This document shows, in pieces, positions 1 through 61,908 of a stretch of DNA of 61,908 bases. Within the stretch, counting starts at the first letter, position 1; each line of letters starts with the position of its first letter. The stretch lies in assembly GCA_046262115.1 (NCBI GenBank), contig JBHENJ010000029.1, forward strand, positions 1 through 61,908. Direction: 5' to 3'. This stretch comes from Candidatus Limnocylindria bacterium. Lineage in GTDB: Bacteria; Chloroflexota; Limnocylindria; QHBO01. The notes under the pieces are model-generated. The model had not been told where the DNA came from. It saw only the letters and a list, made by a program, of their open reading frames with translations, and did no database searches. The translations under genes and the position numbers were made by a program.

Positions 1-323
1 GGCGTCTTGTTCTCCTCCGCAACCACCGCGGCGACCGCCGCTCGCGCAGGCTTCGGAATCCATCGGAGCCGCTCATGCCCACCCTTCACCCTCACGCGGC
101 AGCGACCGGTCGCGAAGTCGACGGCGTTGGCGCGTAGCCCAAGCACTTTTCGACGCAGTCCCGTGAACAGGATCACGAGCACGATCGCCGCGTCGGGGGC
201 AGGCGCGGTTCTCCCGCCACGCGGCGCGGCCGGGGAGGTCGCGGACCGCGTGGCAGTCGTTTCGCAGACTTCGAGCGCCCCGGCCCCGCGCGCTCGCCTC
301 CGGCGTCTCTGCGCGGAGGAACC
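1..323 (-). pseudogene. Tyrosine recombinase (phage-integrase family) catalytic-domain fragment, 5'-truncated, continues off the left edge
   Basis: My minus-strand translation reads APDAAIVLVILFTGLRRKVLGLRANAVDFATGRCRVRVKGGHERLRWIPKPARAAVAAVV, which contains the TGLR Arg box and the KGG..R hairpin. There is an in-frame TGA at 324-326 and no ATG/GTG before the conserved block. It is absent from the ORF track because it has no stop inside the window. Confidence 0.55.
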
Positions 324-348
324 TCACACTAACGGTTGTTAGTGTGAG
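323..348. promoter_or_regulatory. Perfect 11-bp inverted repeat CTCACACTAAC-ggtt-GTTAGTGTGAG (operator-like palindrome)
   Basis: Read directly from the sequence. It is an AT-rich palindrome in GC-rich surroundings, directly upstream of the integrase fragment. Confidence 0.4.
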
Positions 349-719
349 CTCCGGTGCGCCTTCATCGTGCGGCCCTGGCAGCACGCCGAGCTGCAGGGAT
401 GCCGACCGAGAGTAGGCCGAAGGTAGGTCAGTAGGTCGGCGGGAGCCGCCCTCCCCGGCAGCGATTCAGCTCGGTATCAGTGGCGTGGACGCGGGCGGTC
501 AGCCTGCGAAGGCGAGGCGGGGGCAGGTCCTCGCGGCGGCGGTTAATCCGACTGGTCAAGGTTCGCTTGGTCGAGCGGCACTCTATCCGCCGCGGGGGCT
601 GTTCGATGCCCATGGAACCCATCAATTCACGCATGGCGTGCATTGTCGGTCCGATCCGGGTCGGGTCGATGGTCATGGCCTGCAAGATCGGATTCTCGAC
701 GAGGGTTACGTGCATGTCG

Positions 720-1117
720 CCTTCATCAGGGTCGTGGAGCTCAACGTGCGACGCGAGGTCGCGGATCCGGACCGGGAATAGCGGTGGCGACAGATACTTT
801 GTCAGTCGGGCCCATCAGGTCCTGGGTCGTGCGGGCGGGCCCAGATATGGACCTCGCGGCCAGGTTCGAACAGCGGACGAAAGAAGCCGAGGCCCTGAAT
901 GTGGTCCATGTGCAGGTGCGTGAGCAGCAGATGCACCGGCCGACCGTCGCCCGCCATGGCTATTCCGGCCCGCCGAATCCCGGTCCCGGCATCGAGGACC
1001 AGAACCTCCCCGTTGTCCCCCTCGACCTGCACGCATGCAGTGTTGCCCCCATATCGGATCGTTTCGGGGGCCGGCGCTCGCGAGGGATCCGCGGGAGCCC
1101 CAGACCGTGATCTGCAT
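720..1117 (-). pseudogene. MBL-fold metallo-hydrolase (Lactamase_B_2 type), disrupted
   Basis: Starts MQITVWGSRGSLASAGP in frame A (ATG 1117-1115). Continues ETIRYGGNTACVQVEGDNGEVLVLDAGTGIRR...LLLTHLHMDHIQGLGFF...EVHIW in frame B. Returns to frame A as GPPARPRT*WARLTKYLSPPLFPVRIRDL. Indels sit at the G5 run 1066-1070 and the C run ~840-842, and there is an in-frame TGA at 815-817. Similarity fades below ~720. Confidence 0.6.
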
Positions 1118-1525
1118 CTAGAAGTGGGCCATGTGGCCCTGCCACATGACGACCATCGCGCCGAGGACATGCCCTCCCGCGCTCTCGATCGGGACCGCCG
1201 TCGCCTCGACCGGGCGCAGGACCCCATCGAGGCCATGTATGTAGAACTCGGCGTGGGCCGGTCGACGCTCGCGCATCGCCATCATTCCGGGCAGCAGGTC
1301 CACCGGGAGTGGCTCGCCGTTCTCGCGGCGGGGTGCCAACAAGTTGGCCCGCTCTTCGAAGGGCAAGGCGTCGATATCGTCGAAGTGGCGGCCGAAGATC
1401 GATTCGGCGGGCTCGTTATAGAAGAGGGTGTCGCCCCGTGCATCGACGACGAGCACCGGGACACTCAGCCCGCTGGCGAGCTGGCGCGCGAGGATGAGCT
1501 CCACGGCATACGCCATAGAGTTCAT
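1118..1525 (-). CDS. Small stand-alone PAS-domain sensor protein (135 aa)
   Basis: C-terminal part of ORF 1118..2395, from MNSMAYAVELILARQLASGLSVPVLVVDARGDTLFYNEPAESIFG...PVEATAVPIESAGGHVLGAMVVMWQ. The ATG at 1525-1523 is in frame. Its TAG stop abuts the MBL ATG (TAGATG). Confidence 0.6.
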   Translation of the reverse strand: MNSMAYAVELILARQLASGLSVPVLVVDARGDTLFYNEPAESIFGRHFDDIDALPFEERANLLAPRRENGEPLPVDLLPGMMAMRERRPAHAEFYIHGLDGVLRPVEATAVPIESAGGHVLGAMVVMWQGHMAHF

Positions 1526-1616
1526 TCTGGCCAGCGAGGGCAACGTCACTTGCGACGCGAGCGAGGCCGATGCCTCGTGGCGGACCTGTCGGATGCAGTC
1601 CTCCAGGCTTGTCCAG

Positions 1617-2216
1617 CTACCGTTCGCCGCCAGCCAGAACCTCCCGCACCGATCGACCATAGGGCCAGAAGTCGTCGCGCTGACCCGACTCCCAGTGCTC
1701 TCGCAGTCCCGGCGCGGCCAGATCCCAATCCGGTCGGATCTGGCGGGTAAGCTCTCGCAGATCACGCCGCAGATCCTCGTTCGAGGGGCGGCCCAGTACC
1801 AGTAGCCGTTGTAGATCGAGAAGATGCGCAGCCCGTGTCCCAGCACGAGAGTGTGCGGGATCATCGGGTCGTGCTGGGGATCGGTGTACTTAGCAATATC
1901 CAGATCCTTCTGGACGATCCGCCCGGAATCGGAGAGGAACGGCCAGCCGGCACCGAGCGCGTCGCGCATTTCGTTGGTCTCGAGCAGGTTGTCGTTCGAG
2001 ACCGTGACGATCTTCGTATAGGCCACGCGGATCTCTGGGTACAGATCCACGAGGTTGCGCAGCTGTCTGCGGTCCTTCGGGCAGAAGTGGCCGCGAGAGA
2101 GGACCAAGATCATGGGGTCGCTGCCCTGGAGCTCAGACAGTCGGCGACGCCGGCCGGTCTGATCGGGCAGTTTCGTAGTCGGGGAACGTCGCCCCCGGAA
2201 CGATGTCGCTTCGCAT
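1617..2216 (-). pseudogene. AhpC/TSA-redoxin (thioredoxin-fold) protein with two frameshifts
   Basis: Read in three frames: MRSDIVPGATFPDYE | LPDQTGRRRRLSELQGSDPMILVLSRGHFCPKDRRQ...IYNGYWYW | GRPSNEDLRRDLRELTRQIRPDWDL...PYGRSVREVLAGGER*. There is an extra A at the A-run near 2171-2173 and a missing G at the run near 1792-1794. Confidence 0.65.
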
Positions 2217-2351
2217 GGAATGCTCCTGACTTGGTGTCTTCGCGACGCATCCGACGAGCGGACTCGGCGCGTGCGGGAATCGTCGGCTGGCCCGGGCTCG
2301 TGAGGCTGTAATCCAGCAAACGCTGCCCCGGCGCGGATGATCACCCGTCGT

Positions 2352-2699
2352 TCAGCCGAGGATGCGAGGCAGGTTGCTCGCCAGATCCCAGGCACCGACG
2401 GCGATCAGGGCAACGCCGACAACGAGCTGAAGCGCGCGCTCATGCTTCACGACGGCGCGCACGACTTGCGCTCCTCGTCCGGTCCCGATCGTCCCCAGGA
2501 GGAAAAGCGGCAGCCCGAAGCCCACGCCGAATGCGCCGAAGAAGAGCAACCGCCCCAGCGCGTCACCGATGGTCAGGCTGAAGGTAAAAAAGCCGACCAG
2601 GAACGGCCCGCTGCACGGGATGGCCATCGGGGCGAAGAGCAGGCCGTAGCTGAACGCACCGATGATTGGTCCGCGCTGCCCGATCGGTCCGATGCCGAT
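2352..2699 (-). pseudogene. CcdA/DsbD-type cytochrome c biogenesis membrane protein, C-terminal ~115 aa only
   Basis: Tail of ORF 2352..2918: GPIIGAFSYGLLFAPMAIPCSGPFLVGFFTFSL...GLPLFLLGT...LVVGVALIAVGAW. The N-terminal half, which should carry the first Cys-containing TM segments, is missing. Confidence 0.55.
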
Positions 2700-2975
2700 G
2701 ACGCCGTCGACCGCCTTGCCTTCATCCGCTCGGCGCAGGCGGTCGGGCTGACCCTGGCTGAGGTGCGCCAGGTGCTCGGCGTCGGCGACGCCGGCGAGGC
2801 GCCCTGCCGGGTCGTCACGGACCTTATCGACCGGCGATACGCCCAGGTGCGCTCGCGGATTGCCGAACTGCGTGCTCTCGAGCGTGACCTTGCACGGCTG
2901 CGTGCTCGCGCGGCGCAACTGGAACCGCGCGACTGCGACCCGTCAGGGGTCTGCCACGTTATCCCGAGGCAGGGC
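2700..2975 (+). pseudogene. MerR-family regulator, dimerisation/effector half only (HTH missing)
   Basis: Within ORF 2337..3122: DRLAFIRSAQAVGLTLAEVRQVLG...APCRVVTDLIDRRYAQVRSRIAELRALERDLARLRA...DCDPSGVCHVI. No winged-HTH segment lies upstream. It abuts the truncated CcdA fragment head-to-head. Confidence 0.5.
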
Positions 2976-3161
2976 GTGGACGGACGCGGGCCCACCATAA
3001 GCGTGCGGCGCAACCCACCCCATAACGGACGCGCCCCGCGGTCCGGGGGGCGCGCCCGACTGACCCAAGGTCGCGGCCGTTGTCTCGCTCCCGCCGCGGC
3101 CTCCGCCCGTTCGGCCCCGTAACCGTGGCGGACAGCTCGCGAGTTGTGCCGGCTCCTTGGA

Positions 3162-3722
3162 CTAGCTTGTCTGGATGTACACGTTCATGCCGCTGACGAT
3201 CTTGTTGAAGTTCAAGACGCCATCGACAACGAGCGTCACGCCCTCGCCGGAAGGATCGTCATGCGTCGCCGGCGTCTGCGGCCCGATGATGCAGAAGGTG
3301 GTGAGGGTCCCTGGGAGTGCCAGGGTCGTCCCATCGGGGGTGAGAGTGACGGGCCAGTTTCAGCGCGCCGCCACAGAAGTCCGGCGGGAGTACGGTATCG
3401 GGATCGGTGAAGGTCAGAACGCCGCAGCCGTAGAACTCGAACGAGCGCAGCGCGGTCGCCGTCCACGTGCCGGTGGCCAACGTTGCCGTCGCTGTCGGAG
3501 TGGGGTGAACGTCCCCGACGCCGTCACCGATTTGGGATGGACCGCAAATACGCCGCCGCCAGTGATCGCTACCTGGTCGCCATTCGGAGCTTCGGCGACG
3601 TTGGGCACCTCGATCTCGAGCTCGAAGGAGGCCGACTGATTGTTGGGATCTGCCAACGCCAATCCCGGCGTGAGCGCGAGCAGGGCGGTGACAGCGAGGG
3701 TGAGGGGCAAGAGTCGTCGCAC
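3162..3722 (-). pseudogene. Secreted protein of unknown function, frameshifted paralog of 11694..12287
   Basis: Signal peptide MRRLLPLTLAVTALLALTPGLALA, then DQVAITGGGVFAVHPKSVTASGTFT | HSDSDGNV | ATGTWTATALRSFEFYGCGVLTFTDPDTVLPPDFCGGALKLA | VTLTPDGTTLALPGTLTTFCIIGP...NVYIQTS*. At least three indels sit at G/C runs near 3503, 3477 and 3352. Confidence 0.5.
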
Positions 3723-3898
3723 AGCATATCCTCCCGTTGCAGACGTCAGCCACAGTAGTGGCGGAGGGGCCGGCCTGATGACAGCGACCGCGGTCGGCTC
3801 GCGTCACGCGGGATCTACGAGATCGTGTCGCGCGCGAACGGCGTATCCGGCACTTAATCGCCCCCGACCGAGAGCGCGGCGCCGAAGAGCAAACGTTG

Positions 3899-4753
3899 TC
3901 AACCCTCGAGACCCGACGCCAGGAAGCTGCGCATGATCGCGTTGAACTCGACCGGCCGCTCCATGTTGCTGACATGACCGGCACCTTGGATCACGCTCAA
4001 ACCGGCCGCAGGAATCGACGCGTAGAGCGCGTGCGCGACGGCTATTGGTGATCGCGCATCCTGGTCGCCCCAGATCAGGAGCGTCGGAACGCGGATCGCG
4101 CCGAGCAGGTCACGCGTATCGGCGCGCGCGAGCGCGGTGGCCATCAGGCGAAAGCCGAGCGGATGGAAGTCGGCCATGATCGATGCCAGCTCATCTTTGA
4201 CGTCGGTCGCCACCGATGCGCTGAACATCCCGGGCAGGTAGCGGGGCACGAACTCCGCGGGCGGAAGCAGCGAATCGCGGAGGTAAGCGGCCAAGCGCTC
4301 CTCGGCCACTTCGGCCGAGAGCGACCCCTTCCAACCGGCGTACGTTTCGGCGAGCACCAGCGAGCGCACGCGCGCCGGGTATCCCTGGTAGAACGCCTGA
4401 GCCAGCAACCCTCCCCACGAAAGACCGACAATGAAGGCGGGGTCGACCTCGAGGGCATCCAAGAACACGGCCAGGTGGGCTGCCCAGTCCTCGATCCCGA
4501 AAGGGTCGGGCGGGTCGGATGAGCCACCGGCACCTGGAGCGTCCGAGGCCAAGACGGTGAACTCGTCGGCGAGGTCGACAAGCTGGTGCCCCCACGCGCG
4601 CGAATCGTGGATGAAGCCGTGCAGGAGCACTAGCGGAGGACCTGTTCCGCGACGCCGGTACGCGACCGAACGCCCGTCCAGCTCGAGACGCTCGAGCGGG
4701 GCGAGGTCTGTGCCGGTTTCGGTGGCCGGATCCAGCGGCGACCGATGGGTCAT
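3899..4753 (-). CDS. Alpha/beta hydrolase
   Basis: ORF 3899..5017 trimmed to MTHRSPLD (ATG 4753-4751). Motifs: PLVLLHGF, nucleophile elbow GLSWGG, C-terminal GAGHVSNMERP. Confidence 0.8.
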   Translation of the reverse strand: MTHRSPLDPATETGTDLAPLERLELDGRSVAYRRRGTGPPLVLLHGFIHDSRAWGHQLVDLADEFTVLASDAPGAGGSSDPPDPFGIEDWAAHLAVFLDALEVDPAFIVGLSWGGLLAQAFYQGYPARVRSLVLAETYAGWKGSLSAEVAEERLAAYLRDSLLPPAEFVPRYLPGMFSASVATDVKDELASIMADFHPLGFRLMATALARADTRDLLGAIRVPTLLIWGDQDARSPIAVAHALYASIPAAGLSVIQGAGHVSNMERPVEFNAIMRSFLASGLEG

Positions 4754-5252
4754 GGCGATGGCCGATTCACGTGAAGTCGCTGACATCGACGACAGCTGCG
4801 AGTAGGGAGAGGAAACAAGTCGAGGAGCGGTCGGCCTCCTAGCCGGGCGGGGCTTCGCCGGGTCATCCGTTCCACCTGAGCCTCGAGGCCTCCCGCCTCG
4901 CGGGCGAGCTCGGTGTAGATCCGGCCCCACCGGAAGACGTCGTCCTCGACGCCGAAGATGTTCACGCCCACAAACTCCATGACTGATCCGTCGACTCGCC
5001 TGCCGGACAGCCGCCACTCCATCCAGACCTCGTCCTCCCGCTCAACCAGCCGAACGATCGACGCGGTCACATGAGGGATTGATCCAAACAGGCGGGTGAA
5101 GTGGCGCGCACCTTGCTGCGACCTCGCACGACCTCGCCGCGACGGGCAGGCGCCTCGTCCTCGTACTCAAGCGCGAAGCAGTCGGCGCCGTCCGGCCCGT
5201 GCCGCGAGATCGCGGCGACGAACGCCTCAACCAACGAGTTGGGTCGAGCCAC
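4750..5252 (-). pseudogene. SnoaL-like / NTF2-fold protein with one frameshift
   Basis: VARPNSLVEAFVAAISRHGPDGADCFALEYEDEAPARRGEVVRGRSKVRA | HFTRLFGSIPHVTASIVRLVEREDEVWMEWRLSGRRVDGSVMEFVGVNIFGVEDDVFRWGRIY. A C is missing near 5103. Its stop overlaps the hydrolase ATG (ATGA). Confidence 0.55.
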
Positions 5253-5573
5253 GTGCTGACTGTGGGCGAGTCGAGACTCGACGTCAATGACCGCGCCAGA
5301 CGCTCCGTGCGAGCGTGCCGCATTCGGGGGCGGTCCGGTGGACCTGCGTGGCCGAGGCACGGATTCGGACCTCCAGTGACCCAGCGCCCCTGAAGGTCCG
5401 TAGCGTCGCGTGTTCATCCAGGCTCCGCGTGGGAAACTGCGGACATTTGGTCGCACGCGCGCGGCACGCGCGGCGCCGGGCCCCCCGGACGAGGAGTGCA
5501 CGACGTGCGGTTCTCCTCACCGCGAATCGGCCCGACGACACTCGTGCGTGGCGAAGGACGGATGACTCAGGCC

Positions 5574-5858
5574 TCAGGCGCGGTTCCATCCGCGTTCGCG
5601 CGTCAGGCCCGCCACGTCGGTCGGCATCCCAGTGTGGTGGAGGAACGCATCGAGCTGGTCGATCGCCTTGGCGTATGTCGTACGCGTCGATGGGCTGCGG
5701 TTCTCGGCGTGGAGGTGGCGCAGGAACGAGGCGCGCAGTGGAGCGATCTCGCCGCTCGCGGTATAATCGGCCCTCGGGACAGGGGACTGAGCCACCGCTC
5801 GCGCCTCGTGACGGACGTCAGACTTCGCAGTCATAGGCTCAACGAGCGCTGTGGTCAA
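5574..5858 (-). pseudogene. Tyrosine recombinase N-terminal (SAM-like core-binding) fragment
   Basis: ORF 5574..5858: LRASFLRHLHAENRSPSTRTTYAKAIDQLDAFLHHTGMPTDVAGLTRE. No catalytic domain follows in any frame that I translated. It lies 30 nt upstream of repeat copy 1. Confidence 0.5.
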
Positions 5859-5888
5859 TCCTCATCCGGGAGCCGAATCGAGGTATAT

Positions 5889-5961
5889 GCTCGATTTGAG
5901 CGAGAAACGGCTCCGAACGACCCGGCGGAGTAGCTCAGTGGTAGAGCAGGGGACTCATAAG
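5889..5961 (+). repeat. Copy 1 of [upstream flank + 5' half of tRNA(CAU)]
   Basis: 5924-5961 ggcggagtagctcagtggtagagcaggggactcataag matches 12678-12715 with one C>T difference. The flank tcgatttgagcgagaaacgg resembles tcgatctgagcacgaaaccg of copy 2. Confidence 0.8.
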
Positions 5962-6120
5962 TCTCTGAACGCAAGCGCTGTGCTACGAGCGTGGGAACGC
6001 GAGCGTAAGGGCCAAAGTTATCTACTGTAACTTCGGCCACCCTGAGCGCTGTGCTACCGGCTATTTCACGCTCGTTGCGCGGAGCGTGAACCAGTCGGTT
6101 ATCGACTGTAGGCCGTAACC
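5962..6120 (+). repeat. Conserved ~160-nt module, copy 1 (att-arm, structured RNA or small insertion element)
   Basis: The first 99 nt differ from 10613-10711 by 4 substitutions. Internally it is a tandem of two ~80-nt units, each AGCGCTGTGCTAC ... GAGCGTG-type motif ... GTTATCNACTGTA(A)C hairpin. There is an 11-bp hairpin GGCCAAAGTTA/TAACTTCGGCC at 6010-6038 and a 9-bp hairpin TTCACGCTC/GAGCGTGAA at 6065-6090. Confidence 0.7.
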
Positions 6121-6149
6121 CGATTCACGCTCGGATCGGGGCCTTTTCC

Positions 6150-6186
6150 TGTCCGCGGAATCCGCCAGTACCGTTCTGGCTCCGCA
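6150..6186 (+). pseudogene. Decayed tRNA 3' half downstream of module copy 1
   Basis: GAATCCGCC (6158-6166) and CTCCGCA (6180-6186) match the T-arm/acceptor segment GAATCCGCC-CTCCGCT of the intact tRNA. They are in the same order but separated by a 13-nt insert, and the T-loop is shortened. Confidence 0.4.
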
Positions 6187-6273
6187 CGGAGCTCGTCCAT
6201 CCGTCGCGCCGCTTCCTCCTGCATCGTCGGGCTGACGTGCGAAACCGCTTAAGGGAGGTGGGCCTCCGCGCCC

Positions 6274-6733
6274 TCAATTGCCGAACGGCTTCACCACCAT
6301 CAGGAAGACCAGGACGACTATTGCCACCAGGCTGAAGTACATCGAGAAACGCGGGAAACCTGATGGACAAGTGCGGTCAACTCGCCAGATGGAGCCTCCT
6401 CCGAACTTGCCGCAGCCGCCTCGGCAACCTTGGCTGGCCAGGCCCCAGCGATTCCGGTGACCACGAATGTCAGACCGAAAACGACGTACGCCAGGACCAA
6501 CCAGGGAGCCAGGAAGTTGAGCTGGCCCGTGGCTGCCGTGATTAGACCGAAGATCAGCCCGATCACGAACATCACCGGAATGGCGATGCCAATGGTTTGA
6601 CCAGCGCGAACGTGGTGCGAATCGCTCGCACATCACCTGAATTTGCCACTCGATGGAGCAGCAGCTCCGTCCCCACCGCCAATCCGACCGCGAGGAACAT
6701 CGAGACGATGTGGAGAAACTTGAAGATCAGCAT
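6274..6733 (-). pseudogene. Integral membrane protein (DUF2269-like), two frameshifts
   Basis: MLIFKFLHIVSMFLAVGLAVGTELLLHRVANSGDVRAIRTTFALVKP | IGIAIPVMFVIGLIFGLITAATGQLNFLAPWLVLAYVVFGLTFVVTG... | FPRFSMYFSLVAIVVLVFLMVVKPFGN*. A GGAGG sits before the ATG at 6733. The shifts are near 6592 and 6350. Confidence 0.5.
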
Positions 6734-7112
6734 TGGGCACACCTCCATCCGCAGTGCCGGCTGGATCGACCCGGCCGCTCACTGCCGACGGCAGAGGACC
6801 GCTGCGTTGTCAGGAACGGAAGGATCGCTGGGAGGCGGGTCACGATTATCGGACCCTATTGCGCCTGGACTACCCTACGTCGGCGTCATCTCATCGGACC
6901 ATGCGGGTGCCTGATGCGGTCTGGCGTGATCGCGGAGAAACCGCTCGAGCGCGCCCCCATCGCGGCGGGCGCCGCGCTCACACCGCAAGCCGCGAGTCCC
7001 CGACACGCTCATCGAATCCGTCCTCCACTCCGCCCCAAACGCTGGACGGCGCCAGCGCACCGAACTAGCCTCGTTCACACCAAAGTTCCGGAAGGAAACT
7101 GCCGCGGTTGCT

Positions 7113-7511
7113 ATCGGAGTCTTTGAGGAGACCGTTCTGGGCGGACTCCGAGACGCGCTCAAGGGTCAGGTGATCGCGCCTGGGGACGCGGACTACGACA
7201 CCGCGCGCAGGATCCACAACGGCATGATCGACAAGCGGCCGGGGCTGATCGTCCGCTGCACCGGTGTCGCCGACGTCATGTCCGCGCTGGCGTTCGGACT
7301 CGAGCACGACCTGCCGATCGCCGTGCGCGCCGGAGGCCACAACGTCGCGGGAAAGGCCGTGATCGACGCCGGCCTCGTGATCGACCTCTCCGGGATGAAG
7401 GGAATGCGGGTTGACCCGGTCAACCGCATCGCGCATGCCCAAGCGGGCCTCACCTGGGGAGAGTTCGACCGCGAGACGCAGGCGTTCGGGCCGGCGACGT
7501 CTCAGACCTAG
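7113..7511 (+). pseudogene. FAD-binding (FAD_binding_4 / BBE-like) oxidoreductase, N-terminal ~130 aa only
   Basis: GQVIAPGDADYDTARRIHNGMIDKRPGLIVRCTGVADVMSALAFGLEHDLPIAVRAGGHNVAGKAVIDAGLVIDLSGMKGMRVDP...AGLTWGEFDRETQAFG, then a stop. The expected ~330 further residues are absent and there is no canonical start. Confidence 0.65.
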
Positions 7512-7641
7512 GCCTTGAAGCAGAGCAATTTGGTGCGCGCTTCGAGTCGATCGTCATGGCGATCCCAGGTCTTCGGCGCTGTGGCAGGCGGGAGCGACGA
7601 GATTCGCAGCCGAGACGGCCGATTCTGAAGGGAAATGGGGC

Positions 7642-7669
7642 TGGAGCCGACATTCGGCTTCGAACCGAG
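7642..7669 (-). pseudogene. tRNA 3'-end-like scrap (T-arm + acceptor strand + CCA)
   Basis: The minus strand reads CTCGG-TTCGAAG-CCGAA-TGTCGGC-T-CCA. No convincing anticodon arm or 5' half could be folded. Confidence 0.3.
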
Positions 7670-7670
7670 G

Positions 7671-7745
7671 ATCTACTGTTTACAAGCAGATCGGCCTGAG
7701 CGCTGCGGCACGAGCGTGGATGCTCGAGCGTTACGCTGTCCAGCT
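7671..7745 (+). repeat. Partial third copy of the module family
   Basis: ATCTACTGT...TCGGCC-TGAGCGCTGCGGCACGAGCGTGGATGCTCGAGCGTTACG parallels ATCTACTGTAACTTCGGCCACCCTGAGCGCTGTGCTAC...GAGCGTGG of copy 1. Confidence 0.5.
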
Positions 7746-7876
7746 AGCGGGTCTTCGTTTCGGGCCTGCTTCACCTCGATGGGGCGCGCCTCATGGGCAG
7801 TGGCGCAGCTGGACCGGTGGGCCTGTCACATGGCCCCGGCTCGCCGGAAGGGCGCTAGCTTGGCGTGAGGGTGTAT

Positions 7877-8188
7877 CTACTCTCGCTCGTCGATGACCAC
7901 TTCGTACCGCTCGACGCCGGTGACACTCCCGCCTACGGCGTGAGCTGCATCCCCTCGGGCTCGGTCGGCCTGCTTCTCACTTGCCCGCATCTCGTCCTCC
8001 GTTTCCCAGAAGCTCATGCTAAGCGACTTTCCAGAGCCGCGGTCGACGAGAACCAGGGCGCCATGGTCTTTGATGCCTGATTCCTTCATCTGCCGCCGAA
8101 CCGCCGGAAGGACGTTGTCCCGCCAGTTGCTGATCGTTGCATCGATCTGCTCTGGCGATCCGGTGTAGTAGCTCACCCTGGCGTACAT
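7877..8188 (-). CDS. Small ABM/Dabb-fold protein of unknown function
   Basis: ORF 7877..8269 trimmed to MYARVSYYTGSPEQIDATISNWRDNVLPAVRR...ALVLVDRGSGKSLSMSFWETEDEMRASE...VERYEVV. Confidence 0.5.
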   Translation of the reverse strand: MYARVSYYTGSPEQIDATISNWRDNVLPAVRRQMKESGIKDHGALVLVDRGSGKSLSMSFWETEDEMRASEKQADRARGDAAHAVGGSVTGVERYEVVIDERE

Positions 8189-8696
8189 CGCTCGCTCCTC
8201 GTGCCCGAGTTCCAACCAGTGATTTTCAAGCAGACGGAAGACGCTGCTCAGCCCAAGCCCATTGAACATCTATCAAGAGCGCCAGGCAACAGTAATCGCC
8301 ATCCGATCGGCTGGCAGCGAGCCTCCGGCCAGCGTCACGATCCGAGAGTACGGAGCGGCTCGCGTCGCCGGCCTACGATTCTGCCCATGAGGCTGCGCGA
8401 ACGGCTTGAGATTCGCGCGGGATGCAGGTCTATCCCTCCCGCCGGCGATGAGCGCCGTCGTGATGACCTACCAGACGGTGGTCATTTTTTGGAACGCACC
8501 GATGGGTCACGCCATCGCGGCAGGGCCGCTCGGCTTGCGCTGACCGATTCCGGGATCCGCTTAGCGTGGTGCAAGCCCTCTCGCTGCGCGATGAGGTGAG
8601 CCCGACCCAGCACCTCGTGCGGCGAGTCCATTGGTCGAAACGTCTAAGCAGAAGGCGCTGGTGTTCGGCCTCAGCCAGGTGGAGGTAGGGGATCCA

Positions 8697-9311
8697 TCAG
8701 CCACCCGCTCGAGCAGGAGCCTCGGTCGCTTCCACCGCGTTCGGTGCGTCCGACCCAAGCCCCTTGTCCGCGACGTCCTCCCAGAAGTCCACCGCCGCTC
8801 GCTCGTAGAGCAGGCCCATGGGCAGGGTCACCCCGCGCCAGTGCTCGACCGTCCGCTGCCCACGGCCGGAGACTTCGGGCCGTCGCTCGAGGCGCGCATC
8901 TTCCTCGTAGGCCAACAGCTTGGCCCGATGGATGGCGAGTTGCTGCTCTGCCAGGCGGAGGCGCGCCGCGGGCGGTGCCAGATCGGCGAAGAAGAGCTGC
9001 AGGAGCCCCAGGTCGCGTAGTTGGGTGGGCTCAGCGTGTGGCCGGTCGAGCCAGGCCGCCAGGGCGTGGCGCCCGGCCTCAGTGATCGTGAACACACGGC
9101 GACGTCGACCGTCCCGGTCGCGGGTTTCGGTGACCAGCCCCAGGCCGGCCAGCCGCGCCGGCTCGCTGTACAGGAGCGTGTGCGGGAAGGACCAGAAGTT
9201 GCCGAGCGTGGCGGCGACGTGGCGCTCAAGCTCGTACGGCGTCGACGGCCCCTCGCGCCCGAGCAAGCCCAGGACCAGGTATGAAGTGGCGCTCAGTCGT
9301 GCGCTTGACAT
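8697..9311 (-). CDS. PadR-family transcriptional regulator
   Basis: ORF 8697..9968 trimmed to MSSARLSATSYLVLGLLGREGPSTPYELERHVAATLGNFWSFPHTLLYSEPARLAGLGLV. The upstream extension is antisense to the neighbouring gene. Confidence 0.8.
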   Translation of the reverse strand: MSSARLSATSYLVLGLLGREGPSTPYELERHVAATLGNFWSFPHTLLYSEPARLAGLGLVTETRDRDGRRRRVFTITEAGRHALAAWLDRPHAEPTQLRDLGLLQLFFADLAPPAARLRLAEQQLAIHRAKLLAYEEDARLERRPEVSGRGQRTVEHWRGVTLPMGLLYERAAVDFWEDVADKGLGSDAPNAVEATEAPARAGG

Positions 9312-9461
9312 GATGCGCAGCGTACCATACACTCTGAACGGTCGGCGCCCGCCACAACCCCGGGCTAGTTTGCCGGGGGTTACACACCAGTCGGGCGACC
9401 AAGGCGTCGCCAGCTGGACCCCCGTCACGGCAGCGCCGACGGCAGCGAAAGGTGATCTCAT

Positions 9462-9911
9462 ATGGGCACTGACATGAAGATGATGGCGCGTCGCTTCTCC
9501 GACGAGCTCTGGGCGCAGGGCGGCCAGGCCGTCGTCGACGACTTGTTCACCAACGACTTCCGGAACCACAGCCCTGGTCAGGAGGCGTTCGGGATCAGCC
9601 CGGACAAGGAAGGCTACAAGAAGCTCATTGGGATGTTTGTGACCGCCTTCCCAGATCTGAGCACCAGGACGGAGGATGTCATCACGGAAGGCGACAAGGT
9701 CGTCTTGCGTTGGACTGGAAGCGGGACGCATCAGGCGGACTTCGCCGGCATCCCCGCCAGCGGGAAGCGGATCACGCTCGGCGGCACGACCATCCTTCGG
9801 ATCGCCGACGGCAAGATCACCGAAGAGTGGTCGTATGGCGACCAGCTCGGTCTGATGGTCCAGCTCGGTGCGGTCCAGCTGCCAGCCCAGCCGGTCGGCG
9901 CCTATCGCTAG
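9462..9911 (+). CDS. SnoaL-like ester cyclase family protein
   Basis: ORF 9462..9911: LFTNDFRNHSP...YKKLIGMFVTAFPDLSTRTEDVITEGDKVVLRWTGSGTHQADFAGIPASGKRITLGGTTILRIADGKITEEW. Divergent from padR. Confidence 0.75.
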   Translation: MGTDMKMMARRFSDELWAQGGQAVVDDLFTNDFRNHSPGQEAFGISPDKEGYKKLIGMFVTAFPDLSTRTEDVITEGDKVVLRWTGSGTHQADFAGIPASGKRITLGGTTILRIADGKITEEWSYGDQLGLMVQLGAVQLPAQPVGAYR

Positions 9912-10352
9912 GAGCCAATCCGCCCGGGACCCTCTGAACGAGCACAGCCAAGCCGTAAGCGGCATCATCGATCGGTGGGTTCCGGGCTAACGGGTCCCGG
10001 AATTGTCGCTCGGGATTCTTGACGCTGCTGTCATGGTGGGCGCAAGTCCGGGGCGGCGTCTTGATATCTCGCTTTGCCGGCTGCGGTCTGGCAGGGTGCG
10101 AGCGAGGCCAAGGGGGCGCGCATTCAACAGATGCCAGACGCGTCTAGTGACGCGCCAGGTCCCAGCCCCAGATCCTGCGCTCTGGCTCGGGCGATCACCC
10201 GCACCGGCGCGGAAACCAACTCTTGCACCCGCACAACCACCGGGGTCCCGCTGACGTCCTGAAATGCATGGACCTCCAGCGATCCAACCTGCTATGGCTC
10301 CGGGCCGAGAGCAGTTGAGGCAGCTCTGCGCAAAAGTTGCAGGAGGTTCGTC

Positions 10353-10478
10353 GTGAGCAGATTTGCAGCCTGTGTAGCGATCATTGCCTCAGTCCTGGTC
10401 GCCAGTCGGACACTCGGAGCGGTCGGTGGCGACGGCACCATTCGGCCTCTCCGTTCTCGCGACTTATCTGCTGCATGA
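10353..10478 (+). CDS. Candidate 41-aa small ORF with a hydrophobic signal-like N-terminus
   Basis: AGGAGG at 10341-10346, 6 nt before the GTG at 10353. Translation: MSRFAACVAIIASVLVASRTLGAVGGDGTIRPLRSRDLSAA*. Too short for the ORF track. Confidence 0.3.
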   Translation: MSRFAACVAIIASVLVASRTLGAVGGDGTIRPLRSRDLSAA

Positions 10479-10548
10479 GCGTTGTCCCGACGAAGTTGCC
10501 GGAGTTTTCGACTGTAGGTATCCTCGAAGGGTGTTCATTCGATAGGCC

Positions 10549-10612
10549 CCTTGTCGATCTGAGCACGAAACCGATGGCGGAGTAGCTCAGTGGCAGAGCA
10601 GGGGACTCAAAG
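10549..10612 (+). repeat. Copy 2 of [upstream flank + 5' half of tRNA(CAU)], anticodon destroyed
   Basis: CCTTGTCGATCTGAGCACGA at 10549-10568 is identical to 12651-12670. 10576-10612 equals the tRNA 5' half apart from a 1-nt deletion (CTCA-AAG instead of CTCATAAG). Confidence 0.8.
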
Positions 10613-10772
10613 TCTCTGAACGCAAGCGCTGTGCTACGAGCGTGGGAACGCGAGCGTAACTGCCAAAGTTATCGACTGTAACTTCGGCCACCTTGAGCGC
10701 TGTGCTACCGGTCAGTTCACGCTGGGTACGGGCGAGCGTCGAGTGTTCAGTTATCGGCTGAAGGCCGTAACC
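10613..10772 (+). repeat. Conserved ~160-nt module, copy 2
   Basis: Collinear with 5962-6120. The 5' 99 nt are near-identical. The 3' part has diverged but keeps TTCACGCT...AGCGT and GTTATCGGCTGAAGGCCGTAAC. The module ends ...CCGTAA, followed by CCCTT, which is the tRNA anticodon-stem 3' strand. Confidence 0.7.
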
Positions 10773-10975
10773 CTTCTACCGTCTACCCGTCAGCCGCATG
10801 CGGGTTGCGGCCGCGGGGCCGGTGGCGGTGACAGAGGGCAACATCTTGACCAACCGTCTGCACGGGAGTACACCAAACCCCTACGCGTGACGCGAGCCGG
10901 CCGCGTCACTGCCCAAGGCCGGCCCCTCCGCCACGATCCAGGCCAGTGCCCGTGCTGGATAGAGGAGGTGTGCGC

Positions 10976-11497
10976 ATGGTGAAACCGCGTCCGGGCCGTC
11001 TGGCCCTCGCCGTCCCGTTGGCGCTTGCAGCGATGCTGGTACTGGCGGCGATGCCTGTCGTCGCTGCTCCAGCCCCGGCCGTCCGGGGCGGGGGTGTCGT
11101 CGACGGGCCGTTGGGTGTCACGTCGCAGCTCGGGTTTAGCGCATCGAGCACGGGAGGCAGCTTCCTTTGCGTCATGGCCGGCCGATCGGGTGGCTTCCCA
11201 TTCGGCGACTGGGACAAGATCCTACAGATGCAGGTGCAGGGTCGGGTCACGCCTGGCACGCTCGAGATCGACGGCTCCTGGTCGCGCTTCGAGGGAATCG
11301 CCAAGATCCATGTGGTTGGCGTCGCGGGTGGAGAGGTGGTCACCGCGAGAATGCACGACATCCGCTTCATATCCACTCAGGGAGCCGGTGGTGCTGGCGT
11401 GGCCTGGCACATCCTCGAAATTCCGGATCTCGGCCTCAGCTTTGGGGCGCCCGATGGCGCACTCATGAAGTCCGGGAAAATCACGATTTGGGAGTAG
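10976..11497 (+). CDS. Secreted protein of unknown function
   Basis: ORF 10946..11497 trimmed to MVKPRPGRLALAVPLALAAMLVLAAMPVVAAPAPA (signal peptide). GGAGG lies 8 nt upstream of the ATG at 10976. Confidence 0.6.
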   Translation: MVKPRPGRLALAVPLALAAMLVLAAMPVVAAPAPAVRGGGVVDGPLGVTSQLGFSASSTGGSFLCVMAGRSGGFPFGDWDKILQMQVQGRVTPGTLEIDGSWSRFEGIAKIHVVGVAGGEVVTARMHDIRFISTQGAGGAGVAWHILEIPDLGLSFGAPDGALMKSGKITIWE

Positions 11498-11693
11498 GGA
11501 GCATCCGGCTCCACTTGGAGGGACCGCCACATGGTCTCGAGACGATGAAGACCGGCCGTACCACGATGTGGCCCAGCGGACAGATTCGTATCCGACCCTA
11601 ACGTCACGCGAGATCACCCAGAGCGCTTGGGCACGTGAAGCGAGCCCGGCGAATTGGGCCACCATAGCTAAGCGATCAAGGAAGGAAGAACCG

Positions 11694-12287
11694 ATGAAAC
11701 GGAAGCGAGGCGCATTCCCGGCAGTCCTAAGCACGCTGATCGCGCTGGTCATTTCGGGGCTAGCGGTCGGCGTCGTCGGCGGCGCCGACAACCACCTGAT
11801 GCGTTGGGACATCGTCAGCATCGACTTCGCCGCGGGCACGATCGATGAAGGCGGGATGGCATCGGCGGTCGCCGCCGACGGATCGATGATCACCCTGACA
11901 GGCTCCGGCACGTTCCGCGCGAACCCTGGGACCCCGCAGGCGGTGACCGGCGGGGGAACGTGGTCAACCTCTGGACCCGCGGGTACCGGAGGCGGCACAT
12001 ATTGGGTGACCGGCTTCGTGGACTGGCACCTGGCACCCGGAGTCGCTCCGCCGTTGACGAACCTCTTCGCCGATTCCGCCGATGCACGGGCGGGCCTTCT
12101 GGTCCTGCGCATCGCATACTCGGACGGGAGCGACGGCGTGCTCGTCGTCAGCTGCCACCTGGTGGAGACACCGGACTCCGTCTTCGAGGGGATCACCGCC
12201 TCGAAGGGCTTCGTGGACTACTTCAACGCGGTCCCGCCAGCACCCGGCGTGGATGCGAACCGGACGCTGTTCCTGGTGGTCAAGTAG
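11694..12287 (+). CDS. Secreted or membrane-anchored protein of unknown function (paralog of pseudogene 3162..3722)
   Basis: ORF 11568..12287 trimmed to MKRKRGAFPAVLSTLIALVISGLAVGVVGG. A GGAAGGAAG Shine-Dalgarno sequence precedes it. It shares the ITLTGSGTF...VTGGGTW pattern with 3162..3722. Confidence 0.6.
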   Translation: MKRKRGAFPAVLSTLIALVISGLAVGVVGGADNHLMRWDIVSIDFAAGTIDEGGMASAVAADGSMITLTGSGTFRANPGTPQAVTGGGTWSTSGPAGTGGGTYWVTGFVDWHLAPGVAPPLTNLFADSADARAGLLVLRIAYSDGSDGVLVVSCHLVETPDSVFEGITASKGFVDYFNAVPPAPGVDANRTLFLVVK

Positions 12288-12677
12288 TCGGGTCTCCTAC
12301 GCGGCGGGGCCGGCCAGCGCCGGCGCCGCCGCACTCTGGGCTGACGGGATCAGGATACACGTTCGCCGCCTGCCTCCCAGGGGACCGCGCGATCAGCACG
12401 CCTTTCGTGACCGTCCGGCAGATCCGCGACAGGGAAGATACGGCAGAGCGGAACCAGAACGACCAATGTTGGACCCCTCTTGGCCAATTCGAACGCTGTG
12501 CTCGGGCCACGCACGCTCGATTTGTGATCAAGACATGCCACTTCATAGTTTCCTAGTCGATTAACCGTTTGACCCTCACACGATCGCATCGGTATCCTTC
12601 TGGTCGATGAGCGTTGTGGTACGTAGTTCGCGCTCATCGCTGCTCAGTTTCCTTGTCGATCTGAGCACGATTCGTGT

Positions 12678-12752
12678 GGCGGAGTAGCTCAGTGGCAGAG
12701 CAGGGGACTCATAAGCCCTTGGTCGGTGGTTCGAATCCGCCCTCCGCTACCA
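12678..12752 (+). tRNA. tRNA with CAU anticodon (elongator Met or lysidine-dependent Ile2), CCA encoded
   Basis: GGCGGAG-TA-GCTC-AGTGGCA-GAGC-A-GGGGA-CTCATAA-GCCCT-TGGTC-GGTGG-TTCGAAT-CCGCC-CTCCGCT-A-CCA. The cloverleaf folds with G1.U72 and G27.U43 wobbles and an A31.G39 mismatch. C11:G24 argues against an initiator tRNA. Confidence 0.9.
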
Positions 12753-12754
12753 AT

Positions 12755-13723
12755 CCCTCCCTTCTCGAGCTCGCGCGCGCACTCGCCGAAGGCGCCGATG
12801 CGGGTCGCCTCATCCCGGACCGATCCGACGTCGTCCTCGCGGTGTCCGGCGGCCCGGACTCCATGGCGCTGCTCGAGGGAGCAGCCCGCCTCGCGCGCGA
12901 TCGAGAGTGGTGCCTGGTGGTCGCTCATCTCGACCACCGGCTGAGGCCTGGCTCCGGCGCGGACGCGGAATTCGTTCGCGCGACGGCGGAGGCGCGGGGA
13001 CTGCGCTTCGAGGGAACGGCCGCGGATGTCGCCGCGCTGGCGAGGACGGCGCGGCGGTCAATCGAGGAGGCGGGACGCGACGCGCGCTACGCGTTCCTCG
13101 AGGGCGTGGCCAGCACGATTGGTCCCCACGCGCTGATCGCGACCGCCCACACCGCAGACGACAGTGCCGAGACGATCCTGCTGAACATCGCGCGGGGCAC
13201 GGGAGTCTCGGGTCTTTCCGGGATCCCCGTTCGGCGCGGTCGCATCGTCAGGCCACTGCTCGGCGCCCGTCGCGCGACGCTGCGCGGCTGGCTGGTCGAC
13301 GCCGGGATCGCTTTCCGGACCGACGAGACCAACCTCGACATGCGTTATGCCCGGGCGCGGGTCCGGCACGAGGTGGTTCCAGCGCTCGAGCGGCTGAACC
13401 CCGGCGTCGTCGAGGCGCTCCTGCGCCTGGGCCGGCTGGCAGCGGACGACGACCGGCTGCTCGACGACCTCGCCTCGACTGAGCTTGCGCGCCGGCGTCT
13501 CGAGGAGGGCGACGGCGGCGCACGCATCGACTGGCACGAGCCGCTCCCACGAGCCCTCGGCCGCAGGGTGCTTCGCCTCGCGCTGGGCGTGCGGCCGCCG
13601 ATGGAGCGTATCGACGCGATCCTCAACGCCGCGGAGGGCGTGCGCGGCGGCGTTTCGATCGAGGTCGGCTCCGGAACGACGGCATCGGTGAGCGGACGGG
13701 TCATCACCATCGACGGCAACTGA
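12755..13723 (+). CDS. tilS: tRNA(Ile)-lysidine synthase; start codon unresolved
   Basis: ORF 12674..13723: VVLAVSGGPDSMALL PP-loop, HLDHRLRP, TAHTADD. No in-frame ATG/GTG/TTG occurs between the tRNA end (12752) and the GTG at 12842. The only upstream start (GTG 12674) reads through the whole tRNA. Confidence 0.8.
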   Translation, partial: PSLLELARALAEGADAGRLIPDRSDVVLAVSGGPDSMALLEGAARLARDREWCLVVAHLDHRLRPGSGADAEFVRATAEARGLRFEGTAADVAALARTARRSIEEAGRDARYAFLEGVASTIGPHALIATAHTADDSAETILLNIARGTGVSGLSGIPVRRGRIVRPLLGARRATLRGWLVDAGIAFRTDETNLDMRYARARVRHEVVPALERLNPGVVEALLRLGRLAADDDRLLDDLASTELARRRLEEGDGGARIDWHEPLPRALGRRVLRLALGVRPPMERIDAILNAAEGVRGGVSIEVGSGTTASVSGRVITIDGN

Positions 13724-13795
13724 TCCAAGCGGTCCGCGCGGGAGTACTACCTGGTGAGGTCATCGGTCGCGTCGGAGCCGCCCGGCGGCGGCGTC

Positions 13796-13801
13796 TATAC
13801 T
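13796..13801 (+). promoter_or_regulatory. Candidate -10 element TATACT within the shared motif GTCTATACT
   Basis: gcGTCTATACTgcgg lies 22 nt before the annotated ftsH start. The same 9-mer occurs at 28849-28857 and 59900-59908. Confidence 0.35.
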
Positions 13802-13823
13802 GCGGGGCGACCGACACCCACAC

Positions 13824-15803
<1,980 letters not shown>

Positions 15804-15853
15804 CACTTTCGGGCCATACCGGCGGCGGCGCACAGCCGCCTATCCTCGCCCGC

Positions 15854-17002
15854 GTGACGGTCAGTCAGACCCCGCTGGGTGATGCAAGCCACGGGGCGCA
15901 TACCGACATCGACGACGACGCCGCCCAACCCGCGCGGGCGGACGAGCACGCGACGGACGATGGCTGGGCGCAGGACGCGTCGGACACGCGACTTCCCGCA
16001 CGCTCGGCGCTGGAGGTCCTGACCAGCCTCAACGAGCGGATGGCGTCGGGCAAGATCGAGGAGTCGCGGCCGATCGCGACCGGATTCGTCCCGCTCGATA
16101 AGGCCGTCGGCGGCGGGATGCGGCCCGGCGAGCTGATCATGCTCGGCGGCGGACAGGGCGTCGGGAAGACGACGCTCGCCCTCCAGATGGCGCGGAACAT
16201 CGCGGCATCGGGCCAGGCGAACGCGCTCTACGTGTGCTTCGAACACGAGGAGGAGTACCTAATCCAGCGCCTGATCGGCATGGAGTCAGCACTCGCGAAC
16301 CTGCCCGACAAGACCGGCGGAGTGAAGATCCAGGACGTCAAGAAGGAGGTCCTGGGTAGCTTCACGACTTCTGCGGAGCAGGGGACGCGGGCCAAGCTCG
16401 GTTCGAACGAGCGGCTCCGGCCGAGCCTCGAGCGGATTGCGCGCTACGGCACGAGCCTGTTCCTGATGCGCGGCACGGCGACCGGCAGCACGATCGACAA
16501 CCTTCGGCGCCTGGTCGCCGAGCAGCGCGGCGAGGACCGCCATCGGCTCGTCCTCTTCGTCGACTACCTCCAGAAGGTGCCGGTGATCCCGGAGCCCGCC
16601 GAGGAGTCGGAGAAGGTCACGCGGATCGTCAGCGGGCTGAAGGACATCGCGCTGTCCATGGAGGTGCCGATCGTCGCCGTCGTGGCTGCCGATCGCGAAG
16701 GGCTGAAGGCCAACCGTCTGCGCAGCCACCACCTCCGCGGCAGCAGCGCGATCCACTATGAATCGGACGTCATCCTGATCCTGAACGACAAGTACAACAT
16801 CGTCGCCAAGGTCAACATCGAGTTCAATCCGTACCAGGCCCAGCGGTATCGCGACTGGGTCGTCGTGACCGTCGAGAAGAACCGCGGCGGTCGCGACCAC
16901 CTCGAGCTCGAGTACGAGAAGCTATTCGAATACGGATGCTTCGACCCGAACGGTCGCGTGACGGCGGAGAAGCTCATCGAGGAGCGTCTCTACACCGACT
17001 GA
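15854..17002 (+). CDS. DnaB-C-terminal-like (RecA/KaiC-fold) P-loop ATPase with an acidic N-terminal tail
   Basis: ORF 15854..17002: TGFVPLDKAVGGGMRPGELIMLGGGQGVGKTTLALQMA (Walker A), LVLFVDYLQKV (Walker B), RGSSAIHYESD. No DnaB N-terminal domain is present. Confidence 0.6.
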   Translation: MTVSQTPLGDASHGAHTDIDDDAAQPARADEHATDDGWAQDASDTRLPARSALEVLTSLNERMASGKIEESRPIATGFVPLDKAVGGGMRPGELIMLGGGQGVGKTTLALQMARNIAASGQANALYVCFEHEEEYLIQRLIGMESALANLPDKTGGVKIQDVKKEVLGSFTTSAEQGTRAKLGSNERLRPSLERIARYGTSLFLMRGTATGSTIDNLRRLVAEQRGEDRHRLVLFVDYLQKVPVIPEPAEESEKVTRIVSGLKDIALSMEVPIVAVVAADREGLKANRLRSHHLRGSSAIHYESDVILILNDKYNIVAKVNIEFNPYQAQRYRDWVVVTVEKNRGGRDHLELEYEKLFEYGCFDPNGRVTAEKLIEERLYTD

Positions 17003-17047
17003 TCCGCGCCCGCGTTCGTCGGTGCGCCTGCGGTAGGCTGTAGCGGC

Positions 17048-17773
17048 ATGCCGCTGCGGGCCGTCTTCCTCGACATCGGCGACACGATCATGCGCCCGGA
17101 CCCCTCGTGGGAGCACGTCTACGAGAAGGCGTTCGCCGAGCATGGTGTCGACGTCACGGCGGAGCAGTTGCACGACGCGCTGCGGACCGTCTACCAGAGC
17201 GGCGGCTACGGGTTCGAGGGCCGCTTCGACGCGACCGAGGAGAACAGCTACCGTCGCAGCGTAGAGCTCGACCAGCGGGCGATCAGTGCGCTGGGCCTGG
17301 AGCCCATGCCGGAAGCGTTCTTCCGCAGGGTCGCCGAGCTCTTCATGGTCACCAGCCACTGGCACGTCTTCCCCGATGTCTACGACGCACTCGACGCCCT
17401 CAAGGAGCGGCGGCTCACTCTCGGCGTGGTCAGCAACTGGGTCTGGACGCTCCCCGAGCTGCTTCACGCGCTCGACCTCGTGTCCCGCTTCGACTTCGTC
17501 GTGGCGAGCTCGCGGGTCGGATACGAGAAGCCGCATGCCGGGATCTTCCGGCATGCGCTCGACCTCGCAGGCGCAGCACCGGACGAGGCGCTGCACGTGG
17601 GCGACAACCTCAGCGCCGATGTCCAGGGCGCGCTGGGCGCTGGCATCCAGCCGGTGCTGATCGATCGGCGCGGGCGCGTCGACGAGCCACCCGACGGCGT
17701 GCCGCTCATCCGATCGCTCGACGAGCTGGTGCCCCTGGTGGACGCGCGGCTCGGGACGCTTGCGGCCTCGTGA
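17048..17773 (+). CDS. HAD-superfamily hydrolase
   Basis: ORF 17048..17773: VFLDIGDTIM (motif I-like), GVVSNW, YEKPHAGIF, HVGDNLSADVQGA. Confidence 0.75.
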   Translation: MPLRAVFLDIGDTIMRPDPSWEHVYEKAFAEHGVDVTAEQLHDALRTVYQSGGYGFEGRFDATEENSYRRSVELDQRAISALGLEPMPEAFFRRVAELFMVTSHWHVFPDVYDALDALKERRLTLGVVSNWVWTLPELLHALDLVSRFDFVVASSRVGYEKPHAGIFRHALDLAGAAPDEALHVGDNLSADVQGALGAGIQPVLIDRRGRVDEPPDGVPLIRSLDELVPLVDARLGTLAAS

Positions 17774-18339
17774 CCGAGGCCGCGGATGAGCGCGCCTGGC
17801 GCTGCTTCGTCGGCGTCCCGATCGACGACGACCTGCGGGTCGCGCTGTCGACGTGCGTCGGCGCGTGGCGAACCGAGATCGACGCGCGCTGGACGGATCC
17901 TGCCGGCTGGCACTGCAGCCTGCACTTCATCGGTAAGCTCGAGCGTGGCCGCGTTGAGCGAGTGAGCGCCGCCGTCCGCGAGGCGGTGCGCGGGCAGCCG
18001 CGATTCACGACGCGAACCGGAGGCGTGAGCGCATTCCCGTCGCCCGCGCGGGCGCGCGTCCTCTACTACGGCGTGGCCGACCCGGAAGGCGCGCTCTCGC
18101 GGCTCGCCCGCACCGTATCCGCGGCGGCGGGCGACGTCGGTGGCGACGACGTGGCATCGTTCCGCGGTCACGTCACGCTGGCACGTCTGCGCCGCCCGCA
18201 GCGGCTCGACGAGTGGATCGCATCACGCCAGCCGCCGGTGGGGCATCTCGACGTATCGGAGGCATGCCTGATGCGCAGCCATCTCGGGCCCGGACCCGCG
18301 CGATACGAGCGCGTCGCATGCTTCCGGCTCGCCGCGTAG
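17770..18339 (+). CDS. thpR: 2H phosphoesterase (RNA 2',3'-cyclic phosphodiesterase ThpR/LigT family)
   Basis: Tail of ORF 17107..18339 from the GTG at 17770 (GTGA overlap with the HAD stop). Two H-x-T/S-x motifs: HCSLHF and HVTLAR. Confidence 0.7.
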   Translation: MTEAADERAWRCFVGVPIDDDLRVALSTCVGAWRTEIDARWTDPAGWHCSLHFIGKLERGRVERVSAAVREAVRGQPRFTTRTGGVSAFPSPARARVLYYGVADPEGALSRLARTVSAAAGDVGGDDVASFRGHVTLARLRRPQRLDEWIASRQPPVGHLDVSEACLMRSHLGPGPARYERVACFRLAA

Positions 18340-18860
18340 CCGTGGATCGTCGAGCCGCCTTCATCGCGGTCGTCGGGGAGGGCGATCCACGCGGACCCGA
18401 GGCCGGACGCCTGCTGTTATGGGCAGAGGAGGTCGGCCGCGCCCTCGCGTCGGCCGGCGCGGCTGTTATCACGGGCGGGCTGGGCGGCGTCATGCGCGCG
18501 GCGTCGCAGGGTGCCGCGTCGGCCGGTGGGCTGACGCTGGGGATCCTGCCCGGAGCCGACCCGGACGAGGCGAATGAGTTCGTCCGCGTACCGGTCGCAA
18601 CCGGGCTCGGCGTCGCGCGGAACCTGGTCGTGGTCACCGCCTCGGACGCCGTTGTGGCGATCGGCGGTCGACACGGGACCCTCACGGAGATCGCCCTGGC
18701 GCTGCGGATGGGCCGCCACGTCGTCGGGCTCGGCTCGTGGCGCCTCGAGCCCGCGCAACTCGTCCCGGGACCGAAGCTCCACCGGGCGCGTGACCCGCAC
18801 GAGGCGGCCGGGCTCGCGCTTCGTCTCGCCGCCGGTCGTGCGGTGCCGGCGTCGCCGTGA
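18318..18860 (+). CDS. TIGR00725 / LOG-like (SLOG superfamily) protein
   Basis: ORF 18213..18860 trimmed to MLPARRVAV. Motifs: AFIAVVGEG, VITGGLGGVMRAAS, GILPG, VVAIGGRHGTLTEIALA. An alternative GTG lies at 18342. Confidence 0.65.
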   Translation: MLPARRVAVDRRAAFIAVVGEGDPRGPEAGRLLLWAEEVGRALASAGAAVITGGLGGVMRAASQGAASAGGLTLGILPGADPDEANEFVRVPVATGLGVARNLVVVTASDAVVAIGGRHGTLTEIALALRMGRHVVGLGSWRLEPAQLVPGPKLHRARDPHEAAGLALRLAAGRAVPASP

Positions 18861-19462
18861 CGTCGACCGAGGTCGCGGCCCCGGAGAAAGTCCTGGTGCT
18901 TCCGCGCGAGCGCGTCCCCGGCGGATGCGCGTTCCACGGGGTGCGTGGCTGCACCTCCGACGAGTTCGCGACCCTGCGGGACGCAGTGCGCAGGGACGGG
19001 CGGTTCGTCGATCGCTCCGTCGCGGAAGTCGATCCGTCGCAAAAGCAGCTGATCCCGTACGTCGTCGTGCGCGACGGCGAGCGCGTCTTCGTGATGCAGC
19101 GGACGCGCGCCGGCGGCGACGAGCGCCTGCACGACCGGGTCACGATCGGCGTCGGTGGGCATCTCAACGAGGTCGACGGTGCCGACGATCCCCTGGACGC
19201 GGGGCTCCGGCGCGAGTGGGTGGAGGAGCTCGTCACCGGCTGGACGCCCGAGTTTCGGTTGGTCGGCCTGCTGAACGACGACAGCAACGCGGTCGGGGCG
19301 GTCCACCTCGGTGTCGTCTTCGAGGTCGACGCCGCGGGGCGTGCCGTCACGGTCCGCGAGCGGGACAAGCTGAGCGGGAGCTTCCTGCCGTGGGCGGAGC
19401 TGCGCTCGATGCGCGACCGACTCGAGACCTGGTCCGTGTTCGTGGCCGATACCTATACTTGA
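18857..19462 (+). CDS. Nudix-like hydrolase with a non-canonical Nudix box
   Basis: ORF 18857..19462: QKQLIPYVVVRDGERVFVMQRT...ERLHDRVTIGVGGHLNE...GLRREWVEELV (the REUxEE part is present, the spacing is atypical). GTGA overlap with the upstream stop. Confidence 0.5.
   Translation: MTSTEVAAPEKVLVLPRERVPGGCAFHGVRGCTSDEFATLRDAVRRDGRFVDRSVAEVDPSQKQLIPYVVVRDGERVFVMQRTRAGGDERLHDRVTIGVGGHLNEVDGADDPLDAGLRREWVEELVTGWTPEFRLVGLLNDDSNAVGAVHLGVVFEVDAAGRAVTVRERDKLSGSFLPWAELRSMRDRLETWSVFVADTYT
19454..19459 (+). promoter_or_regulatory. TATACT -10-like hexamer 7 nt before the nfeD ATG (possible leaderless transcript)
   Basis: ccTATACTtgatcccATG. The hexamer lies inside the last codons of the upstream gene. 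Confidence 0.25.
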
Positions 19463-19466
19463 TCCC

Positions 19467-20906
19467 ATGCTGCGCCGCACCGACGGGGGGCGCGCGTCCG
19501 CCGCGCGCGCACCAGTTCCAGGGGTGCGCCTAAGGCACCTCGGCAGGATCGTCTCGTGGTCCGCGACGCTCCTCGGTCTCGCTTTGCTGGCCTCCCCGGT
19601 CCGGGCCGCTGACGATCACGTGCTGCGCTTGCGGATCGCCGGGATCATCGACCCGGTCAACGCGACGTATGTAGAGGAGGGGCTGCGGACCGCCGCGGAA
19701 GACGCCGCGGCTGCGGTGATTCTCGAGATCGACTCGCCGGGCGGCGCGCTGTCGGCGATGGATCGAATCATCAAGGCGATCCTGGACAGCGAAGTCCCTG
19801 TCATCACCTACGTCGCGCCCGGGGGCGCACGCGCCGGATCGGCGGCGACCTTCATCACGCTCGCCGGGGACGTCGCCGCCATGGCACCGTCGACGAACAT
19901 CGGGGCGGCATCGGTCGTCGACGCCAGCGGCGGTGACCTCGCTCCCACGCTCGATCGCAAGGTGACCAACGACGCGGTCGCGCGGATCCGCGAGCTCGCC
20001 GACCGGCGCAGCCGCAACTCCGACTGGGCGGAGTCAGCGGTTCGCCACGCGGCCTCCATCGGCTCCGCGGAGGCAGTCGCCATGGAGCCGCCGGTCGTCG
20101 ACATCCTGGCCACCGACACCGACGACCTGTTCGCGCAGATCGACCGCGGCGAGCGGAGTGACGGCGTGGCGTACCGCTTCCAGCATCGCGCCCTGCCGCA
20201 GCTCTCCGCGCTCGAGATCCGCGACGCGGGTCTCAACCTGGGACAGCAGGTGCTCCACCTGCTGTCCGATCCGAACATCGCCTTCCTGCTCTTCACCATC
20301 GGGTTCTACGGGATCCTGGCGGAGCTGTTTCACCCGAACTTCTTCTCGGGCACGCTGGGAGCCATCGCGCTGCTGCTGGCGTTCATCAGCTTCGACAGCC
20401 TCCCGCTGAACGTCGCGGGGCTCCTGCTCATGGCGCTCGGCATCGGGCTGCTGGTCCTCGAGCTGCACGTGACCAGCTACGGCCTGCTCACGGTGGGCGG
20501 GATCGTGTCGTTCGTTCTCGGCGCGTTCGCGCTGTACACCCGCGTCGAGCCCGGTGAGCCGATCGATCTGACCGTCCACCCCGGCGTCATCGTCGCGGTG
20601 GCTGCGATGACGTTGCTGTATTTCGCCGTCGTGCTGCGGGCGATGTTCATCGCGCAGCGACAGCGACCGCGCACCCTACCGATCCGGCGGCTCGTCGGCG
20701 CAGACGGCACTGCGCAGACTGCGCTCGAACCGACCGGCGTGGCCTACAGTCAGGGTGAGAGCTGGTCGGCGCGCGCCAGCCACGGCACCATCGCCGCAGG
20801 AACGCCGATACGCGTCATCCGCGTCGAGGGACTCGAGTTGATCGTGGAGCCGGCCGCATCGGCCGAGCGCGCGAACGTGAAGGAGGCGACCAGTGCCCCA
20901 GGTTGA
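19467..20906 (+). CDS. NfeD-family membrane-bound ClpP-class serine protease
   Basis: ORF 19467..20906: periplasmic ClpP-like domain (IDSPGG, GSAATFI), several TM segments, C-terminal OB-like domain (GESWSARA...IRVIRVEGLELIV). Confidence 0.8.
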   Translation: MLRRTDGGRASAARAPVPGVRLRHLGRIVSWSATLLGLALLASPVRAADDHVLRLRIAGIIDPVNATYVEEGLRTAAEDAAAAVILEIDSPGGALSAMDRIIKAILDSEVPVITYVAPGGARAGSAATFITLAGDVAAMAPSTNIGAASVVDASGGDLAPTLDRKVTNDAVARIRELADRRSRNSDWAESAVRHAASIGSAEAVAMEPPVVDILATDTDDLFAQIDRGERSDGVAYRFQHRALPQLSALEIRDAGLNLGQQVLHLLSDPNIAFLLFTIGFYGILAELFHPNFFSGTLGAIALLLAFISFDSLPLNVAGLLLMALGIGLLVLELHVTSYGLLTVGGIVSFVLGAFALYTRVEPGEPIDLTVHPGVIVAVAAMTLLYFAVVLRAMFIAQRQRPRTLPIRRLVGADGTAQTALEPTGVAYSQGESWSARASHGTIAAGTPIRVIRVEGLELIVEPAASAERANVKEATSAPG

Positions 20907-21795
20907 CGACCCGATCGGCCTTGCCATCATCGCAATCGGACTGCTCGTCCTGCTCTTCCTGATCGTCAACACCGTGCACATCGTTCGCGAGTACGAACGT
21001 CTGGTGGTCTTCACGCTCGGGAACCTGTCGGGGGCGCGCGGGCCGGGAATCGTGCTCCTCGTCCCGGTCATCCAGCAGACGGTCAAGGTGGACCTGCGCG
21101 AGCGCTTCCTGGAGGTGCCGCAGCAGACGTGCATCACCAAGGACAACGCGCCGATCAACATCGACTTCCTGGTGTACTCGAAGGTCTTCGACCCGGCCGA
21201 GACCGTGGTCGCGGTGACCGACTTCACCGGCGCGAGCCAGGCGCTGGCGGCGACCACGCTGCGCGCCGTCATCGGCGACATCCCGCTCGACGACGTGCTC
21301 GCCAAGCGCGAGGAGATCAACAACATCCTGCGCGCCAAACTCGACGAGGTGACGCACCGATGGGGAGTGAAGATCACCAACGTCGAGATTCGCGAGATCG
21401 TTCCGCCGCGCGACATCCAGGAGGCCATGAACCGGCAGATGAGCGCGGAGCGGAACCGGCGCGCGGTGATCATCGAGTCGGAGGGCAACCGCCAGGCGAC
21501 GATCAACGTGGCGGAAGGCGACAAGCAGAGCGCCATTCTGCGGTCGGAGGGCGAGCGGCAGGCGCAGATCCTTCGCGCCGAAGGGTTCAGCAACGCGCTC
21601 CAGACGATCTTCTCGGCGGCGCGCGGGATCGACGACAAGACGATGACGCTCCAGTACTTCGAGGCGTTGAAGGCGCTCGGCGCCGGCGCCTCGACGAAAT
21701 GGGTCCTGCCCATGGAGCTTGCGGATCTGGTGCGGCCGATCGGCGCGGCCCTGCGCCGCGGGGCGCTGCCCGAGGACAGCGAGCCGCGTGGCTGA
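20893..21795 (+). CDS. SPFH/Band-7 (stomatin-like) protein
   Basis: ORF 20893..21795: N-terminal TM segment, YERLVVFTLG, IREIVPPRDIQEAMNRQMSAERNRRAVI. Classic nfeD partner. Confidence 0.85.
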   Translation: MPQVDDPIGLAIIAIGLLVLLFLIVNTVHIVREYERLVVFTLGNLSGARGPGIVLLVPVIQQTVKVDLRERFLEVPQQTCITKDNAPINIDFLVYSKVFDPAETVVAVTDFTGASQALAATTLRAVIGDIPLDDVLAKREEINNILRAKLDEVTHRWGVKITNVEIREIVPPRDIQEAMNRQMSAERNRRAVIIESEGNRQATINVAEGDKQSAILRSEGERQAQILRAEGFSNALQTIFSAARGIDDKTMTLQYFEALKALGAGASTKWVLPMELADLVRPIGAALRRGALPEDSEPRG

Positions 21796-22786
21796 GGCCC
21801 CCGGACGTCCGAGCGGACGCGGCCTGCTCGCATGGCTTGGCGCCGTGGCCGGAACCGCGGTCGCGGGCTACCTCGGGTACCTGACCGTCGAGGGATCGCG
21901 CCGCCTCATCCGCCCGCCGCGGTTGCTCCTCACGCCGGTCGGCTCGGGACCCCGGACGCCAGAGGACGTCGGCATACCGTACGAGGAGGTCCGCTTCACG
22001 ACCCGCGACGGCGTCACGCTCAGTGGCTGGCTGATGCCGTCCGAGCGCGAGACGCACGCGGCCGTGATTCTGATGCACGGCTTCGGCGGCAACCGACTTG
22101 TCGACCTCGTCGAGTTCGTGCCATGGCTGCGGCGCTATCACGTGCTTCAGTTCGACTTCCGCGGCCACGGGGGAAGCGCGGACGCGCCCATCTCGCTGCG
22201 CGCGCTGGAGCAGGAGGACGCGGCCGCGGCGGTCCGGCTGGTCGAGAGCCGCGGCCTGGGACCGACGGCGCTGATGGGCATCTCGATGGGTGCTGCCGTT
22301 GCGATCCTCGCCGCTCCGGCGTTGCCAGTGGCGTGTGTGGTCGCCGACGCGGCCTTCGCCGAGCTGCATCACCCGGTGGCCAACCGGATGCGCCTTGACG
22401 GCTATCCGTTGCCGGGACTCGGATCGCGGCTGATCGTCGCCGCATCAACGATCCGTGCGCGCGCGACACTGGTCGACCCGGTCGCGCGGGTCGGTCGCAT
22501 CGCCCCGCGCGGCCTGCTGCTGATCGCTCCTCGCGAGGATGCGCTGATCGACTACCGCCAGTCCCTGAAGCTCTACGAAGCGGCCGGCGACCCCAAGGAG
22601 CTGTACGTGGTGGAAGGGGCCGACCATCCATCGGCGCATGCATATGGAGGCGCCGAGTACGAACGCCGCGTCCTCGAGTTCCTGGCTCGTCACCTCGACG
22701 ACGGGCACGACGAATCGCACGGGGAGACGGACGCCAGCCTCTATAATTCCGCCGCCGATCGCGGCGCCGCCTCCTCCGTCGCCTGA
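21788..22786 (+). CDS. Membrane-anchored alpha/beta hydrolase
   Basis: ORF 21719..22786 trimmed to the GTG at 21788. TM segment LLAWLGAVAGTAVAGYLGYL, then ILMHGFGGN, GISMGAA, GADH. Confidence 0.75.
   Translation: MAEAPGRPSGRGLLAWLGAVAGTAVAGYLGYLTVEGSRRLIRPPRLLLTPVGSGPRTPEDVGIPYEEVRFTTRDGVTLSGWLMPSERETHAAVILMHGFGGNRLVDLVEFVPWLRRYHVLQFDFRGHGGSADAPISLRALEQEDAAAAVRLVESRGLGPTALMGISMGAAVAILAAPALPVACVVADAAFAELHHPVANRMRLDGYPLPGLGSRLIVAASTIRARATLVDPVARVGRIAPRGLLLIAPREDALIDYRQSLKLYEAAGDPKELYVVEGADHPSAHAYGGAEYERRVLEFLARHLDDGHDESHGETDASLYNSAADRGAASSVA
22742..22747 (+). promoter_or_regulatory. Consensus TATAAT -10 hexamer 48 nt upstream of the REC-CpaE gene
   Basis: cTATAATtcc inside the 3' end of the hydrolase gene. 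GAGGA lies 5 nt before the ATG at 22795. Confidence 0.3.
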
Positions 22787-22794
22787 GGACGCAG

Positions 22795-23997
22795 ATGCCA
22801 ACCACCAAGGTGCTCGTCGTCGACGACGACGTGAACGTCCAGCGAGTGCTCGTCGCCCAGCTCCGACAGGAGGGCTACGACGTCGTAGTCGCGAGCGACG
22901 GCGTTTCAGCCGTCACGCTCGCGGCGAGCGAGCACCCCGACCTGATCCTGATGGACGTCGCGATGCCGCGACTCGACGGGTACGCCGCGACCCAGCAGAT
23001 CCGCGCCGCGGAAGTCGACGGGCACGTTCCGATCCTGATGCTCGCGGCCGAGGTGGACGCCGAGCAGCGGATCCAGGGCCTCCGCGCCGGCGCCGACGAC
23101 TTCATCCTGAAGCCGTTTCATCCGCTCGAGTTGACGGCGAGGATCAAGGCGCTGCTGGCACGGACACAGGCCGCGCGGCCGCCGGTCGCGGACAAACCGC
23201 TCGATCAGACCGGGCCGGGCGCCGGAAAGCTGTGGGTCTTCTACGGCGCCAAGGGAGGCGTGGGAACGACCACCATCGCGATCAACACCGCAATTGCACT
23301 CGCCCGCTTCGCGAAGCGACGGACCGCCCTGATCGATGCCAATCTGCAGTTCGGCGACCTCCGCGTCTTCCTCGATATCGGTCTCGACCAGCGCTCGATC
23401 GTCGACGCCATCAGCGAGCCCGAGTTGGACGCGGATCTCCTCAGGGACGTCATGGTGACGCATCCCAGCGGCGTCGACCTCCTGTTGGCCCCGCCGTCAC
23501 CGGAGGCCGCCGACATCGTCGTCGAGCGTCAGCGCCAGGACGCGAGCTCGGTCACGCACCTCCTGAACGTCGTGCGCCGCACGCACGACTTCACCCTCGT
23601 CGACACGGCCAAGACGATCGACGACTTCAACCTGCACCTCATGGACGAGGCCGATGTGATCTACGTCGTCCTAACTGCCGACCTGTCCTGCCTGAAGAAC
23701 GTCCGCCTCGTGATCGAGACGATGGACAACCTCGGCTACGAGCGGAGCAAGGTTCAGCTGGTGTTGAATCGGTCGAATGCGTACACCGGCATCAACCTGC
23801 GCAACATCGAGGCGGCGCTCCAGCGAAAGATCGATCACCAGATCATCAACGAGTATCGGGCCGCGATCAGCGCGCTGAACTCCGGAGAGCCGGTGATGTG
23901 GAGCCGGCCGGACGTCCCGCTCGCGCGGAGCGTCCGCGACTTTGCCCGGGTCGCGCAGGGCGCGGTCCCGGCGGAGGCCGTCGCCTCCCGAGGCTGA
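22795..23997 (+). CDS. Response-regulator receiver fused to a CpaE/TadZ-like ParA/MinD ATPase
   Basis: ORF 22795..23997: VLVVDDD, LILMDVAMPRLDG, FILKPF (REC domain), then WVFYGAKGGVGTTTIAINTA (deviant Walker A). Confidence 0.8.
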   Translation: MPTTKVLVVDDDVNVQRVLVAQLRQEGYDVVVASDGVSAVTLAASEHPDLILMDVAMPRLDGYAATQQIRAAEVDGHVPILMLAAEVDAEQRIQGLRAGADDFILKPFHPLELTARIKALLARTQAARPPVADKPLDQTGPGAGKLWVFYGAKGGVGTTTIAINTAIALARFAKRRTALIDANLQFGDLRVFLDIGLDQRSIVDAISEPELDADLLRDVMVTHPSGVDLLLAPPSPEAADIVVERQRQDASSVTHLLNVVRRTHDFTLVDTAKTIDDFNLHLMDEADVIYVVLTADLSCLKNVRLVIETMDNLGYERSKVQLVLNRSNAYTGINLRNIEAALQRKIDHQIINEYRAAISALNSGEPVMWSRPDVPLARSVRDFARVAQGAVPAEAVASRG

Positions 23998-24094
23998 TCA
24001 CCGCTGGCAGCGGCGCGAGACCGAATGTAGTGCCCATCGTTCGGTCCCGCGCCCGCGCACCGTGTCCGGGCCCTGTCGCCTGCCCGAACCGCCA

Positions 24095-24112
24095 CCGGCC
24101 GTTGACGGCCGG
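24095..24112. terminator. GC hairpin between convergent genes (CCGGCCG-ttga-CGGCCGG)
   Basis: 7-bp perfect stem with a 4-nt loop. No U-tract. Confidence 0.35.
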
Positions 24113-24188
24113 CAACGACCAAGCGTAACGGTGGCGGCTGCGGAGGTCAAGTGTGAGTTAACGGCCCCGCCTTCGCGGCCGAGCCGAC

Positions 24189-25502
24189 TCAGGTCGGAAG
24201 CGAGACCTCGGCGTCGAGTGCCTCGCGCGCCAGGCGGTACGCCTGCTCGTGCTCGCCGGTGTCGGCTGCCACGTCCGCCCACTCTCGAAGCGCCTCGCGC
24301 AGCCGCGCGCGAGGTCCGCGCGCGCGGAGCAGCGACGCGGCGCGCTCGAAGTCCGCGGCGGCGGCGTCGAGCCGGCCGGCTCGACGCGCCGCCCGCGCCC
24401 GGGTGAGAAGGGCGCTCCCGAGCGCCTTGTCGTTCGACGATCTCTCGGCGAATGCGATCGCCTCGGCGGCTCGATCGACGGCGGTGTCGACGCGGCCGTC
24501 GGCAAGGGCGATCTGCGCCTGCGTGTCCGAAACGTGTGCAAGCCAGCGCGCGTCCCCCGTAGCCTCGAACTGGCGTCGGGCGGCATCGGTCAGTTCTGAC
24601 GCTCGCGTGAGGTTCCCGAGGGCGAGATAGGCGAGCGCGAGATCGTTCTCGATCGACGCTGTCTCGAACGCCGCGCCCGCGGCGCGGTAGAGCGCCAGGC
24701 TCTGGGTGCCCGCACGGATCGCCGCTTCGTTGTCCCCGGTCTCGCGGTAGCTGATCGCGAGCGAGAACAGGAAGGATGCGCGCCGACGGTCGTCGAGGTC
24801 GCCGGCCAGGCCGCGCGCCTCTTCGAGGTACGTGACGGCGGTGGCGTGCTCGCCTGCGCGCGACTCGACCAGCGAGAGCGCGATCAGGACGCGGACGCGC
24901 AGGTCCGGATCGGCGTCGAGACCGGCGCGTAGCCGGTCGAGCAGCCCTCGCAGGAGCGCGCGCGCCTCGTCGCCGTTATCGGTCTGGTAGAGGCCGAAGG
25001 CCAGCCAGTAGGTCGCCAGCGCGCCGTCGGCGTGAAGGCCGGCACGCGAGAACAGCTCACTCGCCTCGCTGGCGGCGGCAATCGCCTCGCGTCCGCGGTC
25101 CAGGCGGCACAGCGCTTCCGCGGCGCCGCACAGCAGCTCGGCGCGCGCGATGGGCTCCGTCTCCGTCTCGAGAAGCGCGAGGTACGCATCGGCCGCCGGC
25201 CGCCAATTCCCGATGGCCAGCTGCATGTCCGCCTCGAGCCGATTCCATCCGGGCGGCTCATGGCCCAGCAGTGACGCGGGGCTCACGCCGAGCCGCTCGG
25301 CGAAAAACGTCAACGCGGCCATCGAAGGCCGCGAGGCACCGTGCTCGATCGCGCTCACGAACGCCTTGGTGTAGCGATCGCCCGCGAGCTGCTGCTGGGA
25401 CATCCCGGATCGGAGTCGTGCCTCGCGAAGCCGTGCGCCGATGCGCTCGGCGAGCTCGACGTTGGCACGCTCCGCTGCACGAGCAGCGATCCGGGGGGAC
25501 AT
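24189..25502 (-). CDS. XRE-family HTH + TPR-repeat transcriptional regulator (437 aa)
   Basis: ORF 24189..26594 trimmed to MSPRIAARAAE (ATG 25502-25500). HTH: LREARLRSGMSQQQLAGDRYTKAFVSAIEHGASRPSMAALTFFAERLGV. The remainder is repeated Ala/Leu-rich TPR-like helices. Confidence 0.8.
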   Translation of the reverse strand: MSPRIAARAAERANVELAERIGARLREARLRSGMSQQQLAGDRYTKAFVSAIEHGASRPSMAALTFFAERLGVSPASLLGHEPPGWNRLEADMQLAIGNWRPAADAYLALLETETEPIARAELLCGAAEALCRLDRGREAIAAASEASELFSRAGLHADGALATYWLAFGLYQTDNGDEARALLRGLLDRLRAGLDADPDLRVRVLIALSLVESRAGEHATAVTYLEEARGLAGDLDDRRRASFLFSLAISYRETGDNEAAIRAGTQSLALYRAAGAAFETASIENDLALAYLALGNLTRASELTDAARRQFEATGDARWLAHVSDTQAQIALADGRVDTAVDRAAEAIAFAERSSNDKALGSALLTRARAARRAGRLDAAAADFERAASLLRARGPRARLREALREWADVAADTGEHEQAYRLAREALDAEVSLPT

Positions 25503-25522
25503 GGCGGCAAGTGTATGCGCGG

Positions 25523-25541
25523 CGTCAACACGCCGTTGACG
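25523..25541. promoter_or_regulatory. Inverted repeat CGTCAAC-acgcc-GTTGACG (candidate operator)
   Basis: 7-bp perfect arms 21 nt upstream of the regulator start, in the divergent intergenic region shared with the sORF. Confidence 0.35.
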
Positions 25542-25710
25542 GCGGTAAGCCGCAGGTAAGCGGGCGCTGGTACGAACGGCTGCGCGATCTGCGCCCGGCC
25601 GGTACGGATGGGCCATTTCGGCTGACGCGAGCCGGCGGGAGCATCGGGACTCGGCTCCGTGCGCCGCGGGCGGGGTCGGCGTCATACGGCGGCACGCACT
25701 AGGGAGGTCG

Positions 25711-25833
25711 ATGATGCGATCCGGGAGAATCGGGCGCCCGCTGCTTGCAGCGTGGCTGCTGACCGCGATCCTCGCGACGCTGAACGTCGTGGTCGCGCTC
25801 GCCGACAGCGGCGGCGGTCCATTCCCGCGCTGA
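25711..25833 (+). CDS. 40-aa sORF: Sec-type signal peptide followed by a 9-residue tail (candidate secreted propeptide)
   Basis: AGGGAGG at 25701-25707, then ATGATG. Translation: MMRSGRIGRPLLAAWLLTAILATLNVVVALA|DSGGGPFPR*. It is followed by a strong hairpin. Not in the ORF track because it is under 60 aa. Confidence 0.45.
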   Translation: MMRSGRIGRPLLAAWLLTAILATLNVVVALADSGGGPFPR

Positions 25834-25875
25834 CCACACTCTCGGCCGCATCGAGCGGCCCCGAAACGACGGAGA

Positions 25876-25900
25876 GACGCCGGTCCGAGTGACCGGCGTC
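25876..25900 (+). terminator. 10-bp perfect hairpin GACGCCGGTC-cgagt-GACCGGCGTC followed by TT
   Basis: Read directly from the sequence, 43 nt after the sORF stop. The U-tract is weak. Confidence 0.45.
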
Positions 25901-26066
25901 TTCGCGTGTCGGGCAAGGCGGTGCACTCACCCCGATAAGCCGCGGCTAAATCGCGGGTAACCGCGTCCTCGTACGGTGCCACCGCCGGTCGCCGCTGGAA
26001 TTGGGAGGCGAGCAGGCGGGCGGCCGGCACTCTTCGCCTCCTCATCGTCAAGCCACGAGGACGCCC

Positions 26067-27578
26067 ATGCTTGCGCAGGCCCTGACGGCGTCGCTCCTGG
26101 GCGTCCAGGGCGTCCTGGTACGCGTCGAGGTCGACGTCTCGTTCGGGCTTCCGGGCGTCACGATCGTCGGCCTCGCGGGCAGCGCAATCCAGGAAGCGCG
26201 GGAACGCGTTCGGTCGGCGATCCGCAATGCCGGGTTCGACGTGCCGTCGCGGCGAGTCACTGTCAATCTCGCCCCTGCAGACCTTCCCAAAGAGGGAACC
26301 TCCTACGACCTCGCGATCGCGGTGGCCGTGCTTTCCGCGTCGGGTCAGCTCGGCCCGCTCCCGAACGACACCGCCCTGTTCGGGGAGCTGGCCCTGGATG
26401 GGCGGCTCCAAGCGGTGCCCGGGACGATGGCGCTCGTGGCAGCGGCGCGTGACGCAGGCGTGAGCGACGTCGTCGTTCCCGCCGCGGTCACAGAGGAAGC
26501 GGCCGCGGTCGGCGCCCTCAACGTCCGTCCGGCGACGAGTCTCGGCGAGGTGGTGCGCCATCTCGCCGGCGTCGCCCGACTCCCTGTGGCACATCCTCCG
26601 GCGACGCTCGCGAACGGGAACGTCCGATCAGCGCCCGATCTGTCCGTCGTGATCGGTCAGAGGCTCGCTCGGCGCGCACTCGAGATCGCCATCGCGGGAA
26701 GGCATAGCCTGGCGCTGTGCGGTCCGCCCGGAGTCGGCAAGACGCTGCTGATGCGTTGCGCGCCGGGGCTCGCGCCCCCGCTCTCGGACGCCGAATCGCT
26801 CGAGGTGAGCCGGATCTATTCAGTCGCGGGACTTGCCGACCGGCGCCGCCCGGTCGTTCGCGACCGCCCATTTCGTGCGCCGCACCACACGATCTCGACC
26901 CAGGCTCTTGTCGGTGGCGGACCTCGGGTCCGCCCGGGCGAGGCGAGCCTCGCTCACCGCGGCATGCTGTTCCTCGACGAGACCCTCGAGTTTCGCGCGG
27001 ACGCCCTCGACGCGTTGCGTCAGCCGCTCGAGTCGGGGGCAGTGACGATCGCCCGCGTGGACGGCGTCCTCGAGCTGCCGGCACGATTCACCCTCCTGGC
27101 GGCGTTCAACCCGTGCTCGTGCGGCTGGCTTGGCTCGTCGTCCCAGGCGTGCGCGTGCGACGCGATTGCCGTGCGGCGCTATGCCGGCCGCCTCTCGGGT
27201 CCACTGCGCGACCGGCTCGACCTCTTCGTGTCGATGGCGCCTACGCACGCGTACGACCGGGATGGCGAGTTGTCAGAGGCGACGCCGCCGGTGGCGAGCC
27301 GCATCGCCGGCGCGTGGGATCGTCAGCTGAGAAGGCAGGGGACCGCGAACTCGGAGATCCGGCCGGAGTGCCTCGACGAACGATCCGGATTCAGCGCCAC
27401 CACGCGCTCGACGCTCGCGACGCGAGCGCGGCAGCTGCGGTTGTCCACGCGACGCGCCCACTCGATCGCCCGCGTTGCTCGCACCATCGCCGACCTGGAG
27501 GCGAGTGACCGGGTCGATCCGTCGCACGTCGACGAAGCCGCGCGCTACCGATCGGACCCGTGGGCGGCAGCGCCGTGA
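26067..27578 (+). CDS. comM: YifB/ComM-family Mg-chelatase-like AAA+ ATPase
   Basis: ORF 26001..27578 trimmed to MLAQALTASLLGVQG. Motifs: LPGVTIVGL, GPPGVGKT, MLFLDE. Confidence 0.9.
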   Translation: MLAQALTASLLGVQGVLVRVEVDVSFGLPGVTIVGLAGSAIQEARERVRSAIRNAGFDVPSRRVTVNLAPADLPKEGTSYDLAIAVAVLSASGQLGPLPNDTALFGELALDGRLQAVPGTMALVAAARDAGVSDVVVPAAVTEEAAAVGALNVRPATSLGEVVRHLAGVARLPVAHPPATLANGNVRSAPDLSVVIGQRLARRALEIAIAGRHSLALCGPPGVGKTLLMRCAPGLAPPLSDAESLEVSRIYSVAGLADRRRPVVRDRPFRAPHHTISTQALVGGGPRVRPGEASLAHRGMLFLDETLEFRADALDALRQPLESGAVTIARVDGVLELPARFTLLAAFNPCSCGWLGSSSQACACDAIAVRRYAGRLSGPLRDRLDLFVSMAPTHAYDRDGELSEATPPVASRIAGAWDRQLRRQGTANSEIRPECLDERSGFSATTRSTLATRARQLRLSTRRAHSIARVARTIADLEASDRVDPSHVDEAARYRSDPWAAAP

Positions 27579-28810
27579 GCGTCGGGCTGTCCGGCCCCCT
27601 CTCCGTCCCTTGGCCCCGTCCGGAGGGCGCTCGGGGACGCGCGGGCGCCGGATGGGGCGCGCTCGACCTCGGGCGGATCGACGCACAACGCGAGCGACCG
27701 TATTGGCTGGCGCTGGCGAACGTGCCGGGCATCGGTCCGGTGAGCTTCGCGCGGCTGCTGCACCGCTTCGGCGGCGCCGAGGCAGCATGGCGCGCCGGGA
27801 TGGCCCTGCTCGAGGTGGTCGAGCGCGCACCGGCCGAAGCCGGCGCCGCGATCGCCGCGATCGAAGTGGAGGGCGTGGTGCGCTTCGCCGGCCGGCTCGA
27901 ACGCGACCTGGACCGCGTGGGCGCCTTCGCCGTGGCCGCGTACGACGCGCGCTATCCCGCTGCGCTGGCCGACCTCGATCCGCGCCCCGCCGTGCTCTAC
28001 CTGAGGGGCTCAACCGCAGTGCTCGACCCGCTCTGTGTGGCCGTAGTCGGCACGCGGCGTCCCACCGGGTACGGACTGACCATCGCCCGCGAGATAGCCG
28101 ACGAGCTGTCCCGCGCCGGCGCGTCGATCGTGTCGGGTCTGGCGGTCGGGATCGATGGGGAGGCTCATGCGGCATGCCTCGACGCCGCGGGACGCACGGT
28201 CGCCGTGCTGCCGTGCCCGATCGACCGGGTCTACCCGCCGCGACATCGCGCGTTGGCCGATCGCATCCTTGAGTCAGGCGGCCTGCTCGTATCCGAGCTC
28301 GCACCCGACCGCGCCGTCGGGAAGCCGGACTTCGCGCGGCGCAATCGCATAATCGCCGGACTCGCGCGCGCCACGATCGTGGTCGAGGCGCCGGACGGCT
28401 CCGGCGCGCTTCTCACCGCCGCAGCTGCACTCCAGTGCGGACGCGACGTGTACGCAGTCCCGGGTCCCATCGACGCCGTCACGTCGCGTGGTTGCAACCG
28501 GCTGATCGCCGACCAGTCGGCGGCGCTCGTGACGTCGGCCGTCGCGCTTAGCCACCAACTGGGAGCCACGCCGGGCGGCAAACCGATCAGCGTCGCGAGC
28601 CTCTCCGAACCGGAGGCAATCGTCCTGGCGGCGCTGTTCAGGCGAAGCGGCTCGATCGAGGAACTGATCGATCGCACGCGGCTGCGGACGTCGCTGGTGG
28701 CGGCTGCATTGACGATGCTGGAGGCGCGCCGGCTGGTGACGTCATATGGTGGCGCGACGTTCCATGTCACCCTCGACGCCCGCCGGCTCGAGCGTAACGG
28801 CCGAGTCTGA
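27575..28810 (+). CDS. dprA: DNA-processing protein DprA
   Basis: ORF 27560..28810: VVGTRRPTGYG, SGLAVGIDGEAH, RNRIIAGLA. The GTG at 27575 forms a GTGA overlap with the comM stop. The GTG at 27560 is an alternative start. Confidence 0.9.
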   Translation: MSVGLSGPLSVPWPRPEGARGRAGAGWGALDLGRIDAQRERPYWLALANVPGIGPVSFARLLHRFGGAEAAWRAGMALLEVVERAPAEAGAAIAAIEVEGVVRFAGRLERDLDRVGAFAVAAYDARYPAALADLDPRPAVLYLRGSTAVLDPLCVAVVGTRRPTGYGLTIAREIADELSRAGASIVSGLAVGIDGEAHAACLDAAGRTVAVLPCPIDRVYPPRHRALADRILESGGLLVSELAPDRAVGKPDFARRNRIIAGLARATIVVEAPDGSGALLTAAAALQCGRDVYAVPGPIDAVTSRGCNRLIADQSAALVTSAVALSHQLGATPGGKPISVASLSEPEAIVLAALFRRSGSIEELIDRTRLRTSLVAAALTMLEARRLVTSYGGATFHVTLDARRLERNGRV

Positions 28811-28851
28811 CAGGTGCGGTGGAACGCAACGTGCAGAGGCGCCGACCTGTC

Positions 28852-28857
28852 TATACT
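28852..28857 (+). promoter_or_regulatory. Candidate -10 element TATACT within GTCTATACT
   Basis: ctGTCTATACTgcc lies 145 nt before the ATG at 29002. Confidence 0.35.
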
Positions 28858-28863
28858 GCCCCG

Positions 28864-28998
28864 GATCTTCAGGGACCGGGGCAGAGTGCCCAGAAGGGAA
28901 GCACGGGGCCCGGCATATTGGAGTGGAGTCCAAGCACCGCTGGGTCGGTCTGGCATAGCCGGCTGACCGAAACGGTCCGACGCCATCGGGGAACCGCC
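28864..28998 (+). ncRNA. Candidate structured 5' leader with ydaO/c-di-AMP-riboswitch-like motifs
   Basis: Three motifs in the expected order: GCACGGGGCCCGG (28901-), UUGGAGUGGAGUCC (28918-), GACCGAAACGGUCCGACGCC (28965-). They resemble the ACGGGG-ACCC, GGGGUGAAUC and CCGAACCCGAC blocks. The AGCUAAC block was not found. Judged from memory of the consensus only. Confidence 0.3.
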
Positions 28999-29001
28999 CG
29001 C

Positions 29002-30555
29002 ATGGTCGTCGCGGTGACCCTTCTCAGCGCCGTCCTCATCGCCTCCAAGCAGCAGTCGGCCGTCGCCGGGCCCGAGTTTGGGGGAGCCTGGTCCTCATCG
29101 CTCCCGCTTCCACCCAACATCGGCGTCGGCCTGGCGACCGATCGCGCCGTCTCCATCCAGTTCGGGCAGTCGATGGATCCGGAGTCCGTCGCCGACGCTC
29201 TCGCCATCGCTCCCGCGACCGACGTGTACCTGAGCTGGAACGCCGATTACACGACCCTCGACGTGACGGCGTCCGACCGATGGCTGACCGATCGCCGCTA
29301 CGTGATGAGCATCCCCGAGCAGGCGCTGACGGCGGACGGCCGAGAGGTCGGGCAGGCCACCGAGGTAAGCTTCACCACGCAGACGGCGCCCGCCGTTCGG
29401 CGCTTCGAGATCGTGTCCGCCGCAGGCGAGGTGGAGACCGCACAGCCTCCGCCCGAGGCAGTGACGCCCGAGGACGTTGGCGTTGCCGAGGATTCCCTCG
29501 TCCAGGTCAGCACCACGACGACGGTCACGATCGAGTTCACGGCGGTCATGGATCACGCCGACGTCGAAAACCGGTTCGTCATCGACCCGTACGTCTCCGG
29601 CATCTTCGGCTGGGAGGAAGGCGTGCTGTCGTTCGAGCCGGACGAGCCGCTCCTGCCCGATTCTGAGTATTCGGTCAGCGTCGTCGGTGCGCACGACAAG
29701 CTGGGCAACCGCGTCGGCCGCGAAGCGGTCTTCACCTTCACGACCCAGGGTGGCGCGGAGGTGGTCAACGTCCGTCCGGGTGCCGACGATGCGAGCGCGG
29801 CGACGGATACGGTGACGATCGGATTCAGCGCCCCGATGGATACCGACGCCACCACGGCTGCGTTCGGGGTCTGGGACATCCAGGGAGCAGCGACGCTGGT
29901 GCCCGGCACGGTGACCTGGGACGAGACGGGGACGCACCTGACGTTCGTCGCCAGCGCTCCGCTCGGCGGCGGCCGGCTGCACGCCGTGCGGCTGGCGCAG
30001 GGCGCGTTGAGCGCGAGCGGGGTGCCGGTGGAAGGTGAGTGGCGCTTCTGGGCCGTCGCACCCGCCGTTCAGGTGCAGGAACTCACTGCCACCACGCCTC
30101 AGGCGGCAGCGGCGCCGGCGTACGCACCGCCGGCTTACGCGCCGGGCAGCCCACTCGAGGGCTACGCCCTCCAGCAGATCAACTCGGCGCGGGCGGCTTA
30201 CGGCTTCGGTCCGCTGTATCTCGATCCGGCGGTCTCGGCCGCCGCATCCGCGCACGCGTGGGACCAGGTGACGAACATGTACTACGAGCACACCTCGCTC
30301 GACGGCCGCACGCCGGTGATGCGGCTGCAGGCGGCGGGCGCGTCGTTCGGGCTGTCGGGCGAGAACCAGTGCTACTACATCGGCATGAGCGCCCTGGACA
30401 CGCTGAACTGGTGCCACTCCGCGTTCATGTCGGAACCGTGGCCCGGCTTCTGGAACCACATCGGGAACGTGCTCGGCGCGGATTACACTCGCGTCGGCAT
30501 CGGCATCGGCGAGGCCAACGGCCGGGTCGTCATCACCTGGGACTTCGTCCAGTAG
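29002..30555 (+). CDS. Secreted protein with Ig-like (SbsA/Big_5-like) repeats and a C-terminal CAP/SCP (YkwD-like) domain
   Basis: ORF 28819..30555 trimmed to MVVAVTLLSAVLIAS. Repeats: VSIQFGQSMDPESV, VTIEFTAVMDHADV, VTIGFSAPMDTDAT. C-terminus: LQQINSARAAYGFGPL...YYEHTS...GENQCY...HIGNVLG. Confidence 0.7.
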   Translation: MVVAVTLLSAVLIASKQQSAVAGPEFGGAWSSSLPLPPNIGVGLATDRAVSIQFGQSMDPESVADALAIAPATDVYLSWNADYTTLDVTASDRWLTDRRYVMSIPEQALTADGREVGQATEVSFTTQTAPAVRRFEIVSAAGEVETAQPPPEAVTPEDVGVAEDSLVQVSTTTTVTIEFTAVMDHADVENRFVIDPYVSGIFGWEEGVLSFEPDEPLLPDSEYSVSVVGAHDKLGNRVGREAVFTFTTQGGAEVVNVRPGADDASAATDTVTIGFSAPMDTDATTAAFGVWDIQGAATLVPGTVTWDETGTHLTFVASAPLGGGRLHAVRLAQGALSASGVPVEGEWRFWAVAPAVQVQELTATTPQAAAAPAYAPPAYAPGSPLEGYALQQINSARAAYGFGPLYLDPAVSAAASAHAWDQVTNMYYEHTSLDGRTPVMRLQAAGASFGLSGENQCYYIGMSALDTLNWCHSAFMSEPWPGFWNHIGNVLGADYTRVGIGIGEANGRVVITWDFVQ

Positions 30556-30641
30556 CACGCTGATCGGCCCACCGCCGCCGGCGCCGATGTCGTCGCGCGG
30601 TCACGGAACGGTAAGTGCCCGGTGCTACACTCCGTCGCCGT

Positions 30642-32879
30642 ATGCCCAGGAAGTCCTCCTCGGGCCAGGGCGACCTGGTGATCGTCGAGTCGCCCGCCAA
30701 GGCCCGCACCATCGAGCGCTATCTCGGTCCCGAATTCCGTGTGGTGGCGTCGTATGGCCATGTCCGCGACCTCCCAAAGCGGAAGCTCGGCGTCGACGTC
30801 GAACACGACTTCGAGCCGGAGTACGTGCCGATGGCGGACCGCCGCAAGGAGCTCGACAAGCTCGCGGACGCGGCCCGTAGCGCGAGGCAGGTGTGGCTCG
30901 CCACGGACCTCGATCGCGAGGGGGAGGCGATCGCCTGGCACATCGCCGACTACAGCGGGCTTCCCGCCGATCACTTCCGGCGGGTGACGTTCAGCGAGAT
31001 CACCCGGTCGGCGGTGCAGGACGCGTTCGCCCACCCACGCGATCTCAACATGAGCCTCGTCGACGCCCAGCAGGCGCGCCGCGTTCTCGACCGCCTGGTC
31101 GGGTACCCGCTGAGTCGGTTGGTGTCGAGCAAGGTGCGGCGCGGCCTCTCGGCTGGGCGCGTGCAGAGCGTGGCCGTCCGGTTGGTGGTCGAGCGCGAGC
31201 GCGAGATCGACGCCTTCACATCGCAGGAGTACTGGACCATCGCCGCGCGGCTGACCCGGCTCGCGGGGGCGGAGCAGCGATCCGGCGCGGGCGTCTTCGA
31301 GGCGCAGCTCGCCAGGATCAATGGCCGCAAGGCGGAGATCGGGTCCGAGTCCGAGGCCCGCCACCATGAAGCGGAGCTGCGCACCGCGGCGTATCGCGTC
31401 GCGAAGGTCAGCCGCGCCGAACGCCGCCGGAACGCCCCGCCGCCGTTCACTACCAGCACCCTCCAGCAGGAGGCGTCTCGGAAGCTCGGTTTCGGGGCGC
31501 GCCGGACGATGCGGATCGCGCAGCGATTGTACGAGGGCGTCCAGCTGCAGGACGGCCAGGCCGGTCTGATCACGTACATGCGAACCGATTCGCTCGCGAT
31601 GGCGAGTGGGGCCGTCGGCGAGGCGCGCGCCGTCATCGGTCAGCGGTGGGGGTCGGACTTCGTGCCCAAGCGGCCGAACGTCTACCGCTCGCGGATCAAG
31701 GGCGCGCAGGAGGCGCACGAGGCGATCCGCCCGACGAGCTTCGAGCGCACGCCGGAGTCGCTCCGAAACGTCCTGAAACCCGAGGAGCTGCGACTGTACG
31801 ACCTCATCTACAAGCGCGCCCTCGCGAGCCAGATGGCGCCGGCGGTCTTCGACGTCGTCTCGGTCGACGTGGAGGCCGGCCGCTACGGGCTGCGGGCCAC
31901 CGCCAGCCGCCGGGTCTTCGACGGGTACCAGGCGGTCTACGTCGAGGGGCGTGACGATGAGGAGGAGGCGGAACCGTCGGTCCTGCCGGACCTCGCCGAG
32001 GACGAGCCGCTACGGCTCGAGGATCTCGTCAGCGCACAACACTTCACGCAGCCGCCGCCCCGCTACACCGAGGCGACGTTGATCAAGGCCCTGGAGGAGC
32101 GGGGAATCGGGCGTCCGTCGACCTACGCGCCGATCATCGAGACCATCCAGCAGCGCGGTTACGTGTCGATCAAGGACCGCCGCCTGACTCCCGAGGAGGC
32201 GGCGTACCGCGTCAATGACCTCCTCGTCGAGCACTTCCCCGAGGTCGTGGACTACGAGTTCACCGCGCGGATGGAGCAGCAGCTCGACGAGGTCGCCAGC
32301 GGCGAGCGGCCGTGGCGCCCCATCGTGCGTGACTTCTACACGCCGTTCGCGCGCCAGATCGACGAGGGCCGCGCCGGGATACCCAAGCAGATCGAGGTGA
32401 CGGACATCATCTGTCCGCAGTCGGGGCAGCCGATGGTGAAGCGCTTCGGACGCAGCGGCTGGTTCCTGGGCTGCAGCGGCTACCCGGACTGCAAGTTCAC
32501 AATGCCGCTCCCCGGAGAAGAGCCTGAAGCCGAGCTCGACGGCGCGGGAGAGGTGTGCCCGCAGTGCGGGGAGGGTCATCTCATCGGTCGCCGAGGCCGC
32601 TTCGGTCCGTTCCTCGCGTGCGACCGCTACCCCGAGTGCCGATACGTGAAGCGCGACAGCGCACAGGCCGACTCGTTCGGCACCTGTCCCCAGTGCGGTC
32701 AGGGGACCGTCGTCACCAAGCGGAGTCGTCGCGGCCGCACGTTTTGGGGCTGCGACCGGTATCCGGCTTGCGACTGGGCCACGTGGACTCGACCCGTGAC
32801 TGCCACCGACGGCCTGTCGCCGGCCGGCATCGCGGCGACGTCCGGCGCCGGCGGGCCCGACGGCGCGCGCGGACGGTAG
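30642..32879 (+). CDS. topA: DNA topoisomerase I
   Basis: ORF 30615..32879 trimmed to MPRKSSSGQGDLVIVESPAKA (TOPRIM). Also DREGEAI, LITYMRTDS (active-site Tyr region) and C-terminal CxxC zinc fingers. Confidence 0.95.
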   Translation: MPRKSSSGQGDLVIVESPAKARTIERYLGPEFRVVASYGHVRDLPKRKLGVDVEHDFEPEYVPMADRRKELDKLADAARSARQVWLATDLDREGEAIAWHIADYSGLPADHFRRVTFSEITRSAVQDAFAHPRDLNMSLVDAQQARRVLDRLVGYPLSRLVSSKVRRGLSAGRVQSVAVRLVVEREREIDAFTSQEYWTIAARLTRLAGAEQRSGAGVFEAQLARINGRKAEIGSESEARHHEAELRTAAYRVAKVSRAERRRNAPPPFTTSTLQQEASRKLGFGARRTMRIAQRLYEGVQLQDGQAGLITYMRTDSLAMASGAVGEARAVIGQRWGSDFVPKRPNVYRSRIKGAQEAHEAIRPTSFERTPESLRNVLKPEELRLYDLIYKRALASQMAPAVFDVVSVDVEAGRYGLRATASRRVFDGYQAVYVEGRDDEEEAEPSVLPDLAEDEPLRLEDLVSAQHFTQPPPRYTEATLIKALEERGIGRPSTYAPIIETIQQRGYVSIKDRRLTPEEAAYRVNDLLVEHFPEVVDYEFTARMEQQLDEVASGERPWRPIVRDFYTPFARQIDEGRAGIPKQIEVTDIICPQSGQPMVKRFGRSGWFLGCSGYPDCKFTMPLPGEEPEAELDGAGEVCPQCGEGHLIGRRGRFGPFLACDRYPECRYVKRDSAQADSFGTCPQCGQGTVVTKRSRRGRTFWGCDRYPACDWATWTRPVTATDGLSPAGIAATSGAGGPDGARGR

Positions 32880-33892
32880 TGCGGGAGACGTCGCCGAGCG
32901 TGCCTGATGCGAGCGCGCTGGGGGCCGACGCCGCGCTCGAACGCTTCATCGGGCACCTCGAGGCGCGCAACGCGTCGCCCGGCACCGTCCGCGAGTACAC
33001 GCGGGCGAACCGCGAGTTCCTTGACTTCGTCGCCGCACGGGGCGGGCAGTGGGCAGCTCCCGGGCGCGCCACGGTCCGCGCGTACCTCGCCCACCTGGCG
33101 GATCGCGGGCTGGCGTCGGCGAGCGTCGCCGGTCGGATCGCCGCGATCCGGGCGATGTACCGCGACGCGCGGCAGCATGGACACGTGGCCGACGATCCGC
33201 TGGCGGGAGTCAGGACGCCGCGCCGGCCGTCACGCCTGCCCCGCGTGCTCGGCACGCAACAGGCCGCCGAGCTGGTGGAGGCGCCGGGCGTAGGCGCCGG
33301 ACGGGATCGCGATCGCGATGAGACGCTCGCCGCTCGCGACAGCGCGATCCTGGAGATGCTCTACGCGACCGGGATGCGCATTTCGGAGTTAACCGGCTTG
33401 ACGCTCGATCGCATCGACCTCACGAGGCGCCGCGTCCGCGTGCTGGGCAAGGGTCGCAAGGAGCGCGACCTGCTCTTTGGAAAGCCCGCGGCGCGCGCGC
33501 TGCATGCGTACGTCCGGCTTGCGCGACCCGCGCTGCGAGCGCGCGCCACGCGATCTCGCGGCAGCGCGGCGACGACGCGCGACAGCGGGCACCTGTTCCT
33601 CAACGCGCGGGGTGGAGCGCTCGGTGTGCGCGGCGCGCGCTCCGTGGTCGAGCGCTGGGCCGCCGCGGCCGGCAGTCCGGAAGCGACCTCGCCGCACGTG
33701 CTGCGGCACTCCTTCGCGACCCACCTGCTCGAAGGAGGAGCCGATCTGCGGACCGTCCAGGAGCTGCTCGGCCACCGGAATCTCCAGACGACACAGATCT
33801 ACACGCACCTGTCGGACGCCGCGTTGGTCTCGGCCTATCGGGGCGCCCACCCACGGGCGACGACGGCCGGGCGCGCGCGCGCCGATGGCTGA
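32879..33892 (+). CDS. xerC: Site-specific tyrosine recombinase XerC/XerD
   Basis: Tail of ORF 32555..33892 from the GTG at 32879: LEARNASPGTVREYT, YATGMRISEL, HVLRHSFATHLL, LLGHRNLQTTQIYTH. Confidence 0.85.
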   Translation: MRETSPSVPDASALGADAALERFIGHLEARNASPGTVREYTRANREFLDFVAARGGQWAAPGRATVRAYLAHLADRGLASASVAGRIAAIRAMYRDARQHGHVADDPLAGVRTPRRPSRLPRVLGTQQAAELVEAPGVGAGRDRDRDETLAARDSAILEMLYATGMRISELTGLTLDRIDLTRRRVRVLGKGRKERDLLFGKPAARALHAYVRLARPALRARATRSRGSAATTRDSGHLFLNARGGALGVRGARSVVERWAAAAGSPEATSPHVLRHSFATHLLEGGADLRTVQELLGHRNLQTTQIYTHLSDAALVSAYRGAHPRATTAGRARADG

Positions 33893-35525
33893 GCTCGAGG
33901 CACCGGCCCCGGAGGCAGCCGCCGATCTCGTCGCTCCGCGCCGGTGGACAGGCGGACCGTCGCTGGGTGGCGTCCTCGTCACCGCAAGCCTCGTCCTCAC
34001 CGCGGCGGCCCTGGCGAGCAGAGTGCTCGGCTGGGTCCGTCTGCTGGTCATCGGTTCGCGGTTCGGCGCCAGCCGCGAGCTCGATGCGTACTTCGCGGCG
34101 TTTCACATCCCCGACGCGATCTTCCAGCTCGTCGTCGCCGGTGCCCTGACGGCGGCGCTGATCCCCGTCTTTGCCGGCTATCGCGCCCGTGGACAGGAAG
34201 GCGAGGCGTGGCGCGTGGCGAGCAGCGTGATCAACCTCGTCGTCCTGGCCCTCGCCGGGCTGTCGCTGCTGATGGTGATCTTCGCGCCGCTGTTCGTGCC
34301 GGTGATCGCGCCGGGCTTCGATCCGGCCACCGTCGAGCTGACGGTGCGGATGACCAGGGTGATGCTGCTGAGCCCGGTCTTCATCGGTCTCGGGACTGTG
34401 GTCAGCGGGATCCTCAACACGTACGACGAGTTCACGATCCCGGCGATCGCGCCTCTGCTCTACAACCTCGGCATCATCCTGGCGGCGGTCTTCCTCGCGC
34501 CGCTGCTCGGCGTCGAGGCGCTCGCGGTGGGAGTGGCGGTCGGGTCACTGGCACACCTGGCGATCCAGCTTCCGAGCCTTGCGCGCGCGGGGCAGCGCTA
34601 CGACCTCACCATCGGCCTCTCGGAGCCCGGAGTGCGCAGGGTGGCCTGGCTGATGGGGCCGCGGACGCTGGGTCTCGCCGCGGGGCAGCTGAACTTCATC
34701 GTCAGTACCGTCCTCGCCAGCGGGCTCCAGGAAGGAAGCATCACCGCCTACAACTACGCGTTTCAGCTGTCGCAGATTCCGGTGGGCGTGGTCGGCGTGA
34801 GCATCGCCGTGGCACTCTTCCCCACGCTGTCGCGGGATGCCGCGCTGGGACGGATCGGCGAGATCAGGCGGCAGGTGATGGCCAGCGTCCGGATCATCTT
34901 CTTCGTGACCGCACCCTTGACGGCGATCATGATCGTGCTGCGCGAGCCGCTGACCGCGGTCTTCTTCCAGTACGGGCAATTCGACCAGCGATCCGCGGAG
35001 CGGACTGCGCACGCGCTGCTGTACTTCAGCATCGGCCTCTTCGCGCACAGCGTGGTCCACGTCGTGACGCGTGCCTTCTACGCGATGCACGACACGCGGA
35101 CGCCGGTGCTGTGGGCCGTCGTCGCCGTCGCGTTGAACGTCCCGCTCATGCTGTGGCTGGTGGGACCGATGGGGGTCGAGGGGCTCGCGCTCGCGCTCTC
35201 CATCGCCGCCATCGTCGAGGTACTGGCGCTGCTGTGGAGCCTGCGCCGCCGGATCGAGTCGATCGGCGGGCGCGATCTCCTGCGCTCGGTGGCGCGCGAC
35301 ACGCTCGCCGCGGCGGCCGCCGCGTTGCTGATGTTCGGGGCGCTGCAGGTGGTCTCGGGTTGGATCCCCGGGCTGCTCGACAACGGGCTGACGCGGCTCG
35401 TGGTTCTGATCGGCCTGTCGACGGCGGGGCTGGCGATCTACGCCGTCGTCGCCAACGCGCTGCACAGCCCGGAGCTCGACCAGCTGGCGGGCGTGGTCCG
35501 CCGGCGGCTCCGGAGGGCGGGGTGA
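33885..35525 (+). CDS. murJ: Lipid II flippase MurJ
   Basis: ORF 33477..35525 trimmed to MAELEAP. Motif SRELDAYFAAFHIPD. Multi-TM throughout. Confidence 0.85.
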   Translation: MAELEAPAPEAAADLVAPRRWTGGPSLGGVLVTASLVLTAAALASRVLGWVRLLVIGSRFGASRELDAYFAAFHIPDAIFQLVVAGALTAALIPVFAGYRARGQEGEAWRVASSVINLVVLALAGLSLLMVIFAPLFVPVIAPGFDPATVELTVRMTRVMLLSPVFIGLGTVVSGILNTYDEFTIPAIAPLLYNLGIILAAVFLAPLLGVEALAVGVAVGSLAHLAIQLPSLARAGQRYDLTIGLSEPGVRRVAWLMGPRTLGLAAGQLNFIVSTVLASGLQEGSITAYNYAFQLSQIPVGVVGVSIAVALFPTLSRDAALGRIGEIRRQVMASVRIIFFVTAPLTAIMIVLREPLTAVFFQYGQFDQRSAERTAHALLYFSIGLFAHSVVHVVTRAFYAMHDTRTPVLWAVVAVALNVPLMLWLVGPMGVEGLALALSIAAIVEVLALLWSLRRRIESIGGRDLLRSVARDTLAAAAAALLMFGALQVVSGWIPGLLDNGLTRLVVLIGLSTAGLAIYAVVANALHSPELDQLAGVVRRRLRRAG

Positions 35526-36589
35526 TCGTCGAATTCCGGGCCGCGACCGACGCGGACCGCGATGCGTGGCAACGGCTCCTCGCCACCTGCGCAAGCGGCG
35601 ACTTCCTCCACGACTGGGCATGGGCCGATGTCGCCGCCTTCGACGGGGAGCCGCAGCGTCGGTTCGTCCTGGAGGTGGCGGGCGAGACCGTCGCCGTGGC
35701 CGCGCCCCAGGTGCGCAGGACGTTCCTCGGCCGAAGTTTCTGGTACGTGCCGCACGGCCCCGTCCTCGACTACGCCGACCCCAGGGCGGTCGGCTGGCTC
35801 GGGGAGGTCATCGCGGGCCTGCGCGCCGCGGCCCGCAGCGACCGAGCCGTGGCGGTCAAGCTCGAGCCGCGCCTCGAGGCCCGAACGCCCGAGGCGCGCG
35901 CGTTCGATGCCGCGTGGCTGCGGCCGACGGGCGAGCACGTCCAGATCGGACGGACGAGGATCGTCGAGCTGCCCGCGGACGACGACGCCCTGCTCGCGGG
36001 ATTCGACAAGGACACCCGGTACGCCATCCGGCGCGCCGAGCGCGAGGGCGTTGGCGTCACGTGCGCCATCGACGCGGCGGACACGCGGCCGATCGACGAC
36101 CTGCACGCCCTCGTGGCGGAGACCCAGCGGCGCGCCGGCTTTGCGCTCCCGCCGCGTGACCGGTATCGCATCGCGTGGGCGGGCCTCGCCGGGGCCGGAC
36201 GCGCCGTGATCGTCGAGGCGCGGCGCGGCGGTGAGCTCCTAGCCTCGGGCCTGCTGGTCGCGGAGGGCGATCGGTCCTTCTACCTATTCTCGGGCTCACG
36301 CCGCGAGGCCCCCGGCGAGCCCAAGCACTACGCGTCGTACGCGATGCAGTGGGAGATGATGCGCACTGCGCGCTCGATGGGCAGCCGACACCACGACCTG
36401 TGGGGGATCGCTCCGGAGGGCGCGGGGTCGGATCACCCCTGGCACGGCGTCGCGCTCTTCAAGAAGGGCTTCGGCGGTCGGGCGATCGAGTGGGCCGGAA
36501 GCTGGGACATCGCGGTCCAGCCCGCGCTGTACGCTCTGCGCTCGACCGCCGACGGGCTGAAGCGCAGGCTTCGGCCGGGGCGCTCGTGA
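35522..36589 (+). CDS. FemAB-family peptidoglycan bridge aminoacyltransferase
   Basis: Tail of ORF 33944..36589 from the GTG at 35522 (GTGA overlap): FLHDWAWADV, WYVPHGPV, DTRYAIRRAEREGV, KHYASYAMQWEMM. Confidence 0.75.
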   Translation: MIVEFRAATDADRDAWQRLLATCASGDFLHDWAWADVAAFDGEPQRRFVLEVAGETVAVAAPQVRRTFLGRSFWYVPHGPVLDYADPRAVGWLGEVIAGLRAAARSDRAVAVKLEPRLEARTPEARAFDAAWLRPTGEHVQIGRTRIVELPADDDALLAGFDKDTRYAIRRAEREGVGVTCAIDAADTRPIDDLHALVAETQRRAGFALPPRDRYRIAWAGLAGAGRAVIVEARRGGELLASGLLVAEGDRSFYLFSGSRREAPGEPKHYASYAMQWEMMRTARSMGSRHHDLWGIAPEGAGSDHPWHGVALFKKGFGGRAIEWAGSWDIAVQPALYALRSTADGLKRRLRPGRS

Positions 36590-38058
36590 TCGGCCTCGGG
36601 GCGCTCGCCGACGTCATCCGGCCGGAGCGCGTGATCGGGATTCCCGCCGGCGAGGTGACCGGGCTCGCGTACGACTCGCGTCAGGTCGGGCCCGGGACGC
36701 TGTTCTTCGCCATGCCCGGCGAGCACGCCGACGGGCATGACTTCGTTCGTGCCGCCGTCACCGCGGGCGCGGTCGCGGTAGTGGTCGAGCGCGACGTCGA
36801 GGCCGCAGTCCCCCAGCTCGTCGTCGCGCGGAGCCGTGACGCGCTGGCCGATGCCGCAGACGCGTGGTTCGGCCAGCCGAGCGAGCGGCTTCGAACGATC
36901 GGCGTCACGGGGACGGACGGCAAGACGACCACCGGGTTCCTCGCGGCGGCGGTCCTGGACGCCGCCGGGCGCCGCCCCGGACTGATCGGCACGGTCGAGA
37001 TGCGCATCGGCGACGAGCGGGTGCCGAACGAGCTGCGCGCCACGACGCCCGAGGCGCTCGAGCTCCAGGAGCTGCTGTTCCGCATGGTCGCCGCCGGCAA
37101 CCAGACCGCTGTTATCGAGGCGACATCGCACGGCCTGGCTCAGTCGCGGGTGCGGAACTGTCGCTTCAGAGTGGGCATCGTGACGAACCTGACCCACGAG
37201 CACCTCGACTTCCACGGCACCGTCGAGGCGTACCGCGACGCCAAGGCGATGCTCGTCGCGGAGGCGCCGATCGCCATCCTGAACCGCGACGACGCCCACT
37301 TCGCCCACTTTCGATCGCGAGCCGCCGCGCGGGTCATCAGCTACGGCACGACGAATGAAGCCGACGTCCGGGCGTCCGGCATCGACGCGCGGCCGGACGG
37401 GACGGCGTTCGACGCGCAGGTCGGCGCGTGGACCGGCCGGGTGAAGCTCGCGCTGCCCGGCTGGTTCAACGTCTACAACGCGCTCGCCTGCCTCGCACTG
37501 GCCGATGCGGAGGGCGTCGACCTCGACGTCGCCGCGCGGGCGCTGCGCGAGGTGCGCGCCATCCCGGGCCGGATGGAGCGCATCGATCAGGGTCAGCCGT
37601 TCGCGGTCATCGTCGATTACGCGCACACACCCGACTCGCTGGACAAGGTACTGCGCATCCTGCGGCCGATGACGGAGAGGCGGCTGGCGGTGGTCTTCGG
37701 GTCTGCCGGCGAGCGTGACGTCGCGAAGCGGCCCTTCATGGGGCGGATCGCCGCCGAGCTCGCCGACATCGTCATCGTCACGGATGAGGACCCGCGCCTC
37801 GAGGATCGCGACGCGATCAACAAGGCGATCGCGGACGGGGCCCGCGCGGCCGGGGCGCTCGACGGCGCCAACCTGTGGGTGATCGCCGACCGGCGAGACG
37901 CGATCCGCCACGCCGTCGGCCTCCTCCGTGAGGGCGACGTCCTGCTGCTTGCCGGAAAGGGCCACGAGGGCTCGATCTTCTACGGCACCGAGAAGGCCTG
38001 GTGGGACGAGCGGGAGGTCGCTCGCCAGGAGCTGCGCGCGGCCGGCTGGGCGGCATGA
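36586..38058 (+). CDS. murE: UDP-MurNAc-L-Ala-D-Glu:diamino-acid ligase MurE
   Basis: Tail of ORF 36349..38058 from the GTG at 36586 (GTGA overlap): GVTGTDGKTTT, TSHGL, VTDEDPRLED (resembles the DNPR motif of DAP-adding enzymes). Confidence 0.9.
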   Translation: MIGLGALADVIRPERVIGIPAGEVTGLAYDSRQVGPGTLFFAMPGEHADGHDFVRAAVTAGAVAVVVERDVEAAVPQLVVARSRDALADAADAWFGQPSERLRTIGVTGTDGKTTTGFLAAAVLDAAGRRPGLIGTVEMRIGDERVPNELRATTPEALELQELLFRMVAAGNQTAVIEATSHGLAQSRVRNCRFRVGIVTNLTHEHLDFHGTVEAYRDAKAMLVAEAPIAILNRDDAHFAHFRSRAAARVISYGTTNEADVRASGIDARPDGTAFDAQVGAWTGRVKLALPGWFNVYNALACLALADAEGVDLDVAARALREVRAIPGRMERIDQGQPFAVIVDYAHTPDSLDKVLRILRPMTERRLAVVFGSAGERDVAKRPFMGRIAAELADIVIVTDEDPRLEDRDAINKAIADGARAAGALDGANLWVIADRRDAIRHAVGLLREGDVLLLAGKGHEGSIFYGTEKAWWDEREVARQELRAAGWAA

Positions 38059-39140
38059 CCTCCCTGTCGGCGTCGGAGGTCGACGACGCGGCGTCCTGGA
38101 ACGCGTTCGTCGAGTCGGCGCGCTACGGAGCGTTTCCGCAGCTCTGGGAGTGGGGCGAGCTGCGGCGCGCCGCGGGGTGGCGACCGCTGCGTCTCGCCGT
38201 CGGCGAGGCCGCCGGCGGCGAGATTCGCGCCGGGACGCAGCTCCTGCTGAAGCCGATCCCGGTCATCGGCTGGCACCTGGCGTACGCGCCGCGAGGACCA
38301 ATCGGCGCGCTCGACGACGAGGCCACGAGGACCGCGCTGCTCGCCGCCGTGCGTGGCGTCGCGCGGCGCGAGAAGATCGCCACGCTCCGCGTCGACCCCG
38401 AGGCGACGCCCGAGGATGCGCTGGGCGGCGCCCTCTCCGCGACTCCGTGGCGCGCCGCGGAGAAGGTCCAGCCGCCGCGAACGCGGCTGATCGACCTCTC
38501 GGCGAGCGAGGACGATCTCCGCGGCGCGATGAAGAAGAAGCATCGTCAGTACGTCGCGAAGGCCGAGCGTGAGGGGATCGAGATCGAGCGCTTCGACTCC
38601 TCCAGCGCGCCCGACGCTCTGGAGGGCGCGCTCGACGACTTCAACCGGATCTACCGGCTCACGGCCGAGCGCGCCGGCTTCGTGGCGCGGGTGCCCGCGT
38701 ACTACGTCCGCGTCTGGGACACGATGGCGCCCCGCGGCCACGCCCGGCTCTCGTTCGCGATGCGCCAGGGCGAGCGGGTGGCGACGCTGTTCCACTTCAC
38801 CTGCGGGCCGCGGGCGGTGGAGGCCTACGGCGGCATGACCGACGCGGGCGCCGAGAGCCGCGCGAACTACCTCCTCAAGTGGGAGGCGATCCGCGGGTTC
38901 CGCGAGGAGGGATTCGCCGTCTACGACGTGTGGGGGCTTGCCACGGGCGGGATCGCCAGGTTCAAGGAGGGATTCGGCGGCCGCGAGGTCGAATACGTCG
39001 GCGCGCGCGAGCTCAGATTGCGCGCACCGGTCGACGCGCTGCTGCGCGTCGCGATCCCGGCGTACGGCGCGGCACAGCGCGCGCGGCTGCGCCTCCTCGG
39101 GCGACGAGCTCCAGCGGAGGGCGTCACCGAGGCCGGCTGA
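38055..39140 (+). CDS. Second FemAB-family aminoacyltransferase
   Basis: ORF 38001..39140 trimmed to the ATG at 38055 (ATGA overlap): FPQLWEWGELRR, HLAYAPRGP, KHRQYVAKAEREGI, ANYLLKWEAI. Confidence 0.75.
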   Translation: MTSLSASEVDDAASWNAFVESARYGAFPQLWEWGELRRAAGWRPLRLAVGEAAGGEIRAGTQLLLKPIPVIGWHLAYAPRGPIGALDDEATRTALLAAVRGVARREKIATLRVDPEATPEDALGGALSATPWRAAEKVQPPRTRLIDLSASEDDLRGAMKKKHRQYVAKAEREGIEIERFDSSSAPDALEGALDDFNRIYRLTAERAGFVARVPAYYVRVWDTMAPRGHARLSFAMRQGERVATLFHFTCGPRAVEAYGGMTDAGAESRANYLLKWEAIRGFREEGFAVYDVWGLATGGIARFKEGFGGREVEYVGARELRLRAPVDALLRVAIPAYGAAQRARLRLLGRRAPAEGVTEAG

Positions 39141-39180
39141 GCCGGTCGCCCGGGGGTCGCGTGCTACCATCGCCGCCACC

Positions 39181-41397
39181 ATGAGCCAGCTCGCGAGGCT
39201 GCGGGCAGCCCCCGCCTCCGTCGTCCAGCGGATCGCGGGCTCCCGGACCCCGCGACGCCCGGGACCCGAGATCCAGCACGTCCTGGACGAGGTTGCCCGG
39301 CACCGGCCGGGCGCCAACATCGGCCTCATCCAGCGCGCCCACGAGTTCGGCGAGGAGGCGCACACCGGACAGCTGCGTGCCTCGGGCGAGCCATACATCG
39401 TTCACCCGGTGGCGGTGGCGATGTCGCTGGCGGAGCTCCAGCTGGACGCCGAGACGATCGCCGCGGCGCTGCTCCATGACGTTCCCGAGGACACCGACTT
39501 CGGCATCCCGGACATCGAGAAGCGGTTCGGTCGCGACGTTGCGCGCCTGGTCGACGGTGTCACCAAGCTCTCGAAGTTCGGCAGCGCCCGGAGCGTCGAG
39601 GAGCAGCAGGCGGAGAACATCCGAAAGATGTTCCTGGCCATGGCCGAGGACGTCCGGGTCGTGATCATCAAGCTCGCCGACCGGCTCCACAACATGCGCA
39701 CGCTCGAGTTCCTGCCGCCCGAGAAGCAGCAGCGCATCGCCCGCCAGACGATGGAGATTTACGCGCCGCTCGCGCATCGGCTCGGGATCTGGCAATTCAA
39801 GTGGGAGCTCGAGGACCTGGCCTTCAAGTACCTCGAGCCGGAGAAGTTCGACCAGCTGGTCACGATGCTCGCCGACCGGCGCCGGGCGCGCGAGAGCTAC
39901 GTCAACCGCGTCATCGGCGTCCTGCGCAAGGAACTGGACCGCCTCGGCATCAACGCCGAGATCTCCGGTCGCCCCAAGCACCTCTATTCGATCGCCAAGA
40001 AGATGGAGCGTAAGGGCGCGGAGTTCAGCGAGATCTACGACCTGCACGCGGTGCGGCTGCTGGTCGACGAGGTCAAGGACTGCTATGCGGCGCTTGGCGT
40101 GGTGCACTCGCTGTGGCGGCCGATCCCGGGGCAGTTCGACGACTACATCGCCGTGCCCAAGCCGAACATGTACCAATCGCTCCACACGGCGGTCATCGCG
40201 CTCGACGCCAAGCCGCTGGAGATCCAGATTCGGACGCACGCCATGCACGCCGTGTCCGAGGCCGGGATCGCAGCCCACTGGCGCTACAAGGAGGGCTCGC
40301 GGGCCGAGAAGAACTACGACGCCAAGCTGGCCTGGCTGCGCCAGCTCATGGACTGGCAGCGCGAGGTGGCCGATGCCACCGAGTTCGTCGAAGGCCTCAA
40401 GCTCGACCTCTTCCAGGACCAGGTCTTCGTCTTCACGCCGAAAGGGGACGTGAAGGACATGCCCGCCGGCGCGACGGCTCTCGACTTCGCCTACCGCATC
40501 CACACCGACGTCGGGCACCGGTGCATCGGCACCAAGGTCAACAACCGTCTGGTGCCGCTGGACTACCGCCTGCGCAACGGCGACATCGTCGAGGTCATCA
40601 CGACCAAGGCGGCGCACGGGCCGTCGCGCGACTGGCTGAACATCGTCCGCACCCAGCACGCGCGCGAGAAGATCCGGCAATGGTTCAAACGCCAGCAGCG
40701 CGACGAGAACATCGTGCAGGGCAAGGAACTCCTCGACCGCGAGCTGCGACGGCTGGCGCACGAGACGCTCGCATCCGTCGACGCGGCGAAGGTCGCGGAG
40801 ATCGCGTCGCAGATGCGGTTCAAGGAGCTGGACGACTTCTACGCCGCCATCGGCTATGGCGCCGTGTCGCCCTCCGCCGTCGTCAGCAAGCTCGAGGTCC
40901 ACGACGACGTCGCCATCACGCTTCCCGAGGTGGCGCCGCCGGCTGCCCCGTCGACGACCGGCGTGCGCGTCAAGGGCGTGGGCGACCTCCTCGTCCGCTT
41001 CGCCAAGTGCTGCAGCCCGATCCCGGGCGACGAGATCGCGGGATACGTGACCCGCGGCAAGGGCGTCACCGTCCATCGGCGTACCTGCCGCAGCGTCCTC
41101 TCCGAGCGCGACATCGAGCGGCTGATCGACGTCGACTGGGAGGTGGAGAGCCAGCAGACGTATCCGATCAGCATCCGCATCGAGGCGTTCGACCGCGACG
41201 GCTTGCTGCACGACGTGACGAACGTGGTCGCGGAGGACAAGGTGAACATCGTGGCCGCCTCCGCGACGGTGCACCCGGATAAGACCGCCACGATCACGGC
41301 GACGCTCAAGGTCACCTCACTCCAGCAGCTCGCGAAGGTCCTATCACGGCTCGAGCGCGTCAAGGACGTGAGCAGCGTCGTGCGCGAGGTCAGGTAG
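39181..41397 (+). CDS. relA: Bifunctional (p)ppGpp synthetase/hydrolase
   Basis: ORF 38938..41397 trimmed to MSQLARL. HD domain (HPVAVA...LLHDVPEDT), RelA_SpoT synthetase block, TGS and C-terminal ACT. Confidence 0.95.
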   Translation: MSQLARLRAAPASVVQRIAGSRTPRRPGPEIQHVLDEVARHRPGANIGLIQRAHEFGEEAHTGQLRASGEPYIVHPVAVAMSLAELQLDAETIAAALLHDVPEDTDFGIPDIEKRFGRDVARLVDGVTKLSKFGSARSVEEQQAENIRKMFLAMAEDVRVVIIKLADRLHNMRTLEFLPPEKQQRIARQTMEIYAPLAHRLGIWQFKWELEDLAFKYLEPEKFDQLVTMLADRRRARESYVNRVIGVLRKELDRLGINAEISGRPKHLYSIAKKMERKGAEFSEIYDLHAVRLLVDEVKDCYAALGVVHSLWRPIPGQFDDYIAVPKPNMYQSLHTAVIALDAKPLEIQIRTHAMHAVSEAGIAAHWRYKEGSRAEKNYDAKLAWLRQLMDWQREVADATEFVEGLKLDLFQDQVFVFTPKGDVKDMPAGATALDFAYRIHTDVGHRCIGTKVNNRLVPLDYRLRNGDIVEVITTKAAHGPSRDWLNIVRTQHAREKIRQWFKRQQRDENIVQGKELLDRELRRLAHETLASVDAAKVAEIASQMRFKELDDFYAAIGYGAVSPSAVVSKLEVHDDVAITLPEVAPPAAPSTTGVRVKGVGDLLVRFAKCCSPIPGDEIAGYVTRGKGVTVHRRTCRSVLSERDIERLIDVDWEVESQQTYPISIRIEAFDRDGLLHDVTNVVAEDKVNIVAASATVHPDKTATITATLKVTSLQQLAKVLSRLERVKDVSSVVREVR

Positions 41398-41403
41398 GGC
41401 GAG

Positions 41404-43398
41404 ATGTGCGGGATCGCAGGCTTCTGGGGGCCACGCGATCGCGCGCTGCTGTGGCGCATGACGAGTATCCAGCAGCACCGCGGCCCGGACGACGAGGGGC
41501 TGGTCGAGACCGACGTCGGCAGCCTGGGCAGCCGCCGCCTCTCGATCATCGATCTCGCCCACGGCCATCAGCCGATCGCAGGGGCAGGCGGGCGACTCCA
41601 GATCGTCTACAACGGCGAGGTCTACAACTACCGCGAGCTGCGCCACGAGCTCCAGCGGCTCGGCGAGCGCTTCGTCACGGACTCGGACACCGAGGTCGTG
41701 CTGCGCGCCTACCAGGTGTGGGGGCCACAGGCGTTCGCGCGGCTGAACGGGATGTGGGGCCTCGCGATCCTGGACCTGCGCGAGGAGCCGAGGATCGTGC
41801 TCAGCCGCGACCACTTCGGCATCAAGCCGCTCTACTGGGCGGAATCGGGCGATCGGATCCTGTTCGCCTCGGAGATCAAGGCGCTCCTCCAGGACCCGGC
41901 GCTACGGCCGATACCGAACGAGCAGCGCATCTACGAGTACCTCGGCTGGGGGCTGCACGACCACGACGAGCAGACCTTCTTCGAGGGCATCAGCGCGCTG
42001 GCGCCGGCGAGCTATGCCGTCATCGACGCCGACGGCATCCAGCAGGACGTGTACTGGGAGCCGCGCCTCTCGAGCGACGGTGACCCTGACCCGGCGACGT
42101 TCCGCACCATGCTGGCGAAGTCCGTCGAGCGACGGCTCGTCGCGGACGTACCGGTCGGGACGTGCCTGTCCGGTGGCCTCGACTCCTCGTCCATCGTGTG
42201 CCTGATGAACCAGCAGCTCCAGACCCACGTCCCGGACGCGGCGTCGATGGGCGACCGGCTCAAGACCTTCTCGGCGATCTTCGACAACGACCCGATCGAT
42301 GAGCGGCGGTACATGCAGCTCGTCCTCGACGCCACCGGCGCCGAGGGCAACTTCGTCAACCCGACCTCAGACCGATTCATCCTGGAGCTGCCCGAGCTGG
42401 TCTGGCACCTCGACGAGCCGATGGTCAGCACCGGGCCGTACGCGCAGTGGTGCGTCATGCGCGTCGCCCGCGAGAAGGTGAAGGTCCTGCTGGACGGCCA
42501 GGGCGGCGACGAGCTGCTGGCCGGGTACGTCTCGTACCACTACGTGTACCTGCGACAGCTGTTGCGGGAGCGCCGGTTCGGCGCGTTCATCTGGGAGGCG
42601 CTTCGGTCTCGCGACGTGTTGTGGCCGCTGATCCGCCGCCGGCTGGGTGAGCGGCGCAAGTCGATCCGCCTGTCCGCCCTGGTGAGCCGGACGTTCGCCC
42701 AGCGGATGCGCGCGCCGCTGGACCGACGCGTCGACGACAACCTCAAGCTGCGCCTGCTCCAGGACCTGACCGCCTACAGCCTGCCGTCGCTGCTGCGCTA
42801 CGACGACCGCAACTCCATGGCGCACTCGGTCGAGTCGCGCGTCCCGTTCCTGGACCAGGAGCTGGTCGAGTGGGTGCTGACGCTGCCCTCAGAGGCGATC
42901 ATCAGCAACGGCTGGAGCCGCGCCATCTTCCGCGACGCAATGAAGGGGCTTATTCCGGAGCAGATCCGTCTGCGCCGCTGGAAGGTGGGGTTCACCACGC
43001 CCGAGATGCGCTGGCTCCGCGCGCAGCGTCGCGCGGTGGAGCAGATCTATCGGTCCGAGTCGTTCGGGTCGCGCCCGTTCTGGAACGCCGATGCCGTCGC
43101 GCAGTCGTTCGCCGCGGTCTGCGACGGACGGCTAGAGGAGTCTCTCTTCTTCTGGCGTGCAATCAACGTCGAGATCTGGATGCGGGTCTTCTTCGACACG
43201 CCTATTCGGCAGCCGATCTTTGCCCGCAGCGCGCAGGAGGCGATGCCGGCCGCGCACCCGCCACCCGCGCGCCCGGCCGCGCCTTCCCGCGAGACCGTCC
43301 CCCCGGCACCGTCGGAATCAACCGCGCCGGCGTCCGAGCGCGCGCCCGCACCGCGGCAGTCGCCTTCAGCTCCCGAGCCCGCGGGGCGACCCGCCTGA
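41404..43398 (+). CDS. asnB: Asparagine synthase (glutamine-hydrolysing) family amidotransferase with a Pro/Ala-rich C-terminal tail
   Basis: ORF 41404..43398: MCGIAG (Cys2 Ntn domain), LSGGLDSS PP-loop, tail AAHPPPARPAAPSRETVPPAPSES... Confidence 0.85.
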   Translation: MCGIAGFWGPRDRALLWRMTSIQQHRGPDDEGLVETDVGSLGSRRLSIIDLAHGHQPIAGAGGRLQIVYNGEVYNYRELRHELQRLGERFVTDSDTEVVLRAYQVWGPQAFARLNGMWGLAILDLREEPRIVLSRDHFGIKPLYWAESGDRILFASEIKALLQDPALRPIPNEQRIYEYLGWGLHDHDEQTFFEGISALAPASYAVIDADGIQQDVYWEPRLSSDGDPDPATFRTMLAKSVERRLVADVPVGTCLSGGLDSSSIVCLMNQQLQTHVPDAASMGDRLKTFSAIFDNDPIDERRYMQLVLDATGAEGNFVNPTSDRFILELPELVWHLDEPMVSTGPYAQWCVMRVAREKVKVLLDGQGGDELLAGYVSYHYVYLRQLLRERRFGAFIWEALRSRDVLWPLIRRRLGERRKSIRLSALVSRTFAQRMRAPLDRRVDDNLKLRLLQDLTAYSLPSLLRYDDRNSMAHSVESRVPFLDQELVEWVLTLPSEAIISNGWSRAIFRDAMKGLIPEQIRLRRWKVGFTTPEMRWLRAQRRAVEQIYRSESFGSRPFWNADAVAQSFAAVCDGRLEESLFFWRAINVEIWMRVFFDTPIRQPIFARSAQEAMPAAHPPPARPAAPSRETVPPAPSESTAPASERAPAPRQSPSAPEPAGRPA

Positions 43399-43402
43399 CG
43401 CC

Positions 43403-44713
43403 CTGAAGCGGATCGCCGCGCCACGCGGCACGCGCGACCTGCTCCCCGAGGAGCTCGCCGCGTGGGACCGGGTCGAGGCGCTGGCGCGCGACCTCTCCCG
43501 CGGTTACGCCTTCGACCGCATCGAGACGCCGCTCTTCGAATCGGTCGACGTCTTCGTGCGCGGCGTGGGCGAGGCGACCGAGGTAGTCGAGAAGCAGCTC
43601 TTCCTCCTCTCGGGCCCGGCCCAGGCCGGTGAAGGCACTGGGCGATGGGCGCTCCGCCCCGAGCCCACAGCCGGGATCGTGCGCGCCTACATCGAGAACG
43701 GCATGGTGTCGCGACCGCATCCGCTCCGCCTGTGGACGATGGGACCGATGTTTCGCTACGACCGCCCGCAGGCCGGCCGCTATCGGCAGTTCGTGCAGTG
43801 GGACGTCGAGGTGATCGGTGAGGCGGGACCGATGGTCGACGCCGAGCTCATTGAGCTCGGCCATCGGTTCTTCACCGAGGTGGGCGTGGAAAACGTCGTC
43901 GCGAACCTCAACTCGATCGGCGACGAGACCTGTCGTCCGGCCTACCGGGCCGCCGTCACCGAGTACTTCGGGCGCCATGCCGACCGCCTGAGCGACGACT
44001 CGCGCCGCCGGCTGCGCGACAATCCGCTGCGCATCCTAGACGACAAGACGCTGGATCCGGCGCTGGCGGCCGATGCGCCACGATCTGTCGACCACCTCTG
44101 CGACGCGTGCCGGGCGCACTTCGACGCCGTCCGCGCGCTGCTGGACGAGCTCGGGCTGCGCTATCGGCTCGAGCATCGCCTGGTCCGCGGCCTCGACTAC
44201 TACACCCGCACGACCTTCGAGTTCTTCCGCGAGGGTCGCGAGCGTCAGCAAGATGCCCTCGGTGGCGGTGGCCGTTACGACGGCCTGGTCGAGCTGCTTG
44301 GAGGCCAGCCAACCCCGGGGATCGGCTTCGGACTGGGCATCGACCGGACCGTGCTGGCGCTAAACGAGGAGCCGCTCCCGGACGGCGGCGTTCCGGCGGT
44401 CGCTGTTGTCGCCAGCGAGCCGGGATTGCATGCCGCGCGGCTTCGGGTCGCGGAGGGGCTGCGAGCCGACGGCTGGAGCGTGTGGGTTGACGGCAGCGAT
44501 CGCAAGCTCGGTAGGCAGCTGGAGTCCGCCGCGAAGCGCGGCGCGCACTGGGCGGTCATCGTCGCGGATCACCCCGAGTTGACGATTCGCGACCTCTGGT
44601 CCGGCGAGCAACGGGACGCGGCCATCGACGGAGTCGTCGCGCTGCTGGCGACTATCCGCCCGACACGACGAATTCCGAGATCCGATAGCACTCCTCGTCG
44701 TCGATCGCGCTGA
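43403..44713 (+). CDS. hisS: Histidine--tRNA ligase (apparent CTG start)
   Basis: Tail of ORF 43157..44713: LKRIAAPRGTRDLLPEE...VVEKQLF...GGGRYDGL. The only plausible initiation position is the CTG at 43403, 5 nt after the asnB stop. An upstream in-frame start would overlap asnB by ~240 nt. Confidence 0.85.
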   Translation: MKRIAAPRGTRDLLPEELAAWDRVEALARDLSRGYAFDRIETPLFESVDVFVRGVGEATEVVEKQLFLLSGPAQAGEGTGRWALRPEPTAGIVRAYIENGMVSRPHPLRLWTMGPMFRYDRPQAGRYRQFVQWDVEVIGEAGPMVDAELIELGHRFFTEVGVENVVANLNSIGDETCRPAYRAAVTEYFGRHADRLSDDSRRRLRDNPLRILDDKTLDPALAADAPRSVDHLCDACRAHFDAVRALLDELGLRYRLEHRLVRGLDYYTRTTFEFFREGRERQQDALGGGGRYDGLVELLGGQPTPGIGFGLGIDRTVLALNEEPLPDGGVPAVAVVASEPGLHAARLRVAEGLRADGWSVWVDGSDRKLGRQLESAAKRGAHWAVIVADHPELTIRDLWSGEQRDAAIDGVVALLATIRPTRRIPRSDSTPRRRSR

Positions 44714-45146
44714 CGTTCCAGTCGATCTCGACGTAGGTCGGGTGGCCGTCCCACGGATCAGTGGCGACCGTGACCTTGGTGCCCGGTCGAGCCATCACTT
44801 CGGAGGCGCGGCTGAGCATCTCCGCCAGGGTCGGGAGCTCCCCCGGCGAGAGCGTGACTCTGCGGCTCTGTTGATCGAGTCCCTCAATCTGCACGACGTC
44901 GCCATCCTCGACTTCCGCGCGCCAGCGGCCGATGAGATTTCGCTCGCCACAGCGCGATTCGACGGTGAATGCGTACGCGGGCGGTGCTTTCCACGCGGGA
45001 GCCGCGCTCGGGGAAGCCGGGGCCAACGAGTTGGCTCCCGTCGACGAGAACGCCTGAGGAGCGGCCGACGGGAGATCGACAGACGGCGTCGAACACGAAG
45101 ACAGGGTCACTCCGATAACGAGGAGAACTGGTGCGCCAACCGCCAC
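44652..45146 (-). CDS. Putative lipoprotein of unknown function
   Basis: ORF 44652..45239 trimmed to the GTG at 45146: VAVGAPVLLVIGVTLSSC (lipobox LSSC). The longer start would overlap the aspS ATG. Confidence 0.5.
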   Translation of the reverse strand: MAVGAPVLLVIGVTLSSCSTPSVDLPSAAPQAFSSTGANSLAPASPSAAPAWKAPPAYAFTVESRCGERNLIGRWRAEVEDGDVVQIEGLDQQSRRVTLSPGELPTLAEMLSRASEVMARPGTKVTVATDPWDGHPTYVEIDWNVSAIDDEECYRISEFVVSGG

Positions 45147-45213
45147 AGCATCCGCCTGTTGTGTCTGTGCGTCGACCGGTCGTGAGCCGGTCCTCGGATA
45201 CGATAGGCCGCCC

Positions 45214-47004
45214 ATGAAGACCGCCCTGCGAACGCACACCTGCGGCGAGCTGCGCGCCTCGCGTGCCGGGGAGCGCGTGACGCTGTCCGGCTGGGTCCAC
45301 CGGCGCCGCGATCACGGCCACCTCACCTTCATCGACCTGCGCGACCGATACGGGATCACCCAGATCGTCACCAGCGCGGAGCTCGGCGCCGAGGCGCACG
45401 AGGCTGCCGCGGAGGTGCGCAGCGAGTGGGTGGTGCGGGTCGAGGGAACCGTCCGCCATCGGCCAGAAGGCACCGTCAACGTCGAGCTCCCGACCGGCGA
45501 GATCGAGGTCGCCGTCGATCGGCTCGAGGTCCTCAACGAGAGCCGCCTGCCGCCCTTCTATATCAATGAAGAGCAGCCTGGCCTGGACGAGACGCTGCGC
45601 CTCCGATATCGGTACCTCGACCTCCGGCGTCCGGACATGCAGCAGCGGATGCTGATGCGCAGCCGGCTCACGGGCGCGGTGCGCCGCTGCCTGGAGGAGA
45701 TGGGCTTCGCAGACATCGAAACGCCGATCCTGATCCGCAGCACCCCCGAGGGCGCCCGCGACATGGTCGTCCCCAGCCGGCTCCAGCAGGGCAAGTTCTT
45801 CGCGCTGCCGCAGTCCCCCCAGCAGCTCAAGCAGATCCTTATGGTGGCCGGCTACGACCGCTACTACCAGCTCGCGCACTGCGTCCGCGACGAGGACACG
45901 CGGGCGGACCGCGGGCCCGAATTCACGCAGATCGACCTCGAGATGAGCTTTGTTCACCGCGACGACGTGCTCGACGCGGTGGAGCGGATGGTGACCTCGG
46001 TGACCGGCGAGGTGCTGCCCAAGCGGCCGATCCTCGAGTCGCCGTTCCCTCGCCTGACCTACCGCGAGGCCATGGATCGATACGGATCGGACAAGCCCGA
46101 CGTGCGTTTCGGGATGGAGCTGGTCGACCTGACCGAAACCGTCCGCGGCCTCGACTTCCGGGTCTTCGCCGAGCCGATCGCCGCCGGCGGCGCCGTGAAG
46201 GGGATCCGGGCCGAGGGGATCGGCGGCTACAGCCGCTCGCAGATCGACGAGCTGACCCGGGCGGCCCGGACCTTCGGCGCCGCGGGGCTCGTCTCACTCG
46301 CCGTCGAGGCCGATGGCTCCCTGCGCGGCGCCGCGGCCCGCTTCTTCGACGACGCGGCCCGCTCCGCGCTGCTCGCGGGGACGGGCGGCCAGCCGGGCGA
46401 CCTGCTGCTCATCGTTGCGGACGCCGACAGCGAGGTCGCGGCCGAGGCGCTCGGGAAGCTGCGGCTCGAAGTGGGCGATCGGCTCGGACTGCGCAGGCCC
46501 GATGTCCTGGCGTACGTCTGGATCACCGACTTCCCGATGTTCAAGTGGGACGCCGAGAACGCACGCTGGGACGCGACCCACAACCCTTTCAGCGCGCCGG
46601 CCTGGGAGGAGGAGGCGCTGCTCGACAGCGACCCCGAATCGGTCCGGGCGCAGCAATACGACATCGCGCTCAACGGTTGGGAGCTCGGCGGCGGGTCGAT
46701 CCGGATCCATCGCCGCGACCTGCTCGAGAAGGCGTTCCGGCTGATGGGCCACTCGGTCGAGGGGATGCGCGACCAGTTCGGCGCCCTGCTGGACGCCCTC
46801 GAGTACGGCGCGCCGCCGCACGGTGGGATTGCCATTGGCGTGGACCGATGGGCCGCCCTCCTCGCGGCCCAAGAGAACATCCGGGAGGTGATGGCGTTCC
46901 CGAAGACGCAGTCGGGGAGCGACCTCATGCTGGGCGCTCCCTCGCCGCTCGCGGCGGAGCAGCTAGCGGAGCTCGGCCTTGCGCTCGTCGACCCAGACGC
47001 CTGA
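45214..47004 (+). CDS. aspS: Aspartate--tRNA ligase
   Basis: ORF 45214..47004: OB-fold N-terminus, FRDEDLRADR-like CVRDEDTRADRGPEFTQID, GGGSIRIH, GIAIGVDR. Confidence 0.95.
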   Translation: MKTALRTHTCGELRASRAGERVTLSGWVHRRRDHGHLTFIDLRDRYGITQIVTSAELGAEAHEAAAEVRSEWVVRVEGTVRHRPEGTVNVELPTGEIEVAVDRLEVLNESRLPPFYINEEQPGLDETLRLRYRYLDLRRPDMQQRMLMRSRLTGAVRRCLEEMGFADIETPILIRSTPEGARDMVVPSRLQQGKFFALPQSPQQLKQILMVAGYDRYYQLAHCVRDEDTRADRGPEFTQIDLEMSFVHRDDVLDAVERMVTSVTGEVLPKRPILESPFPRLTYREAMDRYGSDKPDVRFGMELVDLTETVRGLDFRVFAEPIAAGGAVKGIRAEGIGGYSRSQIDELTRAARTFGAAGLVSLAVEADGSLRGAAARFFDDAARSALLAGTGGQPGDLLLIVADADSEVAAEALGKLRLEVGDRLGLRRPDVLAYVWITDFPMFKWDAENARWDATHNPFSAPAWEEEALLDSDPESVRAQQYDIALNGWELGGGSIRIHRRDLLEKAFRLMGHSVEGMRDQFGALLDALEYGAPPHGGIAIGVDRWAALLAAQENIREVMAFPKTQSGSDLMLGAPSPLAAEQLAELGLALVDPDA

Positions 47005-47644
47005 TCGACCCCTCGACGAGGTCGGGCTGCGGACCTCCGTCGATCTCCTGGCGCGACAAGATGAGGATCTCGCGCGGGTGGTGGCCCGACATGGGCATCC
47101 GCCACTCTGGGCGCGCGAGCCGACCTTCCAGACGCTGGTGTTGATCATCCTCGAGCAGCAGGTTTCGCTGGCGTCGGCCCGGGCCGCCTATCGACGACTC
47201 GAGGCCGCGGTATCGGTCGTCGAGCCGGCGCGCGTCGCAACGATGAGTGATGCCGCAGCGATCGCCGCGGGTCTGACGCGACAGAAGCGTGGCTATCTCA
47301 GCGAGCTCGCGGCCCGAGTGCTGTCGGGGGAGCTGGACCTCGACGCCGTCGCCGCGGGTCCCGACGACGCAGCCCGAACGCTGCTCACCATCGTGCCGGG
47401 GATCGGTCGGTGGAGTGGCGACGTGTATCTGCTCATGGCGCTCGGTCGGCCGGACGTTTGGCCGATCGACGATATCGCTCTCGCCGCATCGGCTCGGGCG
47501 GTCAAGCGACTCTCACGACGGCCTTCACCCGACGAGCTGGCGCAGATCGGCAAACCGTGGCGGCCGTGGCGCTCCGCGGCGGCCAGACTGCTCTGGCACG
47601 CCTACCTCGCCCGCGATCGCGCTTCCCAGCGTGAGGGCGGCTAG
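46979..47644 (+). CDS. HhH-GPD DNA glycosylase (AlkA / 3-methyladenine glycosylase II-like)
   Basis: ORF 46979..47644: ILEQQVSLASARAAYRRL, VPGIGRWSGDVYLLMALGRPDVWPIDD. Confidence 0.7.
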   Translation: MRSSTQTPDRPLDEVGLRTSVDLLARQDEDLARVVARHGHPPLWAREPTFQTLVLIILEQQVSLASARAAYRRLEAAVSVVEPARVATMSDAAAIAAGLTRQKRGYLSELAARVLSGELDLDAVAAGPDDAARTLLTIVPGIGRWSGDVYLLMALGRPDVWPIDDIALAASARAVKRLSRRPSPDELAQIGKPWRPWRSAAARLLWHAYLARDRASQREGG

Positions 47645-48388
47645 CCGCCACGTCGCGTCGCGATCGTGATGATCTCCGGGCTGCTCGGGCTGAACGGCTG
47701 ACGGTCCCAGTCGCCGAACTGCTGCTCGATGACGAGGCCCGCATCGGTCAGGAACGACGCCAGCGTCTTGGCGTCGAGGAAGCGAAGCGTGCTGGAGCTG
47801 TATTGTTGCGAGTCCCAGCTCCGGCTCGTGTACCTCGTGGTGAACCGAACGACGTCGCCGACGACGGGCGTCTCCACGTTCGACTCCCATCGAACGCGGG
47901 TGCCCGTGGCATCGATGAAGTCGTAGCCTTTGGCCGGGATCCATTCCTCCCACCGCCGAACGAGCGGGTTGCGGGTCTCGAACGCGAAAACGACCACGGT
48001 CGGTCAGCGCGGTGCGAATCGACCAGAGAGCGGAGCGGATCTCCTGGTCGCTCACGAGGACCTGGAACGCGTGCCCGGTCATGACGACCAGGTCGAACTC
48101 TCCATCGCCTGCGACCGATGCGAGATCGCCCAGGATCCAATCGATATCGGTGTGCCTGCGCGCCTGCGCGAGCATTCCGGGCGCCGGATCCAACCCCACG
48201 AGTCGACCGGGGTGACCGGCGGCCCGGGCCTGATGGAGAAGTGCGCCGGTGCCGCAGCCCACGTCGAGCACGGCGATCGCCGACATTACCAGCGGCAGGT
48301 AGAACGCGAGGTCGTCGCGCTCCTCGGGCGGATGCTCGCTGTCGTAGAGCGCGGCGAGGCGCGCGTCCGAGAACTGACGATCGGCCAC
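47641..48388 (-). pseudogene. Class I SAM-dependent methyltransferase with one frameshift
   Basis: The N-terminal part is in the frame of ORF 47525..48769 (VLDVGCGTGAL...LVVMTGHAFQ...IRTALTDRGRF). The C-terminal part is in ORF 47641..47997 (VFAFETRNPLVRRWEEW...). A 1-nt insertion lies near 47985-47990. Confidence 0.6.
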
Positions 48389-48398
48389 TGCTGCGCGG

Positions 48399-48788
48399 CT
48401 ACTCGGGCGCGGGCTCGTAGCTGCCATCGGCATCGTGAGTCTCGCGGCCGGTGAGCGGCGGATTGAAGACGCACACCAGCCGGACGCCGGCCTGGCCGGT
48501 GCGCAGGACGTGGCGGTCGTGCTGGTCGAGCGCGTACACCGTCCCCGGCGCGATCCGCTGCCGCTCGCCCGTGGCGAGATCTTCGATCTCCGCCTCGCCA
48601 TCGGTGCAGAAGCAGGCCTCGAGATGGTGCTTGTACCAGAGCCGCATCTCGGCGCCGGGGTCCACCACCACGTCGTGCAGCGAGTACCCCATGCCGTCGC
48701 CGCGCAGCAGAAGCCGGCGGCTGGCCCAACCCTCGCCGCGAACGTCGCGATCGGTATCGAGGATCTCATCGACGCTCCTGACGATCAT
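48399..48788 (-). CDS. ectC: EctC-type cupin (L-ectoine synthase family), solitary
   Basis: ORF 48399..48830 trimmed to [16 protein letters not shown]...[54 protein letters not shown] Shine-Dalgarno sequence. No ectA or ectB in the window. Confidence 0.7.
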
Positions 48789-48822
48789 CGGGCACCTCCA
48801 ATCGGTCCATAATCGGCCGACC

Positions 48823-49992
48823 ATGGCCATCTATCTCGACCACGCTGCCACAACCCCTCTGCGACCCGAGGTCGTCAACGCGATGGTGCCGTATTTCACG
48901 GAGCATTGGGGCAACCCGTCCAGCATCCACGCCGCAGGCCGGCGCGCGCGGCAGGGGCTCGACGAGGCGCGAGAGACGGTGGCGCGGATCATCGGCGCCA
49001 AACCGCGCGAGGTCGTCTTCACCAGCGGCGGCAGCGAGTCCGACAACCTGGCGATCAAGGGCGTGGCGTGGGCCGCATCTGCCCGCGGGCGGCACATCAT
49101 CACCAGCTCCGTCGAGCACAAGGCGGTGCTCCAGACCTGCCAGATCCTCGAGCGGCGCGGGTTCAAGGTGACGTATCTGCCGGTGGGCCGATACGGACGC
49201 GTCGACCCCGGCGACGTCGAGGCCGCCATCACCGAGCGGACGATCCTCGTCTCGATCATGTACGCCAACAACGAGGTCGGCACTATCCAGCCGATCGCGG
49301 AGATCGGCTCGATCACGCGCGGACATCGGATCCTCTTCCACACCGATGCCGTGCAGGCGGGCGGCTACCTCCCGCTCGACGTGGACGCGCTCCCGGTCGA
49401 CCTGATGAGCCTCGGGGCGCATAAGCTCTACGGCCCGAAGGGCGTCGGCGCGCTGTTCATCCGGCAGGGGACGCAGATCGTCCCCGAGATCCACGGCGGC
49501 TCGCAGGAGCGGCAGCGGCGCGCGGGGACCGAGAACGTTCCGCTCATCGTGGGGTTCGCGAGGGCGCTCGAGCTGGCGCAGGGCGACGAGCCGGCGCGCG
49601 ACGCCGAGAATCGGCGGCAGTCCGAGCTCCGCGACCGGCTCATCGAGGGGCTCACCGCCCTGCCCGGCGTCGCGGTCGCAGGGCACCCCACCGAGCGGAT
49701 GCCCAACAACGCCGCGTTCCTGATCGACGGCATCGAGGGCGGGGAGCTCGTCGCGGCGCTCGACCTTGAGGGCATCGAGACGTCGACCGGCAGTGCGTGC
49801 ACGTCGGGGAGTACCGATCCCAGTCACGCCCTTCTGGCGATGGGCATCGACCCGCTGCGCGCCCACGGGTCGCTGCGGCTCAGCGTGGGGCGCGACACGA
49901 CCGTCGACGAGGTGATGGAGAGCGTTGCTACCATCGGCCGCCTGGTCGAGCGGGTGCGCTCGTACTCCGGGGCGGTGCTCGCAGCGGTCTGA
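48823..49992 (+). CDS. iscS: Cysteine desulfurase (NifS/IscS class)
   Basis: ORF 48451..49992 trimmed to [12 protein letters not shown]. Motifs: [18 protein letters not shown] (PLP Lys), SGSACTSG. Confidence 0.9.
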
Positions 49993-51083
49993 TGACGCGC
50001 ACGGTCGCGGCCATGTCCGGCGGCGTCGACTCGAGCGTCGCGGCCGCGATGCTCGCCGCCGAGGCGCGGGACTCCGGCGACGAGGTCGTCGGCGTCTGGA
50101 TGCGGCTGCACCGGGACCGCGGGGAGGGCTACGAGCTGAAGCGCTCCTGCTGCTCGCCCGACGCGGCCGACGACGCGCGGCGCGTGGCGCAGATCGCCGG
50201 GATCCCGTTCTTCGTGCTCAACGTCGAGCGAGAGTTCGGCGAGCGGGTGATCGACGCGTTCACGGACGCGTACCTGGCCGGCGAGACCCCGAACCCGTGC
50301 AGCCTCTGCAACCAGTACATCAAATTCGACGAGCTGCTGCGGCGCGGGCTGGGCGCCTACGGCGCGGAGGCCGTGGCGACCGGCCACTACGCGCGGATCG
50401 AGCGGGACGGCGACGGGACGTATCGGCTTCTGCGGGCGCTCGATCGCAACAAGGATCAGACGTACTTCCTGTGGATGCTGAACCAGCACCAGTTGGCGCG
50501 CACCCGCTTCCCGCTGGGCGGGCTGCTGAAGCCGGAGGTGCGGCGGATCGCCGCGAAGCTCGGGCTTCCGACCGCCGACAAGCCCGAGTCGCAGGAGATC
50601 TGCTTCGTGCCGCTCGGCGACTACCGCGAGCTGCTCGCCGAGCGGCACGGCTACGAGGGCGAGGAGGGTGCGATCGTCGCGGCCGACGGCGCGCGACTGG
50701 GCACGCACTCCGGGTACGCCCACTTCACGGTGGGTCAGCGCCGCGGACTGGGCGTCGCGACCGGCGAGGCACGCTACGTCCTCGAGGTGCGCCCGGAGCG
50801 CAACGAGGTCGTGGTCGGCGCGCGCGGAGACGCACTCAGCGACCGCATCGTCGTGGAGGGCGCGCGCTTCGTCGGCGGCGGCCCGCCCGGGGACGCGTTC
50901 GAGGCGAGCGTGAAGATCCGCCACCACGGCCCGGACGTCGCCTGTAGGGTCGAGGTCGCCCGGGCTGGACAGCGCCTCGACATCCAGACCGCGGAGCCGG
51001 TGTGGGCGGCGGCGCCCGGACAGGCGGCGGTCCTGTACCGCGCCGACGAGTGCCTTGGCGGGGGACGCATCGCGCGCGCATGA
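49992..51083 (+). CDS. mnmA: tRNA 2-thiouridine(34) synthase MnmA
   Basis: ORF 49797..51083 trimmed to [18 protein letters not shown]. Motifs: NPCSLCN, ATGHYAR. Confidence 0.9.
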   Translation: MTRTVAAMSGGVDSSVAAAMLAAEARDSGDEVVGVWMRLHRDRGEGYELKRSCCSPDAADDARRVAQIAGIPFFVLNVEREFGERVIDAFTDAYLAGETPNPCSLCNQYIKFDELLRRGLGAYGAEAVATGHYARIERDGDGTYRLLRALDRNKDQTYFLWMLNQHQLARTRFPLGGLLKPEVRRIAAKLGLPTADKPESQEICFVPLGDYRELLAERHGYEGEEGAIVAADGARLGTHSGYAHFTVGQRRGLGVATGEARYVLEVRPERNEVVVGARGDALSDRIVVEGARFVGGGPPGDAFEASVKIRHHGPDVACRVEVARAGQRLDIQTAEPVWAAAPGQAAVLYRADECLGGGRIARA

Positions 51084-51352
51084 GCCCGTGGCTGGTGCTG
51101 TCGCTCCTGACCGCCGGGATCAACCTCTCGATCTTCCTCGTGATCCGCGGTCGCTGGGACCGACTCGCGCCGATGCTCGCACTCGCGGCGGTCGTCGGCG
51201 CGATGGTCGGCAACGCGCTCGGTGATGCGACGCGCGTCGAGGCGGTCCGGATCGGCGACTTCAACCTCGTCGCCGCATCCGTCGTGGCGCAGCTCGGGAT
51301 GCTCGCCACGCTGCTGCTGACGGTCCTCGGTCCGCAGCGGCGGACGGACTGA
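51080..51352 (+). CDS. Small membrane protein of unknown function
   Basis: ATGA overlap with the mnmA stop. MSPWLVLSLLTAGINLSIFLVIRG..., three hydrophobic segments. Confidence 0.5.
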   Translation: MSPWLVLSLLTAGINLSIFLVIRGRWDRLAPMLALAAVVGAMVGNALGDATRVEAVRIGDFNLVAASVVAQLGMLATLLLTVLGPQRRTD

Positions 51353-51358
51353 AGGCCG

Positions 51359-51811
51359 ATGGACGTCGCGTCCTTCGTCTACAGCGCCGGTGTCGGGATC
51401 GGCCTGCTGCTGATCGGCGTCGCGGCGCTGGTGCTCGTCGTCGCGAGCCTCCCCCTGCTGCGCGAGAGCCGCCGCCTGGTAACCGATGCGCGCCGGCTCG
51501 CGGCGCTCGCCGACAGCGAGCTCCGTCCCACGCTCGAGCGACTGCGCGAGGTCGCAGCGCGGCTCGAGGCGCTCTCGGGCGAGGCGCCGGCGCGGCTCGA
51601 CCGGCTGGACGTCCTCATGGACAACGCGGATGCCACGCTGACCTCCGTCCGCACGGCCAGCGACATGGTCGCGCGCTACGCCGGCGTCCCGGGCGCCGGC
51701 ATCGCGACGGTGGCCGCCAGGCTCCGGCGAGCGCGCGACGTCTTCGGTCGCGGACGGGCTGGCGGCGCGCCGGTAGAATCGTGGCCCAACACGGAGGAAC
51801 CGGGCAGATGA
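51359..51811 (+). CDS. DUF948-like membrane-anchored coiled-coil protein
   Basis: ORF 51359..51811: N-terminal TM segment, then a helical region rich in L, R and A. Confidence 0.5.
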   Translation: MDVASFVYSAGVGIGLLLIGVAALVLVVASLPLLRESRRLVTDARRLAALADSELRPTLERLREVAARLEALSGEAPARLDRLDVLMDNADATLTSVRTASDMVARYAGVPGAGIATVAARLRRARDVFGRGRAGGAPVESWPNTEEPGR

Positions 51812-52083
51812 GAGATTCCGGATTCGGCAGCTTCCTGGCCGGCGTGGTCATCGGCGGGCTCGTCGGCGCGGCGGTGGGACTGCTGCTGGCGCCGCAGGCG
51901 GGCGACCAGATGCGAGAGCAGCTCGGCGAGTTCGTCGACGAGAAGCGCTCGCAGCTCGGCGATGCGATCAGCGAGGGCAAGGCGGCCGCGGCGCGCGCGA
52001 GAGAGCAGATGACCGGCGGCAGCGACGTGGACGAGACGGCGACCTGGCCCGCCCACGACGCCGCGGCCACGGAACCCGCGTAA
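51808..52083 (+). CDS. YtxH-domain protein
   Basis: ORF 51781..52083 trimmed to MRDSGFGSFLAGVVIGGLVGAAVGLLLAPQAG (ATGA overlap). Confidence 0.6.
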   Translation: MRDSGFGSFLAGVVIGGLVGAAVGLLLAPQAGDQMREQLGEFVDEKRSQLGDAISEGKAAAARAREQMTGGSDVDETATWPAHDAAATEPA

Positions 52084-52130
52084 CGCCGGGCTCGATCGGT
52101 GCACGACACAGGCACCGCAAAGAGACCACC

Positions 52131-52154
52131 GAGAGCCGGCGAACACCGGCTCTC
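52131..52154 (+). terminator. 9-bp hairpin GAGAGCCGG-cgaaca-CCGGCTCTC
   Basis: Lies between ytxH-like and alaS. No clear U-tract. Confidence 0.3.
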
Positions 52155-52175
52155 GTGCTGTAGAGCGCCGAATCG

Positions 52176-54824
52176 ATGCAGCCACTGACGGCAGCCGAGG
52201 TCCGCGAGCGCTTCCAGCGCTTCTTCGAGGAGCGCGGGCATACCCGCGTGCCCTCGGCGCCCCTGCTGGCGCGCGATGACCCGACGCTGCTCTTCGTCAA
52301 CTCGGGGATGGTGCCGTTCAAGCGGGTGCTGACCGGCGAGGAGACGCGTCCGTATCGGCGCGCGGTCGACTCGCAGGTCTGCCTCCGCGTGGCGGGCAAG
52401 CACAACGACTTCGAGGAGGTGGGACGGACGCCGCGCCACCAGACCCTGTTCGAGATGCTCGGCAGCTGGAGCTTCGGCGACTACTTCAAGGCCGATGCGA
52501 TCCGCTGGCACTGGCAGCTGCTCACCGAGGAGCTCGGCATCCCGCCCGATCGGCTGGCGGCCACGGTCTACAACGATGACGACGAGGCCCATGACCTGTG
52601 GCGCACCGCGATCCGGCTTCCGGAAGAGCGGATCGTGCGCTGGGGGAACATCGCGGCCGGCGACGAGAAGAACTTCTGGAGCATGGGCGCCACCGGCCCG
52701 TGCGGGCCGTGCAGCGAGATCCACTACGACCGCGGGATCGAGCTCTCCGAGGGACCGCACTGCATCCCCGACCACGCGGAGACGTGCCCACGCTGGCTCG
52801 AGGTCGGCAACCTCGTGTTCATGCAGTTCGACCGCGCCGTGGACGGGACGCTCACTCCGCTGCCGATGAAGAGCGTCGACACCGGCACCGGTCTCGAACG
52901 GCTGACATCGGTCCTCCAGGGGGTCGACTCGAACTACCGGACCGATCTGTTCGTGCCGATTGTCGATCGCCTGGCGCAGCTCATCGGCCACCGTCCCGAC
53001 GAGGTGGAGGCCGAGCGCTTCAGCTACCAGGTGGTGGCCGACCACAGCCGAGCAACGACGTTCCTCCTCGCGGACGGCGTCGAGCCGTCGAACGAGGGCG
53101 CGGGATACGTCCTCCGCCGGATCATGCGCCGCGCGATCCGGCACGGGCGCCTGATGGGGATCGACCGCCCGTTCCTGGGCGAGACGTGCGCCGTCGTGAT
53201 CGAGATCATGGGAGACGCCTACCCCGCGGTCCGGGAACGTCGCGACGCGGTCCTCGCCACAGTCGAAGCCGAGGAAGGCAAGTTCGAGCGAACCCTCGAG
53301 GCCGGATCCGAGCGCCTCGCCGTGCTGGTCGAGCGTGCCGGGGCGGGCGGCGTGATCTCGGGAGACGAGGCGTTCCGGCTGCACGACACGTTCGGCTTTC
53401 CCATCGACCTGACGATCGAGATCGCCGCCGAGCGGGGTGTGGAGGTCGACCGCGAAGGCTTCGAGCGAGCCATGGCCGGGCAGCGCGACCGGTCCCGCGC
53501 GACGCGCGCCGTGGGCGTGGCGACGCTCGACGTCGGCGACCTGCGCACGGCCTTCATCGGCTACCCGAATGAGACGCTGGCGCATGCGCTCGAGGTGCTG
53601 CTCGTCGACGACCGCGACGGCACGTCCAGCGTCGTCCTCGACCGGACGCCGTTCTACCCCGAGGGCGGCGGCCAGGTGGGCGATCGGGGCGAGGTGCGCG
53701 GCGAACGCGGGACGCTGATCGTCGAGGACACGCAGCGAGCGGGGGAAGCGATCGTGCACGTCGGTCGCCTGGAGGGCGAGTTGGCGCCCGGCGAGCGCGT
53801 CGACGCCGCGGTCGACGAGGAGGTGCGCTGGGGCGCTGCACGGAACCACACGGGGACCCATCTCCTCCACCGGGCGCTACGCGATGTGCTCGGCGAGCAG
53901 GCCAAACAGGCCGGCAGCTACGTCTCGCCGGACGCGTTGCGCTTCGACTTTCCGGCCTCGGGACCGACGCCGCGCGAGCAGTTGCGGGCGGCCGAGCGGA
54001 TCGTCAATGCCCACGTCCGGCGCGACGCCCCTGTCCTCGCGACCGAGATGCCCCTCGCCGAGGCGCAGGCGCTCGGCGCCGACATGTTCTTCGGCGAGAA
54101 GTACGTCCCCGAGTCCGTCCGCGTCGTGCGCGTCGACGGCTACTCGAAGGAGTTGTGCGGCGGGACCCACGTGGCGTCGACGGGGCAGATCGGCGCGTTC
54201 GTCATCCTGGGCGAGTCGAGCATCGGCGCCGGGACGCGCCGCATCGAGGCGGTCACCGGCGAGGCCGCCGACGAGCTGATCGCGCGGCGGCTGGACGCGC
54301 TTCGCCGCGCCGCGCAGGTGCTGGGCGATCGGGAAGAGAACGTCCCCGCGCGCGTCGAGGCGTTGCAGGCACGTATCAGGACCCTGGAGCGCGAGGCGCG
54401 CGAGGGTCCGGCCGGCGGCAGCGCTCCAGGGGCCGGCGTTGACGTGGCCGCGCTGCTCGCGGGCGCGCAGAAGGCGGGCACGGTCACGGTCGTGGTCGAG
54501 CGGCTCCGCGAGCTCGACGCCTCCGGCCTGCGTCGCGTCGTCGACGACCTGCGTGGCCGCGCCGGCCGCTTCGTGGCGGTGATGGGTGGCGCGCGTGGCG
54601 GCCCGTCGATCGTGGTCGCTGCGAGCCGCGACCTCGTGGCGGAGGGCTTCGACGCGTCGACCGTCGTCCGCTTCGCGGGTCCGATCATCGGCGGCGGCGG
54701 CGGGGGCCGCCCGGAGATGGCGCAGGCGGGCGGCCGTGACGTCGAACGGCTCGACGATGCGATCCGGGAAGCGGCGCGCCTCTCGGTCGAGCGCCTGGCC
54801 GAGCTCGAGGCGGCGGGGCGCTGA
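52176..54824 (+). CDS. alaS: Alanine--tRNA ligase
   Basis: ORF 52176..54824: FVNSGMVPFK, WSFGDYFK, editing-domain HTGTHLLH, C-terminal DHHA1. Confidence 0.97.
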   Translation: MQPLTAAEVRERFQRFFEERGHTRVPSAPLLARDDPTLLFVNSGMVPFKRVLTGEETRPYRRAVDSQVCLRVAGKHNDFEEVGRTPRHQTLFEMLGSWSFGDYFKADAIRWHWQLLTEELGIPPDRLAATVYNDDDEAHDLWRTAIRLPEERIVRWGNIAAGDEKNFWSMGATGPCGPCSEIHYDRGIELSEGPHCIPDHAETCPRWLEVGNLVFMQFDRAVDGTLTPLPMKSVDTGTGLERLTSVLQGVDSNYRTDLFVPIVDRLAQLIGHRPDEVEAERFSYQVVADHSRATTFLLADGVEPSNEGAGYVLRRIMRRAIRHGRLMGIDRPFLGETCAVVIEIMGDAYPAVRERRDAVLATVEAEEGKFERTLEAGSERLAVLVERAGAGGVISGDEAFRLHDTFGFPIDLTIEIAAERGVEVDREGFERAMAGQRDRSRATRAVGVATLDVGDLRTAFIGYPNETLAHALEVLLVDDRDGTSSVVLDRTPFYPEGGGQVGDRGEVRGERGTLIVEDTQRAGEAIVHVGRLEGELAPGERVDAAVDEEVRWGAARNHTGTHLLHRALRDVLGEQAKQAGSYVSPDALRFDFPASGPTPREQLRAAERIVNAHVRRDAPVLATEMPLAEAQALGADMFFGEKYVPESVRVVRVDGYSKELCGGTHVASTGQIGAFVILGESSIGAGTRRIEAVTGEAADELIARRLDALRRAAQVLGDREENVPARVEALQARIRTLEREAREGPAGGSAPGAGVDVAALLAGAQKAGTVTVVVERLRELDASGLRRVVDDLRGRAGRFVAVMGGARGGPSIVVAASRDLVAEGFDASTVVRFAGPIIGGGGGGRPEMAQAGGRDVERLDDAIREAARLSVERLAELEAAGR

Positions 54825-55261
54825 CGCGCGTCGCGGCGGTCGACTACGGCAGCCGCCGCATCGGTCTTGCCGTCGCCGACGACGAGACCGCGCTGGCGTT
54901 CGCGCGGCCGGCGGTGGCCGCGCGGGGACGTCGACGCGCTGCCGAGGCGGTCGGCGATCTGCTCGCCCGCGAGGGCGTGACAAGGGTCGTCGTCGGCCTC
55001 CCGCTGCTCGAGACCGGCCGGGAAGGTGCGCAGGCGGCGGAATCGCGAGCCTTCGGCGCGCTGCTGGCGCAACGCGGCCTGGAAGTGGTCTACTGGGACG
55101 AGCGACTCAGCTCGTGGCAGGCGCGGGTCGACCTCCGCGCCGCGGGCCGCCGCCGGACCCGTGCGAGCGGCGAAGTCGACTCGGCAGCGGCTCGCGTCAT
55201 CCTGCAAGATTATTTGGACGTCCAGCGTCAACCCGCAGCTTCCCCGAAGGAGACCGAGTGA
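54821..55261 (+). CDS. ruvX: Holliday-junction resolvase-like RuvX/YqgF (apparent CTG start)
   Basis: LTRVAAVDYGSRRIGLAVAD aligns with the M-x-ILGLDLGxKxIGVA N-terminus of the family. The CTG at 54821 overlaps the alaS TGA (CTGA). The first canonical start (54914) would delete the catalytic Asp region. Confidence 0.8.
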   Translation: MTRVAAVDYGSRRIGLAVADDETALAFARPAVAARGRRRAAEAVGDLLAREGVTRVVVGLPLLETGREGAQAAESRAFGALLAQRGLEVVYWDERLSSWQARVDLRAAGRRRTRASGEVDSAAARVILQDYLDVQRQPAASPKETE

Positions 55262-56592
55262 CGTATCGGCCCGTGCTGCCATCGGAGCGCGACCAGGCGC
55301 GAATGTCCCGGATTCGCGATCTCCGCGAGCAGCGGGTCGCGCCGTTGCGGCGGCGCCAGCGCTTCCAGCCCGCGGTCCTCGTCGGCTGGTTCGTGGTCGT
55401 CATGGTGGTCGCGGCGGTGGCGATCGCGGTCGGATTCCTTGCCTTCGCGCCGCGCCTGATGGGCTGGGTCGAGGAGAACCCCGGGGCGCTCGAGCACGGG
55501 CTGGTGGTCGACTTCGTCAAGTGGTACGAGCCCGAGACCCTCGCCGACGTCGCCGCCAGTAACAGCCGTCAGCGGATCACCATCGAGGTCCCCGAGGGCG
55601 CCAGCGACACCCAGATCGGCAAGCTGCTGTATGAGGCGGGTCTCGTGACCAACCCGCTGGCGTTCCAGTACGCGGTTATGCAGTCGGGACGCGCCGGCAC
55701 TCTCGAGGCGGGGCCCTACGACCTGTCGCCGAGCCTCACGCCGAGCCAGATCGTTGCCGCGCTCAACCAGGAGGACAGCGGTCCGGCAATCAGCGTCACG
55801 ATCCGGGAAGGGCTGCGCGTCGAGGAGATCGCCGCCACTCTGGCCGACACGGAGCTCACGATGAACGTCGACACGTTCGTCTCGCTCGTCAGGGAGCCAC
55901 CGGCCGACCTGATAGCGAAGTTCGACTTTCTCGCCGACCTGCCGGCTGGGCGCTCGCTCGAGGGCTATCTGTACCCGAACACGTACTCGCTCGAGGTCAA
56001 CGCGAGCGCGCGCGAGATCGTCGAGACGCTGCTCACCGGCTTCGGCACCCAGCTGACGCCGGAGATCCGGGACGCTCTGGCCGCCCGCGGCTGGAGCATC
56101 GATGACGCGGTCGACCTCGCCTCGATCGTCGAGCGCGAGGCCGTCCTCGAGGAGGAGCGGCCGCTGATCGCCGGCGTCTTCATCAACCGCCTCGAGGACC
56201 CGGCGCAGGAGTGGGTCCTCAACGCGGACCCGACGCTGCAGTACGCGTTGGCCACGGCGCGTAACTCCGCCCTGCCGATCTCCGAATGGGGGAGCGTCAA
56301 CTGGTGGCCGCCGCTCGAGGTCGGCGGCGCGGAGATCGGCCTGGACGAGTTGCCCGAGAACCTGCAGGGCTACCACACGTACCTCGTCTCAGGCCTGCCG
56401 CCGACTCCCATCGCCGCGCCCCGGGCGAGCTCGATCAGCGCGGTCGCGCGACCCGACACCGAGGCCGGCTACTTCTACTTCGTCGCCGCCTGCCCCAACG
56501 GCGAGCGCACCGGCGAGCATCGCTTCGCCGCCACGCAGGCAGAGCACGAGCAGAACATCCAGTTGGCGCTGGCCGAGTGCCCACCTCCATGA
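55258..56592 (+). CDS. mltG: Endolytic murein transglycosylase MltG (YceG-like)
   Basis: Tail of ORF 54586..56592 from the GTG at 55258 (GTGA overlap). TM segment, then EGYLYPNTY and ASIVEREA. Confidence 0.85.
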   Translation: MTYRPVLPSERDQARMSRIRDLREQRVAPLRRRQRFQPAVLVGWFVVVMVVAAVAIAVGFLAFAPRLMGWVEENPGALEHGLVVDFVKWYEPETLADVAASNSRQRITIEVPEGASDTQIGKLLYEAGLVTNPLAFQYAVMQSGRAGTLEAGPYDLSPSLTPSQIVAALNQEDSGPAISVTIREGLRVEEIAATLADTELTMNVDTFVSLVREPPADLIAKFDFLADLPAGRSLEGYLYPNTYSLEVNASAREIVETLLTGFGTQLTPEIRDALAARGWSIDDAVDLASIVEREAVLEEERPLIAGVFINRLEDPAQEWVLNADPTLQYALATARNSALPISEWGSVNWWPPLEVGGAEIGLDELPENLQGYHTYLVSGLPPTPIAAPRASSISAVARPDTEAGYFYFVAACPNGERTGEHRFAATQAEHEQNIQLALAECPPP

Positions 56593-57740
56593 CCGCCACC
56601 GTCGCGCCGATGACGGACGTGCTGGCGCAGCGGATCGCGGCCGTGCGCGAGCGGCTCGCTGCGATCCCGGCGGACGTCCTGATCGTCAGCCGCTCGGCGA
56701 ACATCCGCTACCTGTCCGGCTTCCGCCTCCGCGAGGGTGAGGAGAAGGTCGCGGGCTACAGCGGCACGCTCGTGATCTCACCTGAACGCCTCGTCATCCT
56801 CGCGGACTTCCGCTACCTCGAGCAGGCGGAGGACGAGACCGATGGATGGGACGTCCAGCGGACGAGGCGTCCGATCAAGGACGACCTTCCGCCGCTTCTC
56901 CAAGAGATGGGCGCCCGGCGGGTGGCGTCGGAGGCCGATGTCGTCAGCCACGCGACCTGGACCGCGGTGGCCGAAGCCGCACCCGACGTGGAGTTCGTCC
57001 CGACGCCGTGGAAGGGCGGCGAGCTGCGGGAGGTCAAGTCGCCCGACGAGGTCGCCGCCATAGAGCGGGCCTGCCGGCTCGGCGACCGTGCCTTCGAGTT
57101 CGTCCTCCGCTCCGCCCGCGCCGGCATGACCGAGGTCGATCTCGCCTGGCAGATGGAGCGCTGGTTCCGCGAGAGCGGCGCGGAGGCGCTGGCGTTCGAC
57201 CCCGCCATACTGGCCGGGCCGAAGGCCGCCATGCCGCATGGCCGTCCCGACGACACGCCGATCGCGCCCGGCAATGTCCTGCTGCTCGACTTCGGCTGCC
57301 AGGTCGACGGTTACCGGTCGGACATGACGCGCACCGTCTTCATCGGTCCTCCGTCCGATGCACAGCGCCGCATCTATGAGCTCGTCCTCGATGCGCAGCA
57401 GCGCGCGCTCGACGGTATCCGTCCGGGGATGAGCGGCCGTGATGCCGATGCGCTCGCGCGCGACCACATCACGGCGAACGGCCACGGAGACGACTTCGGA
57501 CACTCGCTCGGCCACGGCATCGGCCTCGAGACCCATGAGCTGCCAAACCTGGGGACGATGTCCGAGTCGACGCTCCAACCCGGGATGGTCTTCAGCGTCG
57601 AGCCCGGGATCTACCTGCCCGGCGACACCGGTGTGCGGATCGAGGACATCGTGGTGCTGGAGCAGGATGGCGTCCGTCGACTCACGCAGTCGCCACGCGA
57701 GCCGCTGGTGATCGACGCGGCTGCCGCCGACGGCCGATGA
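56589..57740 (+). CDS. M24-family Xaa-Pro aminopeptidase
   Basis: Tail of ORF 56286..57740 from the ATG at 56589 (ATGA overlap): LLDFGCQVDGYRSDMTRT, GHSLGHGIGLETHE, VRIED. Confidence 0.85.
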   Translation: MTATVAPMTDVLAQRIAAVRERLAAIPADVLIVSRSANIRYLSGFRLREGEEKVAGYSGTLVISPERLVILADFRYLEQAEDETDGWDVQRTRRPIKDDLPPLLQEMGARRVASEADVVSHATWTAVAEAAPDVEFVPTPWKGGELREVKSPDEVAAIERACRLGDRAFEFVLRSARAGMTEVDLAWQMERWFRESGAEALAFDPAILAGPKAAMPHGRPDDTPIAPGNVLLLDFGCQVDGYRSDMTRTVFIGPPSDAQRRIYELVLDAQQRALDGIRPGMSGRDADALARDHITANGHGDDFGHSLGHGIGLETHELPNLGTMSESTLQPGMVFSVEPGIYLPGDTGVRIEDIVVLEQDGVRRLTQSPREPLVIDAAAADGR

Positions 57741-58297
57741 TCAGCACAGGTGAGGTCAGGAAGGGCGTCATCATCGAGCTCGACGGCCAGCTCATGCAGG
57801 TCATCGACTGGAGCCACATCAAGATGGCCCGCGGATCGGCGCAGGTCCGGCTCAAGCTGCGCAACGTGCGCAAGGGCGACATCGTCGAGCGGACCTTCCA
57901 GGCCGGCACGCGCTGGCCGCGGGCGCGCGTCGAGCAGCGCAGGGTGCAGTACCTCTACGCCGATGGCGGCGCGTTCCACTTCATGGATGCAGAGACCTAC
58001 GACCAGTTCCCCGTGGCGGGTGCCCAGATCGGCGACGACGCGCGCTTTCTCAAGGAGGGGATGGAGGTCTTTGTCACCTCGTACGAGGGCGAGGTGCTGG
58101 GGGTGGACCTGCCCGTGACGGTCGACCTGCGCGTGGAGCGCACCGAGCTGGGGTTCGCGGGCGACACGGCGACCGGTGCGCGGAAGCCCGCGACGCTCGA
58201 GACGGGACTCACCGTGCAGGTGCCGCTCTTCGTGGGCGAGGGCGACGTCATCCGCGTGGACACACGGACCGGCGAATACCAGACGCGCGTCCAGTGA
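57737..58297 (+). CDS. efp: Elongation factor P (Arg at loop tip: KMARGSA)
   Basis: ORF 57737..58297: MISTGEVRKG..., GDTATGARKPATLETGLTVQVPLF, VDTRTGEY. Confidence 0.9.
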   Translation: MISTGEVRKGVIIELDGQLMQVIDWSHIKMARGSAQVRLKLRNVRKGDIVERTFQAGTRWPRARVEQRRVQYLYADGGAFHFMDAETYDQFPVAGAQIGDDARFLKEGMEVFVTSYEGEVLGVDLPVTVDLRVERTELGFAGDTATGARKPATLETGLTVQVPLFVGEGDVIRVDTRTGEYQTRVQ

Positions 58298-58313
58298 GCC
58301 GCGTCCAGTGAGC
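58286..58313 (+). repeat. Tandem 14-bp duplication CGCGTCCAGTGAGC x2 spanning the efp stop codon
   Basis: Read directly from the sequence. The second unit repeats the TGA 14 nt downstream. Confidence 0.8.
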
Positions 58314-58316
58314 GCC

Positions 58317-59666
58317 ATGCAACCGCGGCTCTGGGACTGGGAACCCGGATCGACCAGCTCGGCCGAGACGCCGGCGTCCGCGTCCGCCGCTCCCCGCGTT
58401 GCCGACGCGCCGCCGTCTCCCTCGCGTCCGGCACCCGTCGCGGCGTACCTGCCGCGGATCCTTCGCATCACCGACCTGAACCGGCGTGTGCGGGCCCTGC
58501 TCGATGACGACGCGATGCTCGGTGACCTGTGGGTCGAGGGCGAGGTCAGCGCGCCGAGCCTGCCGCCGTCGGGGCACTGCTTCTTCACGCTCAAGGACGC
58601 GTCGAGCCAGATCAAGGCGGTCATGTTCCGCGAGGAGCTTCAGCGGTCGCCCGTCCAGCCGCTGCACGGGATGCAGGTCATCTGCCACGGGCGCGTGCGC
58701 GCGTACGAGACGCAGGGTGTCTACCAGCTCTACGTCGAGTCGCTCCAGCCGGCTGGGCGGGGCGACCTTCATCGGCGGTACGAGGCGCTCAGGGCCAAGC
58801 TCACCGCAGAGGGACTGTTCGCCGCCGAGAACCGGCGCGCCCTGCCGCGCTGGCCGAGACGCATCGGCGTCGCCACCTCGCCGGTCGGCGCAGTGTGGCG
58901 CGACATCGGGAACATCCTCCGCCGCCGGTTCCCGCTGGTCGAGGTCGTCCTGTCGGCGACCATCGTCCAGGGCGACGCGGCCGCGGCCGCGATTGTCAGG
59001 GCCCTCCAGCGGCTGTACGCCGATCCGACGCTCGACGTCATCATCCTGGCGCGCGGCGGCGGTTCGATGGAGGACCTGTGGTCGTTCAACGACGAGCGGG
59101 TGGTGCGCTGCGTCGCCGCCTCGCCCGTGCCGATCGTCGTCGGCGTGGGCCACGAGAGCGACGTCACGCTGAGCGACTTCGCTGCTGATGTCAGGGCGCC
59201 CACGCCGAGCGCCGCCGCCGAGCTCGTGGTTCCGGACGGGACCCAGCTGCCGGCAATCCTTGGCCGCCTCCGTGACCGCGCGCACGCCGCGGCACGCGCG
59301 GCGATCGACGACCGACGGCGCCGGCTCGAGGCCGAGCGGCGGGCGCTGGCACGTACGGAGCCGAACGTCCCCGCGGCGCGTGAGCGCGCCGCCGAGCTTC
59401 TCGACCGCGGCTTCCGGGCGGCCGCGGGGCGGGTTGCCGCGGAGCGCGGGCGTCTGGAGCAGGTCGCCGCCGGCCTCCGCGCGGTCGGACCCGCGGCGAC
59501 CCTGGCGCGCGGCTATGCGATCGCCCGCCGCGAGGACGGCACAGTCGTTCGCGACCCCGAGCAGGTGCGGCCCGGCGACGCGCTGGACGTCGTCGTGCAC
59601 GCGGGGACCATCGGCGCGCAGGTGCGATCGACGCGACACGCGCGTCCCGAGGAGCTGATCGGCTGA
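58317..59666 (+). CDS. xseA: Exodeoxyribonuclease VII large subunit
   Basis: ORF 58176..59666 trimmed to the ATG at 58317. OB fold (LWVEGEVS...GHCFFTLKD), ARGGGS, VGHESD. Confidence 0.9.
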   Translation: MQPRLWDWEPGSTSSAETPASASAAPRVADAPPSPSRPAPVAAYLPRILRITDLNRRVRALLDDDAMLGDLWVEGEVSAPSLPPSGHCFFTLKDASSQIKAVMFREELQRSPVQPLHGMQVICHGRVRAYETQGVYQLYVESLQPAGRGDLHRRYEALRAKLTAEGLFAAENRRALPRWPRRIGVATSPVGAVWRDIGNILRRRFPLVEVVLSATIVQGDAAAAAIVRALQRLYADPTLDVIILARGGGSMEDLWSFNDERVVRCVAASPVPIVVGVGHESDVTLSDFAADVRAPTPSAAAELVVPDGTQLPAILGRLRDRAHAAARAAIDDRRRRLEAERRALARTEPNVPAARERAAELLDRGFRAAAGRVAAERGRLEQVAAGLRAVGPAATLARGYAIARREDGTVVRDPEQVRPGDALDVVVHAGTIGAQVRSTRHARPEELIG

Positions 59667-59890
59667 CCCTCTCCGACGAGCAGCTCGCCGCGAGCCCGTT
59701 CGACCAGCTGGTCGCCGAGCTCCAGCGCGTGGTCGGCACGCTGGAAGTGGGGAACCTGCCGCTCGAGGACACGATCGAGCTGTATCGCTACGCGCTGAAG
59801 CTCCACGCGCAGTGCGAAGAGCGGCTGCGCACCGCCGAGTTGAAGATCACCGAGCTGGGCCGGCGCGAGGGCCAGGAAACAACCGCCTGA
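59663..59890 (+). CDS. xseB: Exodeoxyribonuclease VII small subunit (apparent CTG start; absent from the ORF track)
   Basis: My translation: LTLSDEQLAASPFDQLVAELQRVVGTLEVGNLPLEDTIELYRYALKLHAQCEERLRTAELKITELGRREGQETTA*. The CTG at 59663 overlaps the xseA TGA (CTGA). Confidence 0.8.
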   Translation: MTLSDEQLAASPFDQLVAELQRVVGTLEVGNLPLEDTIELYRYALKLHAQCEERLRTAELKITELGRREGQETTA

Positions 59891-59902
59891 CCCCGCCGCG
59901 TC

Positions 59903-59908
59903 TATACT
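59903..59908 (+). promoter_or_regulatory. Candidate -10 element TATACT within GTCTATACT
   Basis: gcGTCTATACTcgaacc lies 27 nt before the dxs ATG. Confidence 0.35.
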
Positions 59909-59934
59909 CGAACCACCCCTCCAGCGGAGCCGGC

Positions 59935-61908
59935 ATGCCCCTGCTCGACCGCATCGGTCAGCCATCCGATCTTCGTGCCTTGACCCATCCCGAGCTCGAG
60001 GCGCTGGCGCACGAGCTGCGCCTGAAGATGATTCGCACGGTTCAGAAGACCGGCGGTCACCTGGCGTCGTCGCTGGGCACCGTCGAGATCACGCTCGCCC
60101 TTCACCGGGTCCTCGACTCGCCACGCGATCGAATCGTGTGGGACACCGGCCACCAGGCCTACGGCCACAAGCTCATCACGGGGCGGGCCGATCGGTTCGA
60201 CACGCTGCGCCAGATGGGAGGCATCGGCGGCTTTCCGAGGCGCTCGGAGAGCGACCACGACGTATTCGACGGTGGACACGCGGGCACCGGTGTCAGCATC
60301 GCGATGGGGCTCGCCGCGGCCCGCGACTCCCTACCCGCCGGGGACCTCCGCAGAAGCCAACGGATCGCCGTGGTCGTTGGCGACGCCGCTCTTACCAGCG
60401 GCCTCACCCTCGAGGCGCTCAACCACGTCGGCCACGAGAAGCCGCGTCTGCTCATCGTCCTCAACGACAACGCCATGAGCATCAGCCCGTCGGTGGGCGG
60501 GCTCTCGACACACCTCAACAAGCTGCGGCTCACGCGCGTTTACCAGGGAACCAAGGACGCGACCAAGGCGGCGCTGGCCCGGCTTCCGCTCGTCGGCAAG
60601 CCGCTCTTCGACGCGCTTGCGTTCACCAAGGAGGGGTTCAAGCGCTCCTGGGCCAAGGTCGGGTTCTTCGAGGACATGGGGCTGACCTACATCGGCGTCC
60701 TTGACGGCCACGACGTGCGGGAGCTGGAGCACGCCTTCGAGCGCGCCTTCGTGCTGCGCACCCCGGTCGTGCTGCACGTGCGGACGATCAAGGGAAAGGG
60801 ATACGAGCCGGCGGAGCGCGACAGCGTGTCGTATCACGGCGCAGCCCTGCCGCCCATCGATCTGCGCTCGCTGGACCCGGACGCCGAGCCCGCGCCGCCG
60901 GCGGTCTCGCGGAAGCCCAAGACGTACACCGCGGTGTTCACCGAGGAGCTGTTGCGGCTGGCGGCGCGGGACGATCGCGTCTGCGCGATTACCGCCGGGA
61001 TGCCGACCGGCACCGGGCTGGCGCGGTTCGAGGAAGCGTTCCCGGGTCGGTTCTGGGACGTGGGGATCGCAGAGCAGCACGCGGTGACCATGGCCGTCGG
61101 CCTGGCGCTCGCCGGCAAGCGTCCGGTGGTCGCGATCTACTCAACCTTCAGCCAGCGCGCCTACGACCAGGTGGTTCACGACATCTGCCAGAACGCCGCT
61201 CCCGTCATCCTCGCGATCGACCGAGCCGGTCTCGTCGGCGAGGACGGCACGAGCCATCAGGGCATGTTCACGCTCCCCGCGCAGCGCTGCCTGCCGAACC
61301 TCGCCATCGCCTCGCCCAGGGACGAGCAGGATCTGCGTGACCTCCTCGCTACCGCGCTCGCTCACGAGGGTCCCATCGCGATCCACTATCCGCGGGACGC
61401 CGGCGAAGACCTTCCGGACCGCGAGGGAGCGGTCCTTCACGTAGGCCGTGGCGAGCTGCTGCAAGCCGGTCGCGACGTCCTGTTCGTCGGCTTCGGACCC
61501 ATCGTCCAGCGCGTCCTGCGCGTTGCCCGCGAGCTGGAGCGGACCGATGGCGTGAGCTCCGCGGTCATCAACGCCCGCTGGGCGAAACCGCTCGACGGCG
61601 ACCTGATCGCGCAGCACGCTGCCGGCAAGCGCCTCGTGGTGACGGCGGAGGAGAGCGCGGCGATGGGGGGCTTCGGAGACGGCGTCCTGGACGAACTGAA
61701 CCGGCGCGGGCTTCGGGACGCGCCACTCCTCAAGATCGCCCTCAGCGACGGGTTCGTCGATCACGGCGCGGTCACCGACCTGCGCCGCGAACAGCGGATC
61801 GACGTGCCCGGCATCCTGGAGCAGGTGCGCGACCAGCTCGGCGCGGCGTCGATCGGTGAACGGTCGACGCCGGTTCGGCGATCGCGCGCGGAGCGGCCGA
61901 CCGACGCT
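59935..61908 (+). CDS. dxs: 1-deoxy-D-xylulose-5-phosphate synthase (open to the right edge; absent from the ORF track)
   Basis: My translation from the ATG at 59935: MPLLDRIGQPSDLRALTHPELEALAHELR...GGHLASSLGTVEITLALH...WDTGHQAYGHKLITGR...GDAALTSG...GIAEQHAVT... No stop before 61908. Confidence 0.95.
   Translation, partial: MPLLDRIGQPSDLRALTHPELEALAHELRLKMIRTVQKTGGHLASSLGTVEITLALHRVLDSPRDRIVWDTGHQAYGHKLITGRADRFDTLRQMGGIGGFPRRSESDHDVFDGGHAGTGVSIAMGLAAARDSLPAGDLRRSQRIAVVVGDAALTSGLTLEALNHVGHEKPRLLIVLNDNAMSISPSVGGLSTHLNKLRLTRVYQGTKDATKAALARLPLVGKPLFDALAFTKEGFKRSWAKVGFFEDMGLTYIGVLDGHDVRELEHAFERAFVLRTPVVLHVRTIKGKGYEPAERDSVSYHGAALPPIDLRSLDPDAEPAPPAVSRKPKTYTAVFTEELLRLAARDDRVCAITAGMPTGTGLARFEEAFPGRFWDVGIAEQHAVTMAVGLALAGKRPVVAIYSTFSQRAYDQVVHDICQNAAPVILAIDRAGLVGEDGTSHQGMFTLPAQRCLPNLAIASPRDEQDLRDLLATALAHEGPIAIHYPRDAGEDLPDREGAVLHVGRGELLQAGRDVLFVGFGPIVQRVLRVARELERTDGVSSAVINARWAKPLDGDLIAQHAAGKRLVVTAEESAAMGGFGDGVLDELNRRGLRDAPLLKIALSDGFVDHGAVTDLRREQRIDVPGILEQVRDQLGAASIGERSTPVRRSRAERPTDA

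Follow-up and report, generated by a model that had tools for sequence, protein, structure and literature searches.

The window analysed here is a stretch of 61,908 nucleotides from a Candidatus Limnocylindria bacterium. Its left part carries one tRNA(CAU) gene beside tilS, two orphan copies of the 5′ half of that tRNA, the remnant of an integrase gene and two stretches of cargo, here called segments Y and Z. The features are as follows, with the strand and the supporting evidence in brackets.

5574–5795 (−), truncated N-terminal fragment of a Xer-like tyrosine integrase (Pfam, homologues, tblastn)
5796–5923 (+), type A flank, putative integrase-side arm that separates the integrase start from the tRNA 5′ end (similarity to relatives)
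5924–5961 (+), orphan tRNA(CAU) 5′ half, copy 1, 38 nt, canonical positions 1–39 (alignment, pattern search)
5962–6125 (+), far-side arm 1, putative element DNA joined to copy 1 (homology to arm 2, L072, L060 and L073)
6126–10469 (no strand), body of segment Y (Pfam, tblastn)
6318–6575 (−), membrane-protein fragment in Y (Pfam)
7170–7511 (+), FAD-oxidase N-terminal fragment in Y (Pfam)
7877–8269 (−), 130-residue ORF in Y
about 8697–9383 (−), PadR regulator in Y (Pfam)
9462–9911 (+), SnoaL-like protein in Y (Pfam)
10470–10575 (+), type B flank, before copy 2 (similarity to relatives)
10576–10612 (+), orphan tRNA(CAU) 5′ half, copy 2, 37 nt (alignment, pattern search)
10613–10775 (+), far-side arm 2, homologous to arm 1 (alignment to arm 1 and relatives)
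10776–12537 (no strand), body of segment Z
10946–11497 (+), ORF in Z with a signal-peptide-like N-terminus (translation read by eye)
11568–12287 (+), second ORF in Z with a signal-peptide-like N-terminus (translation read by eye)
12538–12677 (+), type C flank, before the intact tRNA (similarity to relatives, promoter scan)
12678–12752 (+), intact tRNA(CAU) with encoded CCA (ARAGORN; Rfam, 63.1 bits)
12719–13723 (+), tilS, tRNA-Ile lysidine synthetase, on the chromosomal side of the site (Pfam PP-loop, NCBIfam)

The gene at 12678–12752 (+) is the single tRNA(CAU) found in the window by ARAGORN and by Rfam. A 34-nt pattern taken from its 5′ half matches at 12678 and 10576 without mismatch and at 5924 with one mismatch, and matched none of 100 shuffled sequences, which upholds a preliminary description of the locus as one intact tRNA gene and two orphan 5′ halves. 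Copy 1 departs from the tRNA by a single C-to-T substitution in the D loop, a variant also present in the intact tRNA of loci L056, L062 and L006, and is then identical to it through CATAAG; copy 2 has a 1-nt deletion (CTCA-AAG) that removes the T of the CAT anticodon. Both give sub-threshold Rfam tRNA matches (26.2 bits against 29 for copy 1 and 23.6 bits for copy 2). The common break after CATAAG reported in that description is reproduced by alignment, in which both copies leave the tRNA homology at the same column. The displaced fragments (5924–5961 and 10576–10612) are the 5′ part of the tRNA and lie upstream of, and co-oriented with, the intact gene. No second tRNA 3′ half was found in the window with a 27-nt pattern at up to three mismatches.

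Beyond the break, a further ∼165 nt that the preliminary description had overlooked are common to copies 1 and 2. These arms are 92–96% identical (96% over 102 nt), with 92% identity between 5959–6079 and 10610–10730 and 78% between 6082–6121 and 10734–10773. Arm 1 contains a AGCGCTGTGCTAC box and a GTTATCKACTGTA box, each present twice, and both boxes are enriched (7 observed against 0.76 expected and 4 against 0.05, respectively). The two arms align in register with the arms beside orphan 5′ halves in L060, L072 (tRNA-Met) and L073 (tRNA-Gly), three independent metagenome contigs from assemblies of other samples, and the aligned arms share a CGCTGT box at ∼15 nt beyond the junction and an AGTTAT..CT..A box at ∼55 nt. 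In the window and in these three loci the blocks of identity end at tRNA nucleotides 37–41, which would bound a crossover without mapping its exact position.

A break in or near the anticodon loop also coincides with the site of tRNA introns and split-tRNA junctions, and the copies could be imagined to derive from a local duplication of the 5′ region, from split-tRNA genes or from an anticodon-loop intron. Such a non-integrative origin is extremely improbable given the missing 3′ half, the damaged anticodon of copy 2, the different flanks of the copies, the homology of the post-break sequence to arms of integrase-bearing elements and the Rfam search, which returns the tRNA alone and no intron or other RNA family even at E values up to 5. 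An assembly artefact, in which a chimeric contig was joined via short repeats and the three copies never occur together in one genome, might be suspected in a metagenome-type contig whose nearest tilS among the species-representative genomes is 61–63% identical. However, the copies have diverged, the longest exact matches (50 nt between arms 1 and 2, 35 nt between copy 2 and the tRNA and 19 nt between copy 1 and the tRNA) are short for assembler joins, and orphan 5′ halves beside arms of the same layout recur in the independent assemblies of L060, L072 and L073, so that this explanation is very doubtful.

The flanks preceding the three 5′ halves are of different types. Type A contains ATAGGCTCAACGAGCGCTGTGGTCAA and a GGTATATG box. 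Over 79 nt it shares 90% identity with the flank that lies before the intact tRNA in L056–L059, and further matches are to L061, to L062 and to the flank on the integrase side of the complete L072 element. Type B holds the 20-nt block CCTTGTCGATCTGAGCACGA at 10549–10568 and a promoter-like TTGCCG-17-TATCCT (10496–10524) that was read by eye and, at 8/12, falls under the threshold of the scan tool. In L009 it stands before the intact tRNA and immediately after a long, chromosomal-looking ORF. In L072 it stands before the orphan half, which is the position expected of a native flank; no integrase-linked example was found among the loci compared. On these grounds type B may not be an element arm but the native leader of a tRNA, in which case Y would have to have arrived within a composite or foreign segment. 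Type C holds two AGTTTCCTNGTCGA boxes, one GAGCGTTGTGG box and a promoter-like TTGACC-18-TATCCT at 12569–12598 (promoter scan), and is similar to the 122-nt spacer between integrase and tRNA in L006 and L064–L066. The upstream flank noted earlier is confirmed, CCTTGTCGATCTGAGCACGA being identical at 10549 and 12651 and recognizable near copy 1: the 61-nt block 10549–10609 is 92% identical to 12651–12711 and 66% identical to 5897–5957.

The integrase fragment, which had been placed immediately before copy 1, is indeed found there. Its ORF was called from 5795 to 5574, with the frame open upstream to 5836/5858, and may extend upstream to 5836; ∼70–80 residues are homologous to integrases and are followed by unrelated residues and a stop. 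The stub gives a weak Pfam match (Phage_int_SAM_4, E = 0.0028) and is 60–82% identical to the N-termini of the metagenomic integrases P0002–P0008 and 53% identical over 45 residues (residues 27–71, tblastn) to the intact integrase of L006. A tree of 79 homologues delineates an integrase clade in which all 14 members with enough upstream sequence have a divergent tRNA whose 5′ end is 66–123 nt from the integrase start, compared with 128 nt between the start of the stub and the tRNA half. The tRNAs targeted across this clade are Met, Val, His, Lys, Gly and Pro. A sister clade, 41–47% identical, has the usual 3′ orientation, and its member L082 shows a 45-nt repeat of tRNA nucleotides 29–73. Profile and structure-database comparison found no arm-binding domain in the integrase. 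An XerC/XerD chromosome-dimer resolvase was rejected on the NCBIfam equivalog scores of the L006 integrase (XerC, 159 bits with a cutoff of 335; XerD, 146 bits with a cutoff of 330); a chromosomal XerD-like gene is present in the window at 32930–33859, separate from the array. An SSV-type split integrase was also rejected, since the tRNA-homologous segment is not within the integrase ORF but 66–128 nt upstream of its start, and the integrated copies in L006, L072 and L073 retain an intact integrase gene.

Complete elements with intact integrases related to the stub are present in L072 and L073, and the tRNA part that they carry is the 5′ half. The L072 element (4.2 kb) has a tRNA-Met, a 118-nt spacing, a 310-residue integrase and an orphan copy of tRNA nucleotides 1–40 4.2 kb away, and the L073 element (7.35 kb) has a tRNA-Gly(CCC), an integrase and an orphan copy of nucleotides 1–37 7.35 kb away; in both the order is orphan 5′ half, cargo, integrase, flank, intact tRNA. 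In L006 the 122-nt type C flank separates an intact 316-residue integrase from the tRNA, which is followed by tilS. The preliminary description predicted integrase, flank and 5′ half at each right end; this arrangement is found at copy 1 but not in Y or Z, which have no integrase remnant, and in relatives it is found with type C (L006 and L064–L066) and type A (L072) but not with type B. The empty site that relatives were expected to reveal is seen in L062, which is collinear with the window minus 5962–12675 (81% identity to 5611–5961, then 73% to 12676–12936) and has a single tRNA at the join, although a type A remnant persists on its left. This relative is distant, with an integrase fragment 81% identical at the protein level and a strongly different tilS.

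Taken together, these observations indicate that the locus is probably a decayed tandem array of small integrative elements that used the tRNA(CAU) gene beside tilS in reversed orientation. In the orientation of the tRNA, the attachment site would comprise an integrase gene pointing away, a flank of ∼70–130 nt, tRNA nucleotides 1–39 and a far-side arm in which two boxes are conserved. Strand exchange in the anticodon loop would be carried out by a Xer-like tyrosine integrase; the chromosomal 5′ half and its flank would then be stranded at the far end, joined to the element arm, and the element flank and 5′ half would fuse to the chromosomal 3′ half, restoring a complete tRNA beside tilS. In the intact tRNA, the 5′ 38 nt would derive from the last element and the 3′ part from the chromosome. 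Unlike a classical 3′-half island, a reversed element has to bring its own promoter as well, and we infer that the flanks supply it. X would be the oldest visible element, of which the integrase stub, the type A flank and the 5′ half (copy 1) remain and the left end lies outside the window; Y would consist of arm 1, cargo, the type B flank and the 5′ half (copy 2), and Z of arm 2, cargo, the type C flank and the 5′ half that now forms part of the live tRNA.

The order and number of integrations are likewise inferred, and a different history could have operated through the same mechanism: Y and Z may have been joined in tandem in a donor, excised via the outer sites and introduced into a type A-flanked tRNA as a 6.75-kb circle. 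L062 differs from the window by the whole 5962–12675 block, with no intermediate found, the two arms are nearly identical over 102 nt, in contrast to the differing flanks B and C, and neither Y nor Z has an integrase, so that neither would integrate alone unless an integrase acted in trans or was lost later. Conversely, the distance of L062 means that missing intermediates count for little, and both histories end in the same sequence. A single integration is therefore possible, if somewhat unlikely. The mechanism in the earlier proposal of successive integrations by 5′-half elements is borne out by L072, L073, the clade orientation, the arms and L062, but 'successive' is indistinguishable from one pre-formed tandem.

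The region of copy 1 can also be read as the unrecombined attP of one decayed type A element, since the stub, type A flank, 5′ half and arm 1 stand in the order expected of an attP and the box layout of arm 1 is the same as in the arm of the type A element L072. Copy 2 with type B would then be the native leader of this or a donor lineage, type B looking native in L009 and L072 and having a conserved TTGCCG-17-TATYCT promoter-like motif; Z alone would be a simple integration, and the rest would be owing to recombination or rearrangement. However, integration adds DNA only to the right of a 5′ half, so that a native flank should be leftmost and not in the middle; in L062 and L056 type A is fused to a live tRNA beside tilS, which makes type A the older state of the site; and coincidence would have to have placed an unintegrated attP 4.6 kb upstream of the tRNA that it targets. 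This reading is rather improbable.

In the preferred interpretation, a tandem array, Y and Z would be remnants rather than functional members, their attachment-site arms and flanks being the sole indication that they are former elements. No integrase or integrase remnant was found between 5962 and 12650, i.e. in Y and Z, by Pfam or by tblastn with integrase queries, no Pfam family was assigned to the two Z ORFs, and the cargo of Y and Z had no match in any comparison locus fetched. Segment Y has a GC content of 62–66% compared with about 70% for the rest of the window, and the GC content of positions 1–13000 is below that of the remainder. With Y and Z lacking an integrase and X retaining ∼70–80 homologous residues, the array cannot move by itself and is dead.

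Zhao and Williams (2002, as cited in PMC6563490) reportedly described a tRNA-gene island with a displaced 5′ fragment and a reversed target orientation. The Islander survey (PMC4383910) documents both 5′-fragment islands and tandem arrays and counts 159 islands in which the displaced fragment is 5′ and 3760 in which it is 3′, in agreement with the earlier remark that such targeting is rarer than use of the 3′ end; at about 4% of tRNA-gene islands, this kind of element is rare but already known. Similarities to these islands are that the element brings the 5′ and not the 3′ part of the tRNA, that the orphan 5′ fragment is upstream of and co-oriented with the regenerated gene, and that a tyrosine integrase and tandem arrays are involved, the putative crossover here likewise having a sublocation centred on the anticodon. 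The present case differs in its host, which belongs to an uncultivated Chloroflexota class (Ca. Limnocylindria), in its Xer-like integrase, a type that the Islander search deliberately excludes, and in being integrase-less save for one stub: Islander requires one tyrosine integrase per array member, and here the stub to the left of copy 1 is alone, with none in Y or Z.

Classical 3′-half anticodon-loop islands (L082; attP class 'A' of Islander) share the anticodon stem-loop core, a related integrase superfamily and an attachment site ∼100 nt upstream of the integrase start. Here, by contrast, the integrase and the tRNA gene stand in the opposite relative orientation, and the repeats are nucleotides 1–39 with orphans upstream, whereas in L082 they are nucleotides 29–73 with the orphan downstream.

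The integrase of mycobacteriophage Brujita and archaeal XerA are simple Xer-like proteins with no arm-binding domain, and the attachment sites of Brujita are minimal. The L006 integrase matches archaeal XerA (PDB entry 5hxy) with an E value of 1.8 × 10−20 and Brujita gp33 (PDB entry 5vfz) with an E value of 1.8 × 10−6, and shares with both a SAM-like core-binding domain and a catalytic domain in about 310 residues. Unlike in Brujita, conserved repeated boxes lie at fixed distances from the junction, which suggests more complex attachment sites.

In the accretion of CIME-type elements, as with ICESt1 of Streptococcus thermophilus, integrase-less remnants between attachment sites lie in tandem with integrative elements. 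The present segments are similar in that cargo without recombination genes is bounded by attachment-site repeats and stacked at a tRNA-type hotspot, and differ in that the repeats are 5′ tRNA halves. By analogy, segments of the Y and Z type could in principle be mobilized in trans by a related integrase; no resident cognate integrase was seen in the window, where only the chromosomal XerD-like gene occurs.

Archaeal elements that recombine with the 5′-distal part of a tRNA gene are mentioned in a passage of PMC6563490 (citing Krupovic & Bamford, 2008b; Gaudin, 2014; Cossu, 2017), which also describes CalSub-E1, an archaeal element using the tRNA 5′ side. Use of the 5′ side is common to these elements and the present array; the archaeal host and the other integrase families are not, and the SSV-type split integrase is inapplicable here.

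The tilS product scores above the cutoff of NCBIfam TIGR02432 (160.8 bits against 93.6), and the tRNA directly adjoins tilS in ten relatives. In the window the tilS reading frame is open through the tRNA gene (frame analysis covering ten loci), with a candidate TTG start at 12719 within the tRNA.

The only tRNA gene detected in the window by ARAGORN and Rfam is a tRNA(CAU) with an encoded CCA end, located on the forward strand at 12678–12752. A 34-nt pattern representing its 5′ half matches the window at three positions, 5924 (one mismatch), 10576 (none) and 12678 (none), and gave no match in 100 dinucleotide-preserving shuffles. In a three-way alignment, the first orphan 5′ half (copy 1, 5924–5961) is the same as the tRNA through CATAAG except for a single C to T substitution within the D loop, the second (copy 2, 10576–10612) lacks the T of the anticodon, and both part from the tRNA sequence at one common column, one base beyond the anticodon loop. 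A 20-nt flank, CCTTGTCGATCTGAGCACGA, is identical ahead of copy 2 and of the tRNA and is recognizable ahead of copy 1. Pattern search and alignment thus bear out the preliminary description, which had reported three 5′-half sites with one substitution and a 1-nt anticodon deletion, a shared upstream flank and a common end of homology after CATAAG. A point missed there is that the two copies share a further ∼165 nt of homology beyond the break (5959–6121 versus 10610–10773; 92% and then 78%). Within each arm, AGCGCTGTGCTAC and GTTATCKACTGTA boxes form a two-fold pattern, and both boxes are strongly enriched near all three sites. A 27-nt pattern of the 3′ half, with three mismatches allowed, matched only the intact gene in the window, and neither hidden 3′ halves nor introns were found there by pattern search or by Rfam at a permissive threshold. 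The genes around the array are as follows.

5795 to 5574, − strand: integrase N-terminal fragment (called ORF), homologous over ∼70–80 residues and then continuing with unrelated residues and a stop
7170–7511: FAD-oxidase gene, cut to 113 codons, between the repeats
Between the repeats: membrane-protein fragment
Between the repeats: PadR regulator
Between the repeats: SnoaL-like protein
Between the repeats: two ORFs with signal-peptide-like N-termini and without a Pfam family
Directly abutted by the tRNA(CAU), on the chromosomal side: tilS (PP-loop domain, TIGR02432)
13824–15803, after tilS: 659-aa ORF, which we take to be ftsH

The integrase fragment lies, as previously noted, before copy 1, to its left on the minus strand. 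The DNA between the repeats contains only cargo-like or broken genes, and tblastn searches of 5962–12650 with the N-terminal fragment, its homologue P0005, E. coli XerD and the intact integrase of a related locus, L006, found no integrase remnants. The single complete tyrosine recombinase seen is an XerD-like gene at 32930–33859 (37% identity with E. coli XerD and 33% with the L006 integrase), presumably the chromosomal dimer resolvase and outside the island. Since the GC content of 1–13000 (62–68%) is below the window mean of 69% (∼70% in the remainder), the window probably starts inside island DNA; accessory-type genes in this region encode an AhpC-PAS protein, a MerR regulator, an alpha/beta hydrolase and a SnoaL-like protein. 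No left end of the oldest element can be seen and, as the contig that carries the integrase-fragment match P0001 equals the window in length, assembly may have stopped at a further repeat. Comparison of the window island with 143 fetched loci by tblastx for common cargo gave only high-GC noise, and tblastn of 12 window proteins against the fetched loci gave no match outside the window.

A 36-nt motif at 7699–7734, just past the cut FAD-oxidase gene, is 75–78% identical to the start of both arms and adjoins a weak tRNA-like stretch on the minus strand. A possible tRNA remnant at 7632–7721 (− strand) finds no support in Rfam and is called by ARAGORN at a relaxed threshold only, with an aberrant anticodon. 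The segment from 5962 to copy 2 may itself be composite, with one junction lost.

The closest TilS sequences in the species-representative genome set are 61–63% identical and belong to Chloroflexota MAGs labelled Ca. Limnocylindria or Chloroflexia. The same tRNA(CAU) stands immediately ahead of tilS in most of these genomes (L001, L002 and L005–L009) and also in loci L062 and L066, so the adjacency is ancestral. Locus L062 (NCBI GCA_033612695.1) has the order integrase stub, type A flank (the type found upstream of copy 1), intact tRNA, tilS, and aligns with window positions 5611–5961 at 81% and then with 12676–12936 at 73%. It is therefore collinear with the window minus 5962–12675 and represents an unoccupied site for the inner block, of the kind that a comparison with relatives had been proposed to reveal. 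In four further loci (L056–L059), an intact tRNA is joined to the same type A flank (90% over 79 nt) and integrase stub. L060 holds an independent orphan: a 5′ half that ends in CATAAGCC is preceded by a short flank and an integrase N-terminus, and the arm beyond it has one AGCGCTGTGG box and one GTTATGCGCTGAA box. In L006, from a Limnocylindria MAG, an intact 316-aa tyrosine integrase is followed by a 122-nt flank resembling type C (that of the intact tRNA in the window), the tRNA and tilS.

A TAGAAT hexamer is found 10–20 nt upstream of the tRNA in L060 (about 340–370), L005 (9835–9860) and L002 (9880–9905). This hexamer corresponds to the opposite strand of integrase codons (...DSSA...), so the short leaders of L005 and L002, though seemingly native, may themselves be descended from remnants of integrase N-termini.

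Scanning metagenomes with the L006 integrase as the query produced 80 loci, and a neighbour-joining tree was built from 79 homologues. In all close relatives (52–96% identity) for which sufficient upstream sequence is available, a tRNA gene lies on the opposite strand, with 66–123 nt between the tRNA 5′ end and the integrase start; the tRNAs targeted are Met-CAU, Val-UAC, His-GUG, Lys-CUU, Gly-CCC and Pro-UGG. These integrases form one clade, all 14 informative members of which show the reversed orientation (the element carries the tRNA 5′ half), whereas every tRNA seen in the sister clade (41–47% identity) has its 3′ end toward the integrase, as is usual. The reversed type is represented by two complete elements: in L072, tRNA-Met and an integrase are accompanied by an orphan copy of tRNA nucleotides 1–40 at a distance of 4.2 kb, and in L073, tRNA-Gly(CCC) and an integrase are accompanied by one of nucleotides 1–37 at 7.35 kb. 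The part of the tRNA carried by intact relatives of the integrase, suggested earlier as a check, is thus the 5′ part. In L082, an element in the usual orientation, a 45-nt repeat of tRNA-Val nucleotides 29–73 occurs 6.4 kb apart. In both clades the repeat takes in the whole anticodon loop and the retained half of the gene is the opposite one, as would be expected if crossover took place within the loop and the tRNA were inverted with respect to the element.

With two domains and no arm-binding domain, the integrases are Xer-like and score below the cut-offs for XerC and XerD; their best structural relatives are XerA (5hxy) and XerD (1a0p), with Brujita gp33 (5vfz) more distant. One distant and uninformative integrase match was found in viral contigs. 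All eight matches to the window fragment are short owing to small contigs or to decay of their own. An integrase split by integration (SSV type) was considered because every one of these matches is short, and was rejected, the attachment site lying outside the ORF. The cargo of L073 (5363–11516) includes an HUH-type Rep weakly similar to pSAM2 RepSA, together with defence-type genes for Vsr, a C5 cytosine methylase, a GIY-YIG protein, a GmrSD-like protein and a RelA/SpoT-domain protein.

Alignment of the DNA following five orphans (both window copies, L072, L060 and L073) shows all of them to be in register from the junction, with an invariant CGCTGT ∼15 nt and AGTTAT..CT..A ∼55 nt past the break. 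Because L073 targets another tRNA, these boxes belong to the element family and not to the tRNA-Met locus, and the window sequences after the orphans are therefore genuine far-side attachment-site arms. As the integrases lack an arm-binding domain, the boxes differ from the lambda-style arm sites that serve an extra integrase domain.

Integration of such an element would give the order old flank, old 5′ half, arm, element body, integrase, new flank, new 5′ half, chromosomal 3′ half and tilS. Read in this way, the oldest element would be represented by the integrase stub, the type A flank and copy 1; a second element would span 5962–10612, with copy 2 and its upstream (type B) flank as its right end; and a third would span 10613–12715, ending in the type C flank and the 5′ half that would now lie inside the live tRNA. 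Elsewhere, intact integrases neighbour the type A flank (L072) and the type C flank (L006 and L064–L066), and none was seen beside the type B flank in any locus. The last is found ahead of the intact tRNA in L009, straight after a 665-codon ORF, and ahead of the orphan in L072. It carries a conserved TTGCCG-17-TATYCT and so may be a native leader. Since integration adds DNA only to the right of the 5′ half, a native flank should stay leftmost; the position of type B in the middle of the array would thus imply either that it is an element arm with repeated loss of the integrase or that the second segment arrived in a composite. Two successive integrations and one integration of a pre-formed tandem would leave the same sequence. 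Promoter-like hexamers are present in flank C (promoter scan) and flank B (by eye), and would be what an element carrying a 5′ half needs. The arms, the integrase clade and the complete elements agree in indicating that the 5′-half integration model of the preliminary description is essentially right. No active elements remain; the array is a dead remnant and, with no cognate integrase in the window, is presumably fixed.

Islander lists 3760 islands with 3′ fragments and 159 (4%) with 5′ fragments, in agreement with the earlier statement that 5′-half use is the rarer, as well as 125 tandems of two or more and four of three or more; its search excludes Xer-type integrases by design (PMC4383910). 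A review-type analysis from 2019 describes 5′-distal recombination as ‘considerably less frequent’ and cites Zhao & Williams (2002) and several archaeal cases (PMC6563490). The phenomenon is accordingly rare but established, and what is new here is the lineage and the Xer-like integrase clade, the mode of tRNA use being already known. This rare backwards use of a tRNA gene is documented in an uncultivated soil and freshwater Chloroflexota lineage, as a heritable trait of an entire clade of Xer-like integrases whose targets include at least six tRNA species. Together with its sister clade, in which this anticodon-loop core is likewise used but the orientation is normal, the clade offers a natural system for studying what sets target orientation in simple tyrosine integrases. 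As at least one standard island finder (Islander) filters out Xer-like integrases, such elements may be under-counted. Because they replace the region upstream of the tRNA, they would also cause promoter turnover for the tRNA and, here, probably for the essential gene tilS.

The tRNA(CAU) is also exploited classically in some relatives (L003, L056 and L011). The insert between the tRNA and tilS measures 3.3 kb in L003, where a 21-nt repeat of the tRNA 3′ end (3382–3402) marks its limits, and ∼0.7 kb in L056, where a degenerate 3′ tRNA fragment (about 1440–1470) is fused to tilS; a gap of ∼0.8 kb (9229 to 10001) separates the two genes in L011. A search of annotated E. coli genomes concerning the identity of the tRNA(CAU) (Ile2, Met or initiator) returned tRNA-Phe only and was uninformative; the four matches listed were chromosomal, while most matches overall were on plasmids.

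In ten loci in which tilS abuts the tRNA (the window, L001, L002, L005–L009, L062 and L066), the TilS motif SGGxDS invariably occupies frame 2 counted from tRNA nucleotide 1, at a distance of 162, 168 or 210 nt (window 12678–12850), and the tilS frame is open across the entire tRNA. From the 3′ end of the tRNA to SGGxDS, most of the ten lack any ATG, GTG or TTG in frame. The only conserved in-frame start candidates are a GTG at tRNA nucleotide 15 and a TTG at nucleotides 42–44 (12719 in the window); 10 nt before the latter, the anticodon stem includes GGGGA, which could serve as a ribosome-binding site. In L003 and L056, the orphan 3′ tRNA fragment is fused in frame to tilS with a new start upstream; in L011 no 3′ tRNA fragment was detected, only new upstream starts. 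Judged from these reading frames, translation of tilS may start within the gene of its probable substrate tRNA, an arrangement of which a limited literature search found no description.

A further reading, which we consider improbable, is that the tRNA(CAU) and tilS form one overlapping unit here and that the host depends on the element flank. Were this so, reversed elements would be the only tRNA-targeting elements to keep the tRNA 3′ half and tilS joined, and each integration would swap the promoter and leader of both the essential tRNA and tilS. Such reliance would explain why flanks and 5′ halves last beside decaying integrases and why several unrelated flank types precede one tRNA in relatives, and tRNA folding, tRNA processing or TilS binding could then control tilS translation.

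The same conserved Trp codon (FFR-W-LAEEGEI) is a stop in two integrase pseudogenes from different samples, as TGA in L056 (2716–2721) and as TAG in L060 (about 626–631); in L056 the integrase frame resumes past the stop, and an inverted segment of the catalytic domain comes next. In three independent integrase remnants, L061, L062 and P0008, homology is lost at nearly one point after ...ERGM(RP), at about integrase residues 84–86, which could be a recurrent deletion or insertion point in the gene. The DNA that replaces it in L061 includes ACCGACTGTAGTG, which is similar to an arm box.

Follow-up and report, generated by a model that had tools for sequence, protein, structure and literature searches.

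A conserved motif module beside orphan tRNA halves in Candidatus Limnocylindria, probably an arm of a tRNA-targeting recombination site

The tRNA-Met array and its module copies

The window analyzed in this study is a 61,908-nt stretch of DNA from a Candidatus Limnocylindria bacterium (contig JBHENJ010000029.1). Its single intact tRNA gene is a tRNA-Met(CAT), with tilS and then ftsH downstream (Pfam). The intact gene, which starts at 12678, is preceded by two orphan 5' halves of the same tRNA (from 5924 and from 10576); all three are on the plus strand, and each half is followed directly on its 3' side by a copy of the module studied here. This is the configuration of the tRNA islands catalogued by Islander, and the same layout of halves upstream of the tRNA was found at five other loci (L061, L119, L130, L171 and L158). 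The features of the window are as follows, where P arm denotes the region upstream of a tRNA gene or half and a, b and c are the motif blocks of the module.

5574..5858, minus strand: 94-aa ORF, remnant of the N-terminal SAM-like domain of a tyrosine integrase, pointing away from tRNA half 1
5845..5923, plus strand: degenerate P arm of half 1, with motif a (AGCGCTGTGGTCA) at 5845-5857
5924-5961, plus strand: orphan tRNA-Met(CAT) 5' half 1, tRNA positions 1-39, anticodon loop CTCATAA at 5954-5960
5961..5973, plus strand: 13-nt spacer GTCTCTGAACGCA from anticodon loop to motif a, an offset common to five junction classes
5974..6044, plus strand: module unit 1, with a1 at 5974-5986, b1 at 5986-5993 and b2 at 6000-6007
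6017-6028, plus strand: c1 of unit 1, within the inverted repeat 6010-6038
6045..6121, plus strand: module unit 2, with a2 at 6045-6057, an inverted b pair at 6067-6074 / 6081-6088 and c2 at 6098-6109
6119..6150, plus strand: copy-1-specific tail, with an extra CACGCTCG (6126-6133) in a terminator-like hairpin followed by TTTT, missing in copy 2
7620..7745, plus strand: remnant of a second junction class, consisting of the reverse-complemented T-arm/acceptor part of another tRNA, a hairpin and a module core a-b-b (7699-7732)
10440..10575, plus strand: P arm of cassette B, with what is left of the integrase start codon (CAT, reverse complement), motifs resembling c1 and a, and a leader of about 50 nt
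10576-10612, plus strand: orphan tRNA-Met 5' half 2, whose anticodon loop (CTCA-AA) has lost one nucleotide
10613..10772, plus strand: module copy 2, with a1 at 10625, b1 at 10637, b2 at 10651 and c1 at 10668
10696 onward, plus strand: second part of copy 2, with a2 at 10696, a degenerate b pair at 10718/10733 and c2 at 10750
12482..12677, plus strand: variant-II P arm of the intact tRNA, with an a-like motif at 12492-12504 and CACGCTC at 12512-12518
12678-12752, plus strand: intact tRNA-Met(CAT) (ARAGORN; Rfam 63.1 bits), the target and right end of the array

Both halves were recognized by sub-threshold Rfam tRNA matches (26.2 bits for half 1) together with alignment to the intact gene. Identity between halves and intact tRNA-Met ends one base past the anticodon loop CTCATAA, at G39, and so falls at the anticodon-loop sublocation of tRNA crossovers, as it also does for tRNA-Val (within positions 29-41). 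For tRNA-Arg, identity ends after CCA directly 3' of the anticodon loop.

The initial annotation described 5962-6120 and 10613-10772 as collinear copies with four substitutions in the first 99 nt, each duplicated internally into two units, and both statements hold. The substitutions are at 6009, 6010, 6023 and 6042, and BLASTN against the window matches query 5927-6160 to 10579-10773 at 88% over 196 nt (E=1e-66). Homology between the copies stops at about 6121/10773, and the DNA past that point is unrelated. The duplication is seen in AGCGCTGTGCTAC, present at 5974 and 6045 in copy 1 and at 10625 and 10696 in copy 2, and in GTTATCNACTGT, present at 6017 and 6098 in copy 1 and at 10668 and 10750 in copy 2. 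The module is composed of the motif blocks a (AGCGCTGTGCT), b (CGAGCGTG) and c (GTTATCGACTGT) in the order a1, b, b, c, a2, b (inverted), b, c, with the same orientation as in the P arm. The five GAGCGTG/A sites reported for copy 1 on both strands were likewise recovered, at 5987, 6001, 6067 (minus), 6082 and 6126 (minus). There are 46 GAGCGTR sites in the window where 29.9 are expected, and the five within 146 nt correspond to a Poisson P of ~1e-8 to 1e-7 against that background. Copy 2 retains two exact sites, the others being degenerate. Within the window, all exact matches to motif a and 5/6 matches to motif c fall in the module or in P arms, and BLASTN of the window placed module copies nowhere except at the tRNA halves.

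A partial third copy had been proposed at 7671-7745. An a-b-b core is indeed present there, but the similarity is weak and covers only about 36 nt (7699-7734, 75-78% identity, E ~0.01-0.04), which retain a, b1 and b2 with the 14-nt b-b spacing of copy 1. Because it is preceded by a reverse-complement tRNA 3' fragment, this element represents a different junction class, and the architecture of 7620-7745 matches that of locus L155 and of loci behind reverse-complement tRNA-Val 3' parts (rcVal3). The motifs noted upstream of the intact tRNA were also found, CACGCTC at 12512-12518 (minus) and GAGCGTT at about 12608, and 12482-12525 resembles the first half of module unit 2. This variant-II region carries a promoter (TTGACC-18-TATCCT, 12569-12598) and a leader containing the inverted repeat ATGAGCG/CGCTCAT and CAGTTTCCTTGTCGATC; no integrase trace was seen in it. 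A variant-II region at the intact tRNA is not predicted by a simple model of serial insertion.

The 94-aa ORF upstream of half 1 matches Pfam Phage_int_SAM_4 (E=0.0028) and a purpose-built HMM from 41 full-length homologs (E=5e-16), is homologous to fragments in L021, L061 and L025 (tblastn), and is missing the catalytic domain. Since only this integrase remnant survives, the cassettes of the window are non-autonomous. At the left end of the array, half 1 and module 1 come after the integrase remnant and P arm of an older element. Cassette B then contains a small membrane-like ORF, a truncated FAD-binding gene, the remnant of the other junction class, a PadR-like gene and its P arm, whose tRNA promoter is TTGCCG(-35)-17-TATCCT(-10, 10519-10524) with motif c in the spacer (10504-10515). 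Half 2 and module 2 are followed by cassette C, with two secreted proteins, and then by the intact tRNA. The window thus contains a genomic island in which the remnants of three cassettes are stacked ahead of tRNA(CAT)-tilS-ftsH, and what had appeared as orphan tRNA halves with hairpin-rich tails can now be annotated as such.

Relatives, junction classes and integrases

The initial annotation had proposed that the module be sought in relatives. A scan with the pattern AGCGCTGNGNNACGAGCGTGG, using one genome per species, gave chance matches across many phyla and a clear cluster of Chloroflexota MAGs, mostly Candidatus Limnocylindria. A complete tRNA-Met half plus module was present in four of the Chloroflexota MAG loci: three times in L025, twice in L068 (the second copy diverged), once in L061, where an intact tRNA-Met lies 5 kb downstream, and once in L021, at a contig end. 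The metagenome scan added at least 120 soil or sediment contigs. Contigs often carry several copies (three in L089, two in L084), and in L061 and L119 a single orphan precedes an intact tRNA; arrays in tandem ahead of one intact gene are frequent. The half-module junction recurs in Chloroflexota MAGs and more than 100 soil contigs in the company of integrases and tRNAs. BLAST of the half plus module against phages and plasmids matched the tRNA part alone.

A broader search with either scan pattern over all loci listed 159 matches. Among these listed matches, 43 lie behind a tRNA-Met 5' half, 61 behind the reverse-complement 3' part of tRNA-Val(GAC), 12 behind a tRNA-Val 5' half, 7 behind a tRNA-Arg(TCG) 5' half and 1 behind the 5' part of tRNA-His, while the remainder are mostly chance matches in coding sequence. 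About 125 of the 159 listed pattern matches are genuine module copies, and every one of them adjoins a tRNA piece at a fixed offset. Motif a starts exactly 13 nt past the last base of the 7-nt anticodon loop, and this offset is constant across the Met5, Val5, rcVal3, Arg5 and His classes, whichever half remains. The two tRNA-Val classes mirror each other about the palindromic anticodon stem. Past the module end the copies have no homology (mean downstream identity 0.39), and the cargo adjoining the module is usually on the opposite strand.

In relatives, a XerC/D-like tyrosine integrase of 305-308 aa lies divergently upstream of the tRNA or tRNA half. Full-length integrases were found by searching with the L021 fragment. 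ORFs with the SAM-like domain lie on the opposite strand upstream of halves in L025 (2941-3534), L061 (2094-2570) and L021 (2650-3195, in which the integrase is IS-interrupted), and integrases or remnants occupy the equivalent position in L021, L025, L061, L133, L145, L173, L184, L201 and the window. Full-length integrases lie within the element in L082, L084, L184 and L133, with the remnant in this place in the window. The order in L082 is ftsH, tilS, intact tRNA-Met, divergent full-length integrase and cargo. L084 contains a complete element between two half-module junctions, with genes for the integrase, a Gp49-like toxin and XRE antitoxin, an IS, an ADH and a MarR; a 100-aa ORF (1348-1650) adjoins the integrase there. 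The divergent integrase upstream in relatives indicates that each unit is an integrated cassette, and the contexts in L082 and L084 together imply that the circular element reads integrase (leftward), promoter region, 5' half, loop, module and cargo. The attP of a cassette thus carries the promoter, a replacement 5' half and the anticodon-loop crossover, and then the module. The spacer GTCTCTGAACGCA is presumably the right-hand core half-site (C') of attP/attL. Junctions within tandem arrays are indistinguishable from attP. Searches of sequencing runs came up with none that contains this genome.

Integrase linkage is shown for the Met type only, since no integrase was detected in 37 Val/Arg-type loci totaling 285 kb (own HMM; Pfam on 141 ORFs). 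Cassette cargo is enriched in ECF sigma factors and cyclase-type regulators.

The module as a recombination arm and competing readings

The most likely reading of these data is that the module is not an RNA gene and is instead the protein-binding arm of a recombination site. More specifically, the sequence comparisons suggest, with a probability of roughly 60%, that small integrative cassettes targeting tRNA genes carry it as their conserved P'/attL arm and that it acts as a protein-binding array. Under this model, cassettes of about 0-6 kb would recombine in the 7-nt anticodon loop of a tRNA gene through a XerC/D-like tyrosine integrase. The circular element would comprise the integrase (leftward), a divergent promoter region of about 135 nt (the P arm), the replacement 5' half, the loop, the 13-bp half-site, the module and cargo, so that the module would be the P' arm of attP and, after integration, the element side of attL. 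Integration would fuse the chromosomal promoter and 5' half to the module, leaving the orphan half-module units at 5924-6120 and 10576-10772, while the element's own promoter and 5' half would be fused to the resident 3' half and a working tRNA would be kept. Repeated insertion would stack cassettes, with integrases being lost by later deletion.

The geometry, with a 7-bp overlap, a half-site of about 13 bp and accessory DNA, is that expected for DNA forming one unit with a tyrosine-recombinase core. The placement on an att arm proposed in the initial annotation is borne out, in that the module adjoins the crossover and tyrosine integrases and tRNAs are linked to it in many other genomes. The further proposal that the motifs are arm-type sites of the integrase itself did not survive, as the cognate XerC/D-like integrase has no arm-binding N-domain. 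In the integrases P0002 of L084 and P0034 of L082 the SAM-like domain begins at residue 17-23 (17-101) and the catalytic domain at 123-126 (123-287), and no domain beyond these two was found, with about 16-19 residues N-terminal of them. The excisionase invoked alongside it fared no better, as no excisionase, Xis-like gene or other constant accessory gene was identified in the elements. Blocks a, b and c are considered candidate protein-binding sites that would act at the DNA level. With no arm-binding domain in the integrase, binding by an N-domain of the lambda Int kind is less likely than binding by an accessory or regulatory factor or by additional integrase protomers. We infer that proteins of this kind occupy the module and that it is required for recombination.

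The P arm offers a point of comparison. A consensus built from about 50 regions upstream of tRNA-Met starts reads integrase start (CAT), AATTATCGACTGT (c1), AGCGCTGTGCTAAC (a), TTGCCT (-35), CAGTTATCGACTGT (c2, in the spacer), TATCCT (-10), a leader of about 50 nt and the tRNA. The reverse strand of a and c1 reads TTAGCA-16-GATAAT-GGAG-ATG, plausibly the leftward integrase promoter. In keeping with the proposed placement on both att arms, a and c of the Met-type module recur in the integrase-tRNA intergenic region. The Met-type motif c was found in 59% of Met P arms but in none (0%) of the Val or Arg P arms; for motif a the shares are 53% (Met) and 37% (Val). Reiteration of motifs on the P and P' arms is thus clear for the Met type and weaker for Val and Arg, and the sharing of motif c holds quantitatively for the Met type only. 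In Met-type elements a and c would also overlap the divergent integrase and tRNA promoters, and proteins on both arms would then shape the recombination complex and regulate both promoters. However, the module units resemble diverged paralogues of the promoter region, so the similarity of the arms could partly reflect ancestry or gene conversion and not shared binding.

Two other roles for the module sequence were considered and rejected. Motif a as a core-type integrase half-site has a weak resemblance in the Met type (NNCNCTGNNC) that fails for Val, and the idea was dropped. As promoters, the module units would have -35-like and -10-like elements spaced 12-13 nt apart on the plus strand and 29 nt on the minus strand; a promoter scan of 5700-6400 found no promoter.

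A bolder reading, which is doubtful but deserves mention, is that the tRNA piece, the 13-bp half-site and the a-b-c module together form the portable site of mostly integrase-less Limnocylindria cassettes. A small number of integrases, working in trans, would capture, stack and exchange them at the Met, Val, Arg and His tRNAs, in either orientation. What speaks for this reading is the 285 kb of Val/Arg-type loci in which no integrase was found, the zero-cargo units behind tRNA-Val and the variant-II region upstream of the intact tRNA. If this were true, the system would be a tRNA-anchored analogue of integrons that moves ECF sigma factors, cyclase-type regulators and toxin-antitoxin pairs, and if the cassettes can be mobilized in trans, a new route of gene-cassette exchange would exist in a major soil lineage.

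A reading at the RNA level is somewhat less probable still. The orphan tRNA promoter would continue to fire, the leader, half and module would be transcribed, and the hairpins would form a terminator or insulator or a stable small RNA. In the insulator version, hairpins H1 and H2 and the copy-1 hairpin at 6119-6140 with its TTTT would shield convergent cargo from antisense read-through. This finds some support in the near-consensus promoter kept at orphan 2 (TTGCCG-17-TATCCT) and in the mostly opposite strand of module-adjacent cargo. It is also in line with the inverted repeats H1 and H2 being maintained: 78% of cells pair in H1 and 83% in H2, whose loop varies (0.41 identity). Contigs of run X26, labelled RNA, also cross the half-module junction. 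However, X26 is flagged 'RNA?' and the same contigs occur in DNA runs. The description of the module as hairpin-rich is correct in that hairpins exist, but exceptional folding applies to copy 1 only, which has the terminator-like site and folds better than its shuffles (z=-3.26), whereas copy 2 folds at shuffle level (z=-0.01). The T-tract is likewise in copy 1 only, the named hairpins H1-H3 are not above shuffles (79/500 shuffles as high), and H3 is not conserved (63% paired).

The small structured RNA suggested in the initial annotation also finds no support in covariation. RNAalifold found 0 compensatory pairs in alignments of 108 cores and of 29 full modules. H1-H3 are kept as sequence and not through compensation. 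Mutual information in the 108-sequence alignment is dominated by subfamily structure and was uninformative. A candidate covarying stem in unit 1, around GAGCGAAA, failed shuffle and slide controls (45.4% of cells paired against 44.5% in shuffles) and was rejected; it had looked convincing by eye. Rfam, at the gathering score and at E<=5, returned tRNA matches only and no other family. Additionally, the single-unit modules of the Val/Arg type lack H1 and H2 yet keep a, b and c at the fixed offset. A role of unit 2 as terminator or insulator is possible. H1 and H2 are well preserved as palindromes, so functions based on hairpins would fit them too.

The module could also be a functionless fossil, in which case the integrase-tRNA promoter region would have been duplicated, perhaps through old nested insertions, and the duplicate would have decayed. 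It would then have persisted through adjacency to a selected crossover and through homogenization by gene conversion or recent spread. The module order c-a2-c does parallel the P-arm order c1-a-c2, with insertions and a broken -10, short module variants turn into leader-like sequence (AGTTTCCTTGTCGATC) after unit 1, and the array in the window is decayed, with an integrase remnant only and the 1-nt deletion in half 2. However, the motif blocks are conserved above both the integrase gene and their own linkers. Among 29 two-unit Met modules from many samples, blocks are 0.87-0.91 identical (b1b2 0.88, c1 0.91) and linkers 0.41-0.75, compared with 0.69-0.72 for integrase DNA between lineages and 0.76-0.86 for the P arm, although the search pattern itself accounts in part for the invariance of a and b1. 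Furthermore, the core is common to subfamilies with different tRNA targets and opposite polarity, and drift would not maintain it at an exact 13-nt offset across them. This makes the fossil reading unlikely.

Rather improbable is a true integron-like platform, in which the tRNA piece and module would be the attC-type site of integrase-less cassettes served by an integrase in trans. The arrays of 0-5 kb cassettes, most of them integrase-less (the window, L089, L164 and L158), would fit such a platform, as would the zero-cargo units present behind tRNA-Val, the 285 kb of Val/Arg-type loci in which no integrase was found and the enrichment of regulators among the cargo. Against it, integrase-less Met cassettes still have the integrase start codon and promoter, so they look like deletion derivatives of autonomous elements, and no single array-end integrase was seen, although integrases may simply be off-contig because many contigs are short.

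The MITE-like insert offered in the initial annotation, a tRNA intron and a Nanoarchaeum-style split-tRNA guide (a 5' half plus module pairing with the reverse complement of module plus 3' half) are very improbable and largely refuted. In their favor, the module is repeated and hairpin-rich, and both tRNA-Val arrangements exist and would give complementary transcripts. Against them, all copies sit at a fixed offset beside an orphan tRNA piece, and neither scattered copies nor terminal inverted repeats nor target duplications are present. The module is not trailed by a 3' exon, Rfam gives no intron match, and intact tRNA-Met and tRNA-Val genes adjoin the arrays, so no split tRNA is needed.

Comparison with known systems

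In integrases of the lambda type, a dedicated N-terminal domain makes contact with the arm sites. The arrangement reported here resembles the arm sites of lambda attP in that short motifs are reiterated on both sides of a tRNA-type core in a fixed orientation. However, the integrase has only the 16-19 residues or so before its SAM-like domain and no Xis-like gene accompanies it, and because the arm-binding domain is missing, lambda-style arm sites are not the mechanism. Another parallel is found in the XerCD sites cer and psi, which serve plasmid dimer resolution with host PepA, ArgR or ArcA. There, about 150-180 bp of accessory DNA lies on one side of the core, and the proteins bound to it set topology and directionality. 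Both systems would combine a simple XerC/D-type recombinase with one-sided accessory DNA, a likeness of mechanism only, drawn by analogy, and unlike cer and psi the site described here serves integration into tRNA genes.

The attC sites of integrons are imperfect palindromes that act as folded single strands, and it is their structure, not their sequence, that is conserved. Like integron arrays and cis-mobilizable accretion elements, the loci studied here contain tandem short integrase-less cassettes that end in a conserved site. However, it is sequence blocks that are conserved here, with a structure that shows no covariation, many cassettes have their own integrase or a remnant of it, and the anchor is a tRNA gene and not attI.

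Tycheposons of Prochlorococcus are also stacked, separated by partial tRNAs (bioRxiv 10.1101/2020.12.28.424599). Both carry cargo and tyrosine recombinases, insert at particular tRNA genes including tRNA-Met(CAT), and decay into remnants that build genomic islands. The host belongs to another phylum, no replication or PICI-like module is present in the cassettes, and a conserved arm of several motifs at a fixed offset is not part of the published tycheposon description (bioRxiv 10.1101/2020.12.28.424599).

The loci can also be compared with the tRNA islands of Islander, among which 5' fragments, crossovers in the anticodon loop and tandem arrays are already known (PMC4383910); islands with a 5' fragment are a small minority in that survey, 159/3919 (PMC4383910). 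As in those islands, a tyrosine integrase is involved, the split tRNA is restored from island sequence, the displaced fragment marks the element end, precedes the tRNA and shares its orientation, and tandem arrays occur. Unlike them, the elements reported here are very small (0-6 kb), mostly integrase-less, and carry the promoter with the replacement 5' half, and one conserved arm module is used across four tRNA targets in both polarities. The combination of an orphan tRNA piece, 13 nt and AGCGCTGTGCT..GAGCGTG gives a signature for finding islands in uncultivated soil Chloroflexota, with more than 100 metagenome contigs matching. These sites also constitute a natural attP series in which one arm module is joined to varied tRNA cores in both polarities and served by an integrase without an arm-binding domain, which makes them a good system for studying how simple tyrosine recombinases gain directionality and target specificity.

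Junction remnants in the window

The second orphan tRNA-Met 5' half, the tRNA piece of the junction (tRNA piece, 13 nt and the conserved module) at the second module copy, has an anticodon loop that is one base short (CTCA-AA, positions 10606-10611), and the missing base would impair the crossover region there. Within cassette B, the unit between the first module and this half, two further features were found:

7170-7511: truncated FAD_binding_4 gene
7620-7745: reverse-complement tRNA 3' fragment with the module core, next after the truncated gene

The second of these is the remnant of a junction of a different class that is embedded in the cassette, and this stretch is possibly flanking DNA brought from another site.

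The intact tRNA and its upstream region

The intact tRNA(CAT) is followed directly by tilS (tRNA-Ile lysidine synthetase) and then ftsH (12678-15803), and the same synteny was found in the related locus L082. Our own reading of the sequence found a G1-U72 pair plus an A31/G39 mismatch in this tRNA, which may be a lysidine-modified tRNA-Ile2 instead of an elongator tRNA-Met. Upstream of the gene lies:

12482-12677: variant II upstream region, with TTGACC-18-TATCCT, a leader with the inverted repeat ATGAGCG/CGCTCAT, and AGTTTCCTTGTCGATC motifs

This region was also found in four related loci (L169, L094, L183 and L135), and no integrase trace was detected in the window copy. It may be the native promoter of the tRNA, which a simple serial-insertion model, with cassettes stacked one after another at the tRNA, would put at the left-hand end of the array, not beside the intact gene.

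Related elements and recombinases

Five loci (L181 254-543, L158 1932-2120, L112, L134 and L182) carry an intact tRNA-Val(GAC) and, ~25 nt behind it, the module in reverse complement together with an anticodon-arm remnant. Such units are cassettes without any cargo, and the one in L181 stands immediately before a second tRNA-Val gene. In the cargo of the 37 Val/Arg-type loci (e.g. L105, L158, L164, L171), ECF sigma factors are enriched, with 8 ORFs, as are regulators of the adenylate-cyclase, AAA_16 and TPR kinds (5-6 ORFs), and no integrase was found in the 285 kb that these loci span. A Val-type module was also seen on a contig binned to a gammaproteobacterium (L032, 761-808; MAG labelled Steroidobacteraceae), which is probably mis-binned because all other module hosts are Chloroflexota.

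In several Met-type elements a Gp49/HigB-like toxin and XRE antitoxin adjoin the integrase (L084 1683-2463, L025 1979-2665, L061 1136-1976), and the antitoxin gene ends directly at the module. Insertion sequences were found within two elements:

L021 2042-2650: IS256-like fragment, breaking the integrase
L084 2588-3970: DDE_Tnp_1 transposase

The window also encodes a recombinase separate from the cassette integrases:

32957-33889, + strand: XerC/D-like tyrosine recombinase (Phage_integrase, E=6e-40)

It shares about 28% identity with the cassette integrases and is probably a housekeeping Xer enzyme.

Follow-up and report, generated by a model that had tools for sequence, protein, structure and literature searches.

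The window analysed here, a 61,908-nucleotide stretch of DNA from Candidatus Limnocylindria (Chloroflexota), carries a probable RRNPP-like peptide-receptor system outside Bacillota. It consists of two divergent genes, one for a 437-aa regulator with an XRE-type HTH and a TPR body, and one, a small ORF (sORF), for a peptide of about 40 residues with a predicted Sec signal. We favour the reading that the pair is a cell-signalling cassette, most likely working like the RRNPP systems of Firmicutes. The case is made by the strict co-inheritance of the two genes, the signal-peptide features and core motif of the peptide, a dyad between the genes, and the domain architecture of the receptor.

The regulator and its divergent partner

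The regulator gene was called as an ORF of 437 aa on the minus strand (24189–25502), as the first-pass annotation had described it. Its product begins with an XRE-type HTH, matched by Pfam HTH_3 at residues 25–76 (25275–25430, minus strand), followed by about eight TPR-like helical hairpins, matched by TPR_12 (E = 3e-17) and TPR_2 over residues ~92–430. In the AF2 model (mean pLDDT 89), residues 88–433 form an all-helical superhelix, and the model helices together with Foldseek place this TPR superhelix, presumed to be the peptide-binding domain, at residues ~88–433 (24204–25241, minus strand). The protein has neither a signal peptide nor a transmembrane segment, which marks it as a cytoplasmic receptor with a TPR-type helical-repeat domain. 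A database search returned more than 1000 homologues of the regulator, and the named ones are almost all from Candidatus Limnocylindria/Chloroflexota. Among the family regulators, the recognition-helix region R-Y-T-K-A-x-x-S-A-x-E-x-G is invariant (columns R43, Y44, T45, K46, A47, S50, A51, E53 and G55).

In a sequence search of solved structures, the top match to the regulator was the HTH of PlcR (residues 3–63, E = 2.3e-9), and ComR HTHs were weak matches (5fd4, E ~1e-3). When the fold was compared with the PDB by Foldseek, the first ranks went to the peptide-binding TPR domain of LGN/Pins and to consensus TPR proteins. PlcR and Rap structures, including PlcR–PapR (3u3w) and Rap–Phr (8rsv, 6t46), followed at ranks 39–47 with E ~1e-6; for 3u3w, the PlcR–PapR7–DNA complex, E was 1.4e-6 and the TM-score normalised to the query was 0.37. 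RRNPP receptors, to which the first-pass annotation likened the protein, are among the fold matches, but generic TPR proteins rank first, and in this comparison RRNPP receptors are not distinguishable from them. No RRNPP- or Rgg-specific family was matched in Pfam by 25 family members or in NCBIfam by the window protein, for which NCBIfam gave only sub-threshold TPR and HTH matches (NsdA, AfsR and others). Because no Rgg-type domain was matched, the receptor is not placed in the RopB/Rgg clan. A scan of genome contigs with the single regulator protein returned only HTH-level matches, in unrelated bacteria. With fold matches of this generic TPR kind, the comparison establishes no homology with RRNPP receptors. 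PHROGs and PADLOC matched the HTH only, which gives no hint that the gene came from a phage or a defence system.

The pair was then followed through orthologous loci of Candidatus Limnocylindria (Chloroflexota), 73 of them with enough upstream DNA; the forms of the peptide were counted over 74 loci. The orthologous regulators are 53–89% identical, and each one examined has an adjacent conserved sORF, as the RRNPP-like architecture claimed for the window would lead one to expect. A divergent sORF of the same family was found at 73 of these 73 loci, with no orthologous regulator among them lacking one, and its start lies 96–382 nt (median 191) from the point where the regulator match begins. Around the pair, at least three unrelated genomic contexts occur, with ComM/DprA/CpaE-like genes, LigD/NifU/DUF3090 or others as neighbours, none of them conserved with the cassette; the regulator–sORF pair is therefore the sole constant. 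More distant relatives of the regulator had, at 34% identity, only a dubious repeat-containing ORF (L100) and, at 28%, none (L101), so the cassette appears confined to a clade with at least ~50% regulator identity.

In the window's own clade the cassette adjoins comM and dprA. Control of competence by the cassette was considered on this ground and rejected: the context is limited to that small clade, a minority of loci, which leaves a link to competence unsupported. The window belongs to the core chromosome and is no mobile element. Of its ORFs that were scanned, none was recognised as an oligopeptide permease.

The intergenic region

The start codons of the regulator and the sORF are separated by 208 nt (25503–25710), the spacing given in the first-pass annotation. 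A −10-like hexamer, TACACT (25510–25515, minus strand), lies 7 nt upstream of the regulator ATG, and the orthologues have a conserved AGT.TA block in the same place; the hexamer was not called in the sigma-70 scan. Since no Shine-Dalgarno site precedes the regulator ATG, the regulator mRNA may be leaderless.

An inverted repeat search identified a dyad without strand, CGGCGTCAAC-N5-GTTGACGGCG, at 25520–25544, with the core GTCAA-N7-TTGAC, which is the sole perfect copy within the 62-kb window. Of 72 distinct intergenic regions from orthologous loci, 62 score 9–10/10 for its form G[G/T]CAA-N7-TTGAC, the spacer being 7 every time and the position fixed; ~1.5% of shuffled controls attain 9/10. 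The dyad is a candidate operator and/or −35 element common to both divergent promoters, and its conservation, along with the invariant recognition helix of the HTH, counts in favour of the signalling reading.

Two further elements lie on the plus strand. A direct repeat of GGTAAGC with 11-nt spacing (25544–25561), found by repeat search and intergenic alignment, is common to the window's closest relatives (L012, L013 and L019). An alignment of 26 loci revealed a conserved block, GGTAC-N4-GGGCCATT (25601–25617), with the family consensus GGTAC-N4-5-GGGTCATTG, ~95 nt upstream of the sORF; a promoter element and a second binding site are the candidate roles for it. Scans for consensus sigma-70 promoters and consensus terminators called nothing in 25300–26100, and no RNA family of Rfam was matched in the intergenic region of the window or at three orthologous loci.

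Long and leaderless forms of the peptide

The sORF was called on the plus strand at 25711–25833 and encodes the 40-aa sequence MMRSGRIGRPLLAAWLLTAILATLNVVVALA|DSGGGPFPR, preceded by the Shine-Dalgarno site AGGGAGG (25701–25707, plus strand) that had been attributed to it. From this site it is 3 nt to the first ATG (25711) and 6 nt to the second (25714). The sequence is exactly as quoted in the first-pass annotation, but a product of 39 aa from 25714 is likelier, because the orthologues have only one Met, in the place of the second, and a 97%-identical database peptide (P0157, on the same 2927-bp contig as L012) has 39 aa. The database relatives of the sORF comprise 383 clusters, all unnamed or 'hypothetical', and Pfam had no match for the peptide family.

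The predicted Sec signal peptide (25711–25803, plus strand) has a positive n-region, an h/c region of 21–22 residues and A-L-A at −3 to −1. It is followed by the predicted mature peptide DSGGGPFPR (25804–25830, plus strand), which is best conserved in the peptide alignment and is the part kept in leaderless 12-mers; it includes the core shared by the family, x-[ST]-G-G-x-x-[FW]-P. The Sec signal with A-x-A motif and 9-residue tail read earlier from the window fits the −3/−1 rule, and its n/h/c architecture recurs in all 51 unique long-form orthologues. A long form with signal peptide is present at 53 of the 74 loci, where the leader is followed by the core plus 0–3 residues. A heuristic −3/−1 check found V or A at −3 and A or G at −1 in 51 of 51 unique long forms, and the net charge of their n-region is +1 to +5, between +2 and +5 in all but one of the 51.

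Downstream of the sORF a perfect stem-loop of terminator-like form was found by inverted repeat search and folding (25875–25901, plus strand; arms 25875–25885 and 25891–25901, 5-nt loop). The 3′ region folds with −46.2 kcal/mol (z = −4.2 against shuffles). Of the 10-bp terminator hairpin described earlier, the strong hairpin is upheld, but the stem has 11 bp and the terminator scan was silent, since no U-tract follows the stem. A stable hairpin lies 3′ of the sORF in nearly all loci, the shuffle control applying to the window only. A conserved 'hairpin' CCCCTAGTGCCCGTGCTGGTAGTAGGGG after many sORFs was discarded as an RNA element, being the 3′ end of a convergent nifU-like coding sequence (...NPYYQHGH*).

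The other 21 of the 74 loci carry only a leaderless mini-ORF, of 12 codons in 20 cases and of ~19 in one (L053). The 12-codon form, for example MRSAHTGGGWPS, reads M-R-x followed by the predicted mature peptide and has a Shine-Dalgarno site of its own. It differs from the long form by an 81-nt in-frame indel that removes the leader and retains the C-terminal tail, and it is plain to see that the leaderless peptides descend from an ancestor with a Sec leader, all inside one orthologous family. Between loci the 36-nt mini-ORF is 78% identical, against 56–59% for its flanks. The C-terminal 8–11 residues are the most conserved stretch of the peptide alignment and, judged by this pattern, the functional unit of the peptide is this segment. 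Because the leaderless alleles stay under purifying selection, the peptide is expected to function without a need for Sec export. Retention of the peptide after loss of its export signal suggests a target in the cytoplasm; its one constant neighbour is the TPR regulator.

These alleles bear on an alternative in which the HTH-TPR protein controls the sORF as a target while the peptide is not its ligand but has another job, for instance as a small effector or as the signal of a different receptor, the TPR domain sensing a protein partner or a metabolite. We consider it unlikely. Leaderless 12-mers under selection are hard to square with a secreted effector but are well explained by a cytoplasmic partner, the pair is conserved as a unit across its different contexts, and no other conserved neighbour offers itself as a receptor. 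What speaks for this alternative is that divergent regulator–target pairs are common, that the TPR fold matches are generic, that a conserved dyad shows merely that the intergenic region is regulated, and that the core motif is highly conserved and not diversified into pherotypes.

The precursor-like build and the invariant G-G-x-x-[FW]-P core would also suit a RiPP or other modified peptide, its Gly-rich/aromatic-Pro core being modified or cleaved (e.g. after G-G) by enzymes encoded elsewhere, with the regulator as pathway regulator; the TPR region even has a weak NCBIfam match to the RiPP-associated HaaT, at E = 0.0096 and far below cut-off. We give this little credence, since none of the contexts shows a conserved gene for a modifying enzyme, a peptidase-ABC exporter or immunity beside the cassette. 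The leader, moreover, is of the Sec type and not a RiPP recognition leader, and the 12-mers lack any leader that an enzyme could recognise.

It is also quite improbable that the long form stays uncleaved in the membrane, a micro-protein with a single span through which the regulator or some membrane complex would be modulated. The 21–22-residue hydrophobic segment is long enough to span the membrane, and the cleavage site is a predicted one, but keeping of the −3/−1 rule in 51 of 51 sequences implies selection for cleavage, the topology would leave the conserved tail on the extracellular side, apart from the regulator in the cytoplasm, and the leaderless forms lost the hydrophobic segment and retained the tail.

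At the level of DNA, every predicted sORF start, long or short, is preceded at 5–10 nt by a GGAG-type Shine-Dalgarno site, sORF lengths are conserved at 37–41 or 12 codons, and the third codon position is the most variable. By these marks of coding conservation, to which the mini-ORF adds its excess of identity over its flanks, the sORF is a genuine coding gene. A cis-acting leader ORF or a chance ORF, conserved as a DNA or RNA element, is hardly credible: GC-rich genomes do contain many spurious ORFs and the 12-mer ORFs show few synonymous differences, but Shine-Dalgarno site, start, frame, stop and amino-acid pattern are kept over 74 loci despite nucleotide variation, the sORF is followed by a hairpin of its own and by genes that vary, and Rfam has no match in the regions scanned.

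Proposed mechanism and comparison with known systems

If the pair is a signalling cassette, translation of the sORF would give a 39/40-aa prepeptide, which would leave the cell via Sec, with signal peptidase cleaving it behind A-L-A. Cleavage would free a peptide of ~9 residues (DSGGGPFPR), possibly trimmed further, and at sufficient concentration this would re-enter the cell and bind the divergent gene's product, the XRE-HTH regulator, on the concave side of its TPR superhelix. The bound peptide would alter the action of the regulator on the dyad GTCAA-N7-TTGAC between both genes, in the sense of activation or of repression, leading to autoregulation of the gene pair and to effects on unlinked targets. 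In roughly one family member out of four, with the signal peptide deleted in frame, the peptide would be made directly as the 12-mer (M-R-x plus the mature sequence) and would act cell-autonomously or after leaderless export, like the RopB–SIP peptides.

RRNPP pheromones usually diversify into pherotypes. The unusually conserved mature core G-G-x-x-[FW]-P is a point against the RRNPP reading. Further points against it are the generic character of the TPR fold matches, the lack of hits to RRNPP-specific families, the absence of a permease from the window ORFs scanned, the empty sigma-70 scan of the intergenic region and the missing sORF beside regulator relatives of 28–34% identity.

Peptide signalling via cytoplasmic TPR receptors passes for a speciality of Firmicutes. 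The first-pass annotation had set the window, as DNA of a GC-rich lineage, apart from the Firmicutes and phages that such systems are described from, and its lineage is Chloroflexota; a full-text literature search found no report of such a system from Chloroflexota or Limnocylindria. The cassette thus stands in Chloroflexota, against Bacillota with their plasmids and phages as the hosts described so far for RRNPP(A). Large RRNPP surveys searched Firmicutes genomes only (PMC10075063), and the surveys consulted were limited to Firmicutes and the mobile elements of these (PMC10075063, PMC10518010).

A further-reaching reading, which we hold only tentatively, is that this is the first RRNPP-style system outside Bacillota, in which a cytoplasmic HTH-TPR receptor would sense a secreted linear peptide, native to a Chloroflexota chromosome by very deep homology or by convergence, and that its pheromone gene was converted, once or several times, from a Sec propeptide to a leaderless 12-mer. 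If so, RRNPP signalling logic would extend to another phylum, in an uncultured Chloroflexota lineage, and an abundant uncultured Chloroflexota class would have a native chromosomal pheromone system. The occurrence of alleles with and without a Sec leader inside a single orthologous family bears on the origin of leaderless communication peptides, and would provide a natural series from 'public' quorum signals to 'private' or LCP-type signals. The 9-mer, the 437-aa protein and the 17-bp dyad would make a ligand–receptor–operator triplet that is testable in vitro, with no culture needed. The host lineage is uncultured and known from metagenomes alone.

Among described systems, NprR–NprX of the Bacillus cereus group is close in layout. 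NprR, a member of the RRNPP family, has ~420–440 aa, an N-terminal XRE HTH and ~8–9 TPRs; NprX is encoded by a small adjacent gene as a Sec-signal propeptide of ~40 aa, whose C-terminal 7–8 residues are the signal. The window resembles it in receptor size, in the HTH followed by a run of TPRs and in the adjacent gene for a Sec-type propeptide of ~40 aa. However, the window regulator has no detectable sequence homology to NprR beyond the HTH and generic TPRs, NprR structures are absent from its top 50 fold matches, the window genes are divergent whereas nprR and nprX are co-directional, and the host is of Chloroflexota instead of Bacillota. An N-terminal XRE-type HTH is found in all RRNPP(A) members except Rap, and the window regulator has HTH_3.

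PlcR–PapR is alike in that the PlcR HTH is the best solved-structure sequence match and 3u3w is among the fold matches, and, in idea, in that the peptide gene's promoter region contains a palindromic box, the window dyad corresponding to the PlcR box. PlcR is shorter, however, with 285 aa and 5 TPRs against 437 aa and ~8 TPRs, and its palindromic box, TATGNAN4TNCATA, differs from GTCAA-N7-TTGAC. The Rgg–SHP and ComR–ComS systems likewise pair a cytoplasmic HTH and TPR-like receptor with a short peptide encoded divergently or adjacently. SHP and ComS have no Sec leaders and use PptAB, whereas the window peptide has a Sec-type leader.

For the RRNPPA receptors both peptide types are on record, classical propeptides and the leaderless SIP (PMC10518010), the latter being the 8-aa product of a 24-bp usORF that adjoins the receptor RopB and lacks any secretion or processing sequence (PMC10518010). 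The 21 of 74 family loci with an ultrasmall leaderless ORF beside the receptor resemble RopB–SIP and the LCPs, the window itself having the long form; the difference is that the leaderless forms here derive, via the in-frame 81-nt indel, from a Sec-leader form of the same family. The first-pass annotation overlooked these members without signal peptide, which widen the comparison to leaderless peptides of the RopB–SIP type.

The regulator and the divergent peptide gene

The regulator gene (window 24189-25502, minus strand) is an ORF of 437 aa. In Pfam, its residues 25-76 match the XRE-type HTH_3 domain and most of the remainder matches TPR_12 and TPR_2 repeats. An AlphaFold2 model, for which 25 homologues were supplied, was confident (mean pLDDT 89) and wholly helical: five helices make up the HTH region, after which about 16-17 further helices pair into about 8 TPR-like hairpins. 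ORF, domains and model thus confirm the N-terminal XRE HTH and TPR body proposed in the first-pass annotation. More than 1000 database homologues were found; among the matches listed, nearly all are 427-444 aa long and 58-89% identical, and almost every named one is assigned to Candidatus Limnocylindria, Limnocylindrales or Chloroflexota. A -10-like TACACT lies 7 nt 5' of the regulator ATG, a position conserved in orthologues, and no Shine-Dalgarno (SD) sequence is present there (window 25503-25515, minus strand), which suggests that the regulator mRNA may be leaderless.

The small peptide gene (sORF; 25711-25833, plus strand) encodes MMRSGRIGRPLLAAWLLTAILATLNVVVALADSGGGPFPR. It lies 208 nt from the regulator ATG on the opposite strand, behind the SD sequence AGGGAGG (25701-25707, plus strand), so that the earlier observation, as a whole, was confirmed where it had been placed. 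The ORF was recovered as quoted, but its length of 40 aa probably needs revision: a start at 25714, 6 nt past the SD, appears likelier, because orthologues start with just one Met, which aligns with the window's second ATG, and because P0157, a database peptide 97% identical to that of the window, is 39 aa long (its contig is shared with orthologous locus L012). The hairpin 3' of the sORF is also present, as a perfect inverted-repeat match with an 11-bp rather than a 10-bp stem and a 5-nt loop (25875-25901), in a region folding far more strongly than its shuffles (z = -4.2). No U-tract follows the hairpin, and a consensus terminator scan makes no call there.

Conservation of the pair and its surroundings

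The first-pass annotation had proposed looking for a conserved sORF beside orthologous regulators. When the DNA around 88 orthologues was compared, the window and all 73 loci with enough upstream sequence carried a divergent sORF belonging to this family, which starts 96-382 nt (median 191) from where the regulator match begins; its beginning was also seen in 4 further loci before the contigs end. A GGAG-type SD precedes each predicted start, sORF length, frame and stop position are all conserved, and codon position three varies most; these comparative signatures show the sORF to be a coding gene. A peptide profile retrieved 383 database clusters, every one unnamed or 'hypothetical' and none with a Pfam match.

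At least three unrelated sets of genes flank this cassette: a CpaE-like response regulator and ComM-DprA in the window's clade; LigD, sometimes with NifU, on one side and a 184-aa hypothetical gene and DUF3090 on the other in most loci; and other arrangements. The unit of inheritance is therefore the regulator-sORF pair. In the window, the flanks are a receiver-domain and CpaE/TadZ-like ATPase gene (22795-23997, plus strand) and comM-dprA (26001-28810, plus strand), a DNA-uptake-flavoured setting that recurs in L013 and L019, is visible in part on the short contigs of L012 and L014, and is not shared by most loci.

The window (GC 69%) is ordinary core chromosome, carrying FtsH, a RadA-like protein, NfeD, SPFH, the CpaE-like response regulator, ComM, DprA, TopA, a XerC-like recombinase, AsnB, HisRS and AspRS; it is not a phage or plasmid. 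PHROGs and PADLOC searches matched the HTH alone. The sole RNA gene detected in the window was a tRNA-Met (CAT; 12678-12752, plus strand). A conserved, hairpin-forming element 3' of the sORF, CCCCTAGTGCCCGTGCTGGTAGTAGGGG (L016 ~4620-4662, and equivalently placed in most LigD/NifU-context loci), was rejected as a separate RNA element, being the 3' end of a convergent nifU-like gene (...NPYYQHGH*).

Peptides with and without a leader

Long-form peptides of 37-41 aa make up 53 of the 74 family members, and their signal regions were compared across the 51 unique sequences. The net charge of the n-region ranges from +1 to +5 (+2 to +5 in 50/51) and the hydrophobic h/c region spans 21-22 residues in 50/51. 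Position -3 is V in 39 and A in 12, and position -1 is A in 47 and G in 4, so that the -3/-1 rule is kept without exception. The predicted Sec signal first noted for the window is shared, in its layout, by all 51 long-form sequences. The predicted mature part is 8-11 residues long, and its core, x-[ST]-G-G-x-x-[FW]-P, is followed by 0-3 residues that are often basic (e.g. DSGGGPFPR, ATGGGDFPRFR, GSGGPPMPR and ASTGGDWP), and this C-terminal motif is the best-conserved stretch in the peptide alignment. Many n-regions contain M-R-T-R-R-I-[VF]-R-S (e.g. L016 4698-4823, minus strand), which resembles a twin-arginine (Tat) motif; for a cargo of 9-11 aa, Sec is the simpler reading. L014 has two tandem paralogous peptide genes (342-467 and 692-811, minus strand) upstream of one regulator, each with its own SD, ending in ...ALADSGGSPFPAPG and ...ALADSGGSPFPK.

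A first impression that the sORF was absent from the other 21 loci was rejected, since a mini-ORF with its own SD lies at the same position in each (e.g. MRSAHTGGGWPS, MRHASTGGGWPV, MRSATTGGGWPL, MRTASCGGGWPR and MQSITNGSGFPR), with 12 codons in 20 of them and about 19 in L053. These leaderless forms are an unexpected result and, with the family-wide conservation of the pair and a conserved intergenic dyad, are what is new relative to the first-pass annotation. Aligned with L082, among the nearest long forms (MRTQRILRSILVACSLAALSAMSFATAVLG|ASTGGNWP), the 12-mers retain codons 1-3 and continue straight into the predicted mature peptide, the signal-peptide body having been removed by one in-frame 81-nt indel. 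The 36-nt mini-ORF is a conservation island, with a mean pairwise identity of 78% compared with 56-59% for the DNA on both sides.

When the regulators were placed in a neighbour-joining tree with bootstrapping, leaderless loci were monophyletic in 0/100 replicates, long-form L082 and L090 were always nested among them, and parsimony required 3-5 changes between the two states. Independent deletions would be surprising, because a length of exactly 12 codons is common to nearly every leaderless allele; alternatively, recombination may have followed one deletion, or the tree may be in error. However many deletions occurred, the conserved tail was retained by selection after loss of the Sec leader, so its function is independent of Sec export.

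A candidate ligand, receptor and operator

Among several blocks common to the orthologous intergenic regions, the clearest is the dyad G[G/T]CAA-N7-TTGAC, which scored 9-10 of 10 in 62/72 distinct regions, the spacer being 7 nt long in every case; a score of 9 was reached by about 1.5% of shuffled sequences. In the window it is an inverted repeat with 10-bp arms (25520-25544; core GTCAAC-N5-GTTGAC), with no second perfect copy in the 62 kb, and at up to 2 mismatches there are 6 matches versus 1.55 expected. The recognition-helix region of the HTH, R-Y-T-K-A-x-x-S-A-x-E-x-G, is invariant family-wide, which fits the dyad as a conserved candidate operator of the regulator; the dyad could equally be, or overlap, back-to-back -35 elements.

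The cassette resembles an RRNPP system in every feature that could be tested. NprR-NprX, which shares receptor size and TPR number, and PlcR-PapR are closest in function and layout, and the best solved-structure sequence match is the PlcR HTH (E = 2.3e-9; residues 18-78 only). In the structure comparison the fold matched 3u3w, a complex of PlcR, PapR and DNA, as well as Rap-Phr complexes, at E ~1e-6, but generic TPR proteins (LGN/Pins, consensus TPR designs and OGT) ranked higher, and none of 25 family members scanned matched an RRNPP- or Rgg-specific profile. The RRNPP-like reading is supported at the level of architecture rather than of homology. Its chloroflexotal host lies outside the described Firmicutes range, as first noted: the main survey covered Firmicutes genomes only, by its own statement (PMC10075063), and full-text literature searches turned up no report of an RRNPP-type system in Chloroflexota, Limnocylindria or Actinomycetota.

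The most economical account, which we consider fairly probable on an entirely computational case, is that the cytoplasmic TPR domain has the C-terminal 8-11 residues of the peptide as its ligand. Long forms would be exported by Sec, cleaved by signal peptidase and taken up to reach the TPR domain, as in the RRNPP route. The 12-mers would be made directly in the cytoplasm and act cell-autonomously or exit by a leaderless route; such exit has been demonstrated for RopB's 8-aa SIP peptide, to which they may be likened (PMC10518010). The liganded regulator would then act at the dyad between both genes, as activator or repressor. The main rival account, in which the regulator does no more than control a peptide with another role, is unlikely, because no unit other than the pair is conserved and the peptide is kept after loss of its export signal, both of which speak for a ligand over a mere target. 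Readings of the sORF as a RiPP gene, a membrane micro-protein gene or a non-coding element are less likely still. Candidate ligand, receptor and operator are small enough for in vitro testing although the host is uncultured.

Other conserved intergenic blocks, located here by their window positions, are two copies of GGTAAGC (25544-25561) and GGTAC-N4-GGGCCATT (25601-25617). A dyad copy with 2 mismatches, GTCAAGTGTGAGTTAAC (24146-24162), occupies the short gap just 3' of the regulator stop. L100, a regulator relative (34% identical), has a divergent 39-aa ORF (2420-2539, minus strand), possibly by chance, that ends in two tandem TDPGIPPGGDR repeats without a signal peptide, with a 139-aa ORF immediately upstream. 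One subclade has an additional XRE-only gene, about 104 aa long, between the sORF and the HTH-TPR gene (L099 2950-3264, plus strand; likewise L067, L087, L089, L093, L097 and L098), and there TTGAYAAATRCTTGACA replaces the usual dyad.
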